64,000 nucleotides of DNA, taken from positions 352-64,351 of the forward strand of contig JAKBPE010000001.1 in the NCBI GenBank assembly GCA_021829835.1, in the 5' to 3' direction. Below, one piece after another: positions 1 through 64,000 of this stretch; within the stretch, counting starts at the first letter, position 1, and each line of letters begins with the position of its first letter. The position numbers were made by a program, and so were the translations under genes. Under the pieces are notes generated by a model. That model searched no databases and was not told the DNA's origin. It was given only the letters and a program-made list of their open reading frames with translations. This DNA comes from a bacterium (GTDB lineage: Archaea > Micrarchaeota > Micrarchaeia > Micrarchaeales > CABMGC01).

Positions 1-72
1 AAGCACGCATTGAAGCGAATTACAGATGCAGGATTCTGTTTATATGCACAGAAATACGATTCTAGGAATGGA

Positions 73-85
73 TTTATATATTATT
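73..85 (+). promoter_or_regulatory. TATA-box-like element (tttatatattatt) upstream of the tRNA at 105
   Basis: The AT-rich TTTATATA motif was read directly. Its centre lies about 26-28 nt before the tRNA 5' end, which fits archaeal TATA-to-start spacing. Confidence 0.35.
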
Positions 86-104
86 GGAGATATTGTTAAG
101 GCAG

Positions 105-217
105 GCAAGCGTAGTCTAGCCTGGTTAGGACTTTGGCCTTCCAGCTTTACTCTCGCGTTGTTTATGCAACGCAAAGGATGAGAGTCAAAAACCCGGGTTC
201 AAATCCCGGCGCTTGCA
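105..217 (+). tRNA. tRNA-Gly(UCC) with a 39-nt intron (144..182) at the canonical 37/38 position
   Basis: The 7-bp acceptor stem is perfect (GCAAGCG/CGCTTGC) with discriminator A. The D arm is GTCT/GGAC with a GG-containing loop. The anticodon stem is TTGGC/GTCAA, and the loop is CTTCCA + A after intron removal (anticodon TCC at 140-142). The T arm is CCGGG-TTCAAAT-CCCGG. Mature length is 74 nt. Confidence 0.7.
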
Positions 218-298
218 TATTTCGATTATCTCTTCACATGTCAGTTAGATGCAAGTAATAGTTATGGCTCCGCAGATGTTGGTGGCCTGCAGAGTTTA

Positions 299-1390
299 AT
301 GTTGTTTGACGTGATACCTCAAAATGCTTATTATTATATAGGTTTGAGATATTTTAGGTTTCAATACATGGATTTCAGTGAGTACATAAGCAGGCATAGG
401 GAGCAGATACGCCTGAAGATCTTTGAGTACTTTAGAGGAGAAGGACCTCCTGGCTATTCCGAAATAATCAGGGATTACTCAGAACGCCAGGGCAAATATG
501 TAAGGCCAGGATTGCTTATGATTACAGGACAGATGCTCGGTGCGAAGAGTGATGAGCTTATCATTCCCGCTGCCGCAATGCAACTTTCTGAAGATTGGAT
601 ACTGATACATGATGACATTGAAGATGACTCAGAGATGAGAAGAGGAAAACCGGCCCTGCATAAAATTTACGGCTGCGAGCATGCAATAAACGCAGGAGAC
701 GGCGCACATTTATTGATGTGGCAGATGCTTAGGGATTATCTTGAAGAGTACGGAATTAAAAAGGGGCTTAGTCTATTTGACATGTTTAGCAAAATTCTTA
801 CGGCTACAGTTGAAGGCCAATACCTTGATATAGATTTTGCAAAGAGGATAAAGGAAATAGGAAAAGCAGACGAGAAGATGTATTATGGAATAGTGGAGAG
901 AAAGACAAGCTGCTATAGCGTATACGGACCTATGCAGCTGGGGGCCACTGTAGCAGGAGCAGATCAGAAGATCCTTGATCTTTTCAAAAAAATAGGGATA
1001 GAGGCAGGAAACGCGTTCCAGATAATGGATGATGTGCTGGATTTTACAGCAGATGAAAAATCCTTCGGCAAGAAAAAATATGGAGATTTATATGAAGGCA
1101 AACTTACATTGATTGCACTCCATGCCTACAAGGAAGCATCAGCAGCAGAAAAAAGGAGAATCGATAAGATATTTGCAAAGAGCAAGAATTCCAAGACCAA
1201 TGAAGATATAGATTTCTTGATAGAGATGATAGAGAAGTATAAGAGTGCTGATTATGCATACTCTATTGCCATGAAGCATGGAGCCGAAGCAAAAAGAATT
1301 CTTGATGAAAACAGGAACATGCTTCCAGATAATGAGTTCAGAGGCATATTCGAGTCCTCAGTTTATTCGCTGTTTAATAGGAAGAAGTGA
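299..1390 (+). CDS. idsA: Polyprenyl (geranylgeranyl) diphosphate synthase; the true start is probably the Met at 368 (MDFSEY...)
   Basis: It has the first Asp-rich motif LIHDDIEDDSEMRRGKP and the second Asp-rich motif FQIMDDVLDF, typical of trans-isoprenyl diphosphate synthases. Confidence 0.85.
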   Translation: MLFDVIPQNAYYYIGLRYFRFQYMDFSEYISRHREQIRLKIFEYFRGEGPPGYSEIIRDYSERQGKYVRPGLLMITGQMLGAKSDELIIPAAAMQLSEDWILIHDDIEDDSEMRRGKPALHKIYGCEHAINAGDGAHLLMWQMLRDYLEEYGIKKGLSLFDMFSKILTATVEGQYLDIDFAKRIKEIGKADEKMYYGIVERKTSCYSVYGPMQLGATVAGADQKILDLFKKIGIEAGNAFQIMDDVLDFTADEKSFGKKKYGDLYEGKLTLIALHAYKEASAAEKRRIDKIFAKSKNSKTNEDIDFLIEMIEKYKSADYAYSIAMKHGAEAKRILDENRNMLPDNEFRGIFESSVYSLFNRKK

Positions 1391-1451
1391 ATTCCATAAA
1401 ATGCTGTTGAAAACAAGAAATAGATCCAGATTGAAATGTAGTTGAATAGAA

Positions 1452-1569
1452 ATGCCAAACAGCAACAAGCTTTTCCACCCATCGGGCAGTATTTCTTATC
1501 GTGAAGAGGCTTAGCTTCCGAGTTCGGAATGGGTTCGGGCGTTTCACTCTTCCTATGGCCGTTTGACAT
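1452..1569 (-). rRNA. rrf: 5S ribosomal RNA, solitary (no 16S/23S in the window)
   Basis: The reverse complement reads ...GGCCATAGGAAGAGTGAAACGCCCGAACCCATTCCGAACTCGGAAGCTAAGCCTCTTCACGATAAGAAATACTGCCCGATGGGTGGAAAAGC.... This contains the conserved 5S core CCGAACTCGGAAGCTAAGC. A terminal 12-bp helix I pairs ATGTCAAACGGC with GCTGTTTGGCAT, including two G-U pairs. Confidence 0.88.
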
Positions 1570-1597
1570 AAATGATTATTCAGGAAAAATATATAAA

Positions 1598-2155
1598 CTA
1601 TTTGGATTTGAGTCTGGAGTAATATAATATGCTGCTTATTGTTTTGGCATCGCAGATCTGATTATGCATTATCATATGCTGGGCTTTCTCAAGGCTAACC
1701 TTTATGGTGGTTATGACCTCATCGGTTTCCCTTGAGATCTTCTTCTGCTCTAAGTTTTCCGCAAGAAAAACATGCAGAAACTGGGTGAAGCTTCCTGGAG
1801 CCTCGAATATCCCAAACATGCGTTTGAGTTTTTTAGGATAGTAACCTGTCTCTTCCTCCAGCTCTCTTCTGGCTGCTTGCACTGGGGTCTCTCCTTTGTC
1901 TATGTGGCCTGCAGGTATCTCATAAAGATATCTTTCCAACGGATGCCTATACTGTCTTTCTATTATTATACGTCCGTCATCCAGAATGGGAAGAATAGCG
2001 ACAGCGTCGTGGCCTACGACCCTGGCAAATTTAGTGCCTGTATTGGGAAGCCTCCATTCTTCAACATTGAAGATAGGTCCCCTATATGCTATTTTTTTCC
2101 TGCTTGCAGTTTTATTTTTGCTATTTCCCAGAAGAATCACCTTTTGTCTGCTCAT
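1598..2155 (-). CDS. NUDIX hydrolase (ADP-ribose pyrophosphatase-like)
   Basis: Nudix box: GHIDKGETPVQAARRELEEETGY (GX5EX7REUXEEXGU). Confidence 0.85.
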   Translation of the reverse strand: MSRQKVILLGNSKNKTASRKKIAYRGPIFNVEEWRLPNTGTKFARVVGHDAVAILPILDDGRIIIERQYRHPLERYLYEIPAGHIDKGETPVQAARRELEEETGYYPKKLKRMFGIFEAPGSFTQFLHVFLAENLEQKKISRETDEVITTIKVSLEKAQHMIMHNQICDAKTISSILYYSRLKSK

Positions 2156-2822
2156 ATCCCTGGATGTATATGTCTGAGGATAGTTTTCTGCGCGATACGC
2201 TGTGAAGAATTACCTTCCCCTTTCCATTGAATTTTGCAAGAAAGAGGCCTACCCCACCAAACATCGCAGTCCTTATATTATCGACAAATGTTATTTTGTA
2301 GCTCAGGCCTCCTGAAAAACCTGCTATGTGTCCGGGGTCTACTTCCAGAGGGATAGTGCCGTCAAGGTCATATTCGACTATGTCACCGACAACATGCAAG
2401 AATACAGTACCAGGCCCTACAAACTTCTGGAGTATCAAGCCTGCTCCTCCAAAGAACGCCGCGCCTAAGCCTATTGTTTCCATGGTAAATTTAACGCTGT
2501 CAGTTGCTGCCAGAAATGCATAATCCTCAGATACGAAGACCTCTCCTTCTCCAAGGGTTATGGCGCGTATCTTGCCAGGCATTATTCCTGAAAGGGAGAC
2601 AGAACACCTTCCCGTTTCTGCTGTAAAGACAGTAAGCATTGCTGTGGCTCCGGTCACTTTTCGCTCTATTGCGCTGACTAGGCCTCCTACAAGCCTCGGC
2701 TCCATCTTTATCTTTTCGCTCTTGCTCACGAGCTTTCCCGAATCGGCATATATCTTTTCGCCTTCATTGAGGTGGATTGATACTGCCTGCATTGACCCGC
2801 CGAGTATAGTGTAGTCCATCAT
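2121..2822 (-). CDS. AIM24/DUF124 (TIGR00266) family protein
   Basis: The 233-aa length and beta-rich sequence (SGKLVS..., GPGTVFL..., GKGKVILHS) resemble the DUF124 family. A 4-nt overlap with the gatE stop suggests one operon. Confidence 0.55.
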   Translation of the reverse strand: MMDYTILGGSMQAVSIHLNEGEKIYADSGKLVSKSEKIKMEPRLVGGLVSAIERKVTGATAMLTVFTAETGRCSVSLSGIMPGKIRAITLGEGEVFVSEDYAFLAATDSVKFTMETIGLGAAFFGGAGLILQKFVGPGTVFLHVVGDIVEYDLDGTIPLEVDPGHIAGFSGGLSYKITFVDNIRTAMFGGVGLFLAKFNGKGKVILHSVSRRKLSSDIYIQGYEQTKGDSSGK

Positions 2823-4660
2823 GATCCCATGTTTTTGATTGCTTCCTGCAGTTCTTCGCCGTCTACTATAAGGCGGTATTTGGACATTACCTCACGTATT
2901 ATCTCGTTGCGCGGCTTATCCTTAAGGTGAAGCACAAGACGCTTTAGCTCTGCCTTGTGCATCCTTAAGAGGTTTCTCTCTTTTATTATTCGGTCAACTT
3001 CCCATCTCTCTTTTGGAGATGACTTGAGTATCTCCTCTATGCCTAGCTTTGTTATCTTTTTCTTAACATAGTTTGAAAAGATGTACTCCAAGGAATCTAG
3101 GCTTATCGAGTCTACGTTGACTCCGGAGCGGCTGAGCTCCCTGAACTTCTCCAAGAGCACAGATGCTACAAGTATGGGTTCCACATCTATTCTGCCTATT
3201 ATCTCTTCATATGCGGATAACTCCTTTGACCAGAGCATCTGCTCTGCAATCTGCTTGTTCCTTATCTCATGCTCAAGTTTTTTCCTTATCCCTTCTATAT
3301 CTATTTTTTTATCATTGAGTTTTTTAGCCATCTTCTTTGTCTCTGCGGGAAGGGCATCGGTTTCAGGATACATTCTCAGACCTCCGGGGATAGGCCTTAG
3401 GAATCTTGTAGTCTTGTTCTTTGAGTTTGCGGCTCTTGTTTCTGCCGGCACTCCGTCTATTGCCATCTTGGCGCGCATCAATGCAAATTCTATAGCCTTT
3501 TCGCATCGTTCCTTTCTCTCTGCAACAAGAACGAATGAATCATTTTCCCCAAGAGCTAAAGCATCCTTTATGCCCTCGAGCTCAATCTTTGAAATCTTGT
3601 AGTTTTCCAGATTTTCATCGCTGTGGATTATGCCCTTCACTTCTGCAGTCTTTGCATACTCGCTTATCTCGCTTCCTAGCCTTGTCATGGGCCCTATCTC
3701 CAAGCCTATAAGTCCTTTGAAGCCTTCCAGCTTAGCGCCGAGCACAGAGCCACCCTGCCAGACGTAATCTGAGAGAATCTTCGCTTCCGTATGCTTGAAT
3801 ATTCTGGTAAGGTCTACAGGTTTTCCTACTGAGGCATTGCGCTTTTTCAGCTCTTCGGAGATTTCTATGAGCTTCTTCTGCCTTTCAACCTCATTCTCTA
3901 TTATCTCATCCATTGAGTCTATGTCCTGGAAACCCTTGATCTCTATCCTTGCTCCGTTTCTTATTGATATGTTGACATCCTGCCTTATCGAGCCTATTCC
4001 TCTCTGGACCTTTTTCGTAAGCCTTAAGAGGAGGCCTATCTTCATCGCTATCTTTTTGGCATCCTGCGGGGTGGGTATGACAGGATCAGTATCCACCTCT
4101 ATCAGAGGTATTCCCAGTCTATCTACACCATATACAACCTCGCTTGCAGAGTTGTGCAGTATTGAGCTTGATTCCTCTTCAAGGAATACTGAAGGTATTG
4201 GAATCTTCATTCCGTCTACCTCTATCTCGCCTTCATACCCACAGAGCATTGTACGCTGGAATGAGCTGGGATCGCTTCCGTCAACCACGCTTTTGCGCAT
4301 CGGCTCTATCTCATCTGGGATATAACAATCAAAAGATTTGGAGATAAGCATTGCTGTTTCAAGCGCATCGTTGTTGAGATTGCCTGGAGGTTCTTCATCC
4401 AGATCTACCAGGCAGGTCGATTCCCTGTATGCATGATATATGAATTTCCTTTCTTTCTGGCTTTCGAATTTTGTAGAGCTGTCAATAAACCCCAGCTCTC
4501 CGGCAACAGCCCTCTGCCTCCTCTCTATTGTCTTTATTGTGTTTTCATTAGTCAGGCTGGTATTGCAGTTGCAGTATAATTTTGTCTCTGTCTCAAGCCT
4601 CTGGTGTATCTCAAGACCACATTTGAATCCCAATTTTGAGTAGTAATCCTTCTCTTTCAT
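2819..4660 (-). CDS. gatE: Glutamyl-tRNA(Gln) amidotransferase subunit E
   Basis: It is 613 aa with the N-terminus GFKCGLEIHQRLET..KLYCNC (GatB/E core). It sits directly downstream of gatD. Confidence 0.92.
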   Translation of the reverse strand: MKEKDYYSKLGFKCGLEIHQRLETETKLYCNCNTSLTNENTIKTIERRQRAVAGELGFIDSSTKFESQKERKFIYHAYRESTCLVDLDEEPPGNLNNDALETAMLISKSFDCYIPDEIEPMRKSVVDGSDPSSFQRTMLCGYEGEIEVDGMKIPIPSVFLEEESSSILHNSASEVVYGVDRLGIPLIEVDTDPVIPTPQDAKKIAMKIGLLLRLTKKVQRGIGSIRQDVNISIRNGARIEIKGFQDIDSMDEIIENEVERQKKLIEISEELKKRNASVGKPVDLTRIFKHTEAKILSDYVWQGGSVLGAKLEGFKGLIGLEIGPMTRLGSEISEYAKTAEVKGIIHSDENLENYKISKIELEGIKDALALGENDSFVLVAERKERCEKAIEFALMRAKMAIDGVPAETRAANSKNKTTRFLRPIPGGLRMYPETDALPAETKKMAKKLNDKKIDIEGIRKKLEHEIRNKQIAEQMLWSKELSAYEEIIGRIDVEPILVASVLLEKFRELSRSGVNVDSISLDSLEYIFSNYVKKKITKLGIEEILKSSPKERWEVDRIIKERNLLRMHKAELKRLVLHLKDKPRNEIIREVMSKYRLIVDGEELQEAIKNMGS

Positions 4661-6013
4661 CTATTCACCGAACCAGTCAGCCTCGCTCTTCCTGCTTATC
4701 TCCCCTGCTATGTTTTGTGAAAGGAGCGTTTCTGCCTCATCTTTCTTATAATTTCCAAGAAGCCATCCGAGCTTTACATATGCAACTTCTGGTATCATGT
4801 CCTCACAAAACAGCCCTCCTGCTTTCTTGATCAGCCTAAGATTCCTGTATACCTTGTCATTCACCCTGCCGTTTATGCATTGTGATGTCATCCCTACAAT
4901 CATACCAGAATCAACAGCAGATTCTATGTGGCCAAGCCAGTTGAATCCGGGATAAGGCGTGGACACAGGAGCATGCCCCAATCCTGTTCCTTCTATTATT
5001 ACTCCTTTGTATCCTTTTCCTGAATAGTACTCAAGTATTCCAGGATCTGAATTAGGATGGACTTTTATGAGAGCAACCTTTGGCTCAAATCCGGTCATCA
5101 GCTTTGTCTTTTCATCGTTGCCCACTACTTTTGAATAATCTCCCATGTAGGTTATCTTTCCTTCGTAGCTTACGCTTGCTATCGGCCTGCTGTTTATAGG
5201 CTGAAAGGCATCTCTTCTGGAAGTATGCATTTTTCTGACTTTTGTGCCTCTGATCACATTGCAATATCTGTCCGAGGTAGTTGCGTGCATGCATATGCTT
5301 ACCTCTGCAATGTCACTTTCGGCTGCAACTCTTGTACCGGCAACTATATTCATGAAGGCATCGCTTGAGCCCCTGTCTGAACTCCTCTGGGATCCTACAA
5401 TCACAACAGGCCCTCTCAGATCCTTAAGCATGAAGCTCAAAGCGGCTGATGTGTAATGCATTGTGTCTGTGCCATGGGTTATTACAACACCTTTGGCACC
5501 ATCATTCAGAGAATCTGCAACTGCCTTGGCTATCTTCTGCCATTCCAGATAAGACATATCCTCGCTGGCTATGCTCATGAGATTGTTGAGTCTGAGATTT
5601 GCTATGCCTGCTATTTCAGGAACGCTGTCAAGAAGTTCTTCAGGCTTGGTCAGCATGTATACCCCTCCTGTTGCATAATCAACTTTGCTCCCTATTGTCC
5701 CTCCAGTATAGATTAGATCTACCTTATTCAGGTTAGGATTGAATTTCTTTGCAGGTTGGCTTACGTTTTCATTTTTTATAGTTTTTGAATGGCCTTCCTT
5801 ATCTTCAATTTTTTCAAGTTTTGAGTCGAGAGATAGTTTTAAACCTATGTTGTAACCGTTGTCAAGCTTTATTATGAGCACATTAGGATCTCCAGAATCC
5901 GGCCTTGGCATTAGGATTCCTTCGAATTTTCTCTTTCCTGAAGTGAGTCTGAGCCTGTCTCCCGGGAAGATGCCTGCAGTTTCCAACATTCTCTTTACTA
6001 CTTCAGAATACAT
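4661..6013 (-). CDS. gatD: Glutamyl-tRNA(Gln) amidotransferase subunit D (asparaginase-like)
   Basis: It has the asparaginase motifs TGGTIGS and THGTDTM, is 450 aa, and abuts the gatE start. Confidence 0.92.
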   Translation of the reverse strand: MYSEVVKRMLETAGIFPGDRLRLTSGKRKFEGILMPRPDSGDPNVLIIKLDNGYNIGLKLSLDSKLEKIEDKEGHSKTIKNENVSQPAKKFNPNLNKVDLIYTGGTIGSKVDYATGGVYMLTKPEELLDSVPEIAGIANLRLNNLMSIASEDMSYLEWQKIAKAVADSLNDGAKGVVITHGTDTMHYTSAALSFMLKDLRGPVVIVGSQRSSDRGSSDAFMNIVAGTRVAAESDIAEVSICMHATTSDRYCNVIRGTKVRKMHTSRRDAFQPINSRPIASVSYEGKITYMGDYSKVVGNDEKTKLMTGFEPKVALIKVHPNSDPGILEYYSGKGYKGVIIEGTGLGHAPVSTPYPGFNWLGHIESAVDSGMIVGMTSQCINGRVNDKVYRNLRLIKKAGGLFCEDMIPEVAYVKLGWLLGNYKKDEAETLLSQNIAGEISRKSEADWFGE

Positions 6014-6153
6014 ACTTTATGCATATGTTAATTCTCTTTAAATTACTTTTGCTGTTTGAAATTTTTTATGTGGAATTTCCGATTTGGCAGATGGCGGTAA
6101 TTCTATTCGGAGATATGCAAAGTTAGTTTGCCTTCCCAAGGTTTAAGCAGATG

Positions 6154-7452
6154 TCAGGTCTCTCTTTTCTGGCCTATTATGCATGCATAGGAATTCCCGG
6201 TTATCTTGACATTTATCCATTTTCCGAGATCAGACTTCTCAGCGTCTAAGACAGCGACAGGAATGTATGATGCAGTTCTTCCCGTGATTGACTTTCCTGA
6301 TGATTCTGTTAATAGCACCATTACATTTTTATTCAGATACGAAGAGAAATTTTCATGCTGCATTTTTTTGACTGTTCTTGAGAGGCTCAGGCTTCTTGCT
6401 TTTATTGTATCTCCTTTGGTTTGTTTTAGTTTTGCTGCATTTGCATGCGGCCTTGCCCCAAATTTGGATATGTTAGTTATGGTTATCCTAAGCCTATCCA
6501 GCAGTTTAAATGTAGCCTTAAAGTCGTTAATTGTCTCCCCTGGGTATCCCACTATAACATCGGTAGCTATGCACATCTCAGGAAATTTTAAACGTATGGC
6601 TTTTATATATTCTTCAAATTCTTTGACAGTGTATCTTCTGCCCATAGCCTGCAGTATCTTATCGCTGCCTGACTGCACAGGAAGATGGATAAATTTATAG
6701 ACCTTTTCTGATTTGTATGCATTAAGAAGTCTGTCAAGATATTTGTGGAGATGCTCCGGATTAAGCATTCCTACACGTATCATGAAATCTCCATTTATCT
6801 TGCTTGCTTTTTCCAACAACTCGGCTATGTCTGTGCCCCTGTCTGCACCATATGCGCCTATGTCCTGGGAGGTGAGTTCAATCTCTTTCGAACCTTTCCT
6901 TACATTTAGGTCTATTGCTTTGAGTATGAGTTTTTCTGAAAAGCTGTTGAGAGGACCTCTTGCAAATTTAGTCTCACAGAAAGAGCAGGAGCTTAGGCAT
7001 CCTTCGCTTATAGGTATTCTTGCAATTGTCAATCCAAAATCAGGTATATTCAGGGATTTGTCAGTATGGCTATTGCCTTCATAATGTACTCTCCCGTTTT
7101 CTTTTATTGAAGTTAGGGCATCGAATACTTTGGAAGTATTTCCGGTAGAGATTATGCTTGCCGAAGGAACAGCATTCTCTATGAGGTCAGGATTCGCGCT
7201 TGCCATGCATCCTGTTATGACCAGTCTTTTGCCGAGATGGTTCAGGCTTTTTAGCCTCTCGATTATCTTCTGCTCGGTGGCCTTCTTCACAGTGCACGTG
7301 TTGATTATTACAAAATCATAGTCATTTTTTAGATCTTGGTCATATTTGCCGTGTTCGACTAGGATTTCCTTCTTGGAGAGAATTCCTTCGATCATGTCGC
7401 TGTCTGCATGATTGAGCGTGCATCCGTATGTCTCAATTAGCACTTTTTCCAT
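6154..7452 (-). CDS. Radical-SAM methylthiotransferase (MiaB/MtaB/CDKAL1-like tRNA modification enzyme)
   Basis: It has the N-terminal MTTase motif ETYGCTLNHADS and the radical SAM cluster motif CLSSCSFCETKFARG. The C-terminal region is TRAM-like. Confidence 0.85.
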   Translation of the reverse strand: MEKVLIETYGCTLNHADSDMIEGILSKKEILVEHGKYDQDLKNDYDFVIINTCTVKKATEQKIIERLKSLNHLGKRLVITGCMASANPDLIENAVPSASIISTGNTSKVFDALTSIKENGRVHYEGNSHTDKSLNIPDFGLTIARIPISEGCLSSCSFCETKFARGPLNSFSEKLILKAIDLNVRKGSKEIELTSQDIGAYGADRGTDIAELLEKASKINGDFMIRVGMLNPEHLHKYLDRLLNAYKSEKVYKFIHLPVQSGSDKILQAMGRRYTVKEFEEYIKAIRLKFPEMCIATDVIVGYPGETINDFKATFKLLDRLRITITNISKFGARPHANAAKLKQTKGDTIKARSLSLSRTVKKMQHENFSSYLNKNVMVLLTESSGKSITGRTASYIPVAVLDAEKSDLGKWINVKITGNSYACIIGQKRET

Positions 7453-7535
7453 TTGGCATTACCGAGATATTAATAGTGCTTCAGATTTAAAAATAGTCAG
7501 GATAATTCGTGCTAAATCCACAATATGTTTTTCTT

Positions 7536-8300
7536 TTACTCCTTTACCATTCGGCTTCTTATTATTCTTTCTAATTTTGCACCGAATTCCTCGCGGTATT
7601 TTTTAAAGCGGATGACATTGAGTTCTTTTTCTGATAGCTTTACAGCGAATGTGTCTCCCGGATGTAGGGTTGCCACTTCTATCCCATCATACCTTAATCT
7701 GCCATTATACTTGATTATTTCTATCTCTATCTGACGTTTTGGGCCTGCTATTAAAGGGCTCCTATATGGGCCGTCTACATTTATCGGGGTTATGCAGAAG
7801 ACATCAGGATCCATTATTATAGGACCTCCTGCCGACTTGTTGTATGCGGTCGAGCCTACAAGGCTGGCCATTAATACTCCATCCCCACTCATAACAAAAG
7901 GGTATATCTCCTTCCTGTTTTTCTTATAGGTTTCATATATCTTAAAGCTTACTTCCTCTCGCTCGTTAGTCATTACTGCCTCGTTTACAACATAGTATCT
8001 CTTATTCTTGTATTCGAGTTCCATCTTGTTTCCCAGCTTTTCTATCGAGTAATCCCCTTCCTTCAGTTTTTCTATCGCGTAGTCTATCTCGTTTAGGCTT
8101 ATGTCAGAGTAATAACCTATACTGCCCTTGTCAAAACTTCTTATAGGAAGTATAGGCCCTTCAAATTCCCTTGCTGCTTTTGTGAATGTCCCATCGCCGC
8201 CTACTGCAATGCAGATGTCTCCTTTAGGCCCTGTCTTGAACGCTTTTCTTATCTTTGATATCTCGGGATATTCCTTTTTTGCAAATATTGTCACTTTCAT
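7536..8300 (-). CDS. nadK: NAD kinase
   Basis: It carries the GGDGT motif (IAVGGDGTFTKAA) and is 254 aa. Its start overlaps the lpd stop by 1 nt. Confidence 0.85.
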   Translation of the reverse strand: MKVTIFAKKEYPEISKIRKAFKTGPKGDICIAVGGDGTFTKAAREFEGPILPIRSFDKGSIGYYSDISLNEIDYAIEKLKEGDYSIEKLGNKMELEYKNKRYYVVNEAVMTNEREEVSFKIYETYKKNRKEIYPFVMSGDGVLMASLVGSTAYNKSAGGPIIMDPDVFCITPINVDGPYRSPLIAGPKRQIEIEIIKYNGRLRYDGIEVATLHPGDTFAVKLSEKELNVIRFKKYREEFGAKLERIIRSRMVKE

Positions 8301-9673
8301 TAATTACCCCTCTTTTCTCTTCCGTAAAAGAAGTGCAGCGGCCTGCCTAAGGCAGCTTCAGCCGCTTCCTGGATTCCCTCGCTGTATGTAGGATGCGGAT
8401 GTATGGTATCTGCAATGTCCTCCAGCGTTGCGCCCATCTCTATTGCAAGTGCGGCCTCAGCTATCATGGAATTCGCATCATCTGAGACTATCTCAATGCC
8501 TTCTATCAGATCATTGGAATCATATGCAACTTTAACAAAGCCTTTTGTGCGGTTCAGCGCAACTGCCCTTCCCAGAGCAGTAAGTGGAAATTTTTTAACT
8601 GACAATCCTTCCCCGGATATTCTGCCAGCTATAGCTATCTCAGGATCCGAGAATATGACAGAAGGTATGACTATATTGTCAAAACCCGAAGATTTTCCTG
8701 CAGCAACCTCTCCTGCGACTACTCCTTGGCGTATAGCTTTATGGGCAAGCATAGGCTCGCCTACGACATCACCTATAGCTAATATGTTCGGGTCTGTAGT
8801 CCTCATCGCACTGTCTGTGGATATAAATCCTTTACCATCGATTGAGACTTTGGTGTTTTCGAGACCTAGCCCTTTTGTGTAAGGATGGAGGCCTATGGCT
8901 ACTACGATTATATCTGCAGGAATGCTCTTACCATCACTCAGAGTTACAGAGTTTTCAGTATGTGATACAGGTTCGCTGTTTTTATGTATCTCTATGCCTA
9001 GAGATTCCATCCTTGAGACAACCAGTTCAGTGGCTTCGGGATCAAAATGTGACAAGACCCCAGACCTTGCTATTATATGCACTTTTGTGCCAAGCTTTGC
9101 ATATAGAGTTGCAGTCTCTACAGCGACATATCCTGCACCTATTATGGCCATTGTTTTAGGTATTATGTCTAGAGAAAGAGCAGTCTTATAGTCAATTATA
9201 TTTCCGCCGTATTCGAACCCTTTTAGCACGGAAGGCTCAGATCCTGTTGCAATTATAGCCTTCCCGAATTCCAGAGTTCTTCCGTCTGTAAGCTGGAGTT
9301 CATTTGACGAAACAAATACGGCCTCAGCCTTTGCTACTTCAATTTGGTTGGATTTGCATAGGAATGCCACGCCTTCTTCCAGTTTTTTTGAGACTGAAAT
9401 CCTCCAATCGTACATCTTTTTAGGATCTATTGACAAGGTACCAGAAATACCGAATTCTTCCGCGTGCTGTGCGCTGTAAAATAAATCAGCTATATGAATA
9501 AGTGTTTTAGATGGTATGCAGGCATAATTAAGGCAGTGGCCCCCGAGTTTATTCTTTTCTATCAACGTTACGCTCTTGCCGATTTGTGATGCTCTTATTG
9601 CTGCGACATAACCGCCCACGCCGCCACCTATCACTGCAATGTCTACTTCTTCAGGTATAGATCCCATTACCAT
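8300..9673 (-). CDS. lpd: Dihydrolipoyl dehydrogenase / pyridine nucleotide-disulfide oxidoreductase
   Basis: It has the FAD fold GGGVGGYVAAIRA, the redox disulfide GGHCLNYACIPSK and the C-terminal HPHPTYSE dimer-interface motif. Confidence 0.88.
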   Translation of the reverse strand: MVMGSIPEEVDIAVIGGGVGGYVAAIRASQIGKSVTLIEKNKLGGHCLNYACIPSKTLIHIADLFYSAQHAEEFGISGTLSIDPKKMYDWRISVSKKLEEGVAFLCKSNQIEVAKAEAVFVSSNELQLTDGRTLEFGKAIIATGSEPSVLKGFEYGGNIIDYKTALSLDIIPKTMAIIGAGYVAVETATLYAKLGTKVHIIARSGVLSHFDPEATELVVSRMESLGIEIHKNSEPVSHTENSVTLSDGKSIPADIIVVAIGLHPYTKGLGLENTKVSIDGKGFISTDSAMRTTDPNILAIGDVVGEPMLAHKAIRQGVVAGEVAAGKSSGFDNIVIPSVIFSDPEIAIAGRISGEGLSVKKFPLTALGRAVALNRTKGFVKVAYDSNDLIEGIEIVSDDANSMIAEAALAIEMGATLEDIADTIHPHPTYSEGIQEAAEAALGRPLHFFYGREKRGN

Positions 9674-9795
9674 AGAAACAGGAATAGTTGAAACTCCAGT
9701 AATAAATAATTATCGTAGATTTTTTGATGATAAAAAAAATTTGCATAGCCTCCCGCATCCCGAGTAGTCGGTTTTCATTTCGGAAATAGATGATT

Positions 9796-12700
9796 TCAAT
9801 AGGTTACAGGTGGAGGCACATGTATATTGCTGTTTTTCGGATTTGGTTCCCCATTGTTTGGTGTGTTCTTCTTTCCCTTGTCCTTTAGCATTGTTGTATA
9901 TATGAGGTATATAAGGATTACCGCAATGGCTACAATCAAGATTGATATCTCAGCCTTTTTGCTCTCTAGGGCTATAAGTAATGAAGATTTTTCCGTTGAT
10001 GAGTTCTGGGATGTGCTGACTGAAGTTGTATTCACAGTCTTCTTTATTGTTGTAGTGTTGGTTTTCGACACATTCGTAGTAGATGGTTTCGATTTGGGCA
10101 CATTCGACTTCATAAGTGCAAGAAGGATATCTTTAGGAATCTGGAATGATATTGTGCAGAGCTTTGAGTTTATGGTGAAATTGGTTATCATCTTCCAGGA
10201 ATTGCCAGAGTATTCAAATGGGAATGTCTCGTTCTGAGGCATGCTGCATGAGTAGTGGAGATCTGCATTTATTGAAAGGTTTGAGTATTGCGGATACGTA
10301 ATATTGAGAACATATAGCTTCGTATATTCGGAAGGAGGGGCTGGAGATTCCTGTGTGGAATTCGTTATGGAGATTAATGCGGATGAAGGGATTGCTTTGG
10401 TTGGATTTATTGCAAATACAGATGATGTCTTCTCGTAGTTTATTATGCTCTGATGGCCTTTTGTAGAATTGATTGTGATTGAGAGATTGCTGTTTGTTGA
10501 ATTGTATAGTGTTATAGATCTACCCGTGTTTTGGATGTTTGGAAGCGTAGTCACGTTTAGTATCTTCTTGCCTGGAAGCGGTACAACGCATACATTTGAT
10601 GCGATTGTATGCACAGCAGGTATGTAGGAGATATTAAGCAGTCTTATTATGTAGTCGTATGATGCAGTGCCTCCTATTATCTCTGTAGAGTTAGGCGAGA
10701 GAGTATACTGCAGGCCGTCTATTGTGATTCCCGTATCAGTAGGCGATATGTAGTTGGCGCGTATGTTAAAGGATTTTCCAGTAAAGTTCACTACGGCGAA
10801 ATCAGGGTTCGTAAGATTTGTTACCAAATAACATGTTGAATTTAGGTTTATTACAGATGGTTTGAATGTTCCTCCGCCTCCTGCGCCTGCGGTACCTGAG
10901 CCTGAAGAGCCACTGCTGCCTGAACTGCCACTGCCTCCACCACCGCCTCCGCCGCCTCCGCTGGGTGGTGTGGGGGTAGACGCACTACTTACTGTTATTT
11001 CAGTTGTCTGTGAATATGTGTTATAACCTGCAGAGTCAGTGACTTCTAGGCAATAATATGCAGTAGAGGATGGCGTTGCCGTATAACTGCTTGTATTGGT
11101 GCCGGATATCTGCAAGTCAGATGTACATGAGGAAGATGGTCCTGAGATCCATGTGTATGTGTATGGAGGTGTGCCGCCTGAGACTGAAGATGTGAAAGTA
11201 AGGCTCTGGCCTGTTGTTATGGACTGTTGTGTGGATGGAGATATTGAGACAGATAAAGGTGTCTCGCTTGCGAATACACCTACAACAGGATCATTTGGTA
11301 TGTTAAATTTAATACTGCATGGATTCGATGAGGAGTAAAGTATTGGAATTGGAGACCATACACTTCCATTTAGCAAATATGGAGTAACTGAACTGTATTT
11401 ACATGCGTATGAAACAGTGAGATTTGATTCTGGATTTAGAGAATATGGATTTGATTCGTTAATATACAGAACCAGTATTTTGATTGGTTTTGATCCTAGA
11501 GAGGGAATGGATGTGTTGGCTGTTTCATTCGCTACAACTATGTTTTCTAGAATACTTCTATTGAATATGGATGATAATGAGATTGTTGAATTGAATTTAG
11601 GATATTTGAGATCTACTGAATAGTTATAAGATAAGAAGAGCTGCTGAGGCAGACCCGAAGAAGTGTTTCCAACTAATTCTACTTTGTCATAACTTCTAAA
11701 GACACTGCTTGTATTTAGGCGAGGTTCTTTTGTTAGGAGGATATTATTTGTCTGAGTATTTGGGCCTGTTGCTATCTGGCTTGATGTAAGTCCGTAGAAC
11801 TTATTTCCCAATATCGATGCTGTTACGTTTGGATCGTCATTTACCACAGCTACTGCCGAAGAAGAATTAAGATCATTAAGTATTGTGTTGTTAATGACTT
11901 GTAGATTCGAATTTGAGTGAAGATTGCCTTCTTCCCCGAAAGAGATTATTGCAGGATTTCCGCTGAATGGTCCTTGTTCGATAGTATTGTTTTCTATTAA
12001 GGCATTTCCCCCATTAGGAAGATCTACACTATAACTTGCTGTGCCGTTTTCATCTTGTATCCTGTTGTCTATTATTACAGTGTTCTGCGCACGGCTCTTT
12101 ATTTCATGGCCTACTGAAGCGGCGTGAACATAGCTGTGCTTTATAGTAAACAGTTTTATGTCGTTTATGTACATGTTGTGGGTATAACCATACCCAACAG
12201 AGGAAACATTGTATACTCCATTATGGTAAAATTCGCTATTTTCTATTAGTATTGTTCCGTTAGGGTCTGGAGCCGCAAGGAGTCCATCCTGATTATTATA
12301 GAAATAACTGTTGTTTATTATCATATTTCCTCCTTCATATCTGATTCCTGCACCATTGGAGGATGAGGGATCTGAAAATGCTCCTGAAAATGAGAAATGA
12401 GTTATTGTTACAGTCACCCCGCTGCCTCCTACATCGAGTATTCCCTTGTCATTAGGTGGCTGTTCTGTTGCAACCATATTTACTACGCCGCCTACGCCTT
12501 GTAAAGTGAGATTGAAATTTATCGTCTCTGGAAAGTCGTTAGTATAGGTACCTGCTGCGACTTTTACTGTATCACCACTAGTTGCATTTGCAATTGCTGC
12601 TGCTATGCTATGATATTCTAAGCCAGGACCTACCGTTAGAGTAGTTGCATTCGAAGTTATGATTATAGGCACAACACTTATTGTTACTGGGGATGAACAT

Positions 12701-15700
12701 CCCGATTCCGGTGCATATGCAGAATCCTTTACTAGATAAGAGTAAGTAGTGTTCTGTGAAGGGCTTTCCGTGATGCCCTGTGAGACTGCGTTTGCAATAG
12801 GTGTCTGGCATGAACTCCCGGTATACCATTGATATGAATATGGTGTTGTGCCTCCTGAAGGGTTTGCAGTGAGGGTAACAGATTGTCCGGCATTGATTGC
12901 AGTTGATGATGCAGTTATGCTTCCTATGTTAAGTGGGGAATTTACAGTTATAGTATCAGGAGAGGAACATACAAATACAGAGCTGTTTGTTGTTTCGCCT
13001 GCCCCGTAAGAGTATGTCGACGATGAAGTTAACGAAATATTATATGAAGAGGATGTCGCACCTGAGATTGCGGTTGAACAACCGCTGCCTGAATACCATT
13101 GGTATGTGTATGGGAAAACTCCACCTGAAGGATCAGCAGAGAGAGTAATATATTGCCCTGAGTCAATTGTTGGGCTTGAAGGATAAATGGGATTTGCAAC
13201 AAGAGGCGTGCTTTGGCTATATCCTTTTGGAGAGAAGTCGAATGCTTCATCAAGCCCTGTTGATGTTCTTGCAGAAGTATCGGTTTCTGCAGGATATGTT
13301 GAAAGGATCCAGTTATAGGCCTGTATTGCTGTTGCGTTATTGTCTATGGAGATTATGCCAGCACTGGACATAAGAGCCAGTTGTATGTAGTTAATTTCTC
13401 CTTCGGCAGTATTTGCGCTTTGATTGTACAGGGATGTTCCAATTGAGCCTGAAGCTATATCTGCTTCCCAAACCTGTTTCCATGTCTGTAGTACTGGATT
13501 TGTTACGTTTGCTGAAGAAATATTCAAGACAGGAAGGTCGTATGTTATTCCTGCTTCAGGATTAAAGCCTTCAGGACCAGCAGTAAATCTTCCTGATATG
13601 AAATTAGTCATCCATTTTAGATAAGTCAATGCTCCTGGAACGTTACGTTCTACAGCCGCTATTACAGTGCTCGCGAAGTAATCTTGCTGCCATGGAGCCT
13701 GAATGCAGTTGGTGCCTGGACATGGGTAATAACCATATGCGCCTACGATATATCCATGAGGTTGTACAGAACTGAATGGGGAACTGCTATTTACATATGT
13801 GTCGTATAGATACTGGAATTCTACAGCTTGGTTGTTCTTGAAGAAAGAACTAAGCGGATCTGAATTTGGATCTGCAAATGCAGCATCTATTATCTGGCGA
13901 AGTCTCCAAGCATAGCCTCTTACTTGATCTGCGCCTTCTGCTACGATTACTCTGTTGTTATGCCATGTTGTATATCCAGGATTTACATCAGTAAGGGCAA
14001 ATGTTCCTTGTGCGTCTACCTGGTCAAGATAATGCATGCTGCCAGTAAGAATGTAAGGAATATATGATAGATCTGGCCAATGTGCAGGATCTATACTGAC
14101 TGGATCGCTTCCGTCTGCAAATTGTGTAACACATCCATAAAGCTCGTAACATGCACCATATGGAGGCGGATCAACACTAATATTTGGAAATGTTCCGGTA
14201 TTTAGATAAGAATTTCCTTGAGGATAGTAATAATCCCAGCCCATCGCGCCTGCCTGAGTGTCTGTAAGTTGTGCAAAATTTGATACAGTCTGGTTTTGGC
14301 TGAGCAGCCATGCCGCATTCCAGGTAGGCTGAGGTCCTATATCAGGCCTTCCACCACTTGCTGGCATGTAGAAAGTGATTCCAAAACCGCTCATTATTGT
14401 ATTGTATGCTATTGCAGTTGCAGAATTGCCTAGATTCTCAAGTGAAGAGGCGTAATACGAGACAAGCCCTTTTGAAAGTCCATCTGAAAGATTGTAGGGC
14501 TGTATTGCACCTACCTGTTCCAACTCTGCTATATTATGTACTACGTTTACTTCAGGAGCTCCGTTGCTCCAGGTTTCCCAATTCCATTCGGTGTAGTGAG
14601 GCTGGAAGATATTATTCTTTATAAGAATAGGTTGATTATTTTCTTTGATTACAAGATTATAATTTACGTCGCCACCTACAGGCTGCATTGCGTAATCATT
14701 TGCAAATAACACATCAGTATGTGTTGATCCATCTGCGTATTTTCTTATGTCGAACATTACATGGAATGATCCGCTGACATTGTAATTCACCCTTCCTTCA
14801 ACGCTTTGATTGCCTTGAAGCCAGTATGTAACCGAATTTGATGCGAGTGCGTTTGCAAGCACCGTTGATGCGTTTATCTGATAGTTAGTAACATTATAAG
14901 AAAGGGGTATTTTTTCAATTTCTGAACAATACCAGACAGTACAGCTTACATATAGATATCTGCCATGTGGGCTAATAGTTAACACTTTTGGATTTCCTCC
15001 TGCCTGAGAAGGATTGATGTCTGAGATTGTCCTTATTGTTTTATTTGTAGTCAGATTGAATACAGTTATTGTGCTTCCTGCGTCATCTGAATAGCCATCT
15101 AGTATATATGCAATTGTTCCTGAAGGGTTTATTGTCATTGCTCCTGGTCCGTAACCTATATTAGTTATATTGTAGATAGGCTCTTCTGTTGTTGTATTTA
15201 TTACACTTATTCTTGAACCTTGTATATCCAATACATAAACAAGGTTGCCTGAAGGACTTATTATTGCGATTGATGGACCAGAGTTTGCATAATTTCCTAC
15301 TGTTATTTCCTTAGATATGGTATCGTTGTTAAGATTTACCACACTTACTTGAGATCCTTGCCATACGCCATCATTGTTTACCCCTAGATCGGTAACATAT
15401 GCAGTTGTTCCTGAAGAGGTTATTTCTATGTCGCTTGGGTTCCAGAAGCCACTTATAGTGTTTGTTACTTGATAGGTGGTAAGATTTAATGTGCTTATGG
15501 AGTAATTTCCTGAATTTATTACATAGGCGAGTGGTTTTGTTGGGCTTAGGCGTATAAATGAGGGTCCATCAAATCCTTTTATAACACTGGTTACCTGATG
15601 AGTTACAAGATTTACTATCTCAATAGTGTTATTTCCCTGTGATGCCACATATGCGCTTGTTCCGGAAGGGAATAGAACTATGCTAATTGGTTCAGATCCT

Positions 15701-16653
15701 ACAACTAATGCATTTGTTACCTGCATTGTTGATGTGTTAAAGGTTAAGAGAGTAGAGTTTTCATAGCTTAGTGCATAGCCAGTTGTGCCGTTTGGATTTA
15801 AGGCCATGGCATATTTATGTTCTGTTGTTCCTGTCTGTGTTGAATATGCAGAGAGTGCGTTGGTTATATTGGGTTCACTCATTAGAGTGAGATTCACCTG
15901 CATGTTGTATCCGTTGGAAAGAATGCTCTGCAGTGTGAGTGGAATTTCCGGGTTTGCAGATACAATTCTAAACATTCCTTTGTAAAGTGAATCTGGAGGC
16001 ATTTGTGGGGCGTCCAATGTTACTACAACCATTTTTTCAGTACCGTCCGAATAGGTATTCTTTACGTCTGTCTGAACAGGATACTGAACTCCGTTTATAA
16101 CAGCTGCTATCGAATCACCAATTGGCACTTTCCCTCTTGGAAATATTTCAGCAAATGTTATGTAATGGGAGGGTATTGTCGATGGTTGGTTATTTTGTAG
16201 GTCGAAACTTACAATGTCACTGGAATTCACAGGCTGAAGCATTTTCGGTATGAAAACAAGATATGATGAAGTTAGATTGTAGCCTGCTGAGCAGGAAGAA
16301 ACAGAGGAATTTGTAGATTCTGTTACAAGATAGCTGTATACCATTGATACCTGTGGCTCGGGAGCAGCATATGTTGATGATGTAGCTCCAGATATTGCAT
16401 CTGTAGAGCTGCAGGCAGGATCCCCAGATTCGTTTGCATACCATTGATAATCGTATGAGGATGTGCCGCCTGAAGGATTTGCTGTCAGGGTTACATTGGG
16501 ACTTATTGATTGGTTGTATGTGCCTGCAGTTATATTGCCTGCGGTGATTAGGGGAGATGTGAAAACAGGAGTTTTAGATTGATTAGGTTTGTTTTGTGAG
16601 AGGTAAGAATACCTAAATGTGATAAATGAGATTATTAGGATTACCATCGCCAT
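9796..16653 (-). CDS. Giant (2285 aa) membrane-anchored mosaic surface protein combining Ig-like repeats, a YVTN-type beta-propeller, an unknown central domain, a right-handed beta-helix and a C-terminal anchor module
   Basis: The ORF is uninterrupted with a hydrophobic N-terminus. It has SGGTxPYxYQWY Ig-like repeats and repeated ...AYV.N.G.N.ISV.N..T blades at about 14940-15810. Beta-helix turns occur at about 11700-12640 (NNSYFYNNQDGLL, ENSEFYHNG, IDNRIQD, IENNTIEQG). A Gly/Ser linker lies at about 10868-10985, followed by a C-terminal TM helix (LIVAIAVILIYLIYTTML) and a basic tail. N-x-S/T sequons are dense. Confidence 0.85.
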   Translation of the reverse strand: MAMVILIISFITFRYSYLSQNKPNQSKTPVFTSPLITAGNITAGTYNQSISPNVTLTANPSGGTSSYDYQWYANESGDPACSSTDAISGATSSTYAAPEPQVSMVYSYLVTESTNSSVSSCSAGYNLTSSYLVFIPKMLQPVNSSDIVSFDLQNNQPSTIPSHYITFAEIFPRGKVPIGDSIAAVINGVQYPVQTDVKNTYSDGTEKMVVVTLDAPQMPPDSLYKGMFRIVSANPEIPLTLQSILSNGYNMQVNLTLMSEPNITNALSAYSTQTGTTEHKYAMALNPNGTTGYALSYENSTLLTFNTSTMQVTNALVVGSEPISIVLFPSGTSAYVASQGNNTIEIVNLVTHQVTSVIKGFDGPSFIRLSPTKPLAYVINSGNYSISTLNLTTYQVTNTISGFWNPSDIEITSSGTTAYVTDLGVNNDGVWQGSQVSVVNLNNDTISKEITVGNYANSGPSIAIISPSGNLVYVLDIQGSRISVINTTTEEPIYNITNIGYGPGAMTINPSGTIAYILDGYSDDAGSTITVFNLTTNKTIRTISDINPSQAGGNPKVLTISPHGRYLYVSCTVWYCSEIEKIPLSYNVTNYQINASTVLANALASNSVTYWLQGNQSVEGRVNYNVSGSFHVMFDIRKYADGSTHTDVLFANDYAMQPVGGDVNYNLVIKENNQPILIKNNIFQPHYTEWNWETWSNGAPEVNVVHNIAELEQVGAIQPYNLSDGLSKGLVSYYASSLENLGNSATAIAYNTIMSGFGITFYMPASGGRPDIGPQPTWNAAWLLSQNQTVSNFAQLTDTQAGAMGWDYYYPQGNSYLNTGTFPNISVDPPPYGACYELYGCVTQFADGSDPVSIDPAHWPDLSYIPYILTGSMHYLDQVDAQGTFALTDVNPGYTTWHNNRVIVAEGADQVRGYAWRLRQIIDAAFADPNSDPLSSFFKNNQAVEFQYLYDTYVNSSSPFSSVQPHGYIVGAYGYYPCPGTNCIQAPWQQDYFASTVIAAVERNVPGALTYLKWMTNFISGRFTAGPEGFNPEAGITYDLPVLNISSANVTNPVLQTWKQVWEADIASGSIGTSLYNQSANTAEGEINYIQLALMSSAGIISIDNNATAIQAYNWILSTYPAETDTSARTSTGLDEAFDFSPKGYSQSTPLVANPIYPSSPTIDSGQYITLSADPSGGVFPYTYQWYSGSGCSTAISGATSSSYNISLTSSSTYSYGAGETTNSSVFVCSSPDTITVNSPLNIGSITASSTAINAGQSVTLTANPSGGTTPYSYQWYTGSSCQTPIANAVSQGITESPSQNTTYSYLVKDSAYAPESGCSSPVTISVVPIIITSNATTLTVGPGLEYHSIAAAIANATSGDTVKVAAGTYTNDFPETINFNLTLQGVGGVVNMVATEQPPNDKGILDVGGSGVTVTITHFSFSGAFSDPSSSNGAGIRYEGGNMIINNSYFYNNQDGLLAAPDPNGTILIENSEFYHNGVYNVSSVGYGYTHNMYINDIKLFTIKHSYVHAASVGHEIKSRAQNTVIIDNRIQDENGTASYSVDLPNGGNALIENNTIEQGPFSGNPAIISFGEEGNLHSNSNLQVINNTILNDLNSSSAVAVVNDDPNVTASILGNKFYGLTSSQIATGPNTQTNNILLTKEPRLNTSSVFRSYDKVELVGNTSSGLPQQLFLSYNYSVDLKYPKFNSTISLSSIFNRSILENIVVANETANTSIPSLGSKPIKILVLYINESNPYSLNPESNLTVSYACKYSSVTPYLLNGSVWSPIPILYSSSNPCSIKFNIPNDPVVGVFASETPLSVSISPSTQQSITTGQSLTFTSSVSGGTPPYTYTWISGPSSSCTSDLQISGTNTSSYTATPSSTAYYCLEVTDSAGYNTYSQTTEITVSSASTPTPPSGGGGGGGGGSGSSGSSGSSGSGTAGAGGGGTFKPSVINLNSTCYLVTNLTNPDFAVVNFTGKSFNIRANYISPTDTGITIDGLQYTLSPNSTEIIGGTASYDYIIRLLNISYIPAVHTIASNVCVVPLPGKKILNVTTLPNIQNTGRSITLYNSTNSNLSITINSTKGHQSIINYEKTSSVFAINPTKAIPSSALISITNSTQESPAPPSEYTKLYVLNITYPQYSNLSINADLHYSCSMPQNETFPFEYSGNSWKMITNFTINSKLCTISFQIPKDILLALMKSNVPKSKPSTTNVSKTNTTTIKKTVNTTSVSTSQNSSTEKSSLLIALESKKAEISILIVAIAVILIYLIYTTMLKDKGKKNTPNNGEPNPKNSNIHVPPPVTY

Positions 16654-16848
16654 TAGTAAGATTATCAGGATCTGATTTTTGTTGTTGATTGGATCATCCT
16701 GATTTTAATGATGCCTACTACTTTAAAAAAGTTTTGGCGATATTAGGATTCAATGGTAAATTCTAAGTGAATTTTAAGTGCCATGTGAATTATATAAAAA
16801 AATGAAAGAGATAGTTTTGCAGTTAGCTAAAGCTGTGATAAAACAATA

Positions 16849-18033
16849 TCATTTTGCTGCGCTGACTATTTTTATTATGTCCCCGTCTTTCAATATATAA
16901 TCCTTAGCTATCCTCATTTTGTTTTTTGCGTCTATGGCATAAAGCATCTTGGCTGCTATTTCCGTATGTATCTTTGAAGCGAGGTCTAATGCTGTTGACC
17001 CTTCTGGCATGAGGATTGCGTCAGGAAGGACATTGCCTGAACTGTCAGAATACCTATTTTCATTTTCTACAGGATAAACAACAATACTATGGGACAAATT
17101 AAACACAGTTTCATTTATAATTTCCTGTATTCCGGTGCTGCCGTTTTTCTTAAGATAGGAAGAAATATATGAAAGTGCGCGCTTCTGGTCTTCAGTTGCA
17201 TTTGGGCCCATAATAAAATTAGACTCTCCCGGATTATAAGTTATGGTTCCAGATTTTGCCGCTCTCCTTAACGCTAGTTCTATTGCGCCAGAGCATCCTA
17301 TTACAGGATAGTCTTTCAGTCTATTTCTGAGTGTTTCAAGAGCGTCTTTTGGAGCTTTGTCCATCTTGTTTGCAGCTATGGCAATTGGTTTGTTTCTAGC
17401 GAGAAAAGATCTGGAGAATCTTAATGAAGACTCATGGTTCCAGGAGATGTTTGAAATAGTTATTCCATTCTCTTCTGCCGAATCCCTTATCTGATCTTCG
17501 CTTGGCTTGAAGCCTGAAAGCAGCTCTAACAGCGCTTCGATTCCATCCTTTTTCCTAGAAAGAGATTGCATGTTCTTTTCTATAATTCCGGATAGCCAGT
17601 TGGCAAGCTCTTCTTCTACCATATGTATGTCTTCCTTTTGGTCAAAGTTGCTTCCTGGTCTTCCTTGTATGTCTGTTTCACCGCTAAGATCAACTACGAG
17701 GATAAGTGCATCTGCACTTATTATGTCATTCAGGAATTGTGTGCCCATTCCCTTGCCGATATGTGCACCAGGTATAAGCCCTGCGACATCAGTTATATTT
17801 ACGGGAATTTTTCTTATTCCGTTGCCACACATGGAATTTCTAGGGTTGCATTTTATTCCTAGCTCTTTTTCAGGACATTCTTTAGTAGCATGGGCTATCC
17901 CAAGGTTCGGATTTATTGTGGTGAACGGATAGTCTGCTATATCAGCTTGTGAAAGAGTCATTGCTGAAAATATGGTGCTCTTTCCCTTGTTTGGAGCGCC
18001 TATTAGCCCGAGCATCATTGCATCGATAAACAT
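16849..18033 (-). CDS. Obg/YchF-family GTPase with C-terminal TGS-like domain
   Basis: G1 is GAPNKGKST, G3 is DVAGLIPGA, G4 is NKMD, and the C-terminus is DGDIIKIV. Confidence 0.75.
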   Translation of the reverse strand: MFIDAMMLGLIGAPNKGKSTIFSAMTLSQADIADYPFTTINPNLGIAHATKECPEKELGIKCNPRNSMCGNGIRKIPVNITDVAGLIPGAHIGKGMGTQFLNDIISADALILVVDLSGETDIQGRPGSNFDQKEDIHMVEEELANWLSGIIEKNMQSLSRKKDGIEALLELLSGFKPSEDQIRDSAEENGITISNISWNHESSLRFSRSFLARNKPIAIAANKMDKAPKDALETLRNRLKDYPVIGCSGAIELALRRAAKSGTITYNPGESNFIMGPNATEDQKRALSYISSYLKKNGSTGIQEIINETVFNLSHSIVVYPVENENRYSDSSGNVLPDAILMPEGSTALDLASKIHTEIAAKMLYAIDAKNKMRIAKDYILKDGDIIKIVSAAK

Positions 18034-18137
18034 AGGGAGATTGGATTTAATAGGGTATCTGTAACTCTTGAAATGTATTTTGAATTGATTATCTTGCGAT
18101 ATGAATATAAAATAGCGATTCCGATTTCTTCTGGCAT

Positions 18138-19055
18138 GTGGTTATAAACATGGAATTTTTAAATGGTAGGAAAGTTGTAGATGAAACTGTCCTCAAATTT
18201 GCGGCGATTCCAAGAAAAAGATTCGGAAGCAAAAGAGATAATGGAAGTGTTGTAATTATAGGGGGAAGTTCTGCTTATCATGGCGCTCCTGTTCTGGCTT
18301 CCCTGGCAGTATCGCAATCGTTGGCTGCTTTGAGAATAGGCATCGGGTATGCGGTGCTTTACGTTCCAGAATCAATATTGAATGTCGCAAGAAAACTCTC
18401 GCCTAATGTAATAATAAGACAGTTTGGGATAGACAATATAGGCGAAGGAAGTTTAAGAGATGTTTATGAATCCATAGAAAAAGCAGATGTGGTCATAATA
18501 GGTACTGGAATCGGCAGGAAAAAGAGCTCGCTTAACAGTTCTGCTAGGATAATTGATTATTCCATAACACATGATAAAAAAGTAGTGGTTGATGCTGACG
18601 CTATTTACTCAGTAAAATTCCTGAAGAAGACAGGCTCGAAAATGCTGGTGACACCACAAAAATATGAATTTGAAGAGCTTTCCGGCAGAATTCCTGAAGA
18701 TGAACACAATATGAAGGGAAGAATTGCAGGTGCTGAGAATGCTGCGAGAAGACTAGGCTGTTGCTTACTGCTTAAAGGACATAATACGATAGTTACTGAC
18801 GGAGAAGAAACAAGAATAATATGTCCACACCGTTCCACGCTTGCAACTATGGGCACAGGTGATGTCCTCTCAGGAATGATAGGAGGATACGCAGCATCAG
18901 GAGCAGACATTTTCAACTCAGGGATTGCAGCCGCATATCTCCATGCCAAAATAGGCGATAAGTTGTATGCAGAGAAAGGAAACCATATTCTGGCATCTGA
19001 TGTAGTAGATTCAATACCTGAAATAATAAAGAAATATGATAAGGAAATTGATTGA
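18138..19055 (+). CDS. nnrD: ADP/ATP-dependent NAD(P)H-hydrate dehydratase (YjeF C-terminal / carbohydrate kinase family)
   Basis: Motifs are IIGGSSAYHGAPVLA and MGTGDVLSGMIGGY. The ORF caller uses a GTG start; an ATG at 18150 is also possible. Confidence 0.8.
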   Translation: MVINMEFLNGRKVVDETVLKFAAIPRKRFGSKRDNGSVVIIGGSSAYHGAPVLASLAVSQSLAALRIGIGYAVLYVPESILNVARKLSPNVIIRQFGIDNIGEGSLRDVYESIEKADVVIIGTGIGRKKSSLNSSARIIDYSITHDKKVVVDADAIYSVKFLKKTGSKMLVTPQKYEFEELSGRIPEDEHNMKGRIAGAENAARRLGCCLLLKGHNTIVTDGEETRIICPHRSTLATMGTGDVLSGMIGGYAASGADIFNSGIAAAYLHAKIGDKLYAEKGNHILASDVVDSIPEIIKKYDKEID

Positions 19056-19127
19056 TCTTGGGTTTTGAAACTTTTCGAGAGGATACTACTGCTTTATTTA
19101 TTCGTGTTCCGAAAATACAACATATCT

Positions 19128-22100
19128 CTATTTTTTCCCAGGTTGGGAATCTGATTTGGAGATTATTTTTGGATCGGCAGGCGGCGGCTTCTGTTTTTCT
19201 GCGGTGTATTTCCCTTTTATGCGCAGGTAATAATAGACAGACAGGATTACTATTGCAATAAATATAGCCAGCAGGAGGTATTCATAGGTATTATATTGAA
19301 GATATTCGGAATTTGTTGTGTTGTTCACTTCAGATGTATTTACAGTGATTATATGGGTGCTTATATTTCTTTTTACAGTATGATTTGATATTTTGGATGT
19401 GTTGATAGTTGGAGTTGAGTTTGTAATTTTTGTATATCTACCGAGTGCAATTATAGGATCGCCCCCAGTAGTTAAAGATACAGTACAAGATTTTGAATTG
19501 ACAGTGAATTGTGTAAACTGTTCCCATGAAGAATTTGACAAAGCGAATGGGAATATCTTGTAGAAAGGTATGCTGCAGTTGTATTTCATTGTTATGGTCA
19601 TGGTTGTGTTTGTAGGAATTGCATTTTGAAGATTTATTCCTTTCACGGAAATATTCTGAACCAGAATCTTATTGTATCCTTGAGGCAGAGGAGGCAGATA
19701 TTGTGCAAGTGTTAAGTTTCTTACAGTAAATCTCTGTTGGGCAGTAAATGCAGATGTTATATTTACAGTTGTTTTCTCAGCCAAAAGATTTAGCTGTACA
19801 GGCACTGCGTTGTAGGTCATAATGTCATAAGTCTCGTTCTGGCCAGTTATATTAATAGGTTTGAGATTTGAAATAGCAATTACCTTTAATGCTATTGTGC
19901 TTTTTACAGGAGTATCGGAAAGGTTGTATATTGACATGTTATATAGGTAGGGTTCACCTGAAGCTTCAAAGATGGTTTTTGATTGGTTTGGATATAGAAC
20001 ATAGTTTTTGCCATTTACAGTTATACCTGCATTTGCATTAGTTATAAAGTTTTCTACAAAATCTAATTTTGTACCTAGAAGTGTTAAATTAAATACAGTT
20101 AGGGGAGTTATGCCGAAGACAACAAATCCGTCATTTATACTTGCCATTTGCGGTTTTGTTCCGGGAAAATTTATATTTGTGCTGTTGCCGACCGCTCCAC
20201 CGCCTGATGATGAGCCGCCTGAAGGACCTGATGAAGTTCCTGAAGAGGTTGAAGGAGAGGAAGAACTACTGATAGATATATCTGCAGTTGGTGAGTTTTC
20301 GATTTCATTTACTGTTGCTGAATCTGTGACTGTGACGTAGTATTTGACGGTCTGCGGCGTTGCGCCTGCAGGTTCCGTAAATATTGAGGATATTGCACCT
20401 GGAATTGCATTCGCGGAGCCTGAAGTGTCATTGTACCATTGGTAGAAGTAAGGAGTAGTACCTCCTGAAACTGATGCGTTTAAAGTGATTGTCTGTCCAG
20501 AAGAATAGGTACCTGATGGAGGGCTTATTGTTGGAGTACCAAGTGCGAGATTGGCTGTGACTAAATCCGTTCCTGATGTTGCGGATGTTGGCGTTGTGGC
20601 TGAATCGGTGACTATGTAGCAGTAATAGGTTGAGGAAGATGGCGAAGCGTGAATAGTATTTGAGGTTGCGCCTGTGATTGCAGTATCGGACGAGCAGGTT
20701 GATGATGTTCCATTATACCATTGGTAGGTGTATGGCGTCGTTCCTCCTGACGGATTTGCGGTTAATGTTACGCTCTGACCTGAATCTATTGTCGGGGATG
20801 AAGGCGTTACTGATCCTGCAGATAGTGCGGTGTTTACCACATCGGAATCTGTTGCGGATGTAGTTGATTCTGGCGTTGTGGCGGAATCGGTGACTATGAT
20901 GTAATATTTGACTGTCTGTGCGGTTGCGCCTGCGGTTTCCGTGAATGTTGCGGATGTTGCGCCTGGAATTGCATTCGCGGAGCCTGAAGTGTCGTTGTAC
21001 CATTGGTATGAATATGGAGTCGTTCCGCCTGAAACTGATGCGGTCAGCGAAACGCTCTGACCTGCGTCGTATGTTGCAGATGAAGGAGAGATTGTCGGCG
21101 TTACGAGTGCGGAATTTACTGTGACTAAATCCGTTCCTGATGTTGCGGATGCTGGAGATGTGGCGGAATCCGTGACTATGTAGCAGTAATATGTGTTTGA
21201 TGTTGGACTTGCGGAATACGTGGATGACGTTGCGCCTGAAATTGCGGTATCTGATGAGCACGTCGATGACGTTCCACTATACCATTGGTAGGTGTATGGC
21301 GTCGTGCCTCCTGACGGATTTGCGGTTAATGTTACGCTCTGACCTGAATCTATTTTTGGAGATGAAGGCGTGACTGCGTTCGCCAGCAATGGGGAGTTGG
21401 TTGAATAAGTTAAAGTGTTGAAAGTTGTGGAGGGAGTGGTTGCACTATCTGTTATAAAGATATTAGCAGTAAATGTGCCTGCGCCCCATATGCTATTTTG
21501 AACAAAAGAGATACTATTTGATGACACTGTTATGCCAGTATAAAGCGCATTATAAACTAAAGAGCCGATTGAATTGTAAACTAAAAAGTTATAAGTGTAG
21601 GGAGAGGTACCGGTTCCACTTGTATCTGCAGTTAATACCTGAGTCTGACCTTCATCTATTAATGAATTTGAAACTTTCCACGAATTTGAGAGGGCAGAAT
21701 TGACCGAAAACGGATTTGAATAAATGGTGTTGGCTATAACATTTGTTGTGGCGGAATCGGTAATTATTGTATTTTCTACCAGATTCCCAAGCCCTACCAT
21801 GGAATTTTGGACTTGTTCGCAGTTTGATTTGGAATTAGCAGTAACAGAACCGAATAAAGCATCAGCTTCAATACTATTTGTGTTTGCTTGTTGAACAATT
21901 AAAAAATTATAAGTAAATGGCGAAGTTCCTCCGTTGGTGCTTGCTGTGAGGCATACATATTGCCCTGCGTCCAACAAGGTGTTGCTTGGATTTGTAATTG
22001 TTGGGACCAATGCAGGATTTAATGTCATCACTCCGCTTTCAACGCTATTTAATGTAACAGGAGTCGTGGCAGAGTCTGTGACAATAACATTTGCCACTAC

Positions 22101-25001
22101 AGTATTTCCAATATATTCGGATGGGAAAGCCCATAAAAAGTTTGCTGAGGCGCTGCTGCTGACTGCATTGTATGAATTTGTTATAAAAGAATCAGTTATA
22201 CTGTTTACAACTATTACATTATAGGCATAATTCGGAGTTCCTCCTGTCCATAATGAATTAAAATTAACATTCTGGCCATAGTCATAACTTTCTGCTGTTG
22301 CTGGTGTGGCAGTCGGTTGAGTCATAACAGAATTGACTATATATGTTTCTGTTGTGGAATTTGAAGTTTCCGGAGTAGTAGCTGAATCTTTAACTTCAAT
22401 ATAATACTTCATTGTTCCTGTCATTCCTGCTGTTGCCGTGTATGTAGATAAAGTTGCTCCACTTATTACTGTTGGTGTTCCTGTTGTATCGTTATACCAT
22501 TGATAAGAATAAGGTGTAGTTCCTCCTGAAACTGATGCGGTCAGCGAGACGCTCTGACCTGAGTCATAAGTTGCAGATGAAGGAGAGATTGTCGGCGTTC
22601 CGAGTGCGAGATTAGCTGAGACTGTATCTATCGGAGAACCTGAAACCGCATTAGGTGTGGCAGAGTCTGTCACAATATAGCAGTAGTATGTAGTTGAAGT
22701 TGGAGATGCTAAATAATTTGCGGAAGTGGCGCCTGAAATTGCGGTATCTGATGAGGAACAAAGCCCTGAACTTGAAGAGGCAGTATACCATTGGTATGAA
22801 TATGGGGTTGTTCCGCCTGAAACAGCTGAAATTAAATTGACTGACTGCCCTGAATCTAATGTAGGAGAATAAGGAGTGATAGGATCTGCTAGTAATGCAT
22901 TATTTGCCCCTGCCATTGAACCTTCGCTTGTAGTAGGCATGATGTCTTTTGGAGGGGCGGTTCTAACCCTATACCATTGTGTATACTCGTTAGATGCAAA
23001 AGACACCCCACCATAATAAACTGCCCCTAATTCTGGGAATAATAAGCCTGAAGCATGAACATAGATGCTGAAAAATGGGTCAGTGTAGGTTTGATAGGTT
23101 ATTCCTAAATGGTCTGAAACATTATAAAGCATAGAATATATGCCAAAGGCATCTGGTGGGTAGTTAGTAGTGTAGAAAATGCCACCATTACCATCATATC
23201 CACAGACATTACATCCTTCTTGTGTTTGCCCTAAAAAGACAATAGAATCATTGCCTACATTATCCATGAAGCCACCGATTGTAAAAGAACCATCATATGT
23301 TGATGGGGTTGTTGAGAGTGCCTCAAAGACATTTCCTGCGGCATATCTTGTTGTGGCATTTATTGCTTCGGCATTGGCAATTGTAGATGAACCTATTAAT
23401 GTAATTCCATTATTTATGGTATAAGTTATTCCGTTTACATGCCATTTTGAACTGAGAGTCGTTCCGGCAAAATCAGAATAGAAGCTAAACACGTTGTTTC
23501 CATTGTCATACTCTGCATAGTCAGAACACGTCGCAGTCGCGGCTGGGTTCGCACAGCTGAGCTGAGGCGCTTCCCCTGTGCTCACTCCGTTCAGCAAGTT
23601 TGTGCTGGTGCTTGCGATTCCGAGGTAAATCGTGTAGGGGATTGTCATCGATGCTGGTAGCTCGTTGACTGTGTTCGCTCCGAGGTTCACCCACCAGAGG
23701 ACGTTCGCTGATGTTGAGAGTGCTGTGGACTGCTCGTTCAGGACGTTTCCTTCCAGCCAGCTTGGAATTATCGTTCCGTTGGCGTAGAAGAACTCGGTGT
23801 TCATCAGGTTGGAGGCTAGGTAGCTCGAGAACGGGATGGCGTTGAAGCCTATAATGTTTCCATTGCTTGAGACGCCTATCGCTAGAGGCGTGTTTGCCGA
23901 GACGGCTACTGACTGCGTGTTGATGATGTTGATTGGGATGTAGTAGAGGATGTTGGCTGGGCTGACTACTGGATCGTCGAGGCTGTAGTTCTGGTTTCCA
24001 AGGCCCTCGAATGTGAAGTTGTAAGGCTCTGTTGGGCTTAGGCTGAATGTCTTTGTGATGCTTACTGAGCCCATGGTGTTGTCCGAGAAGCTGAGAATCG
24101 TGTTCGAGCCTGCCTGTATCAAGGCGTTGAACGGCACTCTGTTTCCCTGAACCAGATGGCTGATTAGCTTAACTGTGATGTTGAGAGGCGCACAGTCGTT
24201 CAGCCCCCAGCATCCGTTGTAGACAGCTACAGGCAGATGGTAGCTTCCTGGCTTGGTCAGCGTCTCGTTGAAGAGCCTTGAGCTTAACTGGATGTAGGAG
24301 TAGCTTTGGTTCTTGCTTACCTGAAATTTGTTGAATTGGACTGAGCCATAGATTGAATTGTAAGTTGCGTTTATTTTGTCTGAGCCTGCTGGTATCGGCT
24401 TTGCGTTACTGTATAGTGAACCATATGGCAGAGTAGCAGTCTGATTGTGGATTAAGCCTAAGTTTATTGGTGAATTTGGGTTTACGCCTATAGCTTCCAA
24501 AGCGTTGGATTGCTGTGAGTTCCACTCGGTACTCCATTGGATAGAATTAAAGGAAGTGGAGAAATACAGTATTGTTGGTTTTGATAAGGAAATTACATTA
24601 GATACTGGCACTGCGTTGTTTATAATGTAGTTCATCCCATTGTAGCTTATTGAATTTTGACCTGGTTCGTAAAGAACATTTCCATTTAAAGTGTTTGCTG
24701 TAAGCATGTTCATGGATATTTGGAAGATGTCTGTGTAACTTGTGATGTTTAGAGACCGGTTGGTTAATCCTGAAAGAGGTCCAAGCCGAATAAGATAAGT
24801 TGAGCCTGGGGGCAGGCCGATGATTTCCAGCATGGCATTTTCTGGGCTGCTTGTGGATTGGGAAGTGGACTGATTTGGAGATGCGTGAAGCATAAACATT
24901 AAAGAAACAATCAGAACGGCTGAGATTGTCAGAATTGTTGAGAAGAAAATTAAATAATCATAGTCGATTCTTTTGAAGAAATCTGTCTTGCAATTATTCA
25001 C
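19128..25001 (-). CDS. Giant (1957 aa) membrane-anchored surface protein with a DUF2341-like plus LamG-like N-terminal region, about 11 Ig-like repeats and a C-terminal anchor module
   Basis: The ORF is uninterrupted with an N-terminal TM segment (IFFSTILTISAVLIVSLMFML). A DUF2341-like pattern is present (YYIPINIINTQS...FFYANGTIIPSWLEGN...NVLWWVNL...YTIYLG), followed by a concanavalin/LamG-like stretch. Next comes the Ig-like array, then a Ser/Gly linker at about 20195-20275. The C-terminus is a TM helix (LLLAIFIAIVILSVYYYL) plus a basic tail. Confidence 0.85.
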   Translation of the reverse strand: MNNCKTDFFKRIDYDYLIFFSTILTISAVLIVSLMFMLHASPNQSTSQSTSSPENAMLEIIGLPPGSTYLIRLGPLSGLTNRSLNITSYTDIFQISMNMLTANTLNGNVLYEPGQNSISYNGMNYIINNAVPVSNVISLSKPTILYFSTSFNSIQWSTEWNSQQSNALEAIGVNPNSPINLGLIHNQTATLPYGSLYSNAKPIPAGSDKINATYNSIYGSVQFNKFQVSKNQSYSYIQLSSRLFNETLTKPGSYHLPVAVYNGCWGLNDCAPLNITVKLISHLVQGNRVPFNALIQAGSNTILSFSDNTMGSVSITKTFSLSPTEPYNFTFEGLGNQNYSLDDPVVSPANILYYIPINIINTQSVAVSANTPLAIGVSSNGNIIGFNAIPFSSYLASNLMNTEFFYANGTIIPSWLEGNVLNEQSTALSTSANVLWWVNLGANTVNELPASMTIPYTIYLGIASTSTNLLNGVSTGEAPQLSCANPAATATCSDYAEYDNGNNVFSFYSDFAGTTLSSKWHVNGITYTINNGITLIGSSTIANAEAINATTRYAAGNVFEALSTTPSTYDGSFTIGGFMDNVGNDSIVFLGQTQEGCNVCGYDGNGGIFYTTNYPPDAFGIYSMLYNVSDHLGITYQTYTDPFFSIYVHASGLLFPELGAVYYGGVSFASNEYTQWYRVRTAPPKDIMPTTSEGSMAGANNALLADPITPYSPTLDSGQSVNLISAVSGGTTPYSYQWYTASSSSGLCSSSDTAISGATSANYLASPTSTTYYCYIVTDSATPNAVSGSPIDTVSANLALGTPTISPSSATYDSGQSVSLTASVSGGTTPYSYQWYNDTTGTPTVISGATLSTYTATAGMTGTMKYYIEVKDSATTPETSNSTTETYIVNSVMTQPTATPATAESYDYGQNVNFNSLWTGGTPNYAYNVIVVNSITDSFITNSYNAVSSSASANFLWAFPSEYIGNTVVANVIVTDSATTPVTLNSVESGVMTLNPALVPTITNPSNTLLDAGQYVCLTASTNGGTSPFTYNFLIVQQANTNSIEADALFGSVTANSKSNCEQVQNSMVGLGNLVENTIITDSATTNVIANTIYSNPFSVNSALSNSWKVSNSLIDEGQTQVLTADTSGTGTSPYTYNFLVYNSIGSLVYNALYTGITVSSNSISFVQNSIWGAGTFTANIFITDSATTPSTTFNTLTYSTNSPLLANAVTPSSPKIDSGQSVTLTANPSGGTTPYTYQWYSGTSSTCSSDTAISGATSSTYSASPTSNTYYCYIVTDSATSPASATSGTDLVTVNSALVTPTISPSSATYDAGQSVSLTASVSGGTTPYSYQWYNDTSGSANAIPGATSATFTETAGATAQTVKYYIIVTDSATTPESTTSATDSDVVNTALSAGSVTPSSPTIDSGQSVTLTANPSGGTTPYTYQWYNGTSSTCSSDTAITGATSNTIHASPSSSTYYCYIVTDSATTPTSATSGTDLVTANLALGTPTISPPSGTYSSGQTITLNASVSGGTTPYFYQWYNDTSGSANAIPGAISSIFTEPAGATPQTVKYYVTVTDSATVNEIENSPTADISISSSSSPSTSSGTSSGPSGGSSSGGGAVGNSTNINFPGTKPQMASINDGFVVFGITPLTVFNLTLLGTKLDFVENFITNANAGITVNGKNYVLYPNQSKTIFEASGEPYLYNMSIYNLSDTPVKSTIALKVIAISNLKPINITGQNETYDIMTYNAVPVQLNLLAEKTTVNITSAFTAQQRFTVRNLTLAQYLPPLPQGYNKILVQNISVKGINLQNAIPTNTTMTITMKYNCSIPFYKIFPFALSNSSWEQFTQFTVNSKSCTVSLTTGGDPIIALGRYTKITNSTPTINTSKISNHTVKRNISTHIITVNTSEVNNTTNSEYLQYNTYEYLLLAIFIAIVILSVYYYLRIKGKYTAEKQKPPPADPKIISKSDSQPGKK
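20280..22920 (-). repeat. In-frame array of Ig-like coding repeats inside the 1957-aa gene, with three A+B repeat pairs that are near-identical at DNA level
   Basis: Segments at 20707-20800 and 21271-21363 match almost base for base at an offset of 564 bp (188 codons). Similar matches link 20398-20470 to 20959-21060, and 21001-21110 to 22500-22610. Confidence 0.85.
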
Positions 25002-25446
25002 GTATTTCCCTTTTTATTCGTTTCGAATGAACATCTGCATGGATGTTATGAAACCTACACATATGCAGCGTAGTAAACAAATCAGGTTTACTGTATTATA
25101 TTTAGAGGAGAGGAAAGCTTAAAATACTTATCATTTGGCAGTTGCGGATTTGGAAAATTTGGTATTGAAGTCTTTGAAGAGAATTTTGTTCCTATTCCGT
25201 GCCGCGTTTAGATTTCGCATCAATAAAAAGAGGTCTTTTGGGTTGCAAAAAGCAAAAACAGGTTTTTGGAGCTTGAAGACCAAGCCATTGTTTTTTCCTG
25301 CATTCTTGCCTACTTGCTTATATGCAATAGGACATGTGATGTACAAGGAGTGTCTTTGACGAGGCATTAGAATGCAGATGCCAACTTCCTAAACCTTAGT
25401 TTTGGATTAGTAATTTAGTTATTTCGGATTTATTAAGAAGGTAGAC

Positions 25447-27186
25447 ATGAAGAAACTTGATTATGATCTGATAGTTTTCGGAAGTGGGATTGCGGGGTTC
25501 AAGGCAGCGATACATGCCAGCGAGAGAGATAAGAATCTCAGAATATGCATCATATCGAAACTGCATGCCATGAGAAGCCACTCTGTCTCTGCTGAGGGAG
25601 GAATTTCAGGGGTTCTCTATCCTGAAGTAAACAAAGACTCGAAGGAACTTCATGCTTACGATACAGTAAAAGGCTCTGATTATCTTGCTGACCAGGATGC
25701 TGTAGAGCTGCTTGCGGAGAGAGCTCCCAGTGAGATAAGATATCTCGACCATATAGGAGTGCCATGGAACAGAACCGATGGAGGAGAAGTGGAAGAGAGG
25801 CCATTTGGAGGAATGAGTGTTCCGAGGACTGCTTTTGCTGCGGATAAGACCGGATTTTTTATCATGAGAGCACTTTATGACCATATCCTGGAAAATAAGA
25901 ACATAGACATATATCATGAACATTTTGTCACTTCCATATCTGTAGAAAAGAAGAGATTTGCAGGGCTTACTGCCATAAACATAGGCAACGGAGAGAGTGT
26001 TGCATTCAAAGGCAAGGCTGCTATAGTTGCTACAGGAGGATTTTCAAGAATATTTAAATTTACAACAACTTCATATTCGACTACAGGAGACGGCACTGCG
26101 CTTCTCTTTAATGCTGGCTTTGCACTTAAAGACATGGAATTTGTACAGTTTCACCCCACTGCTTTGGTGCCTAGCGGCATCCTCATTACTGAAGCCGCAA
26201 GAGGAGAAGGAGGATATCTTAGAAATTCCAAAGGAGAGCGCTTTATGTCAAGATATGCGAAGTCTAAGATGGAACTTGCTCCAAGAGATATAATATCAAG
26301 ATCCATAATGACTGAGATAGAGAAAGGTCGTGGTTTCTCCAGTGATGAGTACGGGTTTGAGTACATAAACCTTGATTTAAGGCATATAGACAGCGAGAAG
26401 CTGAGCGAAAAATTGCCCATGATAGCAGAAATAACAAAGAGAATGCTTAAGCTAGATCCAAGCAGGGATCTCATACCCGTAAGGCCTGGTGCCCACTTTA
26501 CTATGGGTGGGGTACATACTGACATAGATGGAAGGGTTCTTGATTCTGAGGGCAAGGCAGCCGGAGGTATATGGGCAATAGGAGAGTGTGCCTCAGTAAG
26601 CGTGCATGGAGCCAATAGATTGGGAAGCAATTCGCTCAGCCAGTGTGCCATATGGGGGAGAATTGCCGGAGAGGAGGCTGCAGAATATATAAGGAAGGGA
26701 TTTGGAAATACTGAAAAAAGGAGATTCATGGAACATGCTGAGAATGAAGAAGCAAGATTGGATAAGATCATGGAATCTTCAGGAAAAAACAATCCTTATG
26801 AGATAAAGGCGGAGCTTCAAGAGACAATGGATTCCCACTTTTTTGTATACAGGAAAGAGGCTGTAATGAAAAAAGGAATAAAGAAAATAACAGAGCTTAG
26901 GGAGAGATTTTCAGATATTTATGTCAAAGACAGAGGCAGAAATTATAACACCAACCTTACAAATGTGCTGGAGATAGGAAACCTCTTGGAACTTGCCTCA
27001 GTTACGGCTGAAGCGGCATTGAGAAGAAAGGAGAGCAGAGGAGCGCATTCTGTAGTCGAGTATCCTGAACGCAATGATGCAGAGTGGCTAAAGCATACGA
27101 TAATATCGAAGGATGGGAAAAAAATAAGAATATCTTACATACCGGTCAAGATACTGAAATGGAAGCCTGAGCCTAGGATTTATTGA
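25447..27186 (+). CDS. sdhA: Succinate dehydrogenase / fumarate reductase flavoprotein subunit
   Basis: It has the FAD fold [10 protein letters not shown], the covalent-FAD His context [10 protein letters not shown], and FHPT, RGEGG and [11 protein letters not shown]. Confidence 0.92.
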
Positions 27187-27193
27187 TGATATA

Positions 27194-27604
27194 ATGGAAA
27201 ATTCATATGACATAAGGGGAAGACAATCAAATATATTCAGGCTGTGGAGATTTGACAAGAGTGCTCTTGCACATATGTTATCTTTCAGGATACTTATATT
27301 TGAAGCGCCTCTGGCTGCAATATTTCTTCTTCTTAGCATTATTTTCCCGCTTTCAGGAATTGTTCTTATATCACGAATTCTGGTTTTGATAGCATGGGTG
27401 CTTTTCACTCCCCAGCTTTTTGATGCCTTCAAGGCATTCTCGCTGGTCTCAAGCCGAGGCTCTGCTTTTGGAAAATTCAACGAGTATTATATGAAAACAC
27501 AGAAGAGAAACCCTAACACGGGATTATATGAGGCATTGCCCTACATAGGGCTTATAGTCTGGATGTTCTTCTTTGTTGTGCTTGCGGCGATGTGGTTTGT
27601 ATGA
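27194..27604 (+). CDS. Small polytopic membrane protein, candidate succinate dehydrogenase membrane anchor
   Basis: The 136-aa product has about three hydrophobic helices. It lies between sdhA and sdhB and overlaps the sdhB ORF start by 13 nt. I recognised no family motif. Confidence 0.5.
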   Translation: MENSYDIRGRQSNIFRLWRFDKSALAHMLSFRILIFEAPLAAIFLLLSIIFPLSGIVLISRILVLIAWVLFTPQLFDAFKAFSLVSSRGSAFGKFNEYYMKTQKRNPNTGLYEALPYIGLIVWMFFFVVLAAMWFV

Positions 27605-28590
27605 AAACATCAGATTATATGGTTATGTTTTATGCTTCAATGATAGCTGTGCCTTTCCTTTTTGTTGTAGAGACATTACTGCTCGCCTCTGGTTATATTA
27701 AGTTTACAGATATTATAGAAATCCTTACCGCAGTAGGGCTTGCAGTATATTGCGTGATAGGCTTCAAAGAAGTATATTCACATAAAAAGAGAAAGGTAAA
27801 TAGGCTTTCTGATGAGACCTCTATCCCATCAAAGGAGATAAAAATAAAGCATAACAGAGGGGAGAAGGTCCTAGAGGTAATTATTAAGAGATTTGATCTG
27901 GAAGGCAGAAGATTGGAAGCACATACGTATAAGGTTAAGGGAAACAGATTTACTACTGTTCTTGATGCTTTGTTGTCTATAAAATCAGAGCAGGACAGTT
28001 CGCTTGCGGTAAGATATAGCTGCAGGATGGGAATATGCGGCTCCTGCAGCATGGTAGTTAATGGTAGGCCGTCACTTGCATGCGAGACTCCGCTTCTTGA
28101 CACTGCAAAAGAAGATAGAATAGAGGTAGAGCCCATGAGGGCCCATCCACTCCTAAAGGATCTTGTGACTGATTTTGACGACTTTTTCAGCAAGCATAAA
28201 AAGATACATCCGGGGCTGTTCAGGGAAGACAAAAAAGAGCAGATGAATGCTTCTTCAATATATAATCAGAGCAGGGAAGAGAGAGATGTGTATCTTCCCT
28301 TCTCATACTGCATAATGTGCGGGCTATGCCAGGATGCCTGCCCTGTAGCAAATTCGAACAAGGATTTTGCAGGGCCGCAGGCACTATCACAGATATATAG
28401 GTATGCAACTGACTCCAGAGACCAGAAAGGACCTAAACGGCTCAATCTTGCAAACAGCCTTGAAGGCGCATGGGGGTGTGAATTTGCAGGAGCATGCTCA
28501 GAAGTATGCCCTAAAGGAGTAGATCCTGCAGCTGCAATACAATCATTAAAATTCAAGATGTTTGCTGGAGAGGATAAGATATCCGATTGA
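27592..28590 (+). CDS. sdhB: Succinate dehydrogenase iron-sulfur subunit with an N-terminal two-TM extension of about 90 aa
   Basis: Cluster motifs are CRMGICGSCSMVVNGRPSLAC (2Fe-2S), CIMCGLCQDACP (4Fe-4S) and CEFAGACSEVCP (3Fe-4S). The N-terminal 70 aa are hydrophobic. There is no in-frame stop or ATG/GTG between the TM part and the Fe-S domain. Confidence 0.85.
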   Translation: MVCMKTSDYMVMFYASMIAVPFLFVVETLLLASGYIKFTDIIEILTAVGLAVYCVIGFKEVYSHKKRKVNRLSDETSIPSKEIKIKHNRGEKVLEVIIKRFDLEGRRLEAHTYKVKGNRFTTVLDALLSIKSEQDSSLAVRYSCRMGICGSCSMVVNGRPSLACETPLLDTAKEDRIEVEPMRAHPLLKDLVTDFDDFFSKHKKIHPGLFREDKKEQMNASSIYNQSREERDVYLPFSYCIMCGLCQDACPVANSNKDFAGPQALSQIYRYATDSRDQKGPKRLNLANSLEGAWGCEFAGACSEVCPKGVDPAAAIQSLKFKMFAGEDKISD

Positions 28591-29987
28591 GATTGGTGGT
28601 TTATATGGCTTCAAGTTATAGAACTGAAAAAGATGTTCTTGGTAAGGTTAAGGTGCCTTCCGGGGCTTATTATGGCTCTGAGACAGCCAGAGCAGTAGAT
28701 AATTTTAGAGTCTCTGGGATGCGCCTGCAGGAAGAATTTATCGTGACATATGTAATGCTGAAAAGATGCGCAGCTGTTGCAAATTTCAATGCAATGAAGT
28801 TGGACAAGAAGAGAAAGGATGCGATAGTGAAGGCTTGCGATTTTATACTGAAAGGAAATATGATGGACCAGTTTGTTGTTGACGTCTTTCAGGCAGGAGG
28901 GGGAACTAGCACAAATATGAACGTCAATGAAGTGATAGCAAACAAGGCCATAGAGATTCTCGGAGGCAGGAAAGGAGAGTATGCCATAGTCCACCCCAAT
29001 GACCATGTGAACATGTCCCAATCTTCAAACGATACATTCCCTACAGCGATGAATATTGCCTCTTATCTTGCACTGGATTCCCTTATAAAGAGCATGAAAG
29101 AGCTTGAGAAAACCCTTGACTCCAAGCGCTCGGAATTTATGAAAATAATAAAACCGGGCAGGACTCATCTTCAGGATGCGGTACCTATACGCATGGGCGA
29201 GGAATTTAAAGGATATCTGGGGGAGGTCAGTAATGCAATAAAGGCGCTTGAGCTCTCTCGCATGCTCCTCCTCAGCTTGCCCATAGGAGGAACAGCAGTG
29301 GGCACCGGACTGAATGCAGGAAAGAAATATAAGGAGAATATGATAGCCGAGATACGGAGAACGTTCAAGGCAGATTTCAGGCTCTCCTCGAATATATTTA
29401 CAGGAATGCAGAGCAGGATAGATGAACTAAGCCTTAGCGATTCGCTGGTTGAGGCTGCTGTTGCCATTGGCAAGATATCAAACGACATAAGGTTTCTTTC
29501 ATCAGGCCCTAATTCAGGCATAGCTGAGATCCTGCTTCCTGCCGTGCAGCCTGGCTCCTCCATAATGCCGGGCAAGATAAACCCAAGCATACCTGAGATG
29601 ATGAATATGGTATGCTTCCAGGTAATAGGAAACGGAACTGTAGTGAGAGAGGCTGTTAGCGCAGGACAGCTCGAGATAAATGTCTTTGAGCCGGTCATGA
29701 TATTTAACATATTATTTTCTATAAAGATACTAGCCAATGGAACTGGGATATTTGCAAGGAAGGCTATAGCAGGCATGAAAGCAGACAGAGAGAAGATATC
29801 GACATATCTGAAGATGGATCCCTCAATAGCAACTGCGCTCTCTCCGTATATAGGCTATAGCAAAGCCGCTATGATAGCGAGGAAGGCATTCAAAGAGAAA
29901 AGAAGAGTCATCGATGTCTGCCTTGAACTTGGAGTGCTTGACAGGAAGACTCTTGAAAGGATACTAGACCCGTCAAGACAGGTATAA
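28587..29987 (+). CDS. fumC: Class II fumarate hydratase (fumarase/aspartase superfamily)
   Basis: It has the signature GSSIMPGKINP and VHPNDHVNMSQSSNDTFPTAM, which is closer to FumC than to aspartase. It is adjacent to sdhAB. Confidence 0.8.
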   Translation: MRLVVYMASSYRTEKDVLGKVKVPSGAYYGSETARAVDNFRVSGMRLQEEFIVTYVMLKRCAAVANFNAMKLDKKRKDAIVKACDFILKGNMMDQFVVDVFQAGGGTSTNMNVNEVIANKAIEILGGRKGEYAIVHPNDHVNMSQSSNDTFPTAMNIASYLALDSLIKSMKELEKTLDSKRSEFMKIIKPGRTHLQDAVPIRMGEEFKGYLGEVSNAIKALELSRMLLLSLPIGGTAVGTGLNAGKKYKENMIAEIRRTFKADFRLSSNIFTGMQSRIDELSLSDSLVEAAVAIGKISNDIRFLSSGPNSGIAEILLPAVQPGSSIMPGKINPSIPEMMNMVCFQVIGNGTVVREAVSAGQLEINVFEPVMIFNILFSIKILANGTGIFARKAIAGMKADREKISTYLKMDPSIATALSPYIGYSKAAMIARKAFKEKRRVIDVCLELGVLDRKTLERILDPSRQV

Positions 29988-30123
29988 TTTAGGATAGGAC
30001 TTATGTGGTGCGTTGCCTTCAATGGATTTGTATTATTTCCCTTCATTTCCGAAACGACTAGATATATTTATAAAAATTAAGATGTATGATAATATATGAT
30101 AAATATAAGGAATAAGTGAAACT

Positions 30124-30867
30124 ATGGATCTTTTAGTATTATGCGGAGGCTATGCCACACGCCTTGAACCTATAACCCTCTTCATACCGAAACCGTTACT
30201 GCCGATAGGAGGAAGACCTATAATTGACAATATAATTGACGGTGTAAAAGACTGCCAGCACATAAACAGGATAATAATATCTACCAACAAGAAGTTTGAA
30301 TCCCAGTTCAGGTACTGGATGGAAAATAAGAAAGCGTCTGGCTTCCAGAAGGAATTCGAGTTGATTGTGGAGCCAACAACCGAGCATAAAGGCAAACTAG
30401 GAGCCATAAAGGGCATTGAGTATGCAATTGAGAAAGCCGGGATAAAAGATGACATGATGATAGTTGCAGGAGATAATTTCTATAGCTGGAGTCTCTCAGG
30501 AGCGATTAAGGAGTTTCTTGATTCTGAGAGGAAGGTCACAATATGCGTACACGATGTAAAAGTTCCAGAAGAAGCAAGGAAGTTTGGGATAGTTCAGCTT
30601 GATGGCCGTAGGGTAGTCAAGTTTGATGAAAAGCCCGAGAAACCTTCCTCGACAATGGCAAGTACCGGAGTCTATCTCTATCCTAAAGAAATAGTTTCAA
30701 GATTTAAGGAATATCTTTCGGATGGAAATAATCCTGATGCGCCCGGATACTTTTTGAGTTGGCTTATAAACAAGACAGAGATAGAAGCAGTAATAAACGA
30801 GGGAGAATGGTTTGATATAGGAACATTGGATACATACCAAAAAGTTTATACCCAATTCAATAAATAG
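30124..30867 (+). CDS. Sugar-phosphate nucleotidyltransferase (NTP_transferase family)
   Basis: The N-terminal motif is LCGGYATRLEPITLFIPKPLLPIGGRPII. Confidence 0.75.
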   Translation: MDLLVLCGGYATRLEPITLFIPKPLLPIGGRPIIDNIIDGVKDCQHINRIIISTNKKFESQFRYWMENKKASGFQKEFELIVEPTTEHKGKLGAIKGIEYAIEKAGIKDDMMIVAGDNFYSWSLSGAIKEFLDSERKVTICVHDVKVPEEARKFGIVQLDGRRVVKFDEKPEKPSSTMASTGVYLYPKEIVSRFKEYLSDGNNPDAPGYFLSWLINKTEIEAVINEGEWFDIGTLDTYQKVYTQFNK

Positions 30868-30934
30868 TTCTGGATCCAATATCTAAGAGAGGGAGACGAA
30901 GAAGCTGAAGTTCTTATTGCTTACGGCTATACAA

Positions 30935-32044
30935 TCATATGCTGGAATTTGCATATTGAATGGCATCCACAGTGGTTTGGGGAAGCGAGAGGTATCTGCA
31001 GTCTGTAACAACTATAGGCGAGGATATTACATTATAGTATTTTGCAAGTACAGCCTGCCTGTTTACATACGTGCCAGCTGAATTCAGGCAATTGTTGATC
31101 TTACTTGTGTTCAATCCTGCATTTGAAGCATAAGCTGATAACTGCGCCTGTGAGATGTAGCTTCCCGAATATGAGTTTTCAAGGCTCTTTGTGAATGATA
31201 CGAATGGCTGGCCTCCCTGTTCAGAAGAGCAGAAGAGATAATCGCCGAGCTGCATTGTCTTGTTTAAGCCATATACATTGGCTATGCCTTGTGAATACTG
31301 CGTAAATAATATCTCGAGGGATATCTTTATCTTTGAGCCGTATTCGGCTTGCAGTGAAGTCATGTTTGCAAGGCTACTTATGCCTCCAGGACTATAAGGG
31401 TCAACAAACCAGTAAACTTGAAGCGGCGAGGCTGTACCACAAGCCACCTTTCCAGAAAGTGCCACAACTCCTTTTGATACTACGAGATTTCCTGAAGCTT
31501 GATAGACAGGTGCTGCCGGAGCTATAGTCTGTATCATAGGGATTATCTCCGATACGTTGCTGTCATTTATCATCATAGAGAAATGGAGAAGCTCTCCTCC
31601 GGAAGGGTTTTCTATTGGAAATGAGACATACCAGTAATGATTTGAAGGGTTGTAGCTGAAGTTCATAAGATTTACTTCTGAGATGTATGGAAGCAGAGAG
31701 AGAGATGTATTTATAGTACTGTATCCTGCCAGGAATTCTTCAGCATATGATTTTATCTGGCTCTCATTGTGCAGCGGAAGTATGCATCTACCGTTTGCTA
31801 TGCCATATTCACATGTTAGAAAGCTTGTTGTATTTGTGGAAACATTTGAAGTGGAGATATTTACCAGAGGTTGTTTGTAGAAAGATATGACAAGCAGTAC
31901 TGCTATCAGTATTACAACTAAGGATATCAATGCGAGATGTATGCTGTCAAGGCCTCCAGTCTTGCCCAGGGGCTTTACTATGACGCTTGGCGCCTTAATC
32001 TGATTTTCCTTTTTTGCAGGCATATTTATACCATTATTATGCAA
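30935..32044 (-). CDS. Membrane-anchored extracytoplasmic protein, possibly with a degenerate DsbA/thioredoxin-like C-terminal domain
   Basis: An N-terminal TM helix is present (LALISLVVILIAVLLVISF). VYWFVDPYSPGG occupies the position of a DsbA F.D..CP.C motif but has no Cys pair. The C-terminal pattern NCLNS...V..QA..A...NVISSPIVV is DsbA-like. This is low-certainty motif recognition. Confidence 0.4.
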   Translation of the reverse strand: MHNNGINMPAKKENQIKAPSVIVKPLGKTGGLDSIHLALISLVVILIAVLLVISFYKQPLVNISTSNVSTNTTSFLTCEYGIANGRCILPLHNESQIKSYAEEFLAGYSTINTSLSLLPYISEVNLMNFSYNPSNHYWYVSFPIENPSGGELLHFSMMINDSNVSEIIPMIQTIAPAAPVYQASGNLVVSKGVVALSGKVACGTASPLQVYWFVDPYSPGGISSLANMTSLQAEYGSKIKISLEILFTQYSQGIANVYGLNKTMQLGDYLFCSSEQGGQPFVSFTKSLENSYSGSYISQAQLSAYASNAGLNTSKINNCLNSAGTYVNRQAVLAKYYNVISSPIVVTDCRYLSLPQTTVDAIQYANSSI

Positions 32045-32072
32045 TTGTTTATAATTCCAGAGGATGATATAA

Positions 32073-32179
32073 CGGGCCCGGCGGGAATTTCATGGCACTG
32101 CAGTCTTCCGCATTGCCTTTTGAACCCGCGGCCTTTTCCTTAGGACGGAACCGATCTATCCAAGCTGAGCTACGGGCCC
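32073..32179 (-). tRNA. tRNA-Arg(CCU) with a putative non-canonical intron of about 32 nt in the T-loop (between positions 58-60)
   Basis: The reverse complement is GGGCCCG-TA-GCTC-AGCTTGGATA-GATC-G-GTTCC-GTCCTAA-GGAAA-AGGCC-GCGGG-TTCAAA[AGGCAATGCGGAAGACTGCAGTGCCATGAAAT]T-CCCGC-CGGGCCC-G. The acceptor and T stems are perfect only if the bracketed insert is removed. The D stem and the 27-43 pair each have one mismatch. Confidence 0.65.
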
Positions 32180-32186
32180 ATTATCA

Positions 32187-34103
32187 TTACATCCTTTCTG
32201 TTGTGTCAATATTTATTAAACAAAGCATATTAAATAATGCTTGTTTTACCGCCATAACTATCCCTGTCCTTAAGGTTCTGTATTCCTCACCGGAAAGCAC
32301 GGGCATTTTTTCATAGAAATTTGAAAATATCAGTGATAGCTCCATAACATATGTAGCTATTATGCTTGGCTTGTATTCCCTGCAGGCTTTCTCTATGGTT
32401 TCCTGCATTGCGCCTATCTGCTTTATTATCATGAAATCTTCGCCCCTTGTTATCTTTTTGAAATCGGCATCTGCAAGCCGAATGCCTTCCTTGCCTACGC
32501 CTGCCCTTTCGAGTATCCTTGAAGCCCTGGCGTACATATACATGCAGTATGGTCCGCTGTTGGAGTTTAAGTCGAGTGCCTTGTCCCATTCGAAGAGAAC
32601 CTTCTTTTCTGGATCTGTTTTCAGAAACTCAAATTTTATAGCAGCTAATGCCACTTTGCGCGATACCTCTTTTATGTCTATATCAGATCTTGGCTTCTCA
32701 GCATTTGATACTATGTCTGATGTCATTTTTTCCATCTCCTCAAGAAGCGAGTCTGCAGTATAGCTCTTGGTTGTGCCAATCCATCCTCCTTTTCTTCCGC
32801 TTAATGTTCCGCCTTTGACGCTTACTTCTCCATACGATAAATGCAGTATGCGCTGCTCTCCTGTTATTTCTTCAAATATTCTTTTTAGGAGGTTTTGGGG
32901 ATGCTGCTGTGCAGCTCCTATTATATTTATTGCAAGGTCTGCTTTTCCGAAACCCATCGCCTTCCCATTTTCTGAAGAGGTGTATGCCTTCTTTCCATTA
33001 GGCTGAATAATGAATTCGGAAAAATTGAATTGGCAGTCTATGATCCCAAGTTTCCACATATGAAATGCGAGGTCTTTTGCCAGATATGTGGCTACCCCAT
33101 TGCTTCGTATCAATACCTTCCTGTTTTCTTCGTCATCAGTTTCCGCATCGGTCGCCTGGCCGGGTTCTTTGTTAGCTATGACAACACAGCCTGCGTACTT
33201 TCCTTCAGTGCATTTTTGGGTTATCTTCTTTTCGGCGAGAAAATCAATGGCATGCTTTAGCAGCTTCTCCCTGACTATATCGCTCTCCCATACCAAGACA
33301 TCGTGGTATATGCCGTATGAGAATGCGGTATCGTACTGCGCCCTTACGCTTTTTTCGGAGATCTTCCTTATCTCAACGGATTCCTTGCTGGACGTATCCT
33401 CCATTTTTTTAAGTATTGCGTTGACTTCTTTTTCTGCATGCCTCTCTGTTATCTCCTTGTTTATCTCAACATATGCCTCTCCCAGAAGCGTGTCGTATTT
33501 TTTGGTATCTTCATGCAGGAACTTCTCTCTGCCCCATAGGATCTCAGCCATCTGCAAGCCAAGGTCGTCTATGTAATCTTCCCGCTCCACAATGTATGAA
33601 TTTGCCTCAAATATCCTGGATATTGAATCGCCGAGGAGAGCATTGCGGAGATGGCCTATATGCCACGGCTTGTTAGGGTTTACACTTGGAAATTCTATTA
33701 TGACCTTCCTGGCTGAGCCAATGCTTGAAATTCCGTATTTTTCTTTTTCTGAAAATATCGCTTCAAGAACATGTTTTGAGTATTCCGCTTCGTCCAGCCA
33801 TAGGTTTATGTATCCGTTTTCATTTTTTATCCTGCTTGTAAAATCTTCTTTCCCCAGATACGTTTCGAGCTTTGATGCCATCTCATGTGCGATCTCCATA
33901 GGCGATTTTTTTGCGAGCCTTGCCAGAGCAAAGCATATTGATGAGCTTAGGTCTCCCTGTTCAGGTCTTGGTGTTGATATCGAGTTGTGTATCTCTCTGG
34001 AAAAGACATTGAAATCTGGAATGACCTCGCTGAAGGACTTCCTTATTTCCGAAGCCAAAGCTTCTTCAAATACTCTTTTTATTTTAATTGAATTCAGATT
34101 CAA
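32187..34103 (-). CDS. argS: Arginine--tRNA ligase
   Basis: It has the HIGH-region NPNKPWHIGHLRNALLGD and a class I fold, is 638 aa, and has a DALR-like C-terminal anticodon-binding region. Confidence 0.92.
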   Translation of the reverse strand: MNLNSIKIKRVFEEALASEIRKSFSEVIPDFNVFSREIHNSISTPRPEQGDLSSSICFALARLAKKSPMEIAHEMASKLETYLGKEDFTSRIKNENGYINLWLDEAEYSKHVLEAIFSEKEKYGISSIGSARKVIIEFPSVNPNKPWHIGHLRNALLGDSISRIFEANSYIVEREDYIDDLGLQMAEILWGREKFLHEDTKKYDTLLGEAYVEINKEITERHAEKEVNAILKKMEDTSSKESVEIRKISEKSVRAQYDTAFSYGIYHDVLVWESDIVREKLLKHAIDFLAEKKITQKCTEGKYAGCVVIANKEPGQATDAETDDEENRKVLIRSNGVATYLAKDLAFHMWKLGIIDCQFNFSEFIIQPNGKKAYTSSENGKAMGFGKADLAINIIGAAQQHPQNLLKRIFEEITGEQRILHLSYGEVSVKGGTLSGRKGGWIGTTKSYTADSLLEEMEKMTSDIVSNAEKPRSDIDIKEVSRKVALAAIKFEFLKTDPEKKVLFEWDKALDLNSNSGPYCMYMYARASRILERAGVGKEGIRLADADFKKITRGEDFMIIKQIGAMQETIEKACREYKPSIIATYVMELSLIFSNFYEKMPVLSGEEYRTLRTGIVMAVKQALFNMLCLINIDTTERM

Positions 34104-34107
34104 AATA

Positions 34108-35340
34108 TCACAGCATTTTCATGAGTGTGGATTCAAGTTTTTTGGCTGAACCTTCACCGATATATATTCTTGCGTCGTAGACTGTCTTTCCTATCAGCAG
34201 GTCCAATATCAGCGAGTTTCCCTCTTTTAGAGGCAGTACTGCGCCTTTTCTGCGTATGTAGATCATGGATGTGTCTTCCATGAATTTGAGATCGTTCATT
34301 ACATTGGGAAATATCATCTCCGGGTCTATGCCTGATTCTCTAGCAAGCTCTGATTTGAGTGAGCTGTCATAGGCTATCTTGTTTATAAGAGATATTTCTT
34401 TTGGGATTTTGCCGTCAGGCAGAAAGTTAGTTGAGGAATAGGCCAATTTTAAAGGAATCCTTCCTAGAAACATCATTACCATATGCTTACGTTTTTGGTC
34501 TGATCCTTTAGAGAGGTAGTTATACATGGCTGCGATGACTGTATCGTCAGTATAGCCGATTATCTCATCCTCTGTTGAGAGAGAATTGGGATCGGCTATA
34601 AACCCCTCTTCTACAAGAAAGCCGAATATTCTCTGAAGAAGTATATCGAAGCCTGCGGTGGTCTTGTGGTATACCAGAGCTTTGTAGAGATGATATCTTC
34701 CAAGTATGAAATGCTCCACCGGAGATTCATCCTTCTCGAATACTATGCGGTCTTTTTCAAACCTCATTATGCGCAGAAGGCTCATTATGCCTACATTCCC
34801 GTAAGGAACTCCCGTATTGTATGAATCCCTAAGCATGTAATCGGATTTGTCTGCGTCTAAAGCAGATGAGAGAAGCATGCCGAACTCTTTTTTTCCTTGT
34901 CCGGATATTATGCGCGTTATCTCTTCTGCACGATAATTTTCCAGCTTTTCTGCAATAATCTTCTTTATAATCTCTGCACCGAATTCTTCATGGGATATTC
35001 CGTCTAGCCTTTCCTTGACATATTTTTCTATTGTGTGTGAGAATGGATAATGCCCGATGTCATGAAGAAGAGCAGCAAGCCTGAGCTTTTGGGTATCTTC
35101 TTCGGATACCTCGCCTTCAACTGCATTCTTGAGAAATATATCCATCATGAACATAGTTCCGAGGCTGTGTGCAAAGCGGGTATGCATCGCTCCAGGGTAG
35201 ACAGTATACACAGTGCCTAATTGCTTTATCTGCCTGAGCCTCTGGAAGATTGGGGTGTCTATTATCCTGAGTTCAGTATCAGTCAGACCTATGTAACCGT
35301 GAACGTTGTCGTATACCTGCTTTTTTATTCTTAATCCCAT
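34108..35340 (-). CDS. HD-domain metal-dependent phosphohydrolase (dNTP triphosphohydrolase-like)
   Basis: HD motifs are RFAHSLGTMF and LLHDIGHYPFSH, plus DADKSDYMLRDSYNTG. Confidence 0.8.
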   Translation of the reverse strand: MGLRIKKQVYDNVHGYIGLTDTELRIIDTPIFQRLRQIKQLGTVYTVYPGAMHTRFAHSLGTMFMMDIFLKNAVEGEVSEEDTQKLRLAALLHDIGHYPFSHTIEKYVKERLDGISHEEFGAEIIKKIIAEKLENYRAEEITRIISGQGKKEFGMLLSSALDADKSDYMLRDSYNTGVPYGNVGIMSLLRIMRFEKDRIVFEKDESPVEHFILGRYHLYKALVYHKTTAGFDILLQRIFGFLVEEGFIADPNSLSTEDEIIGYTDDTVIAAMYNYLSKGSDQKRKHMVMMFLGRIPLKLAYSSTNFLPDGKIPKEISLINKIAYDSSLKSELARESGIDPEMIFPNVMNDLKFMEDTSMIYIRRKGAVLPLKEGNSLILDLLIGKTVYDARIYIGEGSAKKLESTLMKML

Positions 35341-35387
35341 AATTAAAGATAGGTATTGATGTTTATATAATTATAAGGGTTGTCTGA

Positions 35388-36617
35388 ATGTTGGATGAGA
35401 ATTTTAGGATTTTGGATGAAAGGATAACAGGTTATAGAGAAGATATGATAGCCTTGATATCTAAGATGATCGAGATAAAAGCAATATCCCCAATATCTGG
35501 AGGCATGGGGGAATCGGAACGTGCTTCAATGCTGGAAGACACGCTTAAACAATGGGGTTTTAGACCGGAGAGATACGACTATTCTGATGAGACAGGAAGC
35601 AGAAGGTCTAACCTTGTAGTGAAAATTGGCTCTGAGGAGAGAACTCTCTGGATAGTTGCACATATCGATACGGTGAGCGAGGGCAATCTTTCTTTGTGGA
35701 AGAGCGACCCTTTCAAGGCAAAAATTGAGGGAGATAGAATTTATGGAAGGGGAACACAGGATAATGGACAGGGAGTTATATCAGGAATGTTTGCATTGAA
35801 GGCTTTGAAGGATACTGGAACAAAACTTAGATTCAATATGGGGCTTGCTCTTGTTGCTGATGAAGAGCTTGGAAGCAGGTATGGAATACAGAAACTTATA
35901 GAAGAAGGCATTTTCAGAAAAGATGATCTGGTCCTTGTGCCTGACTGGGGCAGTGCTAAAGGAGACAAGATAGAGATAGCGGAAAAGGGCATGCTCTGGC
36001 TTAAGATAAGCGTGCTTGGAAAGCAGACTCATGCAAGCACTCCTGAAAAAGGAGTCAATGCCTACATGCAGTCCATAAGATTCCTTAATAGAGTAGATAA
36101 GATGCTTCATGAAAAATATAATGCGTCTAATGCTATATTCGATCCTCCGGTATCTACTTTTGAGATGACAAAGCATGAGAAAAATATAGATAGCATAAAC
36201 ATAATACCTAGCCTTGAGGTCTCTTATCTTGACTGCAGAATTCTTCCAGAGTATGACATAAGCCTGGTCATAAGAGACATAAGGGAGGTAGCGGCAATGG
36301 GAGAATTCAGTGATGTCGAGATAAAAATAGAAGAGTTTAACAGGGAAGATGCAACTCCGCAGACAGAGGAAGGCTCTGAAGTGGTCCAGATATTAAAATA
36401 TGCATTGAAGAGACTCAGAGGCCTTGATTCTGAAGTAGTCGGGATAGGGGGAGGCACGTGTGCAGCCTTCTTCAGGAAGAAGGGCATACAGACAGCAGTC
36501 TGGTCTACAGGAGAATCTGTTGCCCATGAGCCTAACGAGTATGTAGAGCTCTCCAATATAGAAGATGATTCCAAGGTTTTTGCTTACATAGCAGCAGCTA
36601 AGGATGTTCCTTCATGA
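35388..36617 (+). CDS. M20 family metallopeptidase / deacylase (ArgE/DapE-like)
   Basis: Metal-ligand contexts are AHIDTV, GTQDNGQG and ADEELGS. The product is 409 aa. Confidence 0.75.
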   Translation: MLDENFRILDERITGYREDMIALISKMIEIKAISPISGGMGESERASMLEDTLKQWGFRPERYDYSDETGSRRSNLVVKIGSEERTLWIVAHIDTVSEGNLSLWKSDPFKAKIEGDRIYGRGTQDNGQGVISGMFALKALKDTGTKLRFNMGLALVADEELGSRYGIQKLIEEGIFRKDDLVLVPDWGSAKGDKIEIAEKGMLWLKISVLGKQTHASTPEKGVNAYMQSIRFLNRVDKMLHEKYNASNAIFDPPVSTFEMTKHEKNIDSINIIPSLEVSYLDCRILPEYDISLVIRDIREVAAMGEFSDVEIKIEEFNREDATPQTEEGSEVVQILKYALKRLRGLDSEVVGIGGGTCAAFFRKKGIQTAVWSTGESVAHEPNEYVELSNIEDDSKVFAYIAAAKDVPS

Positions 36618-37338
36618 ATTCCAGTATTATTTCAGACACATCGTCAGGATTGCTATAGTGTGGAGTATGCCTTGCGTTCTTTATTATCTCAAGCCTGCTG
36701 TTAGGAAGCAGTTCTGAAAAAAGCAACGCATATCTTATGCTTATTATCTTGTCCTCTCCACCCCAGATTATCAGTGAAGGAATCTTTATCTCGCCTAATG
36801 TCTTCTCGTCTAGCTCGCCTTCGCGGAACTGGTCATTAAGTATGTTCTCCATTACATGTTTTTTTGCATCAAGCTCAAGAACCCTTTCCAGCATTTTCTT
36901 CTTGTAATCTTCACGGTTCTTGTCGCCTTTTATTTCTTCGTAAAAAACTTTCAGGCCTCCGGAGTCTTCAAGAATAAGCCCTTTCACGGGGTTCTTCCTT
37001 GCAAATTCGGCGCAGACCCAGCCGCCGTAGGAATGCCCCATAAGGTATGGAAACTTTATCTTTTCAGCATTGAATACCTCTTTCAGTATTTCAGTCTGAA
37101 TGCCTACTTTGTAATCGATTTCGGGAGAATCTGAGCTTCCGTGGCCCAGAAGATCAATCATGCAGATATCGAGGCTTTCCGGAAATTTTCCCACAAGGCG
37201 TTTCCACGTCAGTGTGCTGGAAGCCATCCCGTGAATCAGCACAAGGCTCTTTCCAGTGTTTGATTTATGCCTTCTGTAATGGATTCTGCCGTGCTTTGTC
37301 TCAATGAAAGAGTCTTTGAAGGAGTTTTCGTAATCCAT
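36598..37338 (-). CDS. Alpha/beta hydrolase
   Basis: It has the nucleophile elbow GHSYGG and HGMASS near the oxyanion region. The C-terminal His context is ARHTPH. Confidence 0.75.
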   Translation of the reverse strand: MDYENSFKDSFIETKHGRIHYRRHKSNTGKSLVLIHGMASSTLTWKRLVGKFPESLDICMIDLLGHGSSDSPEIDYKVGIQTEILKEVFNAEKIKFPYLMGHSYGGWVCAEFARKNPVKGLILEDSGGLKVFYEEIKGDKNREDYKKKMLERVLELDAKKHVMENILNDQFREGELDEKTLGEIKIPSLIIWGGEDKIISIRYALLFSELLPNSRLEIIKNARHTPHYSNPDDVSEIILEFMKEHP

Positions 37339-37357
37339 ATGCAGACCAGAATCATAA

Positions 37358-38212
37358 CTACTGTTTTGAAAATAAAGACCTTGCTATCAATATTGAATTC
37401 CTAAGTTCTTTCAGTCTTCTGTAGCCATAGGCTACCCATTCTTTCCCGAATGGAAGATAGAGATAGACATCGTGGTTTTTTGCAAGCTCGTATGCATACC
37501 CATTCATTATTCCGTTGAGCATTCCGAATGAGATTTCGGCTTCTGATTTTTTAGACATTTTTATTGCTTTTTCTATAAGGCCTTTGTCATGGGTGGCAAC
37601 CATGAACCTTTCTGAATTTTTGAAAAGCAGGCTCATTATTGAGGCAAAATTGGCAGTTGCTTCAGCCCTCGTAGGAAAAGCAGAGCTTGAATCTTCTTTG
37701 TAGGCGCCTTTTACAAGCCGTATGATAGAGCCTTCTTCAAGCAGAGATTTTACATCGTGCAGGCTTCTCCTGAGATATGACTGTATGCATATGCCAGTAT
37801 TTCCGTTCCTTGCCCCGCTCAGGTAGAGAGCTATGCTCCTTTCAGTGTATATGCTCTCTTCCATATCCATCCAGACAAACACATTCTTTTTCCTTGCATG
37901 ACTGACTATCTTGGAGTAATTGACACTGGCAGTCTTCCAATCAATGGACAGTCCTATTTGAGTCGGTTTTACTGCTATGGATGCTTTCAACTTTTTTTTA
38001 TTTATAGCAGAAATGAGTTCCATGTATTTTTCTAGGGCTTCGTTGGACTTCTTTTTGTCAGTTATGCTTTCTCCCAGATAATTGATTATAGAGCCTGTAT
38101 TCCTGAGATTCATTCTTTCGGTTATTTCCAATGCGTCCTCTATCTTCTCTCCTGCTATCCATCTTCCTGCAAGGGCCTTTTCTAAGATTCCGCTTATACC
38201 CGTTATAGACAC
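37358..38212 (-). CDS. Proline dehydrogenase family protein
   Basis: The 284-aa TIM-barrel PutA-like sequence includes VWMDMEES, RLVKGAY and LPFGKEWVAYGYRRL. Confidence 0.7.
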   Translation of the reverse strand: MSITGISGILEKALAGRWIAGEKIEDALEITERMNLRNTGSIINYLGESITDKKKSNEALEKYMELISAINKKKLKASIAVKPTQIGLSIDWKTASVNYSKIVSHARKKNVFVWMDMEESIYTERSIALYLSGARNGNTGICIQSYLRRSLHDVKSLLEEGSIIRLVKGAYKEDSSSAFPTRAEATANFASIMSLLFKNSERFMVATHDKGLIEKAIKMSKKSEAEISFGMLNGIMNGYAYELAKNHDVYLYLPFGKEWVAYGYRRLKELRNSILIARSLFSKQ

Positions 38213-38405
38213 CAGTTGCGTATTTTATTTGGTCTCTGTTTTAGACAGATCAGTATTTACTTGGAATAGATAGACTTAATAAGTTATTAACCAAATAGTA
38301 ATTAACATCGTACTCAATTAAATTTGGAGTATGCCTTTATTTACATAGCATATGTAACTAGAAGACAGATAAAAGCTTAATTTTACCATGCAGAGGGGTA
38401 TCTGA

Positions 38406-39119
38406 TTGGAAACCTTAAAAGTTAGAAGAAGCGTTGAAGAAAAGCCTAGGATAGGAGTAGATCTCGACGGTGTTGTCTTTGCCAGTTTTGAAAAAGTAAG
38501 AAGGATAGCAAACAGGAGGAATGGCACAAAAGTACCATATCATCAACTTAAGGATTACAATATACACAATTGCATGCCAGGAAGCTCGGCGGAACAGATC
38601 TCGGAGATTTTTAATTATCTATGGCTGAAGCATCCTGAAGAGATAAAGTTAATAGATAGCGCCATACCTAAAACGCTGAGAGCATTGAGAAGGCATTTTG
38701 AGGTAAATATAACAACAGCTGCGGGAAAAGGTTCGGAACAGGTATATCCAAATATAATACGGCTTCTGAGAGAAAATAGGATAAGCTATGATAACTTATT
38801 CCATGTGCGTTCACTTGAAGAAAAAATAAGTCTTGGCCTTGATATATACTTTGAAGATGATTTTAGAATACACGAGCTGGCAAGAATGAAACAGCATGTT
38901 ATTTTAATGCCGCAGCCTTGGGTGATTGAGTATTTGAAGAATAATCCCGCAAGTCAAGATAGGGATCTCATGATTAAACCACATCCATCTGATTTGAAAA
39001 AGCTCAACGGCTCATTATATGGGAAAACTGCTAAGGGAATTTCCATTCTGCCCGGAGACAATCTTGAGGAAGCATGGAGAAATATAAGGATACTTATGCT
39101 TCAAGGTCTTAAAAGATAA
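38406..39119 (+). CDS. HAD-superfamily hydrolase (NT5C-like nucleotidase fold)
   Basis: It has the N-terminal HAD motif I IGVDLDGVV. The remainder is weakly diagnostic. Confidence 0.5.
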   Translation: METLKVRRSVEEKPRIGVDLDGVVFASFEKVRRIANRRNGTKVPYHQLKDYNIHNCMPGSSAEQISEIFNYLWLKHPEEIKLIDSAIPKTLRALRRHFEVNITTAAGKGSEQVYPNIIRLLRENRISYDNLFHVRSLEEKISLGLDIYFEDDFRIHELARMKQHVILMPQPWVIEYLKNNPASQDRDLMIKPHPSDLKKLNGSLYGKTAKGISILPGDNLEEAWRNIRILMLQGLKR

Positions 39120-39120
39120 T

Positions 39121-40074
39121 GTGCATTGCATGAAGAATCTCGACATCTTTTGCGTCGCTGAGGTCGCAATAGACCACATCGCAGATGCAGGTAGCATCAC
39201 AGATAATGCCTCTTCGACATTACTGCATTCTGTAAAGCGTTATTATGGAGGCATGGGTGGCAATTTTTCAGCAGTTGCAAGCATTTTCGGAGTCAAGGTG
39301 GGAATACTTGCAGCAATAGGCAGGGATGACCCTGACAGTATTGATTACAAAAGATACCTTGAAAATAGGAAGATAGATACGGATTGCCTTCTTCAGGAGG
39401 AATGGTCAAGCATCTCCAAATGCTTTATCTTCAACGAGAATGAAAAACAGAGGCTCTTTTTCTATCCTGGAACATCAATCCAGTATACTGAGAAGTATAT
39501 GAAATATGCTATGGAGTTGGCAGGAGAGATAAAATCAGAGGCACTTTATGCCGCATTTACGGATTTTGAGCTCAATAAATTTTATCTTTCCAAAGGAAAT
39601 GCCAGGGTAAAGGCTTATGCCCCTGCACATAATACACATAGGCATTCCAGAAAAGATTTTTCAGAATGCCTTGAACACACCGATATTCTCTTTGTCAATG
39701 AAAATGAAGCTGGAATAATGGAAAGGATAATGGAGAAAAACATTTTCGAGATAGCTGAAGATTTTGACATAGAGGTTGTAGCGAGAACCATGGGAAAGGA
39801 TGGCAGCGAGATTATAGTAGATGGAAAACCTACAGCTATACCTGCCTGCAAAATAGACAAAATGCTTGATCCGTCTGGAGCCGGAGATGCGTTTGCAGGA
39901 GCATTTATGGCTAATTACATAAAAGGAAGGGATGCCATAAGTTCAGCTAAGATAGCCTCTGCAACAGCATCATTCATTGTAGAGGAGAGAGGCTGCCAGA
40001 CCGGAATTCCTTCAATTAGCGCACTCCAGGAAAGAATAAGCAAGAATTATGAGAATGTAATTCTAAAAGAATAA
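39121..40074 (+). CDS. PfkB-family carbohydrate/nucleoside kinase
   Basis: It has the C-terminal PfkB signature DPSGAGDAFAGAF and the N-terminal GG dipeptide region YYGGMGGN. Confidence 0.8.
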   Translation: MHCMKNLDIFCVAEVAIDHIADAGSITDNASSTLLHSVKRYYGGMGGNFSAVASIFGVKVGILAAIGRDDPDSIDYKRYLENRKIDTDCLLQEEWSSISKCFIFNENEKQRLFFYPGTSIQYTEKYMKYAMELAGEIKSEALYAAFTDFELNKFYLSKGNARVKAYAPAHNTHRHSRKDFSECLEHTDILFVNENEAGIMERIMEKNIFEIAEDFDIEVVARTMGKDGSEIIVDGKPTAIPACKIDKMLDPSGAGDAFAGAFMANYIKGRDAISSAKIASATASFIVEERGCQTGIPSISALQERISKNYENVILKE

Positions 40075-40150
40075 TCTGCAAATCTTCTTGTTTTAGTTTT
40101 GCCTGATTCTAATTTTTAGCCAGAGTCCCTATTTTGAGTAGAGATTGCTT

Positions 40151-41668
40151 TCAGGACGGAGTGCCTTCAGGAAGCGCATTTGTGATATTCATGGCATTTG
40201 CTATGTATGTTCCTACTAGAACTATTATTATGTTTATTGCAAGTGCTATCATTCCGATGAATACTGGACCTAAGCCTGTCCCTATAAGTGTGGTTGTCCA
40301 GCTTGCATAGCTGTTTGCAGCTTCAAGCATGTATACGCCGGAAATGACACCGGCTAACAGGCCGAAGAACAATGCCCGCCTATTTAGTTTCTTGGTTATC
40401 ATTCCGAATATGAATGATGGGAGTACCTGCAGTATGAGTATGCCTCCGAAAAGCTGAAGCTGTATTGCATATGTTGCCGGTATCAGGAATACGAAGCCTA
40501 ATGCAAGGAACTTGAAGACTACAGCGAATATCTGTGCTGTTCTGGTTTCCTGCTTATCTGTCATTTTTGGCTTTATCTCCTTTGCTATGTTTCTTGTGAA
40601 TAGGTTGGCTGCGGCTATCGCCATTATGGCTGCAGGAACCAATCCACCTATGAATACACCTAGAAGAGCAGCGCCTGAAAGCCACGATGGAAGCATCGTA
40701 AGTATAAGTCCCGGAACTACCTGAGTGCCTTGCACTGAAGCAGGAAATGATCTTACATAGCTAAGTGCTGCTGGTACCCCGTATATCAAAAATCCGAACA
40801 TAGCGAGAAACGCTAGGCCTATACTGTATAATGGCAGGAGCGATGCGGTCTTTCTCACCGAATCTGCGCTTTTCTGCGCCAGTGAAGCATTGACTACGTG
40901 AGGATATAGGTAAAGTGCAAGAGCACTGAATACGAAGAGACTCCAGTATGCATTATACAAACTGGAAGGAAGCTGGAAATAATGTATTGCTGTCGCTGAT
41001 GCGTTTGTAAATGCAGTATGGAAACTGCCTATAGTTATTGCGGCGACTATTATTGCAACTACGCTGACAAGTATTAAAGCGTCTTTCAGGATGCCGCTCA
41101 GTGTTGCTCCCCTTAATCCGCTTGTCCATGTAAAAGCTGCAAGTATTATGAATGATATTATGAGTGAGAACTCTATAACTGTCTGTACTGCTCCGAAGCC
41201 GTGGAGAAGTGCTATTAAGACTGCCTGCATCCCGACTATCTGCAATGCTATATATGGAAGCTCAGCAACAATGCCGACAAGAGCTATTGATACGGCCAGG
41301 AGCCTGCTGTTGAAGACACCCTTTACAAAATCTGCCATTGTGACATATCCGTGCTCATTGGCTATCTTCCAGAATTTGGGCATGGCCCACATTGCAAATG
41401 CGTATGTTATTATTACATAAGGAGCAGCGAAAAAGTATATTGCCCCTTTAGCAAACAGGGAAGATGGAACTGCTATGAAAGTATATGCCGTATATATATC
41501 AGCGCCAAGAAGAAACCATCCGAGAAAAGTTCCTAATCTTCCGCCTGCAAGACCCCATTCCTTGAGCTTGGTAAGGTCTCCCTTTCGCCATCTTGCACCG
41601 TAAAATCCAAGAAATACGAATATGACAAAGAGCACCAGGAATATTAATATTGACAGTAGGTCTATCAT
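40151..41668 (-). CDS. Sodium:solute symporter family transporter
   Basis: The 505-aa product has about 13 hydrophobic helices. It is paired with an upstream DUF3311-type small membrane gene, a common SSS arrangement. Confidence 0.75.
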   Translation of the reverse strand: MIDLLSILIFLVLFVIFVFLGFYGARWRKGDLTKLKEWGLAGGRLGTFLGWFLLGADIYTAYTFIAVPSSLFAKGAIYFFAAPYVIITYAFAMWAMPKFWKIANEHGYVTMADFVKGVFNSRLLAVSIALVGIVAELPYIALQIVGMQAVLIALLHGFGAVQTVIEFSLIISFIILAAFTWTSGLRGATLSGILKDALILVSVVAIIVAAITIGSFHTAFTNASATAIHYFQLPSSLYNAYWSLFVFSALALYLYPHVVNASLAQKSADSVRKTASLLPLYSIGLAFLAMFGFLIYGVPAALSYVRSFPASVQGTQVVPGLILTMLPSWLSGAALLGVFIGGLVPAAIMAIAAANLFTRNIAKEIKPKMTDKQETRTAQIFAVVFKFLALGFVFLIPATYAIQLQLFGGILILQVLPSFIFGMITKKLNRRALFFGLLAGVISGVYMLEAANSYASWTTTLIGTGLGPVFIGMIALAINIIIVLVGTYIANAMNITNALPEGTPS

Positions 41669-41919
41669 GATCTTCCCCTGGTTTTCTTTCTTGAAGATTT
41701 TTTAAGCTCTCTTTCTTCGTTCTTTTCCTTGCCGTGCCATAATACAGCTGCAACATAGTAAAGTATTGCACTTAGAGGCATCCATAGGATTTGATACCAA
41801 TAAAAGAAAGATATTCCTCCTAGTTTTGGATTTATCGAATTGTACATAGGTATTGCAAGCAAAGCTATAAGTGGTATCAAAAGAAGGACTGCTATTATAG
41901 CATCTACGGTTTTTACCAA
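41665..41919 (-). CDS. DUF3311-like small membrane protein (symporter accessory subunit)
   Basis: It is 84 aa with two TM helices and contains NPKLGGISFFYWYQILW. A 4-nt overlap joins it to the symporter gene. Confidence 0.6.
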   Translation of the reverse strand: MVKTVDAIIAVLLLIPLIALLAIPMYNSINPKLGGISFFYWYQILWMPLSAILYYVAAVLWHGKEKNEERELKKSSRKKTRGRS

Positions 41920-42167
41920 CCCACTACCCTATTTCCCAGTAATTCAAAAGAATGAAAAGAAATATAAAGATTCCCTAATAGGTGAAGTTTGCAGAGATTT
42001 AGAACCTCAAGAATAGTTACGAGGTAGAGAGGTCTTTTATCGTCGTATATAATTAATTTATTCGCTGCCATAAAAAACCTGAGAAGCAAAAATAGAAAAG
42101 GAACATTTGTTATGTACGTGCTTTTCGCTTACTAAATTTGGGCAGAAAAGACGCGTACTGATGCTCT

Positions 42168-42356
42168 TCAGGCTTCTTTTATAGCTGCCTTTACCTTTGC
42201 CATTGTTGCAGAGTCTATTTTAGCCATATTATGTGCTTTCTTGGCATGTTCAGATATTTTTCCCATAAGACTGGATTCCGAATCTGCCTTTGCCTCAAAA
42301 CCACATGACATCCCTATATCCTTGCATGCAAATTTCTTTGCCATTTTATACACCAT
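42168..42356 (-). CDS. DUF1059 family small protein
   Basis: The sequence MAKKFACKDIGMSCGFEA...HAKKAHNM is typical of DUF1059. The likely start is the internal Met (MAKKF). Confidence 0.65.
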   Translation of the reverse strand: MVYKMAKKFACKDIGMSCGFEAKADSESSLMGKISEHAKKAHNMAKIDSATMAKVKAAIKEA

Positions 42357-42441
42357 TATCTAGGAGGAATGAATCACTTTATAAAGACACGCAGAAGGAA
42401 AGTTGACATAGCTACTTCGACTCAAGCTTATTAGATGTTTG

Positions 42442-42666
42442 TGTGACATCCTCTCCCAACTAAAGATTGGGAGCTTCCAGGGTAGCTATGATTGGTCGTC
42501 ATGATGCCACCCGTGTAGTTCCCGCTTCCTTGGCAACCACCTCCCTTGCGGAAGGTCTTACATCGTCTCCACAGGCTTGACTTCCCGAATGTCCTTCGGT
42601 AGCTCTATCGAGTATATTTATCGATGCGTTAATGTCCTTATCTCTTGACATACCACACTTCCCGCA
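42442..42666 (-). mobile_element. tnpB: Remnant of an IS200/IS605-family element: TnpB C-terminal fragment plus right-end (omega-RNA-like) region
   Basis: The ORF tail [39 protein letters not shown]...[10 protein letters not shown] matches the zinc-finger/RuvC-III end of TnpB and its downstream read-through region. A perfect 7-bp hairpin follows (CTCCCAA-N7-TTGGGAG, 42453-42473), then the terminal GGATGTCACA. No N-terminal TnpB part or TnpA is present. Confidence 0.7.
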
Positions 42667-42960
42667 TAGAAATGATGCAATGGTAAATATAACAAAACCC
42701 AGGTTGAACATCCGTGACCTTCCATAAATATCTCCGATCCTTCCGAGCTGAGTTGAAAGAACAGCAACTACAATTATGTAGATCAATATTACCTATATTA
42801 TGGTAGAAATGTTAGAATGCAGTGTTATTGTTATTGCAGGAAAAGCGAGAAGCACTATAGTTGAGTCTATAGAAGCCATCAACGTTTCTATTACTATTAT
42901 TAGAAGTATTAGATTTTCCTTATCGTTTTTCTTTTCTAACGTGATTTCACCGCTTTGTAT
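42661..42960 (-). pseudogene. MFS (DHA2/EmrB-like) transporter pseudogene, N-terminal fragment with an in-frame stop, truncated by the TnpB remnant
   Basis: The minus-strand translation is ...[84 protein letters not shown]. The MFS TM1-TM3 motifs are visible, there is a TAG stop inside, and there is no credible start codon. Confidence 0.7.
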
Positions 42961-43196
42961 TTATAAGATTTATTTTATGCTTCAGATCTAATGAAAAGTC
43001 CACTATCAAAACAATAGCAATATATTGCAAAATAATATAAATGCATATTTCCATAGATTCCAGTGTTGGATAGATTTAAGCACTGTTATTTATTAGTAGA
43101 ATTTAGTTTTAACCCGAGTGAATGTTTTATGTTTAGAAAACATCTGGAATAGATGAATAGACAGATTATAAGTTAAAAACCAAAAGAGAGATTATA

Positions 43197-43757
43197 ATGA
43201 GTATATACGTTTCAATACAGAACATCAATTTTGAGGTATACAAAGCTACACAGGTTATAGGCAGCGATGCCGCTTACCATGTAATGTCTTATGTTGTGGA
43301 GAGTTACTTGATAGTTCTCCCTTTGATAATGATATATATGGTTTATAAAAAGGACAAGAATGTTTTTTCATTTGCGCTTGCAGGACTTGTATTTTACCTA
43401 ATAGGAGATATATTGAAGAAAATAATACAGGAACCTAGGCCTTGCGCTCTTTCAGGTATTGAATACATGAAAAATTACTGCGATACTGGTTATTCGTTTC
43501 CTTCTAACCATGCAACAGTCCTGACAGGACTGGCATTATTCATAAATTACAAGTACCTTAGGGCTCTGTATATACTGTGGGTTATTCTGCTTCTTTTTAG
43601 CAAAGTCTTCCTTGCACAGCATTATTTCACTGATATAATAGCAGGAATTATAATAAGCCTCGTAGTTGGAAGAATAGTACAGGTTTACAGCAAGAAGATA
43701 AACGACTTCTTTTCTTCGATATTTAATAGAGTTTTCGGCAGAATATATAAATTCTGA
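43197..43757 (+). CDS. PAP2-family (type 2 phosphatidic acid / polyprenyl-diphosphate) phosphatase
   Basis: All three PAP2 motifs are present: KKIIQEPRP, FPSNH and SKVFLAQHYFTD. Confidence 0.85.
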   Translation: MSIYVSIQNINFEVYKATQVIGSDAAYHVMSYVVESYLIVLPLIMIYMVYKKDKNVFSFALAGLVFYLIGDILKKIIQEPRPCALSGIEYMKNYCDTGYSFPSNHATVLTGLALFINYKYLRALYILWVILLLFSKVFLAQHYFTDIIAGIIISLVVGRIVQVYSKKINDFFSSIFNRVFGRIYKF

Positions 43758-43896
43758 AGAGCGTTTTGCTTGTTGCATTAATATCGTCTTTAGAGTCTTC
43801 TGATGCTTCTGTATTGTGTAAGAATAGGGATATTATTCCAGACAGCTGCCCTTATTTCTCCTTCTGTCCTGTAGATTGAAGGACTGTTATCTGAAT

Positions 43897-44367
43897 CTAA
43901 GAAGAAGCATTGAGAATATGCAATTTGGTAAGGATCTGCCATGAATATGGGCTGGGGATTTTTTCGTCACCTGCCCAGAAAAGCCCGCCTATTTTTCTTT
44001 TAGGATCTGCGCCGAATTTTATAAGTAATATTGCCGCTTCGTTGTTAAGATTCTTTGCAGCGATATGTATCGGCCTTGCATAGCCTATAGAGCTAAATCT
44101 GTATATTATGCCTCCTTTGTTAGGATCTGCATTGTTTATCAAGAGTTCTTCCATCACAGGAAGACTATTCTTTTTTGTTGCGTGCATAAGAGGTCTATAT
44201 CCAAATACCCCATCAGGAGAGGCTCCTCTCCTGATGATAGAAGATATTTCTTCCCTGGTGGAGTTATCACGTATAGCTTTACGCATTTCCCTTGCTAGCA
44301 CTAATTGTGTGTGTTTTGTTTGGATATAGGACATACTTGATTTATTGAATTTTTTGATATATAACAC
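43897..44367 (-). CDS. Ankyrin-repeat protein
   Basis: It has about three ANK repeats (RPLMHATKKNSLPVMEELLINNADPN; RPIHIAAKNLNNEAAILLIKFGADP). Confidence 0.75.
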   Translation of the reverse strand: MLYIKKFNKSSMSYIQTKHTQLVLAREMRKAIRDNSTREEISSIIRRGASPDGVFGYRPLMHATKKNSLPVMEELLINNADPNKGGIIYRFSSIGYARPIHIAAKNLNNEAAILLIKFGADPKRKIGGLFWAGDEKIPSPYSWQILTKLHILNASS

Positions 44368-44480
44368 AGCATGTTGTCTTGTGTTGATGTAGAATCCGTT
44401 AAAGTATTCTATATGTTCTATAAATTCCTATTATCGATGAGTGGTACCAAAAAATAACAAAGATAGAGCCTGCATAAAGA

Positions 44481-44852
44481 TTATAGATCTTCGTATAATG
44501 AACCAAATCTTTTCATTCTGTTTGCTATCATCTTTGACGCGTCAATATAATCAGTAAGCGCAGCTGAGCCTTTCTCAGTTATTCCATATTGTTTTCTCTG
44601 CTTTTCAGATCTATTTTCCGAATCCAAGGCCTTTATGTACCCGTTTCTTTCTAGCCACTCGAGAGTGGTATATGTTGCCGCTGGACCCGGCCTCCACATC
44701 CCTCCTGTTTTTTCGAATATCTGTTCCATTATCTCAAAACCGTACATAGGCCTCTTTGATATCAACCTGAGGATGTACGGTTTGAGAAGCCCATGGGGAA
44801 CAATGCTTACTCTGAACGGACCGCACTTACAGTATCCTGAAGTTATAGACAT
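44481..44852 (-). CDS. PadR-family transcriptional regulator
   Basis: It has the winged-helix pattern LKPYILRLISKRPMYGFEIMEQI...GPAATYTTLEWLERNGYI. Confidence 0.8.
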   Translation of the reverse strand: MSITSGYCKCGPFRVSIVPHGLLKPYILRLISKRPMYGFEIMEQIFEKTGGMWRPGPAATYTTLEWLERNGYIKALDSENRSEKQRKQYGITEKGSAALTDYIDASKMIANRMKRFGSLYEDL

Positions 44853-44860
44853 AGTCTACA

Positions 44861-45094
44861 CTATTTGTCGCTTTTGCCAGATTCGCTTGCTCTAAGTTCG
44901 TCTATCCTTTTATCTATGAATTTTATCTCCTCCATTAGATCGTCTTTATAGTATTTTAGGCGTTCGGCAGTTTCTTCCTCTGACAGATCTACATGCAAGG
45001 AATTCATATGCCCCTCTCTTCCCTTGTTCCCGCAGCCATTTCCACAGCAGCCTCCGCATCCACATCCACGACCTTCTTTTTCTATGTTTCTCAT
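44861..45094 (-). CDS. Small Cys/Gly-rich coiled-coil protein (DUF5320-like architecture)
   Basis: It is 77 aa. The N-terminus is GRGCGCGGCCGNGCGNKGREGH, followed by a charged helical tail (EEETAERLKYYKDDLMEEIKFIDKRIDEL). It sits 8 nt upstream of padR on the same strand. Confidence 0.45.
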   Translation of the reverse strand: MRNIEKEGRGCGCGGCCGNGCGNKGREGHMNSLHVDLSEEETAERLKYYKDDLMEEIKFIDKRIDELRASESGKSDK

Positions 45095-45182
45095 TATATC
45101 ACTAGTGATATATATAATGATATAAATATTTAGACCTTTTTATCCCAGCAGGGAAGGCACTGTTAGACTGCCAGGAATTCAA

Positions 45183-45227
45183 TGTGACATCCTCTACTAA
45201 GTGAATGTTGGGAGTTTCTAATGATGC
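45183..45227 (-). repeat. Orphan, internally deleted copy of the IS200/IS605 right-end sequence seen at 42442-42507
   Basis: It shares TGTGACATCCTCT, TTGGGAG(C/T)TTC and ATGATGC blocks in the same order and orientation as the TnpB remnant end. No ORF is attached. Confidence 0.55.
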
Positions 45228-45325
45228 TTTTTTAATGTTAAAGCAAAGTATTAATAGATTAGACGTGGAGTTTAAAATGTCCTGAAGTTTAGAAATACTT
45301 GTATCTTTGCTATAGTTGAATATGG

Positions 45326-46483
45326 ATGGAAATAATATTGGCTCTTTTAGCGCTTCTTGCTTTTGCGTTAATATTAGGCAACATAGTAGAGAGATTTAGG
45401 ATACCTGCAGTAGTAGGGAACATATTATCAGGAATTCTATTAGGACCCATGGTATTTGGATTTCTAAAGTATAATAGCAGCCTGTCTGGAATTGCAGAGA
45501 TATCATTATTCTTCATAATGCTTTTAGTTGGGATAGAAGCAACAACCGAACTTCTTACAAAACACATAAGAAGCGCAGTAGTATTGTCCGCATCAAGTTT
45601 TATTCTGCCAGTTTCAATAATGATTTTAATAGCAGCTTTTATCTTCCACCTAAGTTTCACCGAGGCAGTAGTTACTGCAACTGCAATAGGTGTGCCTTCG
45701 ATATCTATAATATCAGTTTTGGTAATGCGTTATAATCTCTTAGAGACTGGAGATGGAGCCAGAATAGTTTCAAGTGTTGTGCTGACAGACACAATCGCAT
45801 TTGTGATATTGGCAGCCATAGGAGTCAGTTCCGTGCCTATCTATATTGTAATCATTTCAGTCTTTGTATTCCTGCTTGTTTTGCTTTTTGTGGATAAGAT
45901 CATCAGGCGCCATGCTCTTTTTATTAGGAAAAAACTGATGAAGGAGTACCGCACGAGAGGAGGGGAAGAGTTGATATTTGCTGGAATAATATTAGTTGGA
46001 CTCATAGGTTCTGCAGTTCTACAGGTTGCAGGGATAACTTATGTTCTAGGAGCATTTTTTGCAGGGCTTCTTATACGGGATGTGGTTGTTGGGAAAAAGG
46101 TTTATGGCGTACTTAAAAGAACATTCAGCAGGATAACGACCAGCTTCTTCATACCTATCTTTTTTAGCATAGCAGGGCTCCAGGTCATCCTGCCTTCACA
46201 TTATTTGGGACTTATGACTTTGCTTATAGTTGTGAGCGGGTCAGTAGGTGGAATCCTGAGTTACTTTGCAGGCATGAAACTTCTTAAAAAATTGAGACCT
46301 GCCAGCGCTACTGCGTTACTAGGCAGCAGAGGAGCAGTAGGAATTATAATAGCAAATATAGCACTTCTTCAGGGAGACATAAACGCAGAACTTTATTCAA
46401 TAATAATACTTGCAACAATAATACTCTCTGTGATTCTTCCGGCATTGATTGGCGGTGAAGATAAAATTATGCGCAGGCAATAA
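45326..46483 (+). CDS. Cation:proton antiporter (CPA2 / Na+/H+ exchanger family)
   Basis: It is 385 aa with about 11-12 TM helices. The N-terminal sequence LGNIVERFRIPAVVGNILSGILLGP is typical of Kef/NapA-type exchangers. Confidence 0.75.
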   Translation: MEIILALLALLAFALILGNIVERFRIPAVVGNILSGILLGPMVFGFLKYNSSLSGIAEISLFFIMLLVGIEATTELLTKHIRSAVVLSASSFILPVSIMILIAAFIFHLSFTEAVVTATAIGVPSISIISVLVMRYNLLETGDGARIVSSVVLTDTIAFVILAAIGVSSVPIYIVIISVFVFLLVLLFVDKIIRRHALFIRKKLMKEYRTRGGEELIFAGIILVGLIGSAVLQVAGITYVLGAFFAGLLIRDVVVGKKVYGVLKRTFSRITTSFFIPIFFSIAGLQVILPSHYLGLMTLLIVVSGSVGGILSYFAGMKLLKKLRPASATALLGSRGAVGIIIANIALLQGDINAELYSIIILATIILSVILPALIGGEDKIMRRQ

Positions 46484-46564
46484 AAAACCTAATCGTTGAG
46501 AGCTAGGTTGAAACGGGAACTTTCGCAACAGTTTTATGAATACTAATTTAAGCTTTCCTGTAAA

Positions 46565-47473
46565 ATGATACGTAGGATCTACATGGCTAAATCAGATACA
46601 AAGAAGAATACAGTGCAGGCCAAACCAAAAAAAAGGCACAGGAAACTTGCCGCATTGGTAATCATACTTATTATAATAGGAATAGCAGGTGTGTTGTATG
46701 AAATGTATGGCAGCATACCCGTCAGTCTGATTTCTGTGGCGAGCTCCGGGAAGCCAATTACAGCTTCGGCTTTAGAGGGTGTGCTTCTTCAGAAGGTTGC
46801 ATCTTCCCAGACATTTAGCGCAAATTATACAGGAACAATTATAATCAATAATCAAGATCCTGGATTTTTGTTTTCTTTCGGAAAATATGCCAACAACACC
46901 TTCTTTTACGAAGCTGATTTTGAAAGGATTTTCGGAAGCGGGTTCAACAATCTTGTTGCTCCTGCAGGGTTCGGAACGATAGTGTATAATGGTACCCTGC
47001 CTTCGCTCATTCCTACCGATGTATGCATCAATGTTTCGGACGACCCTGCAGTGCTTGCTTCAGTGAACAATGGAGGAGTACCTACAACACTCAGTATTCC
47101 GGGATTCCCAACTAGAAATTACCTATGCGGTCTTCCTGGCAGCCAGTTTGGAAATAATGTTGCAAATCTTTTTTTGAATGAGACAAGCATAAGCGGCCTT
47201 CAGGTTTCATCATACAGTTTAAGATCGTTTGACAGCAATCCATGCTACTTTGTATCTGGAACAGCAATGGCAGATGTAAACAGCACAATTCTAGGATACG
47301 CTGGATCTAGAGAAGAACCGGCTTCCCTGAATTTCAGCTCATGCATAAGCGCGAAGTATGATGTGCCTTTCAATTTTACGGTTGATGCTATTGGAACTTA
47401 TGGTGGAAAGACGCAACTTGGAATAAATATAAGCAATATAAACCAATATCCGGGGCTTGGAAATTTTGCATGA
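46565..47473 (+). CDS. Membrane-anchored extracytoplasmic hypothetical protein
   Basis: It has a basic N-terminus plus a single TM helix (LAALVIILIIIGIAGVLY), and the remainder is rich in N-x-S/T. I recognised no family. Confidence 0.55.
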   Translation: MIRRIYMAKSDTKKNTVQAKPKKRHRKLAALVIILIIIGIAGVLYEMYGSIPVSLISVASSGKPITASALEGVLLQKVASSQTFSANYTGTIIINNQDPGFLFSFGKYANNTFFYEADFERIFGSGFNNLVAPAGFGTIVYNGTLPSLIPTDVCINVSDDPAVLASVNNGGVPTTLSIPGFPTRNYLCGLPGSQFGNNVANLFLNETSISGLQVSSYSLRSFDSNPCYFVSGTAMADVNSTILGYAGSREEPASLNFSSCISAKYDVPFNFTVDAIGTYGGKTQLGINISNINQYPGLGNFA

Positions 47474-47491
47474 ATTGCCGAGAAAGGGATA

Positions 47492-47682
47492 CAAACAAAA
47501 AGTAAATTTGGACTAGGTGTAAATCACACCTTAGGTCTTCCCGTTGCGAACAGGGCGCTCTGGACTTTTGTCGTTTTTCTCCAGGGATTCGAGCCACCGT
47601 AGATTTTATTTTCTAAAATGCGAACATATGTGTCTCGCACACAGATTATAGCGCATTTGAAAATATAAACAGATACGGTGCA
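47492..47682 (-). repeat. Left-most copy (A) of the island repeat: 25-nt direct repeat, diverged pseudo-tRNA-Ala (47509-47565) and conserved hairpin (47626-47646)
   Basis: The reverse complement contains ...CCCTG-TTCGCAA-CGGGA...AGGTG-TGATTTA-CACCT-AGTCCA, keeping the Ala CGC anticodon loop. CACCGTAGATTTTATTTT...ATGCGAACAT(C/A)TGTGTC..CGCACACAGATTAT is shared with copies at 49.68 and 50.69 kb. Confidence 0.7.
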
Positions 47683-47792
47683 ATTCTAGCCGTAATCGCA
47701 CCCACTGTTTTAGATTAACTTTTCCAAAAAGGTTATGCACCCAGACTTTTTGGTAAAGCTTTTCGTAAAAAGATTTCACATGTCACCCATTC

Positions 47793-49091
47793 CTATGTCA
47801 GGGCCCATTCCCAGAACGGCAGATACACTATCTTTATTCCATCTACATCCTCACTGCCATTGTAATCATAAGTAATTATGATTCCTTCCTTAAGCTTAAG
47901 CGCTTTTGCAGCTTCAACTAATGCTGAAGTTTCCCTGTCTTTTACATCAATGCTAGAAAGTTCATAACATACTTGTATTAGTTTAGTAGGTTTCCAGCCC
48001 ACAATGAAATCGATCTCCTTACCAGATCTCAGTTTTAGATAGTGAATATTGTCTGATACTTTTTTCCTTCTGAGCAACTCGATAAACACTGCATTTTCAA
48101 GTGCCCTTCCCTTGTCTATATCTGTAAACAATTTTGATAATCCAATGTCAACAATGTAACTCTTTACTTGCCTAGCAAAACGCTTTCTTGGGCTTTTTAA
48201 ATATTGTTCCAAGATTTCAGCAAAGAATACGGATTTGGAGTATTCTAAAAAGTTAAGAATTGTGACTCTGCTAATCTCAAAGCCCATACTGTTGAAATAA
48301 TTCTGGGCCTTTGTTGAGCTGAAATAAGTTGAATAGTTACTAGCAATTATCTTAAGGAAAATGTTTAATGCCCCCGTTTCCCTCAAATTATATCTCTTTA
48401 TTATGTCCCTAAAGAATATGGCATCAAAGTATGATGATAAAAGATCCATTTTTCTTGTAGTATCATTTGAAAGTATAACTTCTGGAAAAGATCCGTATTC
48501 AAGAAATTCGTCTAGTGCTTTTAGTACGGTACCTTTCTTTGAAGAAAATTTTATGCCACTAATCTCCGCGGTTATCCCTTTCGATTTTAGCATCTCACTA
48601 AAAGAGAACGGATAAACAGTATAGGAAAGATTTCTGCCTGCAAGCGCCGTTGCTATTTCGCTGCTAAGTAGCTCTGATGATGACCCAGTTATTATAATTC
48701 TATACTTCTTAGTGTCATATACCTTCCTTATCCATTTATCCCAATTCTCTACGTTTTGAATCTCGTCTAAGAACAGATATACAATTCCCCCCATGGGATT
48801 GAATATTTGCGAATGTGCGATTAGAAGATTATCCATGTCTGTTGCTTTAGTAGCTATTAGGCGCTCATTCTCAAAATTAACATAAATAATATTGTCTTTT
48901 GTTACCCTTCTTTTCATTAGCGCTTTAATGTGCTGAAACATTAAGCTTGTTTTGCCCGAACGTCTTACACCTGCAATGACAATTACTTTATCTGCATTTA
49001 AATCTAACGTAATTTTCCTTTCTATGACTTCTGGGAGTTCCATCTCTTTCCAGAGAGTAAGCACATACTTAAAGTCATCAATTCTAGCCAT
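47793..49091 (-). CDS. AAA+ ATPase of the COG1373 type (AAA_14 + DUF4143)
   Basis: Walker A is AGVRRSGKTS and Walker B is YLFLDEIQ. The product is 432 aa with a DUF4143-like C-terminal part. Confidence 0.75.
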   Translation of the reverse strand: MARIDDFKYVLTLWKEMELPEVIERKITLDLNADKVIVIAGVRRSGKTSLMFQHIKALMKRRVTKDNIIYVNFENERLIATKATDMDNLLIAHSQIFNPMGGIVYLFLDEIQNVENWDKWIRKVYDTKKYRIIITGSSSELLSSEIATALAGRNLSYTVYPFSFSEMLKSKGITAEISGIKFSSKKGTVLKALDEFLEYGSFPEVILSNDTTRKMDLLSSYFDAIFFRDIIKRYNLRETGALNIFLKIIASNYSTYFSSTKAQNYFNSMGFEISRVTILNFLEYSKSVFFAEILEQYLKSPRKRFARQVKSYIVDIGLSKLFTDIDKGRALENAVFIELLRRKKVSDNIHYLKLRSGKEIDFIVGWKPTKLIQVCYELSSIDVKDRETSALVEAAKALKLKEGIIITYDYNGSEDVDGIKIVYLPFWEWALT

Positions 49092-49265
49092 ATTGGTATA
49101 GTATGCTATACATATTTATATGCTTTACGTTTAGTATACTGTACGTAAATAAAGAGATCCGGTTCGTTAACTCTGCATCCCTACATCTTTTGTGCAATTC
49201 CATCTGATATGCATGCTGAAACTTGGAAAGGTTAAGTTTTACAGGATTTGCTAGGCAATTGGATG

Positions 49266-49290
49266 CAAACAAAAAGTAAATTTGAACTAG
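49266..49290 (-). repeat. Second copy of the 25-nt direct repeat caaacaaaaagtaaatttgRactag
   Basis: It matches 47492-47516 at 24 of 25 positions. It contains only the last few nt of a tRNA 3' end (CTAGTTCA) plus the 3' flank. Confidence 0.7.
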
Positions 49291-49345
49291 CCCTTAATAA
49301 AAGGTAGTATATCCTCGGCCTTGAATAAAAATGGGCTTGGAGGAC

Positions 49346-49570
49346 TTACTGACTTGCAATTTCTATTATCTTATCTTTACTCGCTGCACCTTTTATTATT
49401 CTTATACCTGCCCTTTTCACATTGAAATACGACGAAAGAGCACTTATTACAGCTATATTAGCACGACCTTCAATCGCCTTTTCTTTAACCTTAAGTTTAT
49501 AACTTGTAGGGTTTATCTTTTGCAATACCTCGAATTTGGAATTTGGAATCACTTTTACTTTTATTAACAT
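49346..49570 (-). CDS. DUF167 (YggU/UPF0235) family protein
   Basis: The 74-aa sequence IKVKVIPNSK...KLKVKEKAIEGRANIAVISALSSYFNVKRAGIRIIKGAASKDKIIEI matches the DUF167 pattern. Confidence 0.7.
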   Translation of the reverse strand: MLIKVKVIPNSKFEVLQKINPTSYKLKVKEKAIEGRANIAVISALSSYFNVKRAGIRIIKGAASKDKIIEIASQ

Positions 49571-49584
49571 AGTAACACTTAGAG

Positions 49585-49974
49585 ATTTGGACTCGGCAGG
49601 GATCTCGCCAGCGACCTCGCCGTTGCGAACGAGTGTGAGTCCCTAGCTTTTTCGTCTAGCTTTTGTTTCATTTTAGCACCGTAGATTTTATTTTCGTTAA
49701 ATACGGACATCTGTGTCTTCGCACACAGATTATGGCGGGTTTAAAAAATAATATCGTCGAGATCGCATTCAGACCCGCTTGCGGATTCGTCACCAGATTT
49801 TTCCTCAGCTTCTTGATAAAACTTCTTCCCAAGAAGTTTTGTGGACTCGACAAGACATCAACAATTGAGTATGATGTATAAAAACCATTATCTAAATGGT
49901 GTTTGATGGTATTTGATTGTATTTACTTACATTCACTAGCATTCTATGGTCTTGACTCCAACTTTCCTAGCAAG
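49585..49974 (-). repeat. Composite island repeat, copy C (pseudo-tRNA, hairpin 49709-49730, 23-nt palindrome 49818-49840, tail running into the vapC 3' end)
   Basis: By eye it aligns nearly base for base with 50591-50998 (a few substitutions and one indel of about 20 nt). Confidence 0.85.
49588..49643 (-). pseudogene. D-armless pseudo-tRNA-Ala (copy C)
   Basis: The reverse complement is GGGACTCACACTCG-TTCGCAA-CGGCGAGGTC-GCTGG-CGAGATC-CCTGC-CGAGTCCA. It shares the anticodon loop and the 3' acceptor end CGAGTCCA with the bona fide tRNA-Ala at 51710-51781, but it lacks the D arm and has a mispaired T stem. Confidence 0.7.
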
Positions 49975-50322
49975 TTCTGCCTGATTGCCATCGCAGGTTA
50001 CTAGCTCGTAAGAGTTCTTTAGCGCCGCAGCTACGAACATAGCATCGTATATAGATGAATTGTATTTCTTAGCAATTTCAAAGGCCTTAATGATATGCTT
50101 TTTTTCTTCTATAAATCTGAAAGTACTTGGGTACCTCTCAAGGATCTCCACCACTTTCTTATAATCAAGCTCATTCTTACGGACTTTCTTCAGAAGTGCG
50201 CTGCCTAACTCTATCATGGAAAGTTCTATGCTTATGGGCTCATAGAGATACACCTCCACATCTTCCCATCCTGGCTCTTCTGAAAAGTACTTGACAATAA
50301 CGGAACTATCAATGAGTCTCAT
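49936..50322 (-). CDS. vapC: PIN-domain ribonuclease toxin
   Basis: The N-terminus MRLIDSSVIVKYF carries the catalytic Asp. Later acidic residues occur in IYDAMFVAAAL and VTCDGNQ. It overlaps the upstream antitoxin gene by 14 nt. Confidence 0.8.
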   Translation of the reverse strand: MRLIDSSVIVKYFSEEPGWEDVEVYLYEPISIELSMIELGSALLKKVRKNELDYKKVVEILERYPSTFRFIEEKKHIIKAFEIAKKYNSSIYDAMFVAAALKNSYELVTCDGNQAELARKVGVKTIEC

Positions 50323-50527
50323 TTCTATCTTCTCTTATCGATTTTACCGCAAATCCTGCTTTTGATGGCTTTGAGGTTTTAACAATTTCTTTCAATTCGA
50401 GTAAAACTTTTTTGGCATTTGCCTTCCATGCCATATCCTCTATATAATCTTTTGGGTTTATGCCAGCTTTTTTAAGCTGCTCCATAGTACCACGCTTTAC
50501 TCTAATACTTATTACTTCGGTGTCCAT
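50309..50527 (-). CDS. vapB: RHH/CopG-like antitoxin; start trimmed to the Met at 50527
   Basis: MDTEVISIRVKRGTMEQLKK shows a beta-strand plus helix RHH pattern. The longer ORF (to 50677) would run through the pseudo-tRNA repeat, so I prefer the internal start. Confidence 0.65.
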   Translation of the reverse strand: MDTEVISIRVKRGTMEQLKKAGINPKDYIEDMAWKANAKKVLLELKEIVKTSKPSKAGFAVKSIREDRNETH

Positions 50528-50540
50528 AATTATATTATGG
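50524..50540 (-). promoter_or_regulatory. Inverted repeat CCATAAT-TAT-ATTATGG overlapping the vapB start codon (candidate operator)
   Basis: A perfect 7-bp inverted repeat was read directly and covers the ATG at 50525-50527. Confidence 0.35.
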
Positions 50541-50590
50541 CATACAGATATATAAACATTTTTGTTTACATAATTGATTACATAAATAAT

Positions 50591-50998
50591 AAGTGGACTC
50601 GGCAGGGATCTCACCAGCAACCTCGCCATTGCAAACGGGTGTGAGTCCCTAGCTTTTTCGTCTATATTTCTAGCCATTTAGTTCACCGTAGATTTTATTT
50701 TTTCAAATGCGAACATCTGTGTCTTCGCACACAGATTATGGCGGATTTAAAAATATAAACAGATACGGTGCAGATATCGTCGAGATCGCATTCAGATCCG
50801 CTTGTGGATTCGTCGCCAGATTTTTCCTCAGCTTCTTGATAAAACTTCTTCCCAAGAAGTTTTGTGGACTCGACAAGACATCAACAATTGAGTATGATGT
50901 ATAAAAACAATTATCTAAATGGTGTTTAATGGTATTTGATTGTACTTGCTTACATTCACTAGCATTCTATTGTCTTGACTCCAACTTTCCTAGCAAGC
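50591..50998 (-). repeat. Composite island repeat, copy D (pseudo-tRNA, hairpin 50715-50736, palindrome 50841-50863, tail running into the second PIN gene 3' end)
   Basis: See copy C. This copy additionally retains the TATAAACAGATACGGTGCA block found in copy A (47664-47682) but deleted from copy C. Confidence 0.85.
50594..50649 (-). pseudogene. D-armless pseudo-tRNA-Ala (copy D)
   Basis: The reverse complement is GGGACTCACACCCG-TTTGCAA-TGGCGAGGTT-GCTGG-TGAGATC-CCTGC-CGAGTCCA. It has the same architecture as copy C with a few substitutions, and the anticodon loop is now TTTGCAA. Confidence 0.7.
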
Positions 50999-51389
50999 CT
51001 ATTAGCTCCTTTGTGGAAATAATACGTATTCTTTTTTGTGTGCTAAAATCCAGATCATGGCTCCATATAAGTGTATTTTCATAGAGTGCACAAGAGATGT
51101 AAAGCCAGTCCTTAGAATCATCTACGAGGCTTGCCGCAGCAAGGAGGAAAGGTCTAAGATTCTTGTCTGGAACGAGGATAAGCTGGCCAAGAATCTTGTC
51201 AACTAATCTGTAAAATTCTTCATTGTTCAGTCCTGATTTTTTTCTTACTTCGGCAAGATGGCGTGCAAATTCATCAACAATGAATTCTGGCGCAAAAAGG
51301 GACAGCGCCGGGTTAAAGAACAGTTTTCTTGTTGTTGAATCTTTTATGAGGCATGCAAACAGCATGTTTGCATCAACGGTTATTTTCAT
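50967..51389 (-). CDS. PIN-domain toxin (second family, unrelated in sequence to 49936-50322)
   Basis: MKITVDANMLFACL carries the N-terminal Asp, and acidic residues occur at DDSKDW and SHDLDF. It overlaps the upstream antitoxin gene by 17 nt. Confidence 0.75.
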   Translation of the reverse strand: MKITVDANMLFACLIKDSTTRKLFFNPALSLFAPEFIVDEFARHLAEVRKKSGLNNEEFYRLVDKILGQLILVPDKNLRPFLLAAASLVDDSKDWLYISCALYENTLIWSHDLDFSTQKRIRIISTKELIGLLGKLESRQ

Positions 51390-51624
51390 TTAGGAGCGCC
51401 TCTGCATGTTTTGCAGCATTCTTTGCAATTTTTGCACTTATAGGCTTCCAAGTTTTCCAATTAAGTCTGCTCTTCTTAGCTATGCTTTCGGCTTCCTCAA
51501 AATCTGCAATTTTCTGTTCTATTACATTTCTTACTGCACTTGACCATTTGACATAGGAGTACTTCTCCATCTCCTTTTTCAACTCATCGCTTATCGAAAG
51601 GGTAATATTTGGCACATGAATCAC
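51373..51624 (-). CDS. RHH/CopG-like antitoxin (GTG start)
   Basis: ITLSISDELKKEMEKY..VKWSSAVRNVIEQKI shows an RHH pattern. The gene is coupled to the PIN gene. Confidence 0.65.
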   Translation of the reverse strand: MIHVPNITLSISDELKKEMEKYSYVKWSSAVRNVIEQKIADFEEAESIAKKSRLNWKTWKPISAKIAKNAAKHAEALLNENNR

Positions 51625-51639
51625 ATAATTATTATGTGA
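51621..51639 (-). promoter_or_regulatory. Inverted repeat TCACATAAT-T-ATTATGTGA overlapping the antitoxin start (candidate operator)
   Basis: A perfect 9-bp inverted repeat was read directly and spans the GTG start at 51622-51624. Confidence 0.35.
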
Positions 51640-51709
51640 ATGAACATATTTAATACTTACTATTCAAGCATGAAGGCGATTCACATACAACTCTGTCGTA
51701 AACGTGATT

Positions 51710-51781
51710 TGGACTCGGCGGGATTCGCACCCGCGGCCTTTTCGTTGCGAACGAAACGCGCTGCTACTGCGCCACGAGCCC
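51710..51781 (-). tRNA. tRNA-Ala(CGC), intact, 72 nt, no encoded CCA
   Basis: The reverse complement is GGGCTCG-TG-GCGC-AGTAGCA-GCGC-G-TTTCG-TTCGCAA-CGAAA-AGGCC-GCGGG-TGCGAAT-CCCGC-CGAGTCC-A. All stems pair, and the G3:U70 alanine identity pair is present. AT-rich TATA-like sequence lies upstream (51791-51825). Confidence 0.9.
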
Positions 51782-52052
51782 TTTTTTATTTTTTATAAAT
51801 CAAATATTAAAATAATTATAAAACTATAAATTCATAAGTGCAACTATGCAATGCAACTATACAATTCATAGAATAATAATGCGTAGGTTGTCTTCTGGCT
51901 TTGCAAGTTACATGCCACAAACACACCGTTAAGGGCCATATATTAGAAAGACTTAAATAGGTAGAAGATTACTGTTATATAGAAAAGCAGATGCAGTAGT
52001 CCAATTAAGCTACTAATTATTTTGATAGCGGTTTCTTTGTATACTACTAATT

Positions 52053-53471
52053 TTGCTTTCAGATGTGAATAAAATGAAAGCATTTTCGGAAATGGGGCTA
52101 GAACCCCGACTAGTGGAAACGTTAAAGAGGCACAATTTTGTCAACCCTACAGAGGTACAGGAGAATACAATACCTGTTGCCCTGGAAGGCAAAGACGTGA
52201 TTGTAAGAGCGAAGACAGGAACAGGTAAGACTCTCGCATTCCTGATACCTATAAAACAGAGAAGCAAGCCTGGGCCATACCCAGAGGCAATTGTTCTTGC
52301 ACCTACAAGAGAACTTGCGCTGCAGATAGCGGACGTTGCAAAAAAACTCAATTCAAGTCCAAATCATGGAATTGCTGTAGTCTATGGAGGAGCCTCCATA
52401 AACGTGCAGATACAGGATCTCAGGAGAAATCCAGACATAATAATAGGCACGCCTGGAAGAGTAATAGACCTTATAGAGAGAGGAGCGCTTAATCTGGAGA
52501 GGATAAAGTTTCTTGTGCTTGACGAAGCTGACACCATGCTTGATATGGGATTCATACTGGATGTTGAATTTATACTGTCAAAAACACCTAGGGAGAAGCA
52601 GACTATGATCTTTTCGGCAACTATGCCAGAAAAGATAAGGACAATAGCTAAAAGGCATATGAACGACCCTGCATTCATAAGGATAGGTGAAGAGGACGAT
52701 ATAGTCGTTTCCAAGATAAAGCACCTTTACGCAGAGGTAGACAACAGAATGAAGTTTGCAACATTGCTTGCTTACATAGAAGGATACAAGCCAAAGAAGG
52801 CGATTATATTTGCCCAGACTAAGTATGCTGCCAATGCAATATACGAAGCCATGAAAGGCCAGGGACTCGATGTAGTCATGATGCATGGAGGTCTTACTCA
52901 GGCAAAAAGGGAGCATTCGCTTAGGGAGTTTAAGAACAATGGGAGGTTCCTAATAGCGACTAATGTTGCAGCTAGGGGAATAGACATAGCAGGAATCTCA
53001 GATATAATAAATTTTGATGTGACAGAAGACCCTAGGACATATGTGCACAGAGTGGGCAGGTCAGCAAGGATGAATAATGACGGAAGGTCATTCACTATAG
53101 TCAATGGATCCCAGAGGAATATAATTTCAGACATAGAAGATTCAGTCAATGTCAAGTTTGAGAAGATCTCACCTGACGGAAGCGCCTACAAGGACATAGT
53201 AATCTTCAGGAGAGGAGGCGGAGGAAGCTTCGGAGGAGGAAGAGGGGAATTCAGAGAAAGGCGCGGCAGTCCGAGAAGGCAGTGGGGCAATAACAACTTC
53301 GAGAGGGGAGGAAGGCCCGGGCAGAATTCTGGAGAGAGGTTTAGGCGCAGCGAAGGCTTCCATGGAAGCGGAGAGAGAAGCGGAAGAAGTTTCAACAGGG
53401 AAGGAGGAAACAACAGATTCCACTCCAGAGGAGGCTTCAGGTCCCAGAAACGCTCCAACACAAGGCATTAA
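52053..53471 (+). CDS. DEAD-box ATP-dependent RNA helicase with an Arg/Gly-rich C-terminal tail
   Basis: Motifs AKTGTGKT, PTRELA, DEAD, SAT and HRVGRSAR are present. The last 90 aa or so are RGG/RG-rich low complexity. A start at the MKAFSEMG Met is possible. Confidence 0.9.
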   Translation: MLSDVNKMKAFSEMGLEPRLVETLKRHNFVNPTEVQENTIPVALEGKDVIVRAKTGTGKTLAFLIPIKQRSKPGPYPEAIVLAPTRELALQIADVAKKLNSSPNHGIAVVYGGASINVQIQDLRRNPDIIIGTPGRVIDLIERGALNLERIKFLVLDEADTMLDMGFILDVEFILSKTPREKQTMIFSATMPEKIRTIAKRHMNDPAFIRIGEEDDIVVSKIKHLYAEVDNRMKFATLLAYIEGYKPKKAIIFAQTKYAANAIYEAMKGQGLDVVMMHGGLTQAKREHSLREFKNNGRFLIATNVAARGIDIAGISDIINFDVTEDPRTYVHRVGRSARMNNDGRSFTIVNGSQRNIISDIEDSVNVKFEKISPDGSAYKDIVIFRRGGGGSFGGGRGEFRERRGSPRRQWGNNNFERGGRPGQNSGERFRRSEGFHGSGERSGRSFNREGGNNRFHSRGGFRSQKRSNTRH

Positions 53472-53517
53472 CCAGAATATCTGATTGGCTTTTTAGCTGT
53501 TTCCGTTTAATATATTT

Positions 53518-54921
53518 TTGATGGACGGAAAAAAAGCAAAAGAAGCAGATAGGATATTCCAACATGTGTTAAAGAATATAAAGCCCAGCAGAGCCGAGGC
53601 CCGCGATATCATATACAATGTAAACAATGTAGTACTGAAGCTCAAGGAGATAGTGCCTGGCAATGTAGAAATAAGGGTAGTGGGCTCGATAGCCAGAAGC
53701 ACTAATCTGAAAGGAGACAGTGATGTTGACGTCTTCATGCTTTTTGACAGAAGCGTAAGCAAAGAAAGTCTCTCGAAGAAAGGGCTTGAATACGGCAGGA
53801 GGCTCGTTGATCCTAAAAAAGGAGAGAGATACGAGATAAAATACGCGGAGCACCCTTATGTGCGCGTATACCTCGAATCGGGAATCAAAGCAGACATAGT
53901 TCCTGCAAGCAAGATTGAGAGTGCAGAGTCAATGGCAACTTCTGTTGACAGGACTCCAATGCATACTGAATTTGTGAATTCATCAATTACAAACAAACAG
54001 AGAGACGATGTAAGACTGCTTAAGTATCTCTTGAAAGCACATGGAATATATGGAGCAGAAGCAAAGACCGGCGGATTCTCAGGGTATCTATGCGAACTCC
54101 TGATAATACAGTTTGGCTCGCTCCTGAAGTTTCTGGAGTGGGCATGCAGGATAAAACCCCCTGTTACACTATATCCTATAATGAAGAAGGCAGTTGCTGA
54201 GGATGAAGAAGCATTCCGAAAATTCGGGAAGAGACTTGTAGTAATAGATCCAGTAGACATAAACAGGAATGTTGCAGCTGCTGTCTCTGAGGAATCTTTT
54301 GCCAAGCTTGTTCTTGTGGCTAGAGCATTTATATCAAATCCTACGCTTAAGTCATTTTACGGAAGTGGCTTCACTTCTTCGAAAAGCGAAGAACTCATTT
54401 ATGGGTTTATGAAAAAATCAGGTTTGCAATTCATAACACTTGAATTCAGAATATCAGATAAGAGCCCTGAGATAATATGGCCGCAGGTAAATAAGACAGC
54501 AAAGAAGATAGAGGATCTTCTGTGTAATAATGGATTTGAGACAGCCTTTAGCGTATCATGGATAGATGGCAATGAAGCACTAATAATGATGGCATTGCCT
54601 ATGCAATCTGTAAAATCAAGAATGATTAAAGGACCAGACATCTTCAAGACAGAGAACACATCACAATTCATAGAGAAGCATGGCAAGGGAATGGGCTTCC
54701 TGATTAAGGAGAGCACCCTTTATGCTCTTGAGAAGAACAGATATCCTGATGCTGAGAGCATATTCGGAGATATTGTGAAAGGAAAGCTGATAGATAAGCA
54801 TAAAGACATAAACCTCAAGAATGCGAAGGTCCTTATCAACAGAATATCCAAGAAGCATGCATATTCTGCATATGTAGAATTGAGTGCAAAACTAAACATT
54901 CGTGGATTTGGTGGAGAATAA
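53518..54921 (+). CDS. cca: CCA-adding enzyme (archaeal class I tRNA nucleotidyltransferase)
   Basis: The nucleotidyltransferase motif is GSIARSTNLKGDSDVDVFMLF, followed by YAEHPYV and TPMHTEF. The 467-aa length is typical of the archaeal enzyme. Confidence 0.88.
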   Translation: MMDGKKAKEADRIFQHVLKNIKPSRAEARDIIYNVNNVVLKLKEIVPGNVEIRVVGSIARSTNLKGDSDVDVFMLFDRSVSKESLSKKGLEYGRRLVDPKKGERYEIKYAEHPYVRVYLESGIKADIVPASKIESAESMATSVDRTPMHTEFVNSSITNKQRDDVRLLKYLLKAHGIYGAEAKTGGFSGYLCELLIIQFGSLLKFLEWACRIKPPVTLYPIMKKAVAEDEEAFRKFGKRLVVIDPVDINRNVAAAVSEESFAKLVLVARAFISNPTLKSFYGSGFTSSKSEELIYGFMKKSGLQFITLEFRISDKSPEIIWPQVNKTAKKIEDLLCNNGFETAFSVSWIDGNEALIMMALPMQSVKSRMIKGPDIFKTENTSQFIEKHGKGMGFLIKESTLYALEKNRYPDAESIFGDIVKGKLIDKHKDINLKNAKVLINRISKKHAYSAYVELSAKLNIRGFGGE

Positions 54922-56632
54922 GAGGCTTGCGGAGATCTTCAATGCCATAGCAGACATGATGGAGATAGAGGAGGAAAAACGTATTTTTGAGATAAAGGCT
55001 TACAGGAAGGCTGCACTCTCCATAGAGTCTATGAGCGAGGACATATCCCATATCTATAAAAGCAGCGGCATTGAGGGGCTGATGGAGATAGACGGCGTGG
55101 GCACAGGCATAGCCAAAAAAATAAAAGAGTACGAGGAAACAGGAAAGGTATCCAAATATGAAGAATACAAGAAAAGGTTTCCTTTTGATATCCTAGCTCT
55201 TATCAGTGTCCAGGGAATAGGCCCGAAGACAGCGTATCTGCTCTACAAGAATTTGGGAGTGAAGACGCTTGATGATCTAAAGAAGGCAGTGTCGAAGCAT
55301 AAGATACAGAAGATGGAGGGCTTGGGGGAGAAGACCGAGAAAAAGATAGCAGAGGGGCTGAATGTCCTTGAGAGAATAAGCGGAAGGATGTCACTTGGTT
55401 TCGCTCTGCCTTATGCGGAACACATTTCAAAATTGATAATGGATTCGGGGCTTGCAGGAAAGGCATGTATTGCAGGTTCGACAAGAAGAATGAAAGACAC
55501 CATCGGAGACCTTGACATACTTGTAACTTCTGAACATCCTGAAAAGATCATGGAGTTTATTTCAAAGATGGATGAAACAGAGGAAGTGATTGCCAGAGGA
55601 GATACCAAGATTACAATAAGACTTGATTCTGGAATCAACTGCGATATACGGGTAATAGAGAAAACCTCTTTTGGCTCTGGCCTGCAGTATTTCACAGGAA
55701 GCAAGGCCCATAATATAAAGGTAAGGAAGATTGCGATAAAGAAAGGATACAAACTCAACGAGTATGGTCTATTTAAGGGAAGTAAGTTGGTTGCAGGGGA
55801 GAACGAAGATGAGGTCTATCAGAAGCTGGGCTTGGAGTGGATGGAGCCTGAGATGCGCGAAGATAGGGGAGAAGTCGAACTTGCCGCCGAGAATAAGCTT
55901 CCCAAGATTATACAGGAAAAAGATATTCTCGGAGACCTGCATGTCCATACCAATTACAGTGACGGAAATGAGAAGATGGAGGATATGGTCATTGAAGCCA
56001 TCCGGCTTGGAAGGCGATACATAGGATTCACAGACCATTCGGAGAGCGAACACATTGCAAACGGAATGGACAGAAAGAAGTTTGAGAAGTATTCCGAAGA
56101 TATAGACAAGCTTAATGATAAGTATAAAGGAAGGATAACCCTACTTAAGAGTTCTGAGACAGACATACTTGCAGATGGAAGCCTTGATTGGGATAATGAT
56201 ATTCTTGAAGAAATGGATTATGTATTGGCAAGCGTACATACGGGGCTTGGAATGTCCAAGGATGAGATGACAGAGAGGATTATAAGGAGTATGGAGAACG
56301 GAGAAGTAGACATACTTGGGCATCCTACGGATAGATTAATAAACAGAAGGCCGCCGATAAATATGGATCTTGAAATGGTCTTTGAAGCTGCTGGAAAATA
56401 TGATGTTGCCCTTGAGATAAACTCTTCGCCTGAAAGGCTTGACCTCAATGATGAGAATATAATTCTTGCAAAAAGGTTTGGGACAAAATTTGCAATAAAC
56501 ACAGATTCACATATGAAATCACACTTAAAATCCATAAGGTATGGGATAGGAATCGCAAAGAGAGGCTGGCTTAGGGCTGAAGACATAATAAACTCCAGGC
56601 CTATCGATAAGCTTAAAAATCTGTTTAGATAG
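54902..56632 (+). CDS. polX: Family X DNA polymerase with C-terminal PHP phosphoesterase domain
   Basis: HhH regions are present (GIGPKTAYLLY). The pol-beta catalytic motif is GSTRRMKDTIGDLDILV. PHP motifs are LHVHTNYSDG and ILGHPTDR. A GTG start overlaps the cca end by 20 nt. Confidence 0.88.
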   Translation: MDLVENKRLAEIFNAIADMMEIEEEKRIFEIKAYRKAALSIESMSEDISHIYKSSGIEGLMEIDGVGTGIAKKIKEYEETGKVSKYEEYKKRFPFDILALISVQGIGPKTAYLLYKNLGVKTLDDLKKAVSKHKIQKMEGLGEKTEKKIAEGLNVLERISGRMSLGFALPYAEHISKLIMDSGLAGKACIAGSTRRMKDTIGDLDILVTSEHPEKIMEFISKMDETEEVIARGDTKITIRLDSGINCDIRVIEKTSFGSGLQYFTGSKAHNIKVRKIAIKKGYKLNEYGLFKGSKLVAGENEDEVYQKLGLEWMEPEMREDRGEVELAAENKLPKIIQEKDILGDLHVHTNYSDGNEKMEDMVIEAIRLGRRYIGFTDHSESEHIANGMDRKKFEKYSEDIDKLNDKYKGRITLLKSSETDILADGSLDWDNDILEEMDYVLASVHTGLGMSKDEMTERIIRSMENGEVDILGHPTDRLINRRPPINMDLEMVFEAAGKYDVALEINSSPERLDLNDENIILAKRFGTKFAINTDSHMKSHLKSIRYGIGIAKRGWLRAEDIINSRPIDKLKNLFR

Positions 56633-56633
56633 A

Positions 56634-56930
56634 GTGTTAGTGATGATAATCAAAAGGCAGATATATAGAGAAGTACATGGAGATCAAGCTGAAGCCGTTC
56701 TAGCTTTGAGGAAGCTTGCAGAGAAATCAGAGCAGGTGGCACAAGAGGCACTGAACAAAGGAAATTATGGAATGGCACAGCAGAAATACCATATTGCTGC
56801 CCTATTTCTCGGCCGTGCAATGGGCCGTTGGCCGCCTGTGGAGGTATTGCGCCAGATAAAAGAAGCACAGGACTTCGCCTTAAAACATGAGTATTTATCA
56901 TCAGTTTTGAAGGGTACTCGGAGAAATTGA
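56634..56930 (+). CDS. Hypothetical helical protein (98 aa, GTG start)
   Basis: The ORF begins 1 nt after the polX stop. I recognised no family, and support comes from its position only. Confidence 0.35.
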   Translation: MLVMIIKRQIYREVHGDQAEAVLALRKLAEKSEQVAQEALNKGNYGMAQQKYHIAALFLGRAMGRWPPVEVLRQIKEAQDFALKHEYLSSVLKGTRRN

Positions 56931-56992
56931 GTCTATACTTTCTGAAGCGTGAAAAAAATAAGGAGATTAGAGGAAACCTGGAAAATAAACAG

Positions 56993-58141
56993 TTACGGAA
57001 GGTATTCCTTGTTTTTTATCTTTTCGCTTATATAATCGTCTACGAAGGTTAACCTTGGCCCTTGGAGGGCATCCTGCTCCAGCTTCTTTTTGGATTTTAT
57101 CATTCGTTCAAGCTCTACCTGCCACTCCTTATGCTTCCGTATCCATTCATAGTCAAGCATCTCCTGAGCTCTCTTCAAGTCTACCTCGGATGCGTTTATG
57201 GTAAGCTTGTTCAAGAAGTCATACTTGTCGAGATCTGACATTGTGACACCTAGAAATCTTGCGCTTGGAGTTGCGACGTCTGATCCTATATATGCAAGAT
57301 TTATACTTCCTGTCTTTATGGTCCAGTAGATATACCATCCCCACGCATCTGAATCAGTAAAAACATAGACAGGCAGTCCCATGTCTGAAAGCTTGCGTAT
57401 AAGCCTCCTTGTGCCTCTTGCTGCCTGGCCTTGTGGAGTTATAAGAATGCAGTTCTCCTTCTTCCAGAAGAGGTCTTCATTGAGGCGCTGCCATAGTGCA
57501 TCCTTCTCGACAACTATGACGTATTTTGCTTTGACATTGACAAATTCTATATCATTGTCGACATCGCTTGGTATAGCCCAGCCACTCCTACCCTGCTTTG
57601 AGCAGTCTATCTCTATCTTTTCATTTCCGAATGTATCGATTATCTTGACATTTCCTGCGAGGACTCCCTTTCTGTTAGCATTCAGATTCAACTCTTCGCG
57701 CTTTAGACCCAAGGAAACTTCAAGATCTTCTATAAGCGGATTTGATTCTGCCTGTTCGCTGAAGACATTCTCATCTATGTCTTCTCCAAGCGAGAATTTA
57801 AGCTGGTAGAATAATCCCCTTATCGTAGTGTGTAGGTTCTCTTTCACGAAGCGGTGGCATTTTGATGCTATCGCTATAGTCTGCATGAATCTTTTTGACT
57901 GAGAGACATTCGTGAAGGTTCTCTCCTCGGTGGAATCGCCGAGCTTCAAATATCCATTCTCCTGGTCAAAGACAACATTGCTCCTTGTTCTTGTAAGAGT
58001 AGTGAATTTAGGGGGCTTCCCTATGTTTATGTCTCTGACTATCGCCGTTCCCATCTCCTCTATTTTCTTATCAGGAAGCAGAGATTTAACTGCAGAATCA
58101 TGGGATTTTGCCTTCTGGGGATTACCGCTTTTTGCTGTCAT
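56993..58141 (-). CDS. top6A: DNA topoisomerase VI subunit A (Spo11 family)
   Basis: The Toprim Glu context is VVEKDALWQRL and the DxD motif is FTDSDAWGWYIY. It has an N-terminal CAP/5Y-CAP-like region (IRGLFYQL) and is 382 aa. Confidence 0.9.
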   Translation of the reverse strand: MTAKSGNPQKAKSHDSAVKSLLPDKKIEEMGTAIVRDINIGKPPKFTTLTRTRSNVVFDQENGYLKLGDSTEERTFTNVSQSKRFMQTIAIASKCHRFVKENLHTTIRGLFYQLKFSLGEDIDENVFSEQAESNPLIEDLEVSLGLKREELNLNANRKGVLAGNVKIIDTFGNEKIEIDCSKQGRSGWAIPSDVDNDIEFVNVKAKYVIVVEKDALWQRLNEDLFWKKENCILITPQGQAARGTRRLIRKLSDMGLPVYVFTDSDAWGWYIYWTIKTGSINLAYIGSDVATPSARFLGVTMSDLDKYDFLNKLTINASEVDLKRAQEMLDYEWIRKHKEWQVELERMIKSKKKLEQDALQGPRLTFVDDYISEKIKNKEYLP

Positions 58142-58142
58142 T

Positions 58143-60131
58143 TCATCTTCCCTTTAGGTTTTTCCCATCAACAACCAGAGGGGCTTTCTCCTTCGAGTCG
58201 CTTGTGATGTATTTTCTAAGTTTTTCCGTTATTGAAATGGATCTGTCACTCTTCTTCAATGCCTCTTCGAGGACATCTGCTATATTCTTTACAGGGACTA
58301 TTTTTATCTTGTGGAGCTCCTTTGCATTTAAGTATATATCCTGTGCGTTGTCAGCAGGTATTATCACTGTCTTTATACCTGCTTCTATTGCCGCAAGGAC
58401 CTTGTTGTTTACTCCGCCCACAGGAAGAACTTCACCCCTGACTGAGAGAGAGCCTGTCATCGCGATCTCCTGGTTGATAGGTATGCCTTCCAGCGCAGAT
58501 ATTACGGCAACTGCTATCGAGATGCTTGCACTGTCGCCTTCAACGCCTTCATATGTCTGAAGGAATTGGACATGAACATCGTAGCTTGCCATATCGCGAT
58601 TCATATGCTTCTTTATTATTGCATTTATGTTCTTGACTGCCTCTTTGGCTATGCTGCCCAGCTTCCCTGTAACTATAAGCTTTCCTTCAGTTCTTGAAGA
58701 TGCAGGAGTTACCTCAGCTACTATAGGAAGGATTATCCCTGCTGAAAGATATGAAGAACCCACCACTGCGAGGCCATTTACTCTGCCAAGCGCAAACCCT
58801 TTTGTCCTGAATATCTTGTAATCTTTCCTGTATTCTATTACCTGTGCTACATACTGGCTCTCTATAGGCTTTGCGAGACCTATCGCAGAGGCTACATCGT
58901 TGGCTTCGACAAGCTTTCTCTTGTGCTCAACTGCTATGTCTCCTGCAGCGCGTATAAGGCCGCCGAGATCCCTCATTACAAGGGTAAGCCTGTTCTTCCT
59001 TCCGCTTCTTCTTTTCGCCTCTTCTATTATTGCCATGCATGCATCATAACTGAATGGAGGTATCTTCTTGTCTTTTTTGATCTCTTGTGCTATGAACCTG
59101 ACTATCTTTTCACGGTTTTGTTCTGTATCTGGCATTGAAGATTCCATGTAGACCTCATACCCATACCCTCTTATTCTTGAGCGCAGCGCGGGATGCATTT
59201 TCTGCATGTCTGGAAGGTTTCCTGCGGCAACAAGAAGAAAATCACATGGCACTCCTTCTGTTCTGACCATTGCGCCTGAACTCATCTCACTCTGACCTGT
59301 TATTGAATATTTCTTTTCCTGCATCGCTGTTAAAAGTTCCTGCTGCGATTTGGGCTCCAGATCTGCAACTTCGTCTATGAAGAGCACTCCTTTATTTGCC
59401 CTGTGTATTGCACCGCTCTCTACCCTGAGGTGAGGTGGTGTTCCTAGACCTCCAGATTGCAGTGGATCATGCCTTACGTCACCGAATAGTGCGCCGGCTT
59501 TTGAGCCTGTTGCGTCTACGAAAGGAGCATGTCTGAGTCCGGTGTTGTCTACTATGAGCTTCGGTTCCCCAGTATCGAACATCCCAGGCATTATGCCCCC
59601 TACGCGTTTGAATCCGCTTACAAATAATGCGACCGCACCGAATATCAATACGCCCAGTATTACTGCGGCAAGTACAAATACCTCATAGCCTTTTATGAAA
59701 TTCATCAATGAAACTACTATAAGCACGCCTACTATAACCGCAACTATGGGAATTATATTGCTCTTGCCTTTGCCTGAGTCAATCCTGTTTTTGGTCCTTT
59801 CACGCTGAATGATCTGCCTTCCTTGGCCATCGGGAAGAGGTTTAGATGGATCTATCTTTTCAGGATATGTCTGTACAACCTTGATAGTAGGCCTGTTTTC
59901 ATCGTTTGGATTTTTGTATACAAGTACATCCTCAATGTCGGTATTTTCCAGAAGTTCTGCCATGCCCTGGGCTAGCATTGTCTTTCCTACTCCAGGCTCG
60001 CCTATCAGAAGAACATTTCTATGCTGTGATGCTGCTTTTTTTGTTATGGCTACTGCTCGCTCCTGGCCTATTACCTGATCAATCATCTTTTCAGGAATCT
60101 TTATTTCGTCGGTGGATTTGAATTTCTTCAT
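58143..60131 (-). CDS. lonB: Archaeal membrane-bound Lon protease (LonB)
   Basis: Walker A is GEPGVGKT and Walker B is VLFIDEV. A two-TM insertion sits inside the AAA+ module ([17 protein letters not shown]...[19 protein letters not shown]). The protease Ser context is [12 protein letters not shown]. Confidence 0.92.
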
Positions 60132-60478
60132 CGCAACTGAAATATAATCATAGATTAATATTTATATAGATGATTATTTGCTTAGGTAGTCGAGTCACAA
60201 TTTTCTTTCAATAATAGAGGGCTTTTGTTGTGGAATCTACTTTGAGAAGCCTTTCTTCGGGAGGATATGGAAGGCGAACTACCGAACGGTTAAACTGGAG
60301 GTAGTGAGAATAAAAGCGTTTAGAGGGTGGGGAAGATAAATAGATTACTCTAAACGCATCCTTGTATAAGTACAGAAAAGATTAATAAACATTTCGTTTT
60401 TGACTTGTAATTAATAGCTTGATATTTAATGTTTTATATATTACTATAATTTGATATTATTGCAAATGTATACATATA

Positions 60479-61447
60479 ATGACATTGACATTAATTATAG
60501 CGGAACAGCATACGGATTACAAAAAATTGATAAAAATGAAAAAAGAAAGCGATGAAGAAGCAAGACACAAGTTCAAGGGAAGAATCCTGGACATATTGAT
60601 ACTGTCATTGATACTCATAGCCACATTCTTCGTAGTTTTAATACATCTGCAAATATCAGGACAGCGCATTGATACAATTCTCGAGTCTATCATATTTGGA
60701 ATAATCCTAATAGAGATATGCGGGGTCATAATCTATTACTACTTCCAGAAAAGGATAGCACATGAAGAAGCAAGACCTCTCAGAAGCCTCTTTAGGATAG
60801 TTGCATATGTGATTCTGGCAATTATAATACTCACAGAACTGAATGTGAATGTCACAGGAATACTGGTAAGCGCAGGCTTTCTTGGCATAGTCTTAGGTCT
60901 TGCTGCGCAGTCAACCCTTTCGAACTTTATATCAGGAGTATACCTTCTCTCAAGCAAGGCATTTGAGCCTGGAGACAGGGTTATAATACAGACATGGCAG
61001 TACAGCATGATGCCACCAACATATCCGCATGATAAATTCATACCCGGATTTACAGGCACTATCAAGAGCATAGGGGTTCTTTACACAGAGCTCAAGAGCG
61101 TCGAGAGGAGTGAAGAAGACGCTTTGATGCTTGTGCCTAACAGCATAGTGGCTCAGGCACTTGTCATAAACTACCATAAAGAGGCTAAGACAACAACAAA
61201 GCTTCAATTTGATATTGATATGAAGACAGATTATGAAGAAATAAAAAAGATAATAAAGACAGTCATGGACAGTTATGGAAAGAAAGTAGAACATTATTCT
61301 GTAGATGTAGATTCGTTCCATAACACATTTTATGTGATATCGATACACTTGAAAGTCGATGAAATAAACAAGAATACTATTAAGAATAAGATATATGAAG
61401 AACTTATACTATATACAAATAGAAAAGAAAAGAAGAAGCACAGATAA
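60479..61447 (+). CDS. Small-conductance mechanosensitive channel (MscS family)
   Basis: The TM3/beta-domain junction is GIVLGLAAQSTLSNFISGVYLLSSKAFEPGDRV. A start at the internal Met (MKKESDE) is possible. Confidence 0.8.
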   Translation: MTLTLIIAEQHTDYKKLIKMKKESDEEARHKFKGRILDILILSLILIATFFVVLIHLQISGQRIDTILESIIFGIILIEICGVIIYYYFQKRIAHEEARPLRSLFRIVAYVILAIIILTELNVNVTGILVSAGFLGIVLGLAAQSTLSNFISGVYLLSSKAFEPGDRVIIQTWQYSMMPPTYPHDKFIPGFTGTIKSIGVLYTELKSVERSEEDALMLVPNSIVAQALVINYHKEAKTTTKLQFDIDMKTDYEEIKKIIKTVMDSYGKKVEHYSVDVDSFHNTFYVISIHLKVDEINKNTIKNKIYEELILYTNRKEKKKHR

Positions 61448-61458
61448 GAACTTGAATC

Positions 61459-61785
61459 TTAGCTTAATCCTACAAAGGCAGCTCCTACTACTATGATGGT
61501 TATTCCAAGCCACCTCAGTGCAGATATCTGTTCTCCGAGAAAGAAGAATGCAAGAATACTTGCAAATATATAGCTAAGGCTTCCTATTCCGTAGGCCCAG
61601 CTTAGGTGACTTCTGCCAAGTATGTACAAGTATATAACAGTAGAAAGAAGATATGCAATAAGCCCGAATAGGAGATAGTATAGTTGGCTTGAAAGCCCTA
61701 TCTTGAATAGAAGCTGGCCTATACTCCCAAGAAATGTACTTAGTATAAGTATGAAAAGCATCTCTTTTTTGCTATGTGTCTTCAT
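61459..61785 (-). CDS. Small four-TM EamA/SMR-like (DMT superfamily) membrane protein
   Basis: It is 108 aa with four hydrophobic helices. It is paired with a similar upstream gene, as in ArnE/F-type or paired-SMR systems. Confidence 0.55.
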   Translation of the reverse strand: MKTHSKKEMLFILILSTFLGSIGQLLFKIGLSSQLYYLLFGLIAYLLSTVIYLYILGRSHLSWAYGIGSLSYIFASILAFFFLGEQISALRWLGITIIVVGAAFVGLS

Positions 61786-61792
61786 GAAACCA

Positions 61793-62224
61793 TCAATAAG
61801 TAAGCGCGACTATCGTTATTCCGATTATTATTAACAGAATTCCAAAGACTCTCTTCCTGTTGAATTTTTCCCCAAGTAGATATCTGGATATTATGCTCAC
61901 GAATATGAAAGTGCTTGCGAATGTGGGATATACGAATGAGAGTTCACCTGTCTTGAGGGCCTTGAGATAGATTACAAGGCTTACCAGATAGGCTATTCCG
62001 CCTATCCATAATCCCTTATTTCTAAAAAGTTGTTTTATATGGTGCTTCTTAAGATCAAAAACAGGCACATACCGTTTGAAGAGATATTGGGCAAACGCTG
62101 CGAATGCTGCAGCTATGAGTGTTATTGCTATTATTGACTCTTCTTGATACATGATAAGGAAATGCGATACAAGGCTTAAATTCCTTTGTGATTCGCAGAA
62201 ATCCGGGAATGGATAATCTGACAC
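61793..62224 (-). CDS. Small EamA/SMR-like membrane protein (partner of 61459-61785); the likely start is an internal Met (MYQEES)
   Basis: After a non-hydrophobic leader of about 25 aa there are four hydrophobic helices. The genes lie in tandem with a 7-nt gap. Confidence 0.5.
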   Translation of the reverse strand: MSDYPFPDFCESQRNLSLVSHFLIMYQEESIIAITLIAAAFAAFAQYLFKRYVPVFDLKKHHIKQLFRNKGLWIGGIAYLVSLVIYLKALKTGELSFVYPTFASTFIFVSIISRYLLGEKFNRKRVFGILLIIIGITIVALTY

Positions 62225-62228
62225 TGTT

Positions 62229-62768
62229 TTAAATCGTCTTATTTTTGAGATTGAATTCCTTTTTTATCTTTGCTATCTTAGGACGTATTACGAACATGCA
62301 GTATGGTTGGAGCGGATTGAGTTTATAGTAATCTTTATGGTAATCTTCAGAGGGATAGAACTCATCAAGCTTCTTGACTTCGGTTGCTATAGGCTTATCG
62401 AAGTCGCCAGCGATTCCTTTTATGTAATCTTCTATAACTTTCCTGTCTTCCTCTTCTTCATAGAGTATTATAGAACGATATTGCGATCCAACATCAGCGC
62501 CCTGTTTATTGACAGACGTTGGATCATGTGCCTTAAAGAATATTTCCAAGATTGTTTTAAGTGAGATTATATTAGGAAGGTATTCCAGTTTTATAACTTC
62601 TGCATGGCCAGTAGTGCCGTTGCATACTTCCTTGTATGTTGGGTTTTTTGTTCTTCCTCCGGCGTAGCCTGGGTTAATCTTGATAATTCCTTCGAATAAT
62701 TCGAAAACGGCTTCTGTGCACCAGAAACAGCCTCCGCCCAGGACTATTGACCTTGTTTCGTTTCCCAT
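62229..62768 (-). CDS. msrA: Peptide-methionine (S)-S-oxide reductase
   Basis: It has the active-site motif GGGCFWCTEA and the HDPT and GxQY regions. Confidence 0.9.
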   Translation of the reverse strand: MGNETRSIVLGGGCFWCTEAVFELFEGIIKINPGYAGGRTKNPTYKEVCNGTTGHAEVIKLEYLPNIISLKTILEIFFKAHDPTSVNKQGADVGSQYRSIILYEEEEDRKVIEDYIKGIAGDFDKPIATEVKKLDEFYPSEDYHKDYYKLNPLQPYCMFVIRPKIAKIKKEFNLKNKTI

Positions 62769-62897
62769 AATGGTGTTTTGACAATGTCTTATTTAGATGC
62801 ATCTCTTCTTGCTGCAGAATATATATTGAAGAACGGAAGTTGAAATTGGCATTATTTCTTTTTATTTCTTTGTGATAAATTAGTATGAAGTGAGATC

Positions 62898-63266
62898 ATG
62901 GCAGAAGTGAGTTATGAGCCGATAAAAAAAATAGTTGTGCATCATATTGAGAAACTCAATTTGGAGGAATTAGTCATAGCCATGGCAGGTCCTAATCTGC
63001 CTCCTAGAATCTTTTGGCATGATGGAATACTATTCCACATATTTTATTGTGCAGATGCAAGATATAGCGAAGAGCAGATGAAGAAAGGCACACTGGTATG
63101 TAAAAGCATATTCTATGCAGAGCTTCCTGAGTATGAATCTATAATATCGATAAACAGTGAGGCTTTTGGAAGCATAAAGGCATATATAGAAAAGGTCGGT
63201 TGGTCAAAACTATACGCAGATATAGTATTATGGATAAAGGAGTGGAACAGGAAGAACACAGTATAG
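62898..63266 (+). CDS. Hypothetical protein (122 aa)
   Basis: This clean ORF lies between msrA and msrB on the opposite strand. I recognised no family. Confidence 0.4.
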   Translation: MAEVSYEPIKKIVVHHIEKLNLEELVIAMAGPNLPPRIFWHDGILFHIFYCADARYSEEQMKKGTLVCKSIFYAELPEYESIISINSEAFGSIKAYIEKVGWSKLYADIVLWIKEWNRKNTV

Positions 63267-63268
63267 AT

Positions 63269-63634
63269 TTATTCTTTCTCAGGAACGAATACCATAGATA
63301 TTGAATTCACACAGTGGCGAACATTCTTTTTTGTGAAACCTTCGCCTTCAAAGACATGTCCCAGATGTGCACCGCATTTTGCACAGGTTATTTCAGTTCT
63401 TACGCCGTCCTTGTCAGGAGTTCTCTTTACAGCTCCTTTTATCTCTTCGTCGAAACTAGGCCATCCGCAGCCTGAATCGAATTTGGATTCTGATTTATAG
63501 AGCTTTGAGCCGCATCTCTTGCAGAAGTATACGCCTTTTCTGAAATTGCTTTCGTATTCCCCTGAAAAAGGAGGCTCTGTATTTTTGCCGATTATTACAG
63601 CTTCTTCTTCAGGTGTGAGTTTGTTTAGTTTCAT
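63269..63634 (-). CDS. msrB: Peptide-methionine (R)-S-oxide reductase
   Basis: The zinc CxxC pairs are CKRCGSKL and CAKCGAHLGHVF. The catalytic motif is RHCVNS. Confidence 0.9.
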   Translation of the reverse strand: MKLNKLTPEEEAVIIGKNTEPPFSGEYESNFRKGVYFCKRCGSKLYKSESKFDSGCGWPSFDEEIKGAVKRTPDKDGVRTEITCAKCGAHLGHVFEGEGFTKKNVRHCVNSISMVFVPEKE

Positions 63635-63708
63635 AGTTTAGACCATTGTTTCAGTGTCGACTTTATGAAGATATACTGGAAGAGTATGGCTAAATGCATT
63701 GCGCCATT

Positions 63709-63984
63709 TCATATCTCAAATTCGAGATCAAGAAATACAAGGCCTAAGACAGCTATTGTCTGTATTGCCACTATTATGATTCTGTCGCTTGGATACATCA
63801 TGGAAAGATTGCTTATATAACCGGCTAACCAGTCGCTGAATATTGTAGCGAGAATTATCACACATACAAATACCATGAATCTATGGCCTTCGGATATTCT
63901 TCCTTCCCGTGAATGTCTTGCTTTGAAAACGCCGCGATACAATAGATAACGCATAAAGATAGTCGCTGCAAAATAGCTTATCAA
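63709..63984 (-). CDS. Small membrane protein, hypothetical (may extend past the window edge)
   Basis: It is 91 aa with about three hydrophobic helices, and the ORF start lies 16 nt from the window end. Confidence 0.35.
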   Translation of the reverse strand: MISYFAATIFMRYLLYRGVFKARHSREGRISEGHRFMVFVCVIILATIFSDWLAGYISNLSMMYPSDRIIIVAIQTIAVLGLVFLDLEFEI

Positions 63985-64000
63985 AGCAGTAAAGATATAT

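Follow-up and report, generated by a model that had tools for sequence, protein, structure and literature searches.

A tRNA-Ala-anchored island in a Micrarchaeota genome as a probable tandem accretion of degenerate integrative elements

The DNA analysed here (the window) is a 64 kb stretch of a Micrarchaeota genome. An intact tRNA-Ala(CGC) gene lies on its minus strand at 51710–51781, where it is recognised by ARAGORN and by the Rfam tRNA model (65.6 bits), as an earlier sequence-only reading of the window had proposed. In about 60 of 80 Micrarchaeota loci the tRNA-Ala gene adjoins the gene for the CCA enzyme. A 4.3-kb island follows 3' of the tRNA, and its features, all of them minus-strand, are given below by window position.

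The cargo assignments of the sequence-only reading were confirmed by profile search. Cassette C1, nearest the tRNA, carries an RHH_12 antitoxin gene (51373–51624; Pfam PF26688) that overlaps a PIN_2 toxin gene (50967–51389; PF10130, 4.8e-21). Cassette C2 carries a PIN toxin gene (49936–50322; PF01850, 4.7e-14), with a small gene from the ORF list upstream of it and overlapping it (50309–50530); this small gene has no significant Pfam family, and only its position marks it as a putative antitoxin. The two PIN proteins are unrelated to each other (BLASTP E=12), and the two upstream proteins give no alignment. Further out are a DUF167 (YggU-like) gene, directly after the second pseudo-tRNA described below (49346–49570; Pfam, 2.7e-15), and an AAA_14/DUF4143 ATPase (47793–49091; Pfam, 8.6e-38 and 1.3e-15), which matches PADLOC PDC-S01 at 1.8e-103 and is a candidate anti-phage defence gene. 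The island carries toxin-antitoxin and candidate defence genes. TATA-like boxes upstream of the cassette genes (found by eye, with no promoter scan) suggest that these genes may have their own promoters.

Three segments of the island resemble the last 45 nt of tRNA-Ala: pseudo-tRNA 1 (50594–50640; 34 matching positions, z=10.9), pseudo-tRNA 2 (49588–49634; 37 positions, z=12.7) and pseudo-tRNA 3 (47509–47555; 32 positions, z=10.0). These scores were not attained in any of 2000 shuffles, and the earlier claim that the segments derive from tRNA-Ala therefore stands. Pseudo-tRNA 1 is of the TGC anticodon type (50594–50649) and pseudo-tRNA 2 of the CGC type (49588–49643), and both have a mismatch in the T-stem. 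Pseudo-tRNA 3 (47509–47565) has lost its ATG and had its T-arm replaced; together with a terminal 30-nt repeat it forms the right border of the island (47487–47565; repeats D7 and D10). A fourth remnant had been proposed at 49266–49290. It is real as part of the 30-nt direct repeat D10, 93% identical to 47487–47516, but by itself shows no significant likeness to tRNA (z=1.4). Its sequence is found directly 3' of genuine tRNA-Ala genes in two other loci, L079 and L019. On the basis of the D10 repeat, the left border of the ATPase unit is placed at 49215–49290, and consists of a degenerate core (CTAGTTCA) and the last ~75 nt of a deleted opposite-strand gene. That gene is intact in L079 and L073, and in L079 the border sequence directly follows the genuine tRNA.

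The integration target (attB, or the current attL) is the 3' end of the tRNA, CCGCCGAGTCCA. The core octamer CGAGTCCA has five exact matches in the window, all confined to the minus strand of 49588–51717; two of these, at 50865–50872 and 49842–49849, had been overlooked in the sequence-only reading. A comparison of about 100 Micrarchaeota loci revealed two families of tyrosine integrase at the 3' end of tRNA-Ala, here called S and Z, and this site appears to be a hot spot for both in Micrarchaeota.

The family-S integrase (PF00589, 1.1e-11) is found immediately 3' of tRNA-Ala in L041, L052, L011, L058 and L016. An alignment of 17 homologues (A4) shows no variation in the catalytic residues R, K, HxxR, H and Y, and 534 homologues were found. 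The attachment site appears to lie within the integrase gene itself, in the SSV-like "suicidal" layout. In L041 the reading frame is open through the tRNA (a 336-aa ORF), in L052 the match is continuous from residue 1, and the conserved N-terminal residues (ASGSGC, LPYLPKH) start about 20 codons 3' of the att core; no start codon could be read in the L041 sequence between the core and this conserved region. A complete integrated element of 3.3 kb is present in L088, in the order tRNA, S1 with the integrase body, five small ORFs, S2 with the first codons, and a 30-nt copy of the tRNA 3' end. Here S1 is the part of the integrase that directly follows the att site, and S2 the region upstream of the integrase gene.

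The pseudo-tRNAs of the window sit in a conserved module of ~250 nt, comprising a promoter, an ATG and about 27 codons of family-S integrase. About 30 further codons lie beside these modules, with the catalytic part deleted. The claim that no integrase is visible anywhere in the island thus holds for catalytic domains, of which a domain search found none in the 64 kb window, but not for integrase gene fragments. Relic A consists of S1 A (50785–50871; translation ESTKLLGKKFYQEAEEKSGDESTSGSECD), which by tblastn is 66% identical to residues 24–52 of the L041 integrase, of S2 A (50678–50784), identified by BLAST and by alignment with seven other copies (A3) and holding a TATA-like TTTATATTT and a conserved hairpin TCTGTGTGCGAAGACACAGA, and of int(N) A (50594–50677), an ATG and 27 codons that contain pseudo-tRNA 1. 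Relic B has the same parts: S1 B (49762–49848; 69% identity to the same residues), S2 B (49672–49761; A3), in which a 17-nt deletion has removed part of the TATA region, and int(N) B (49588–49671), which contains pseudo-tRNA 2. A third and more decayed S2 copy, S2 C (47566–47792; A3), is 90% identical to L073 9615–9771 and L013 8285–8428. Frame analysis of 13 int(N) copies, which together with the likeness to tRNA defines int(N) A and B, found the ATG in frame with the integrase in nine of the 12 S2 copies that retain it, at lengths of 81 or 84 nt. Copies A and B, at 83 nt each, are therefore out of frame, and are two of the three such copies. They also share the same S1-S2 junction, so that either one arose as a copy of the other or a unit that already had the deletion was inserted twice; they would thus not represent two independent decay events. 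The block 49588–49974 is 88.7% identical to 50594–50997, with an inner stretch of 224 nt at 96%. The searches gave no family-S element in free, unintegrated form with its integrase gene unbroken: a scan of metagenomes for the S2-core-S1 pattern gave 0 matches, IMG/VR gave none, and the int(N) peptide starts none of the inspected homologues. Integrated copies are thus the sole basis for the split-gene architecture.

Family Z, with 1159 homologues, is a classical integrase that has CCGCCGAGTCCA as its 12-nt core. In L115 and L117 the order is tRNA, leader, IntZ and six genes (6.84 kb), X-arm and CGAGTCCA; in L116 the X-arm, core and leader are contiguous, as in an attP-type junction; and in L113 a Z element is inserted into a pseudo-tRNA. 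The stretch that follows the tRNA in the window (the leader, 51625–51709) aligns in L050, L113, L115 and L116 with the sequence that separates the att core from the start codon of IntZ (alignment A5), and corresponds to the left (P') arm of such an element, followed here by a toxin-antitoxin pair in place of the integrase. X-arm A (50873–50966; alignment A6) aligns with the right (P) ends of the complete Z elements in L050 and L115–L117 and with the L116 attP-type junction. It abuts the octamer at 50865–50872, the att junction between C1 and S relic A, and the same succession of X-arm, CGAGTCCA and S1 is present in L073, L050 and L117. X-arm B (49850–49935; A6 and boundary comparison) likewise abuts the octamer at 49842–49849, between C2 and S relic B. 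Both toxin-antitoxin cassettes thus have the conserved right end of Z; the left end is kept on C1 and lost from C2, for which it is present in L017.

The same sequence recurs in at least 17–24 independent assemblies and is therefore not an assembly artefact; the island is fixed in the species, being base-for-base identical in at least 24 assemblies from several samples. Its units are also found in distant genomes. These belong to other orders and share only 35–49% identity with the window in the CCA-enzyme protein, and they hold integrase-less units at 67–93% nucleotide identity. C1 is found elsewhere at 67–90% (90% in L073, and also in L035, L054 and L042), C2 at 87–88% in L017 and L022, and the ATPase unit at 86–88% in L013, L073 and L079, while the junction of pseudo-tRNA and DUF167 is 93% identical in the metagenome contig L102. 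What precedes C1 differs between genomes: in the window it is the genuine tRNA, while L073 has a pseudo-tRNA in this place, L054 a remnant of S1 and L042 a bare core. In L079 the ATPase unit is directly 3' of the tRNA. In a further contig, L095, a flank matches the window at 99.98% identity and an IntZ gene lies beside the tRNA. L095 is possibly chimeric, like L003 from the same sample.

From the attachment-site relics, the Z and S ends and the units common to distant genomes, we therefore conclude, with a probability of about 0.8, that five or six degenerate integrative elements make up the island, accreted in tandem through serial insertion at the 3' end of tRNA-Ala(CGC). The pseudo-tRNA segments are relics of integrase attachment sites and not tRNA-like RNAs, and the elements are decayed or non-autonomous. 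The serial integration of units without an integrase, as first proposed, is supported, and decay to selfish cargo fits best, since the unit ends match those of intact integrase-bearing elements at the same tRNA in relatives (L088, L115–L117 and L050) and the island is invariant in the species. The family-S gene would consist of a promoter, an ATG, about 27 codons that include the tRNA-Ala-like stretch, and the remaining integrase. Integration would split it, joining the integrase body to the tRNA and moving the promoter and first codons to the far end of the element, before the displaced tRNA 3' part, and the three pseudo-tRNAs would be such far ends. At two places S1 is fused directly to the next S2 module, and the intervening part, with the catalytic domain, was probably deleted between short TCTGGGTGCG-like repeats. 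The family-Z gene would stay whole, with recombination at the last 12 nt of a tRNA or pseudo-tRNA. The toxin-antitoxin cassettes would then be Z elements that kept their arms and lost the integrase and other genes, and the ATPase unit an S element minus its integrase side. Elements of the S and Z types are likely to have entered by turns at the live tRNA, each pushing older ones outward. The units have presumably lost autonomous movement, and their persistence is probably explained by their toxin-antitoxin and candidate defence cargo.

Several other explanations were considered. That the pseudo-tRNAs are functional RNAs, such as split-tRNA halves, D-arm-less tRNA-like molecules or processing signals, is extremely improbable. 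Split tRNAs are known from DPANN archaea, and in copies 1 and 2 the 3'-terminal GAGTCC has a complement, GGACTC, located 5' of the anticodon-like region; but the GGACTC stretch is missing from other S2 copies, ARAGORN makes no call and Rfam no match at E<=1, and folding predictions give no cloverleaf and a stability no greater than that of shuffles (z between -0.75 and -1.5). The T-stem mismatch, and the occurrence of the segments in a reading frame with lengths that vary by 3-nt steps, also speak against it. A purely local origin, by tandem duplication of a ~1-kb unit whose cargo genes then diverged as paralogues, would account for the identity of the two blocks and for the shared frameshift length and S1-S2 junction of A and B. 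As the sole explanation it is ruled out by the dissimilar cargo (PF01850 and PF10130 for the PIN proteins) and by the close relatives of each cassette in other genomes; the third unit, with DUF167 and the ATPase, is moreover unrelated, and we regard this explanation as very unlikely. The island may nevertheless owe part of its makeup to duplication of the ~400-nt junction block, or to gene conversion there. An integron proper, as in the integron-like organisation first suggested, would be a platform with its own integrase, primary attachment site and promoter, and promoterless cassettes with folded attC-like sites. Like chromosomal (super)integrons, the island has small cassettes of one or two genes in a single orientation, many of them toxin-antitoxin, bounded by repeated recombination sites. 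It lacks the defining features: a resident integrase, attI and a Pc promoter are all missing, no tyrosine-recombinase domain lies in or beside the array, the cassette genes are preceded by TATA-like boxes, and the junctions are not attC hairpins but the arms of ordinary integrative elements, found complete with integrases elsewhere. IntS has XerA (4a8e) as its closest solved relative and only a weak match to IntI4. This reading is highly unlikely.

Live cassette exchange is harder to dismiss, though we think the odds are against it. Here non-autonomous units would still be excised, re-inserted and shuffled at CGAGTCCA, with a co-resident or incoming element providing IntZ or IntS in trans and the tRNA-Ala locus serving as a cassette-collecting platform. 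Mobilisation in trans is plausible: C1 retains both Z arms and C2 its X-arm, pseudo-tRNAs are genuinely targeted (L113), both integrase families are abundant, and L095 has an IntZ gene in place. Identical units with identical ends in at least 3–5 distant genomes, at differing positions and with differing neighbours, give indirect support across orders, but they could also have spread inside larger elements or through homologous recombination between arrays. L095 may be a chimera, the island is unchanged across its assemblies, and the window holds no integrase. Its cores show erosion, with 8 of the 12 nt left at the X-arms, the T-arms of pseudo-tRNAs 1 and 2 are mismatched, and C2 has no leader.

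Among known systems, the layout of family S is that of the SSV-type (type I, "suicidal") archaeal integrases of SSV1, pTN3 and pT26-2, with their "gene capture" (reviewed in PMC8371274, PMC7253208). In both, the att site is within the integrase reading frame, integration at a tRNA 3' end divides the gene, leaving int(C) beside the tRNA and a short int(N) at one end, and the trapped element decays and its cargo is captured. By sequence, however, the family-S protein is not a member of the SSV family: it matches PF00589 only and not PF16795, even at E<=10, and its closest solved relative is XerA, with no SSV1 integrase chain matched. Its int(N) is only about 27 codons, the window holds fragments without the catalytic int(C) part, and the host belongs to the Micrarchaeota (DPANN) and not to the Sulfolobales, Thermococcales, Archaeoglobales or Methanosarcinales. 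Badel et al. saw no tandem insertions of suicidal-integrase elements (PMC7253208), whereas tandem arrays are present here. Family Z resembles the classical (type II, pNOB8-like) elements, with an intact integrase gene by attL, a tRNA 3' target and possible tandem stacking (L116, L117 and L050). It differs in its short core and in the C-terminal zinc-ribbon region of its integrase, and only arms of such elements are left in the window.

The island as a whole resembles the CIMEs and tandem accretions at tRNA genes described for ICESt1/ICESt3 and streptococcal IMEs (PMC5704250). These have likewise lost integration and transfer genes while keeping attL and attR, they stand in tandem at a tRNA 3' end, where newcomers insert into the att site of the resident, and they carry toxin-antitoxin cargo. 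The island differs in its archaeal host, in the alternation of two unrelated integrase families at one site and in the very small size of its units (0.27–2.1 kb). The stacking and decay of elements at a tRNA gene is thus a familiar process, now found in the Micrarchaeota, a lineage for which it had no earlier description.

The window carries a single tRNA detectable by ARAGORN, tRNA-Ala(CGC) at 51710-51781 on the minus strand (65.6 bits with Rfam). The sequence-only reading had proposed that three tRNA-Ala-derived segments lie 3' of it, and these are real. The last 45 nt of the tRNA served as the reference for similarity, with 2000 shuffles as control. The segments at 50594-50640 (pseudo-tRNA 1; 34 matching positions, z = 10.9), 49588-49634 (pseudo-tRNA 2; 37 matching positions, z = 12.7) and 47509-47555 (pseudo-tRNA 3; 32 matching positions, z = 10.0), all on the minus strand, resemble the 3' two-thirds of the tRNA in the same orientation, with scores attained by none of the 2000 shuffles. 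The octamer CGAGTCCA occurs five times in the 64 kb, always on the minus strand and always within 49588-51717; the copies at 50865-50872 and 49842-49849 had been overlooked. The repeated block is considerably larger than the pseudo-tRNA: approximately 400 nt at 49588-49974 match 50594-50997 with 88.7% identity, and part of the block is found again at 47566-47792. The G+C content between 47400 and 51800 is 0.35-0.40, somewhat lower than in the flanks, where it reaches 0.42 on the side below 47400 and 0.46 on the side above 52000.

The pseudo-tRNAs are not independent RNA species. None is detected as a tRNA by ARAGORN, nor by Rfam at E≤1 over 46000-53000, and their folding z-scores, between -0.75 and -1.5, are no better than those of shuffled sequence, so that neither the cloverleaf nor the stable structure of a functional tRNA-like RNA is present. 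SRP RNA, RNase P RNA, a split or permuted tRNA and a giant tRNA intron were considered for the 400-nt module and rejected, because the module consists of integrase-coding and promoter sequence (see below) and its folds are unremarkable. Nor is it another known RNA: over the same range and threshold Rfam returned only the tRNA and a CRISPR-DR6 match at 47367-47397, inside a 302-aa ORF (22 bits, where the gathering score is 39; E = 0.59), which is read as chance because no array is present.

The cargo between the repeats is mostly as the sequence-only reading described it. According to Pfam, the first cassette, C1 (51625-50873, minus strand), carries RHH_12 and PIN_2 genes. The second, C2, carries a PIN gene preceded by a small gene with no Pfam match, a putative antitoxin by its position. 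The remaining cargo is DUF167 followed by an AAA_14/DUF4143 ATPase (47793-49091), which matches the PADLOC candidate defence family PDC-S01 (1.8e-103). Pairwise comparison found no similarity between the two PIN proteins, or between the two proteins upstream of them. The island therefore did not arise by duplicating a gene pair, and a local tandem duplication with paralogous cargo, which the sequence-only reading had named as a refuting alternative, is refuted as the sole explanation. TATA-like boxes can be read by eye upstream of the cassette genes. The supposed fourth tRNA remnant, at 49266-49290, is a true repeat, being part of a 30-nt stretch 93% identical to 47487-47516 (D10), but taken alone it is not tRNA-like (z = 1.4). 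It is the truncated end of an opposite-strand gene, of which the last 75 nt or so remain at 49215-49290, and which is present in two compared Micrarchaeota loci, L079 and L073. The units also occur elsewhere: the junction of pseudo-tRNA 2 with DUF167 is found in a metagenome contig (L102) at 93% identity, and the ATPase unit in L013, L073 and L079 at 86–88% identity, lying in L079 directly 3' of a genuine tRNA.

It had been noted that no integrase is visible in the island. This holds for the catalytic domain: a profile of one integrase family (IntS) and a phmmer search with another (IntZ) had no match with E below 0.28 among all six-frame ORFs in the window, and the Pfam lists within ±10 kb contain no recombinase. 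It does not hold for fragments, since two segments, at 50785-50871 and 49762-49848 (both minus strand, here called S1), translate to integrase residues 24-52. Both adjoin the extra copies of CGAGTCCA.

The source of these fragments is apparent from relatives. In five compared loci (L041, L052, L011, L058 and L016) a tyrosine integrase (PF00589, 1.1e-11) lies immediately 3' of tRNA-Ala, and a database search gives 534 homologues of this family, S. The integrase frame is open across the tRNA in L041, the match in L052 is continuous from residue 1, and many of the predicted proteins start within tRNA-encoded sequence (AGANPAES, AGSNPAES, PLCKRKVAG). R148, K173, H266, R269, H293 and Y302 are invariant in 17/17 aligned family-S integrases of relatives (A4). 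In the alignment of 17, the conserved N-terminal residues (ASGSGC, LPYLPKH) begin about 20 codons past the att core. Reading of the L041 sequence shows no start codon between the core and these residues, and the gene must therefore start upstream of the attachment site. The missing start is the conserved module, S2, that precedes every pseudo-tRNA. S2 comprises a TATA-like box, a hairpin TCTGTGTGCGAAGACACAGA, and an ATG with approximately 27 codons ending in the tRNA-like stretch (A3). The ATG is in frame with the integrase in nine of the 12 copies that have one, and the lengths of 81 or 84 nt are a coding signature.

A complete integrated family-S element of 3.3 kb is present in L088. The tRNA is followed there by the integrase body and five small ORFs, then by S2 carrying the first codons, a 30-nt copy of the tRNA 3' end and, finally, host genes. 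Direct repeats of the tRNA 3' end measure 30 nt in L088, 44 nt in L071, 28 nt in L073 and 22 nt in L069. Pseudo-tRNAs 1 and 2 of the window lie inside 83-nt, out-of-frame versions of the first-codon segment, while pseudo-tRNA 3 has decayed further and lacks an ATG. Here S1 is fused directly to S2, with the junction within a repeated TCTGGGTGCG-like motif, and the simplest reading is that the entire interior of a family-S element was deleted between short repeats. The junction falls in one TCTGGGTGCG copy in both window modules and in L071, and in the other copy in L073. A common junction was considered as proof of a propagating mini-element, and rejected as such, because recurrent deletion at TCTGGGTGCG accounts for it equally well.

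Integration appears to split the family-S gene itself, attP lying inside the integrase ORF, as judged from the integrated copies. An unsplit family-S integrase was not found in IMG/VR, either by a pattern scan or by protein scans with a single sequence and with an alignment; a metagenome scan for S2-core-S1 returned nothing, and there was none among the homologue N-termini inspected. The metagenome scan for S2 alone returned four loci only, L102 included.

The TATA-like box and the family-S ATG have the hairpin TCTGTGTGCGAAGACACAGA between them, at 50713-50737, 49707-49731 and 47628-47650. The hairpin is conserved in the S2 copies of L013, L069, L071, L073, L088 and L101-L104, some copies having changes compatible with G-U pairs, and may serve as an operator or form a 5'-UTR structure. 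Other relatives of family S read through tRNA-Ala(UGC), tRNA-Ala(GGC) and other tRNAs (L089:27-116; L090:7881-7954; proteins P0111, P0076 and P0124), some crossing the tRNA in a different frame, with PSP in place of AES. The more remote ones have HTH N-termini and look unsplit. A larger plasmid- or virus-like element lies 3' of tRNA-Ala(UGC) at L089:58-11005, with a family-S-type integrase, a DUF87/FtsK-like ATPase and an N6/N4 methyltransferase.

The toxin-antitoxin cassettes have a different origin. The second integrase family, Z, has 1159 homologues; IntZ is about 395 aa long, with its own start codon, a PF00589 domain and a zinc-ribbon tail. In L115 and L117 it directly follows tRNA-Ala, with a leader TTTTCGCTTTACGAGGAAG...GGGTATGA ahead of the gene, in a 6.84-kb element that ends in ...ACTCAATTACTGACGTCCGC|CGAGTCCA, here called the X-arm. 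The common core of the family is 12 nt, CCGCCGAGTCCA. In L116 the X-arm, core and leader are contiguous and form one junction, which is either an attP or a tandem junction. Stacking with family S is seen as well: in L113 a Z element lies inside a pseudo-tRNA of an S element, and in L050 and L117 S1 and the body of the family-S integrase come after a Z element. In the window, C1 has a diverged leader at its start and an X-arm at its end (A5, A6), and is bounded by the tRNA core and by the CGAGTCCA at 50865-50872. C2 is bounded by pseudo-tRNA 1 and by the CGAGTCCA at 49842-49849; it ends in an X-arm, and its counterpart in L017 still has the leader. The cassette ends are thus homologous to the arms of integrase-bearing elements of 6.8–8.7 kb (A5, A6). 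Given that both cassettes carry Z arms, the conclusion drawn is that they are Z elements that retained their arms and a toxin-antitoxin pair and lost the integrase. It was also considered whether the window leader is a decayed tRNA half, which is unsupported (z = -0.1). The leader versions of L017 and L104 are more tRNA-like by eye than that of the window.

The window sequence matches a Micrarchaeota (DPANN) metagenome-assembled genome, GCA_027355215.1, and its setting was compared with that of 80 loci taken from other Micrarchaeota around their CCA-adding-enzyme gene. In about 60 of the 80 (within L009-L083), tRNA-Ala(CGC) adjoins that gene divergently; in the window a DEAD-box helicase (52074-53471) separates the two (51710-54921). 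Many contigs of the compared loci stop at or within the tRNA, and direct repeats of the tRNA 3' end are found a few kb downstream in several (L069, L071, L073), which together mark it as a general integration hot spot in Micrarchaeota. Many tRNA-Ala(CGC) genes of Micrarchaeota have an intron of approximately 30–40 nt after position 37 that ARAGORN overlooks (L013, L019, L025, L050, L053, L054, L064, L088 and L095; for example L088:40-141 and L095:1146-1250). The window copy is intronless.

The integrase-less units of the window recur in distant genomes at 67–93% DNA identity, with the same ends and in different orders. The CCA enzymes of the genomes that share units are only 35–49% identical as proteins. 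Clearly, the units, or arrays carrying them, have moved horizontally. Within the species the picture is one of uniformity. The island sequence is identical in at least 17–24 independent assemblies and is therefore no assembly artefact. Searches with three proteins of the region, namely the ATPase, the DEAD-box helicase and a 302-aa protein of the flank, brought up no alternative allele within the species, and the variable cassette number or order, or the empty-site allele, by which the serial-integration idea was to be checked, was not seen in the 24 or more assemblies. The sole exception is L095, which has a flank 99.98% identical to the window, a tRNA with an intron resembling those of other IntZ-occupied loci, and an IntZ gene next to it. 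It is not counted as proof of variation, because it comes from the same sample as L003, which is regarded as chimeric: L003:1-7382 joins an L030-type left flank (99.9% identity, from another species) to the island of the window exactly at the tRNA 5' end, and was most likely produced by misassembly across the tRNA that the two share.

Other contig ends also fall in this region. In L006:11675-11752 and L093:1-78 the contig end consists of 78 nt that repeat the pseudo-tRNA 3 region (47543-47620) in inverted orientation, which has the look of an artefact of assembly at a repeat. Five contigs, each from a different sample (L096-L100; window 51575-51767), stop in or beside the tRNA-Ala gene: four break off within the tRNA, and L100 extends about 135 nt beyond it into the RHH_12 gene. 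Assemblies thus break repeatedly in the tRNA-Ala region, the cause being either heterogeneity among strains or a tRNA common to co-occurring species.

On the basis of these observations, the best explanation of the island is tandem accretion and decay of integrative elements at tRNA-Ala(CGC), to which we assign a probability of about 0.8. The sequence-only reading had recognised this footprint of serial site-specific integration into a tRNA 3' end, and the element arms and integrase fragments found here bear it out. Its other suggestion, an integron-like organisation, fails as stated, although the units may be mobilised in trans. An integron has a resident IntI-type integrase with attI and Pc, and no recombinase was found in the window or within ±10 kb. 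Integron cassettes are promoterless and end in attC sites, whereas these have TATA-like boxes, as judged by eye, and ends that are ordinary element arms. A more ambitious proposal is tentative, and we think it rather unlikely. The tRNA-Ala 3' end would be a docking site common to two integrase families, at which integrase-less mini-cassettes (toxin-antitoxin, PDC-S01-like ATPase) are captured and reshuffled in trans, a system that would match an integron in function and be assembled from ordinary element arms; and one of the integrases would have evolved the suicidal layout independently of the SSV family and outside hyperthermophiles.

The 534 and 1159 integrase homologues, together with the many tRNA-Ala loci that are occupied, show an active integrative mobilome in Micrarchaeota, with a single tRNA as its centre. 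The S2 module, X-arm and leader are usable as markers for mobile DNA, defence and toxin-antitoxin cargo in DPANN genomes, and tRNA-Ala is a predictable break point and source of chimeras in DPANN assemblies.

Decayed integrated elements stacked at tRNA genes are commonplace in bacteria and in some archaea, and the split-gene (SSV) clade was thought to be the sole origin of its layout and to be tied to hyperthermophiles. In the literature searched, suicidal integrases are described only from Sulfolobales, Thermococcales, Archaeoglobales and Methanosarcinales. The SSV/pTN3/pT26-2 clade corresponds to Pfam PF16795 and is said to have a single origin (PMC8371274), reviews of archaeal integrases do not mention DPANN (PMC8371274), and a 2026 survey reported no proviruses in 1356 Micrarchaeota genomes (PMC13573593). 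In its layout family S agrees with the SSV type. The order of the L088 element is the known one (PMC8371274); the catalytic R, K, HxxR, H and Y and PF00589 are present in IntS of relatives, the window having no catalytic domain; attP lies inside the integrase ORF, with the split into int(N) and int(C), as deduced from integrated copies (L041, L052, L088); and the target is a tRNA 3' end, with direct repeats at the element ends (L088, L071, L073, L069). In sequence it does not belong to the SSV/pTN3/pT26-2 clade: family S matches only PF00589 at E≤10, with no match to PF16795 at that threshold, and PDB searches by sequence and profile gave no match to the SSV1 integrase chain, the best match being XerA (4a8e). 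If confirmed, the self-splitting integrase layout arose more than once. Elements with suicidal integrases are stated to have arisen once and never to be inserted in tandem (PMC7253208, PMC8371274), and the tandem relics described here contradict the latter. The window locus and its relatives thus add to the literature on host range, origin, tandem insertion and Micrarchaeota proviruses.

A close parallel for the stacking comes from bacteria, where decayed elements (CIMEs) accumulate in tandem at tRNA genes (PMC5704250). Like CIMEs, C1 and C2 keep att or arm ends without an integrase (in C2 the X-arm only), and a later element has integrated into a resident element's att site in L113, L117, L050 and L116. 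The island behaves like the split-integrase "gene capture" of archaea combined with the CIME tandem accretion of bacteria. The stacking of decayed elements at tRNA genes was already known; what is new is the setting, in Micrarchaeota, and the enzymes.

Follow-up and report, generated by a model that had tools for sequence, protein, structure and literature searches.

Chromosomal integron arrays such as the Vibrio superintegron are rich in toxin–antitoxin (TA) cassettes and carry a conserved repeat at the 3′ end of each cassette. Archaeal elements that target tRNA genes include those with SSV1-type "suicidal" and with pNOB8-type integrases, and tandem integrations as well as loss of the integrase after integration have been described for them (PMC8371274; PMC7253208). 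Bacteria accumulate integrative elements and CIMEs by accretion, and tandem ssrA-specific islands are found in Dehalococcoides (PMC5704250, PMC3146451).

We analyzed a 64-kb stretch of DNA (the window) from a Candidatus Micrarchaeota member (DPANN), a tiny acid-mine archaeon with a genome of about 1 Mb. We consider it probable that between 47.5 and 51.8 kb it harbors a hotspot of integration, located at the tRNA-Ala(CGC) 3′ end, in which a repeat of about 400 bp represents the debris of integrative elements, combined with one illegitimate junction in a PIN toxin gene. Like the archaeal systems, the elements proposed here would use the 3′ portion of a tRNA gene as integration site, be flanked on either side by direct repeats of that tRNA end, possess an int ORF that overlaps with the att core, and carry defence, RM or TA cargo; integrase-less, decayed remnants and tandem build-up at one tRNA are further likenesses. 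They differ in the very small size of the intact element (3.3 kb), in a conserved palindromic arm of about 100 nt and in their Micrarchaeota host; a full-text literature search found no description of such elements in Micrarchaeota. With the CIMEs and the Dehalococcoides islands the locus shares serial site-specific insertion at one RNA gene, units split by att repeats, and integrase-less units that retain their att sites. In contrast to these, it is archaeal, its units are as small as 0.8–1 kb (one TA pair), and it has an extra, gene-internal junction that fuses two toxin 3′ ends.

Two copies of a layered repeat

The two near-identical regions of the original prediction were confirmed by global alignment. 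Copies C and D (Table 1) were identical in 360 of 385 ungapped columns, i.e., 93.5% (BLASTN E = 8e-149), or 88.7% over 406 columns when the 21 gap columns are included, most of which belong to a single 17-nt deletion in copy C. Both copies are in direct orientation, about 1 kb apart, with TGGACTCGG as their left and CCTAGCAAG as their right edge (49966–49974 and 50989–50997), and the DNA outside both edges is unrelated. Similarity does not end before the PIN stop codons, since the right edge falls within the final codons of two PIN genes, which belong to different Pfam families. Hairpin ATCTGTGTCTTCGCACACAGAT (49709–49730 in copy C, 50715–50736 in copy D), the short hairpin CCGCTTG[C/T]GG (at 49775 and 50798) and the 23-nt palindrome (49818–49840 and 50841–50863) were all found in both copies, as predicted.

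On the tRNA strand, each copy consists of the last 13 PIN1 codons and 3′ UTR, an 8-nt tRNA 3′ end, an int remnant, an imperfect palindrome of about 100 nt (the central module) and a 60-nt tRNA-Ala 3′ fragment (attR). The pseudo-tRNA, hairpin and palindrome had initially been taken for parts of a 3′ UTR; we assign them instead to attR, to the region upstream of int and to an integrase 5′ fragment. Judged from its sequence relationships, the repeat is layered debris of integrative elements targeting tRNA-Ala in Ca. Micrarchaeota and no purpose-built 3′ module.

The entire cassette array is situated 3′ of the intact tRNA-Ala(CGC). Three tRNA-Ala 3′ fragments follow downstream in the same orientation (at 50594, 49588 and 47505), with identities of 63–84% when copy C is the reference. 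The pseudo-tRNA corresponds to tRNA-Ala from the D-loop to the 3′ end and is 80–84% identical to the intact gene over 49 nt, copy C being 80% identical. The fragments have no 5′ acceptor strand, and T arms are broken in copies C, D and A and in the related loci L004, L006 and L007. We rejected a functional tRNA or tRNA-like RNA, because for the fragments ARAGORN called no tRNA and Rfam gave no tRNA match, either at the gathering threshold or even at E ≤ 10. A split tRNA or a large D-loop intron was rejected as well, because the module has no 5′ exon and the T arms have decayed in many copies. In their tRNA parts, the modules have anticodon arms of the CGC or UGC type, in agreement with real isoacceptors, as would be expected if recombination with host tRNAs refreshes this part.

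Table 1. Features of the tRNA-Ala(CGC) locus in window coordinates.
Feature	Position	Strand	Evidence or detail
Intact tRNA-Ala(CGC), putative integration target (attB/attL)	51710–51781	−	ARAGORN; Rfam tRNA, 65.6 bits
RHH_12 antitoxin of cassette TA2	51373–51624	−	PF26688, precomputed for identical gene in L009
PIN2, PIN_2 toxin, hybrid C-terminus, 140 aa	50967–51389	−	PF10130, E = 4.8e-21
Repeat copy D, whole composite unit	50594–50997		Alignment
Copy of PIN1 last 12 codons and stop	50959–50997	−	Alignment with 49936–49974
Copy of PIN1 cassette 3′ UTR (tail1)	50873–50958	−	96% identical to 49850–49935
8-nt tRNA-Ala 3′-end remnant, TGGACTCG on plus strand, CGAGTCCA on tRNA strand	50865–50872	−	Putative cassette boundary and att core remnant
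Tyrosine integrase remnant, codons ~15–43, ESTKLLGKKFYQEAEEKSGDESTSGSECD	50785–50871	−	tblastn with L001 integrase
Central module, ~100-nt imperfect palindrome	50684–50790		Contains the 8-bp hairpin; TTTATATT on tRNA strand
tRNA-Ala 3′ fragment D, putative attR remnant	50594–50653	−	Anticodon-loop sequence UGC-like, T arm degenerate
Antitoxin of cassette TA1, 73 aa	50309–50530	−	88% identical orthologs upstream of PIN1 in L001, L004
PIN1, VapC-type toxin, native C-terminus	49936–50322	−	PF01850, E = 4.7e-14
Repeat copy C	49588–49974		Alignment and tblastn; tRNA-Ala fragment 49588–49647, central module 49677–49760, integrase remnant 49762–49848, TGGACTCG 49842–49849, tail1 49850–49935, PIN1 3′ end 49936–49974
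DUF167 gene, between repeat C and junction repeat B	49346–49570	−	PF02594, E = 2.7e-15
Junction repeat B, tRNA-end remnant and trailer	49261–49290		30-nt direct repeat of 47487–47516, 93% identity
AAA_14/DUF4143 ATPase, putative cargo of oldest unit	47793–49091	−	Orthologous arrangement in L002, 91% nucleotide identity
Module copy A	47505–47780		Degenerate tRNA-Ala fragment ~47505–47565, central module 47595–47690, integrase-5′-like "pal units" to ~47780

The 3′ ends of the two PIN genes

Both TA pairs have the layout of VapBC modules, i.e., a small upstream antitoxin gene that overlaps the gene of a PIN toxin (TA1, PF01850, overlap 50309–50322; TA2, PF10130 with RHH_12, overlap 51373–51389), and we hence classify them as predicted VapBC-type TA modules. 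They differ from known modules in that one toxin has a chimeric C-terminal tail from out-of-frame reading of the 3′ end of another. The toxins are otherwise unrelated, as the original prediction had it: BLASTP produced no alignment between PIN1 and PIN2 (E = 12), and the two antitoxins were likewise unalignable.

Two direct copies about 1 kb apart might also have arisen when a TA module was plainly duplicated in tandem and diverged, or when a MITE or other transposon inserted twice, but we regard this as extremely improbable. The unalignable PINs and antitoxins refute the gene-duplication version, and each PIN has a large orthologous family of its own. The repeat has neither terminal inverted repeats nor target duplications; one of its edges is an att boundary and the other a gene-internal junction. 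Moreover, in 12 loci no MITE-type copy with target-site duplications was found away from tRNA genes, and every module copy in about 20 loci examined has a tRNA-Ala 3′ fragment, the identifiable neighborhoods being the tRNA-Ala island.

One and the same repeat DNA encodes both C-termini in two frames, as proposed initially, ending with ..ARKVGVKTIEC in PIN1 and ..LLGKLESRQ in PIN2. A G/T substitution (49948 versus 50971) had been thought to set the different stops. This was not the case: the PIN2 frame reads CCA TAG versus CAA TAG, with the same TAG, and the PIN1 frame reads TGC TAG either way. Both alleles reach an identical stop in each frame, and the reading frame alone hence determines the stop.

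PIN1 homologs are mostly 128 aa long (25 of 31), and most end with ..GVKTIEC (..ARKVGVKTIEC) or a close variant; in L001 and L004, PIN1 is followed by the same downstream tail without the module. PIN2 homologs (about 60) have 136–137 aa and end with ..GSL(S), and the end LLGKLESRQ occurs only in the window protein. PIN2 of the window ends ELIGLLGKLESRQ, compared with native 3′ ends GGCATTGTAGGTTCGCTAAGTTAA in L020 and ATAGGCTCGCTAGGCTAA in L004, and its native downstream tail in L004, L020 and L023 differs from the window tail. These homologs show a native C-terminus for PIN1 and a foreign one for PIN2, and by the same comparison the last ~9 codons and stop of PIN2 are PIN1-derived DNA read in another frame. 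From the native PIN1 end and the foreign PIN2 end it follows that a single illegitimate junction would have joined PIN2 to the PIN1 3′ end, at or adjoining 50989–50999. A recombination breakpoint within toxin coding sequence had thus been predicted correctly. The further proposal that the repeat gives a stop codon and 3′ UTR to any adjacent cassette holds for PIN2, which received its last ~9 codons, stop and 3′ UTR, but not for PIN1, where the 39 nt and the AT-rich tail are native. Because the PIN1 end is native both by homologs and by L001 and L004, and PIN2 alone is altered, we discarded a generic stop-supplying module.

The integrase family and its palindromic module

The integrase remnant of both repeats comprises 29 codons (62% identity, E = 1.8e-5 in tblastn with the L001 integrase as query). 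It sits directly after CGAGTCCA in the window and harbors the 23-nt palindrome and the CCGCTTGTGG hairpin. L004 has a longer int pseudogene (residues 15–104, tblastn E = 4e-11). A duplicated plus-strand ORF of 65–72 aa, listed in the original prediction, was rejected as a gene, because Pfam gave no match and the ORF lies antisense to the minus-strand remnant. The 64-kb window contains no intact integrase: tblastn gave two fragments only, and 10 candidate ORFs have other functions.

Full integrase genes are found in L001, L028, L030 and L031. The integrase matches PF00589 (E = 2.5e-10) and phrog_216, and its family has at least 446 members; the sole PDB match, P. abyssi XerA (4A8E, E = 2.6e-6), is also the solved structure closest in sequence. 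Its catalytic signature is the canonical R..HxxR..Y, and the HxxR residues in ..THSLRHYAIT.. were invariant in 30 family members. SSV1-type integrases have the signature R...KxxR...Y (PMC8371274), which the integrase with its HxxR does not match; YxxR is found in the pNOB8 type. Many N-termini are translated tRNA 3′ ends, e.g., ..VAGANPAES, and in many members of the family the tRNA-like core is read through in the frame of int. Also, in 9 of 16 copies a conserved module ATG opens an in-frame reading of ..VAGAIPAES. Such reading would agree with the SSV1 type, where attP lies within the int ORF and integration splits the gene; against it, the frames of int and core vary, L030 is out of frame, and in L028 an ATG directly follows the tRNA.

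An intact prototype of the element is the 3.3-kb relative L030, which consists of tRNA-Ala(CGC) (40–141), int (96–1079), five ORFs and the module (3200–3390), with perfect 31-nt direct repeats 3290 nt apart. L028 has the order CCA enzyme, tRNA-Ala, int, RM/defence cargo and module arm. Neither Pfam nor PHROG matched any of the five small L030 ORFs or ORF190 of L001. The intact tRNA-Ala abuts int in L027, L028, L030 and L031, and the syntenic tRNA-Ala(CGC) adjoins the CCA-adding enzyme in L007, L028 and L030. The marks of an integrative element were hence found as follows: an intact tRNA at one end in the window, a tRNA 3′ direct repeat at the far end (fragments in the window, the perfect repeat in L030), and int beside the tRNA-proximal att, as remnants in the window and as full genes in relatives.

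Across 15 copies of the central module, taken from more than 10 loci, conservation was strong, with a mean column identity of 84%, part of which is forced by the search patterns (32 nt fixed in pattern 1, about 30 nt in pattern 2). Searching other genomes, as suggested with the original prediction, placed it beside differing cargo in 12 or more further loci, the cargo being RM, defence, TA or ATPase genes; such neighbors were seen in the genomes of 8 species, on 3 metagenome contigs and in L025. The metagenome scan for module copies added just 3 loci. IMG/VR searched with two DNA patterns, one protein and one profile gave nothing related, and on this ground we rejected a virus or plasmid origin. 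A conserved protein encoded by the module ORFs was rejected too, because the frames differ among species.

We considered whether the repeat is a functional RNA or 3′-UTR element (terminator, sRNA or tRNA-like processing signal) that is kept for ending and stabilizing toxin transcripts. The well-conserved module folds on both strands into a hairpin of 88 nt (z = −4.9 and −5.5), tail1 has a T5 run (TTTTT) on the coding strand 3′ of the stop in both copies, and a weak C/D-box-like match lies at 50890–50967 (E = 2.2). Covariation was absent, however, with a score of 0.055 versus a shuffled mean of 0.058, and all five measures were matched or beaten by most of 500 shuffles. With 90.5% of cells paired in the alignment, arm changes were uncompensated, and only one pair changed on both sides in this small, pattern-biased sample. 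The strong fold without covariation made us reject a structured RNA in the module, and the C/D-box sRNA was rejected at 22 bits versus a 50-bit gathering score. Moreover, the module is found behind genes for RM, ATPase and defence as well, in L030 it is placed just inside attR and distant from toxins, the tRNA-like part fails in ARAGORN and Rfam with T arms broken in many copies, and the deletion in copy C removes a TATA-like box and one palindrome arm. An RNA function of this kind is therefore very unlikely.

Within the integrative-element reading, comparison with L030 indicates that the central module would lie upstream of int once the element is circular and would be its P arm, where it may act as int promoter and regulatory region. 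The central palindrome and the "pal units" are candidate arm-type sites. Its conservation exceeds that of the adjoining tRNA fragment, which a fossil explains incompletely and which suggests a current function.

Cassettes and a proposed history of the locus

Besides copies C and D, the core module is present in an older, third copy (A), which is 86–90% identical to the modules of L001–L008. The unit of ATPase and module A is flanked by the junction repeats 49261–49290 and 47487–47516. The TA2 cassette recurs in L004, L017, L020 and L023–26, in five different contexts, and is flanked in L020 by a 27-nt direct repeat, CGAGTCCATTTTCAGTTTACGAGGAAG. The 8-nt remnant CGAGTCCA also bounds TA2, TA1 and Fic cassettes at other loci. 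Three unrelated cassettes end with a common motif, TTGTAMWTCRWAYTCRAY, followed by 10–17 nt and CGAGTCCA; TA2 and Fic cassettes begin with the same trailer, and all cassettes have one orientation beside the tRNA. The TA cassettes have no recombinase, and we infer their mobility solely from direct repeats and varying context. L011 supports tRNA-bounded transfer, yet is possibly an assembly chimera.

These shared cassette ends, the flanking repeat in L020, the five contexts and the common orientation would also fit an integron-like platform, in which integrase-less one-operon cassettes (VapBC, RHH-PIN_2, Fic and possibly the ATPase) are shuffled in trans by a tRNA-Ala-specific tyrosine integrase. 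Each cassette would end in a common recombination site of about 45 nt and CGAGTCCA, the palindromic module would be a putative regulatory or arm-binding platform of the integrase, and the repeat would be a functional recombination and expression platform instead of debris. If true, a genome of about 1 Mb would thereby possess an array of exchangeable defence and addiction genes. The Vibrio superintegron is similar in being a unidirectional array of small cassettes with many TA pairs and 3′ repeats beside one fixed site. In contrast to it, the locus has no IntI-type integrase, attI, Pc promoter or folded attC-type site. We rejected a true integron, because the integrase is a generic PF00589 protein, the repeats are tRNA- and int-derived and the cassettes have their own upstream regions. 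Moreover, neither a circular cassette nor an empty site was seen, repeats of 27–60 nt could equally serve homologous recombination, and the terminal motif in common may stem from the 3′ half of a tRNA that one ancestor passed on and that has since decayed. We therefore think the platform unlikely.

For the preferred reading as integration hotspot, we infer the following order of events, junction mechanism and mobilization of cassettes by the integrase. Small elements with a tyrosine recombinase would insert at the 3′ end of tRNA-Ala(CGC), their int ORF starting at, or passing through, the tRNA-like att core. Every insertion would restore the tRNA and put a displaced tRNA 3′ fragment (attR) at the distal end. 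Most elements then presumably decayed; of one, the first ~30 int codons, the int-upstream palindromic module of ~100 nt and attR would have survived. Integrase-less cassettes (TA1 and TA2, and Fic in relatives) may have entered at this tRNA end afterwards; their boundaries are CGAGTCCA plus an optional trailer of 19 nt. Serial insertion and decay would thus yield the three layers of the 400-bp repeat, i.e., the PIN1 cassette 3′ end, the integrase-element remnant and attR. The stack could have been duplicated by tandem duplication or integration of a unit of TA1 and remnant with subsequent deletion, or by repair synthesis anchored in the homologous module. Either route would leave one illegitimate junction, at which PIN2, 4–10 codons short of its native stop, was joined to the last 12 codons and stop of PIN1 in another frame. 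In an L030-type circle, attP would join the module end ...GCGAATCCCGCCGAGTCCA to TAAAACTTCTTGGG; circles of TA2, TA1 and Fic would join ...TTGTACATAACACTCGAC..CGAGTCCA to TTTTCAGTTTACGAGGAAG. The crossover is predicted to fall within CGAGTCCA. We observed no circular element or empty site, which is a point against this reading, as are the lack of an intact integrase in the window, the negative IMG/VR scans, the recombinase-less TA cassettes and the strong conservation of the central module.

An odd repeat thereby becomes a readable insertion history at one tRNA gene. For annotation of DPANN genomes this is an aid, as such scars are otherwise called small ORFs. The PIN2–PIN1 fusion would be a natural case of a toxin that tolerates a swapped C-terminal tail. 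For Micrarchaeota, our analysis brings out two things: very small integrative elements that form a family specific for tRNA-Ala, and a variable island of TA, RM and defence genes at a fixed locus adjoining the CCA-adding enzyme. Together, they may serve as a concrete entry point for studying gene flow and the turnover of defence genes in symbiotic archaea of ultra-small size.

The repeat pair at the tRNA-Ala locus

In this genome of a Ca. Micrarchaeota (DPANN) archaeon, recovered from acid-mine-drainage metagenomes, everything from 51.8 down to 47.5 kb lies on the same strand as a real tRNA-Ala(CGC) gene and is interspersed with tRNA-Ala 3' fragments. Read on the tRNA strand, tRNA-Ala is followed by an RHH_12 antitoxin and its toxin PIN2 (cassette TA2), repeat copy D, an antitoxin and the VapC-type toxin PIN1 (cassette TA1), repeat copy C, DUF167, junction repeat B, an AAA_14/DUF4143 ATPase, the older module copy A and the partner of the junction repeat. 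The tRNA fragments span the D-loop to the 3' end without the 5' acceptor strand, and neither ARAGORN nor a relaxed Rfam search (E ≤ 10) recognised them as tRNAs.

Global alignment bore out that C and D are a near-identical repeat pair, i.e., a direct repeat identical in 360 of 385 ungapped columns (93.5%; BLASTN E = 8e-149). With gaps counted, mainly a 17-nt deletion in C, identity was 88.7% over 406 columns. The sub-features of the original prediction, from the pseudo-tRNA to the AT-rich tail, were all found in both copies at their predicted places. The repeat runs from TGGACTCGG to CCTAGCAAG, past which the DNA of the two copies is unrelated, and alignment and gene coordinates place this right edge inside two minus-strand PIN genes. 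The G/T difference (49948 vs 50971) had been said to set the two stop positions; this was incorrect, as either base gives the same TAG in each frame. In both C and D, the tRNA fragment has derived changes that are absent from other species, e.g., GGCAGGGATCTC; the entire 400 nt was therefore duplicated or homogenised as a single unit. Their derived change GTGTGAGTCC is also present in L015, one of the comparison loci (L001–L031) from other genomes and metagenomes.

One comparison contig (L011, ERZ27237444 k141_821351) matches the window at 99.97% identity; the match begins no later than 44001 and stops exactly at the 5' end of tRNA-Ala (51781). Past this point the contig has a different genome context, with a CCA enzyme about 67% identical in nucleotides and without the DEAD helicase. 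Either lineages have recently exchanged DNA here, by transfer or by recombination with the tRNA as its boundary, or the contig is an assembly chimera. Elsewhere in the window, tandem repeats of 282 nt (find_repeats families D1–D7) occur in two giant minus-strand ORFs, one of 2285 aa at 9796–16653 and one of 1957 aa at 19128–25001. These ORFs probably encode surface proteins; the 1957-aa protein gave faint Ig-like Pfam matches only.

Coordinates of the features in the window and in comparison loci
Feature	Locus: position	Strand	Details
tRNA-Ala(CGC), real	window: 51710–51781	minus	
PIN2	window: 50967–51389	minus	PF10130
Repeat copy D	window: 50594–50997		
PIN1	window: 49936–50322	minus	PF01850
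Repeat copy C	window: 49588–49974		
Integrase remnants	window: 49762–49848 and 50785–50871	minus	62% identical to residues 15–43 of L001 integrase, E = 1.8e-5
Junction repeat B	window: 49261–49290		30 nt; partner copy 47487–47516
Module copy A	window: 47505–47780		older; followed by partner of 30-nt repeat
Terminal motif, ~45 nt	window: 49849, 50872	minus	
Terminal motif, ~45 nt	L004: 2156, 2969; L008: 1674; L020: 1027; L023: 4499		
Tyrosine recombinase ORF	L001: 3212–4192	minus	327 aa; PF00589, E = 2.5e-10
tRNA-Ala(CGC)	L030: 40–141		29-nt intron
Integrase	L030: 96–1079		start inside tRNA
One pal unit and central module	L030: ~3200–3390		
Perfect copy of tRNA 3' end	L030: 3402–3432		31 nt; 3290 nt from first copy
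X element	L003: ~790–900; L008: ~3045–3150; L016; L028: 12340–12450; L025: 1–13		

The central module and the integrase family

Scanning one genome per species with two invariant repeat stretches as patterns, we found the repeat core in eight other Micrarchaeota species (L001–L008); three further loci came from a metagenome scan, and L025 was an additional one. At all these loci a tRNA-Ala 3' fragment, a short spacer, a central module of about 100 nt and one to three 40-nt pal units (integrase-5'-like segments) follow in common order. The module is an imperfect palindrome with the landmarks CACCGTAGATTTTATTTT .. ATCTGTGTCTTCGCACACAGAT .. AAATATAAACAGATACGGTG, the apparent invariance of which is partly imposed by the search patterns. 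Adjoining genes vary by locus but are always on the tRNA strand: an AAA_14 ATPase (L002, L007), a BsaWI-type endonuclease with methylase and Schlafen/AlbA_2 protein (L005), ResIII with methylase and TnsA-like protein (L008), an SMC-like ATPase with helicase/PLD protein (L003), TA1 (L001, L004), TA2 (L017, L025) or Fic (L004, L008).

ORFs through the module differ in frame from species to species. The tRNA part is more variable than the module; its anticodon arm is of the CGC or the UGC type, with a stem to match, as would be expected if real tRNA-Ala genes had exchanged sequence with it time and again. On either strand, the module can fold as a hairpin of 88 nt (z = -4.9 and -5.5), and no compensatory change was found among 15 copies (covariation score 0.055 vs shuffled mean 0.058). 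Its behaviour is thus that of a conserved DNA palindrome rather than of a proven RNA.

In tblastn, the L001 integrase matched exactly the palindrome-containing part of both repeats in the window. The remnants, translated as ESTKLLGKKFYQEAEEKSGDES[A/T]SGSECD, begin right at the 8-nt tRNA end, CGAGTCCA (TGGACTCG on the plus strand, at 49842 and 50865). By this homology, the "perfect palindrome" of the original prediction is integrase coding sequence. Downstream of TA2 in L004, the same remnant reaches residue 104, with stop codons (tblastn E = 4e-11). The first codons of the L001 integrase are the translated T arm and acceptor of tRNA-Ala (..AAGANPAES), and a relative of it matches phrog_216. 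The family comprises at least 446 proteins; all members with source names are from Micrarchaeota, and in many the N-terminus, as called, is the 3' end of tRNA-Ala or of another tRNA in translation. Catalytic residues are canonical (R..K..HxxR..H..Y) and invariant in 30 members, and P. abyssi XerA (4A8E, E = 2.6e-6) is the sole sequence relative with a solved structure. By the signatures of archaeal integrases, i.e., KxxR for SSV1-type and YxxR for pNOB8-type enzymes (PMC8371274), the family belongs to neither of these classical subfamilies.

The complete arrangement was found on a 4.5-kb contig (L030), where five small ORFs gave no Pfam or PHROG match. At the syntenic chromosomal locus L028, a CCA-adding enzyme, tRNA-Ala(CGC) and the integrase are followed by 6.5 kb of restriction/defence cargo (Halo_RE, PDDEXK, Vsr, Dcm methylase, HATPase_c_3), the X element, pal units and a housekeeping gene. 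By these arrangements, the central module is the conserved arm just inside attR, the displaced tRNA 3' fragment at the far end of the inserted element; once the element is circular, the att core and the integrase gene int would come directly downstream of the module. On the module's tRNA strand, TTTATATT makes a good archaeal TATA box, and a conserved ATG lies about 80 nt downstream of it, opening an ORF through the tRNA-like core (..VAGAIPAES). From this TATA-like sequence and the in-frame ATG we infer that the module is the int promoter and 5' region, from which int would be parted by integration in an SSV-like logic. Evidence for such a split gene is mixed: of 16 copies, 9 have the ORF in frame, whereas the L030 copy is out of frame and L028 has an ATG after the tRNA.

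The arm upstream of the att core (L030 3200–3290) has segments homologous to the first ~50 int codons across the core (int 5' regions compared: L001 ~4050–4140, window 49762–49848). The common segments, i.e., the pal units and ..GGGTGCGA[A/T]TAC.G..CCGTATC, are direct repeats flanking attP and may serve as arm-type binding sites. The X element, a conserved, noncoding sequence of about 110 nt with a 15-nt palindrome (TGCGTTGGCAACGCA), immediately adjoins the pal units on their cargo side in several elements and had no Rfam match at gathering thresholds.

Intron-containing tRNAs were observed at window 105–217 (plus; 113 nt, found by Rfam, missed by ARAGORN), L007 3824–3925 and L030 40–141. A canonical intron of 29–30 nt is present in tRNA-Ala(CGC) of two relatives and absent from the window's tRNA-Ala. 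At 32073–32180 (minus), with an unannotated 369-aa ORF on one side and the gene for ArgRS on the other, a sequence resembles tRNA-Arg(CCU) by eye (GGGCCCGTAGCTCAG..TCCTAA..GCGGGTTCAAAAGG[..]GAAATTCCCGCCGGGCCC); it was missed by ARAGORN, and by Rfam even at E ≤ 1. The insert of about 30 nt in its T-loop may be a non-canonical intron.

Toxin 3' ends and cassette boundaries

A plain tandem gene duplication would make the two toxins alignable homologs. PIN1 and PIN2 gave no BLASTP alignment, however, and the antitoxins of TA1 and TA2 did not align either; this explanation therefore fails and the original observation stands.

PIN1 homologs are 128 aa long in 25 of 31 cases, and most end in ..QAE[LIV]ARK[VL]GVKTIEC or a close variant. 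L001 and L004 have the same PIN1 end codons and the same AT-rich tail, with the module not adjoining, and the PIN1 C-terminal end is native. PIN2 homologs (about 60) are 136–137 aa and end in ..TKEL[IM]x[IM][IV]GSL(S), whereas window PIN2, with the same sequence on 12 contigs, has 140 aa and is the sole one ending ELIG-LLGKLESRQ. Native PIN2 3' flanks (L004, L020, L023) are unrelated to the window tail, and the PIN2 end is foreign. The end of PIN2 has therefore been replaced by PIN1-cassette DNA, read one frame off. The replacing stretch takes in the final 39 nt of PIN1 and continues through the 3' UTR and the CGAGTCCA boundary into what lay beyond. The junction could lie directly after CTAATAGG(C), with 1-nt microhomology to L020-type sequence, or within GGCT[C/T]GCTAGG, where 10 nt match the native end of the L004 type; the latter position would need an extra 9-nt deletion.

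Two histories fit and would give an identical product. A unit of TA1 plus remnant may have stood in tandem in two copies; TA2 would then have inserted at the tRNA, and a deletion would have joined the PIN2 end to the proximal PIN1 end with loss of one TA1 copy. Alternatively, the paralogous module at C may have been the template for repair of a break near the PIN2 end, with copying that ran on along the tail into PIN1 and was resolved by microhomology. The PIN1 tail also has a weak C/D-box match (snoR11; window 50890–50967, plus, and copy C; 22 bits, E = 2.2), probably by chance because the boxes are imperfect.

In L020, TA2 stands alone between two copies of CGAGTCCATTTTCAGTTTACGAGGAAG, i.e., 8 nt of tRNA end and a 19-nt trailer, and directly adjoins a Na+/H+ exchanger that is 4 kb further away in the window. 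This TA2 unit recurs with the same boundaries in four other contexts (window, L004, L017, L023–26). The unit of ATPase and module A in the window is likewise flanked by the 30-nt repeat of tRNA end and trailer (find_repeats family D19). TA1, TA2 and Fic are otherwise unrelated but all end in a similar segment of about 45 nt (TTGTAMWTCRWAYTCRAY, 10–17 nt, CGAGTCCA), and TA2 and Fic begin with the same leading trailer, TTTTCAGTTTACGAGGAAG. By these boundaries, the TA units are discrete cassettes delimited by the tRNA end. No recombinase gene is encoded in the TA1, TA2, Fic or ATPase units. Mobilisation in trans and homologous recombination between the repeats are two routes by which these units may move; alternatively, they may be all that is left of larger elements. 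That the cassettes form an active, integron-like exchange system is a minority possibility; the array resembles an integron by analogy only, because the defining integron parts are absent.

Relation to known integrative elements

Archaeal integrative elements at tRNA genes are known for tandem integrations and for integrase loss after integration (PMC8371274, PMC7253208), and the mechanism proposed here matches them in both respects. It also matches bacterial accretion and cis-mobilizable elements (PMC5704250) and tandem ssrA-linked islands (PMC3146451). A full-text literature search returned no description of elements of this host phylum, of the integrase subfamily, of the 3.3-kb element with its palindromic arm or of the shared cassette ends, all of which appear to be new. 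The repeat is largely explained as the layered scar of serial tRNA-Ala-targeted integrations and a single illegitimate event that fused the 3' ends of two toxin genes.
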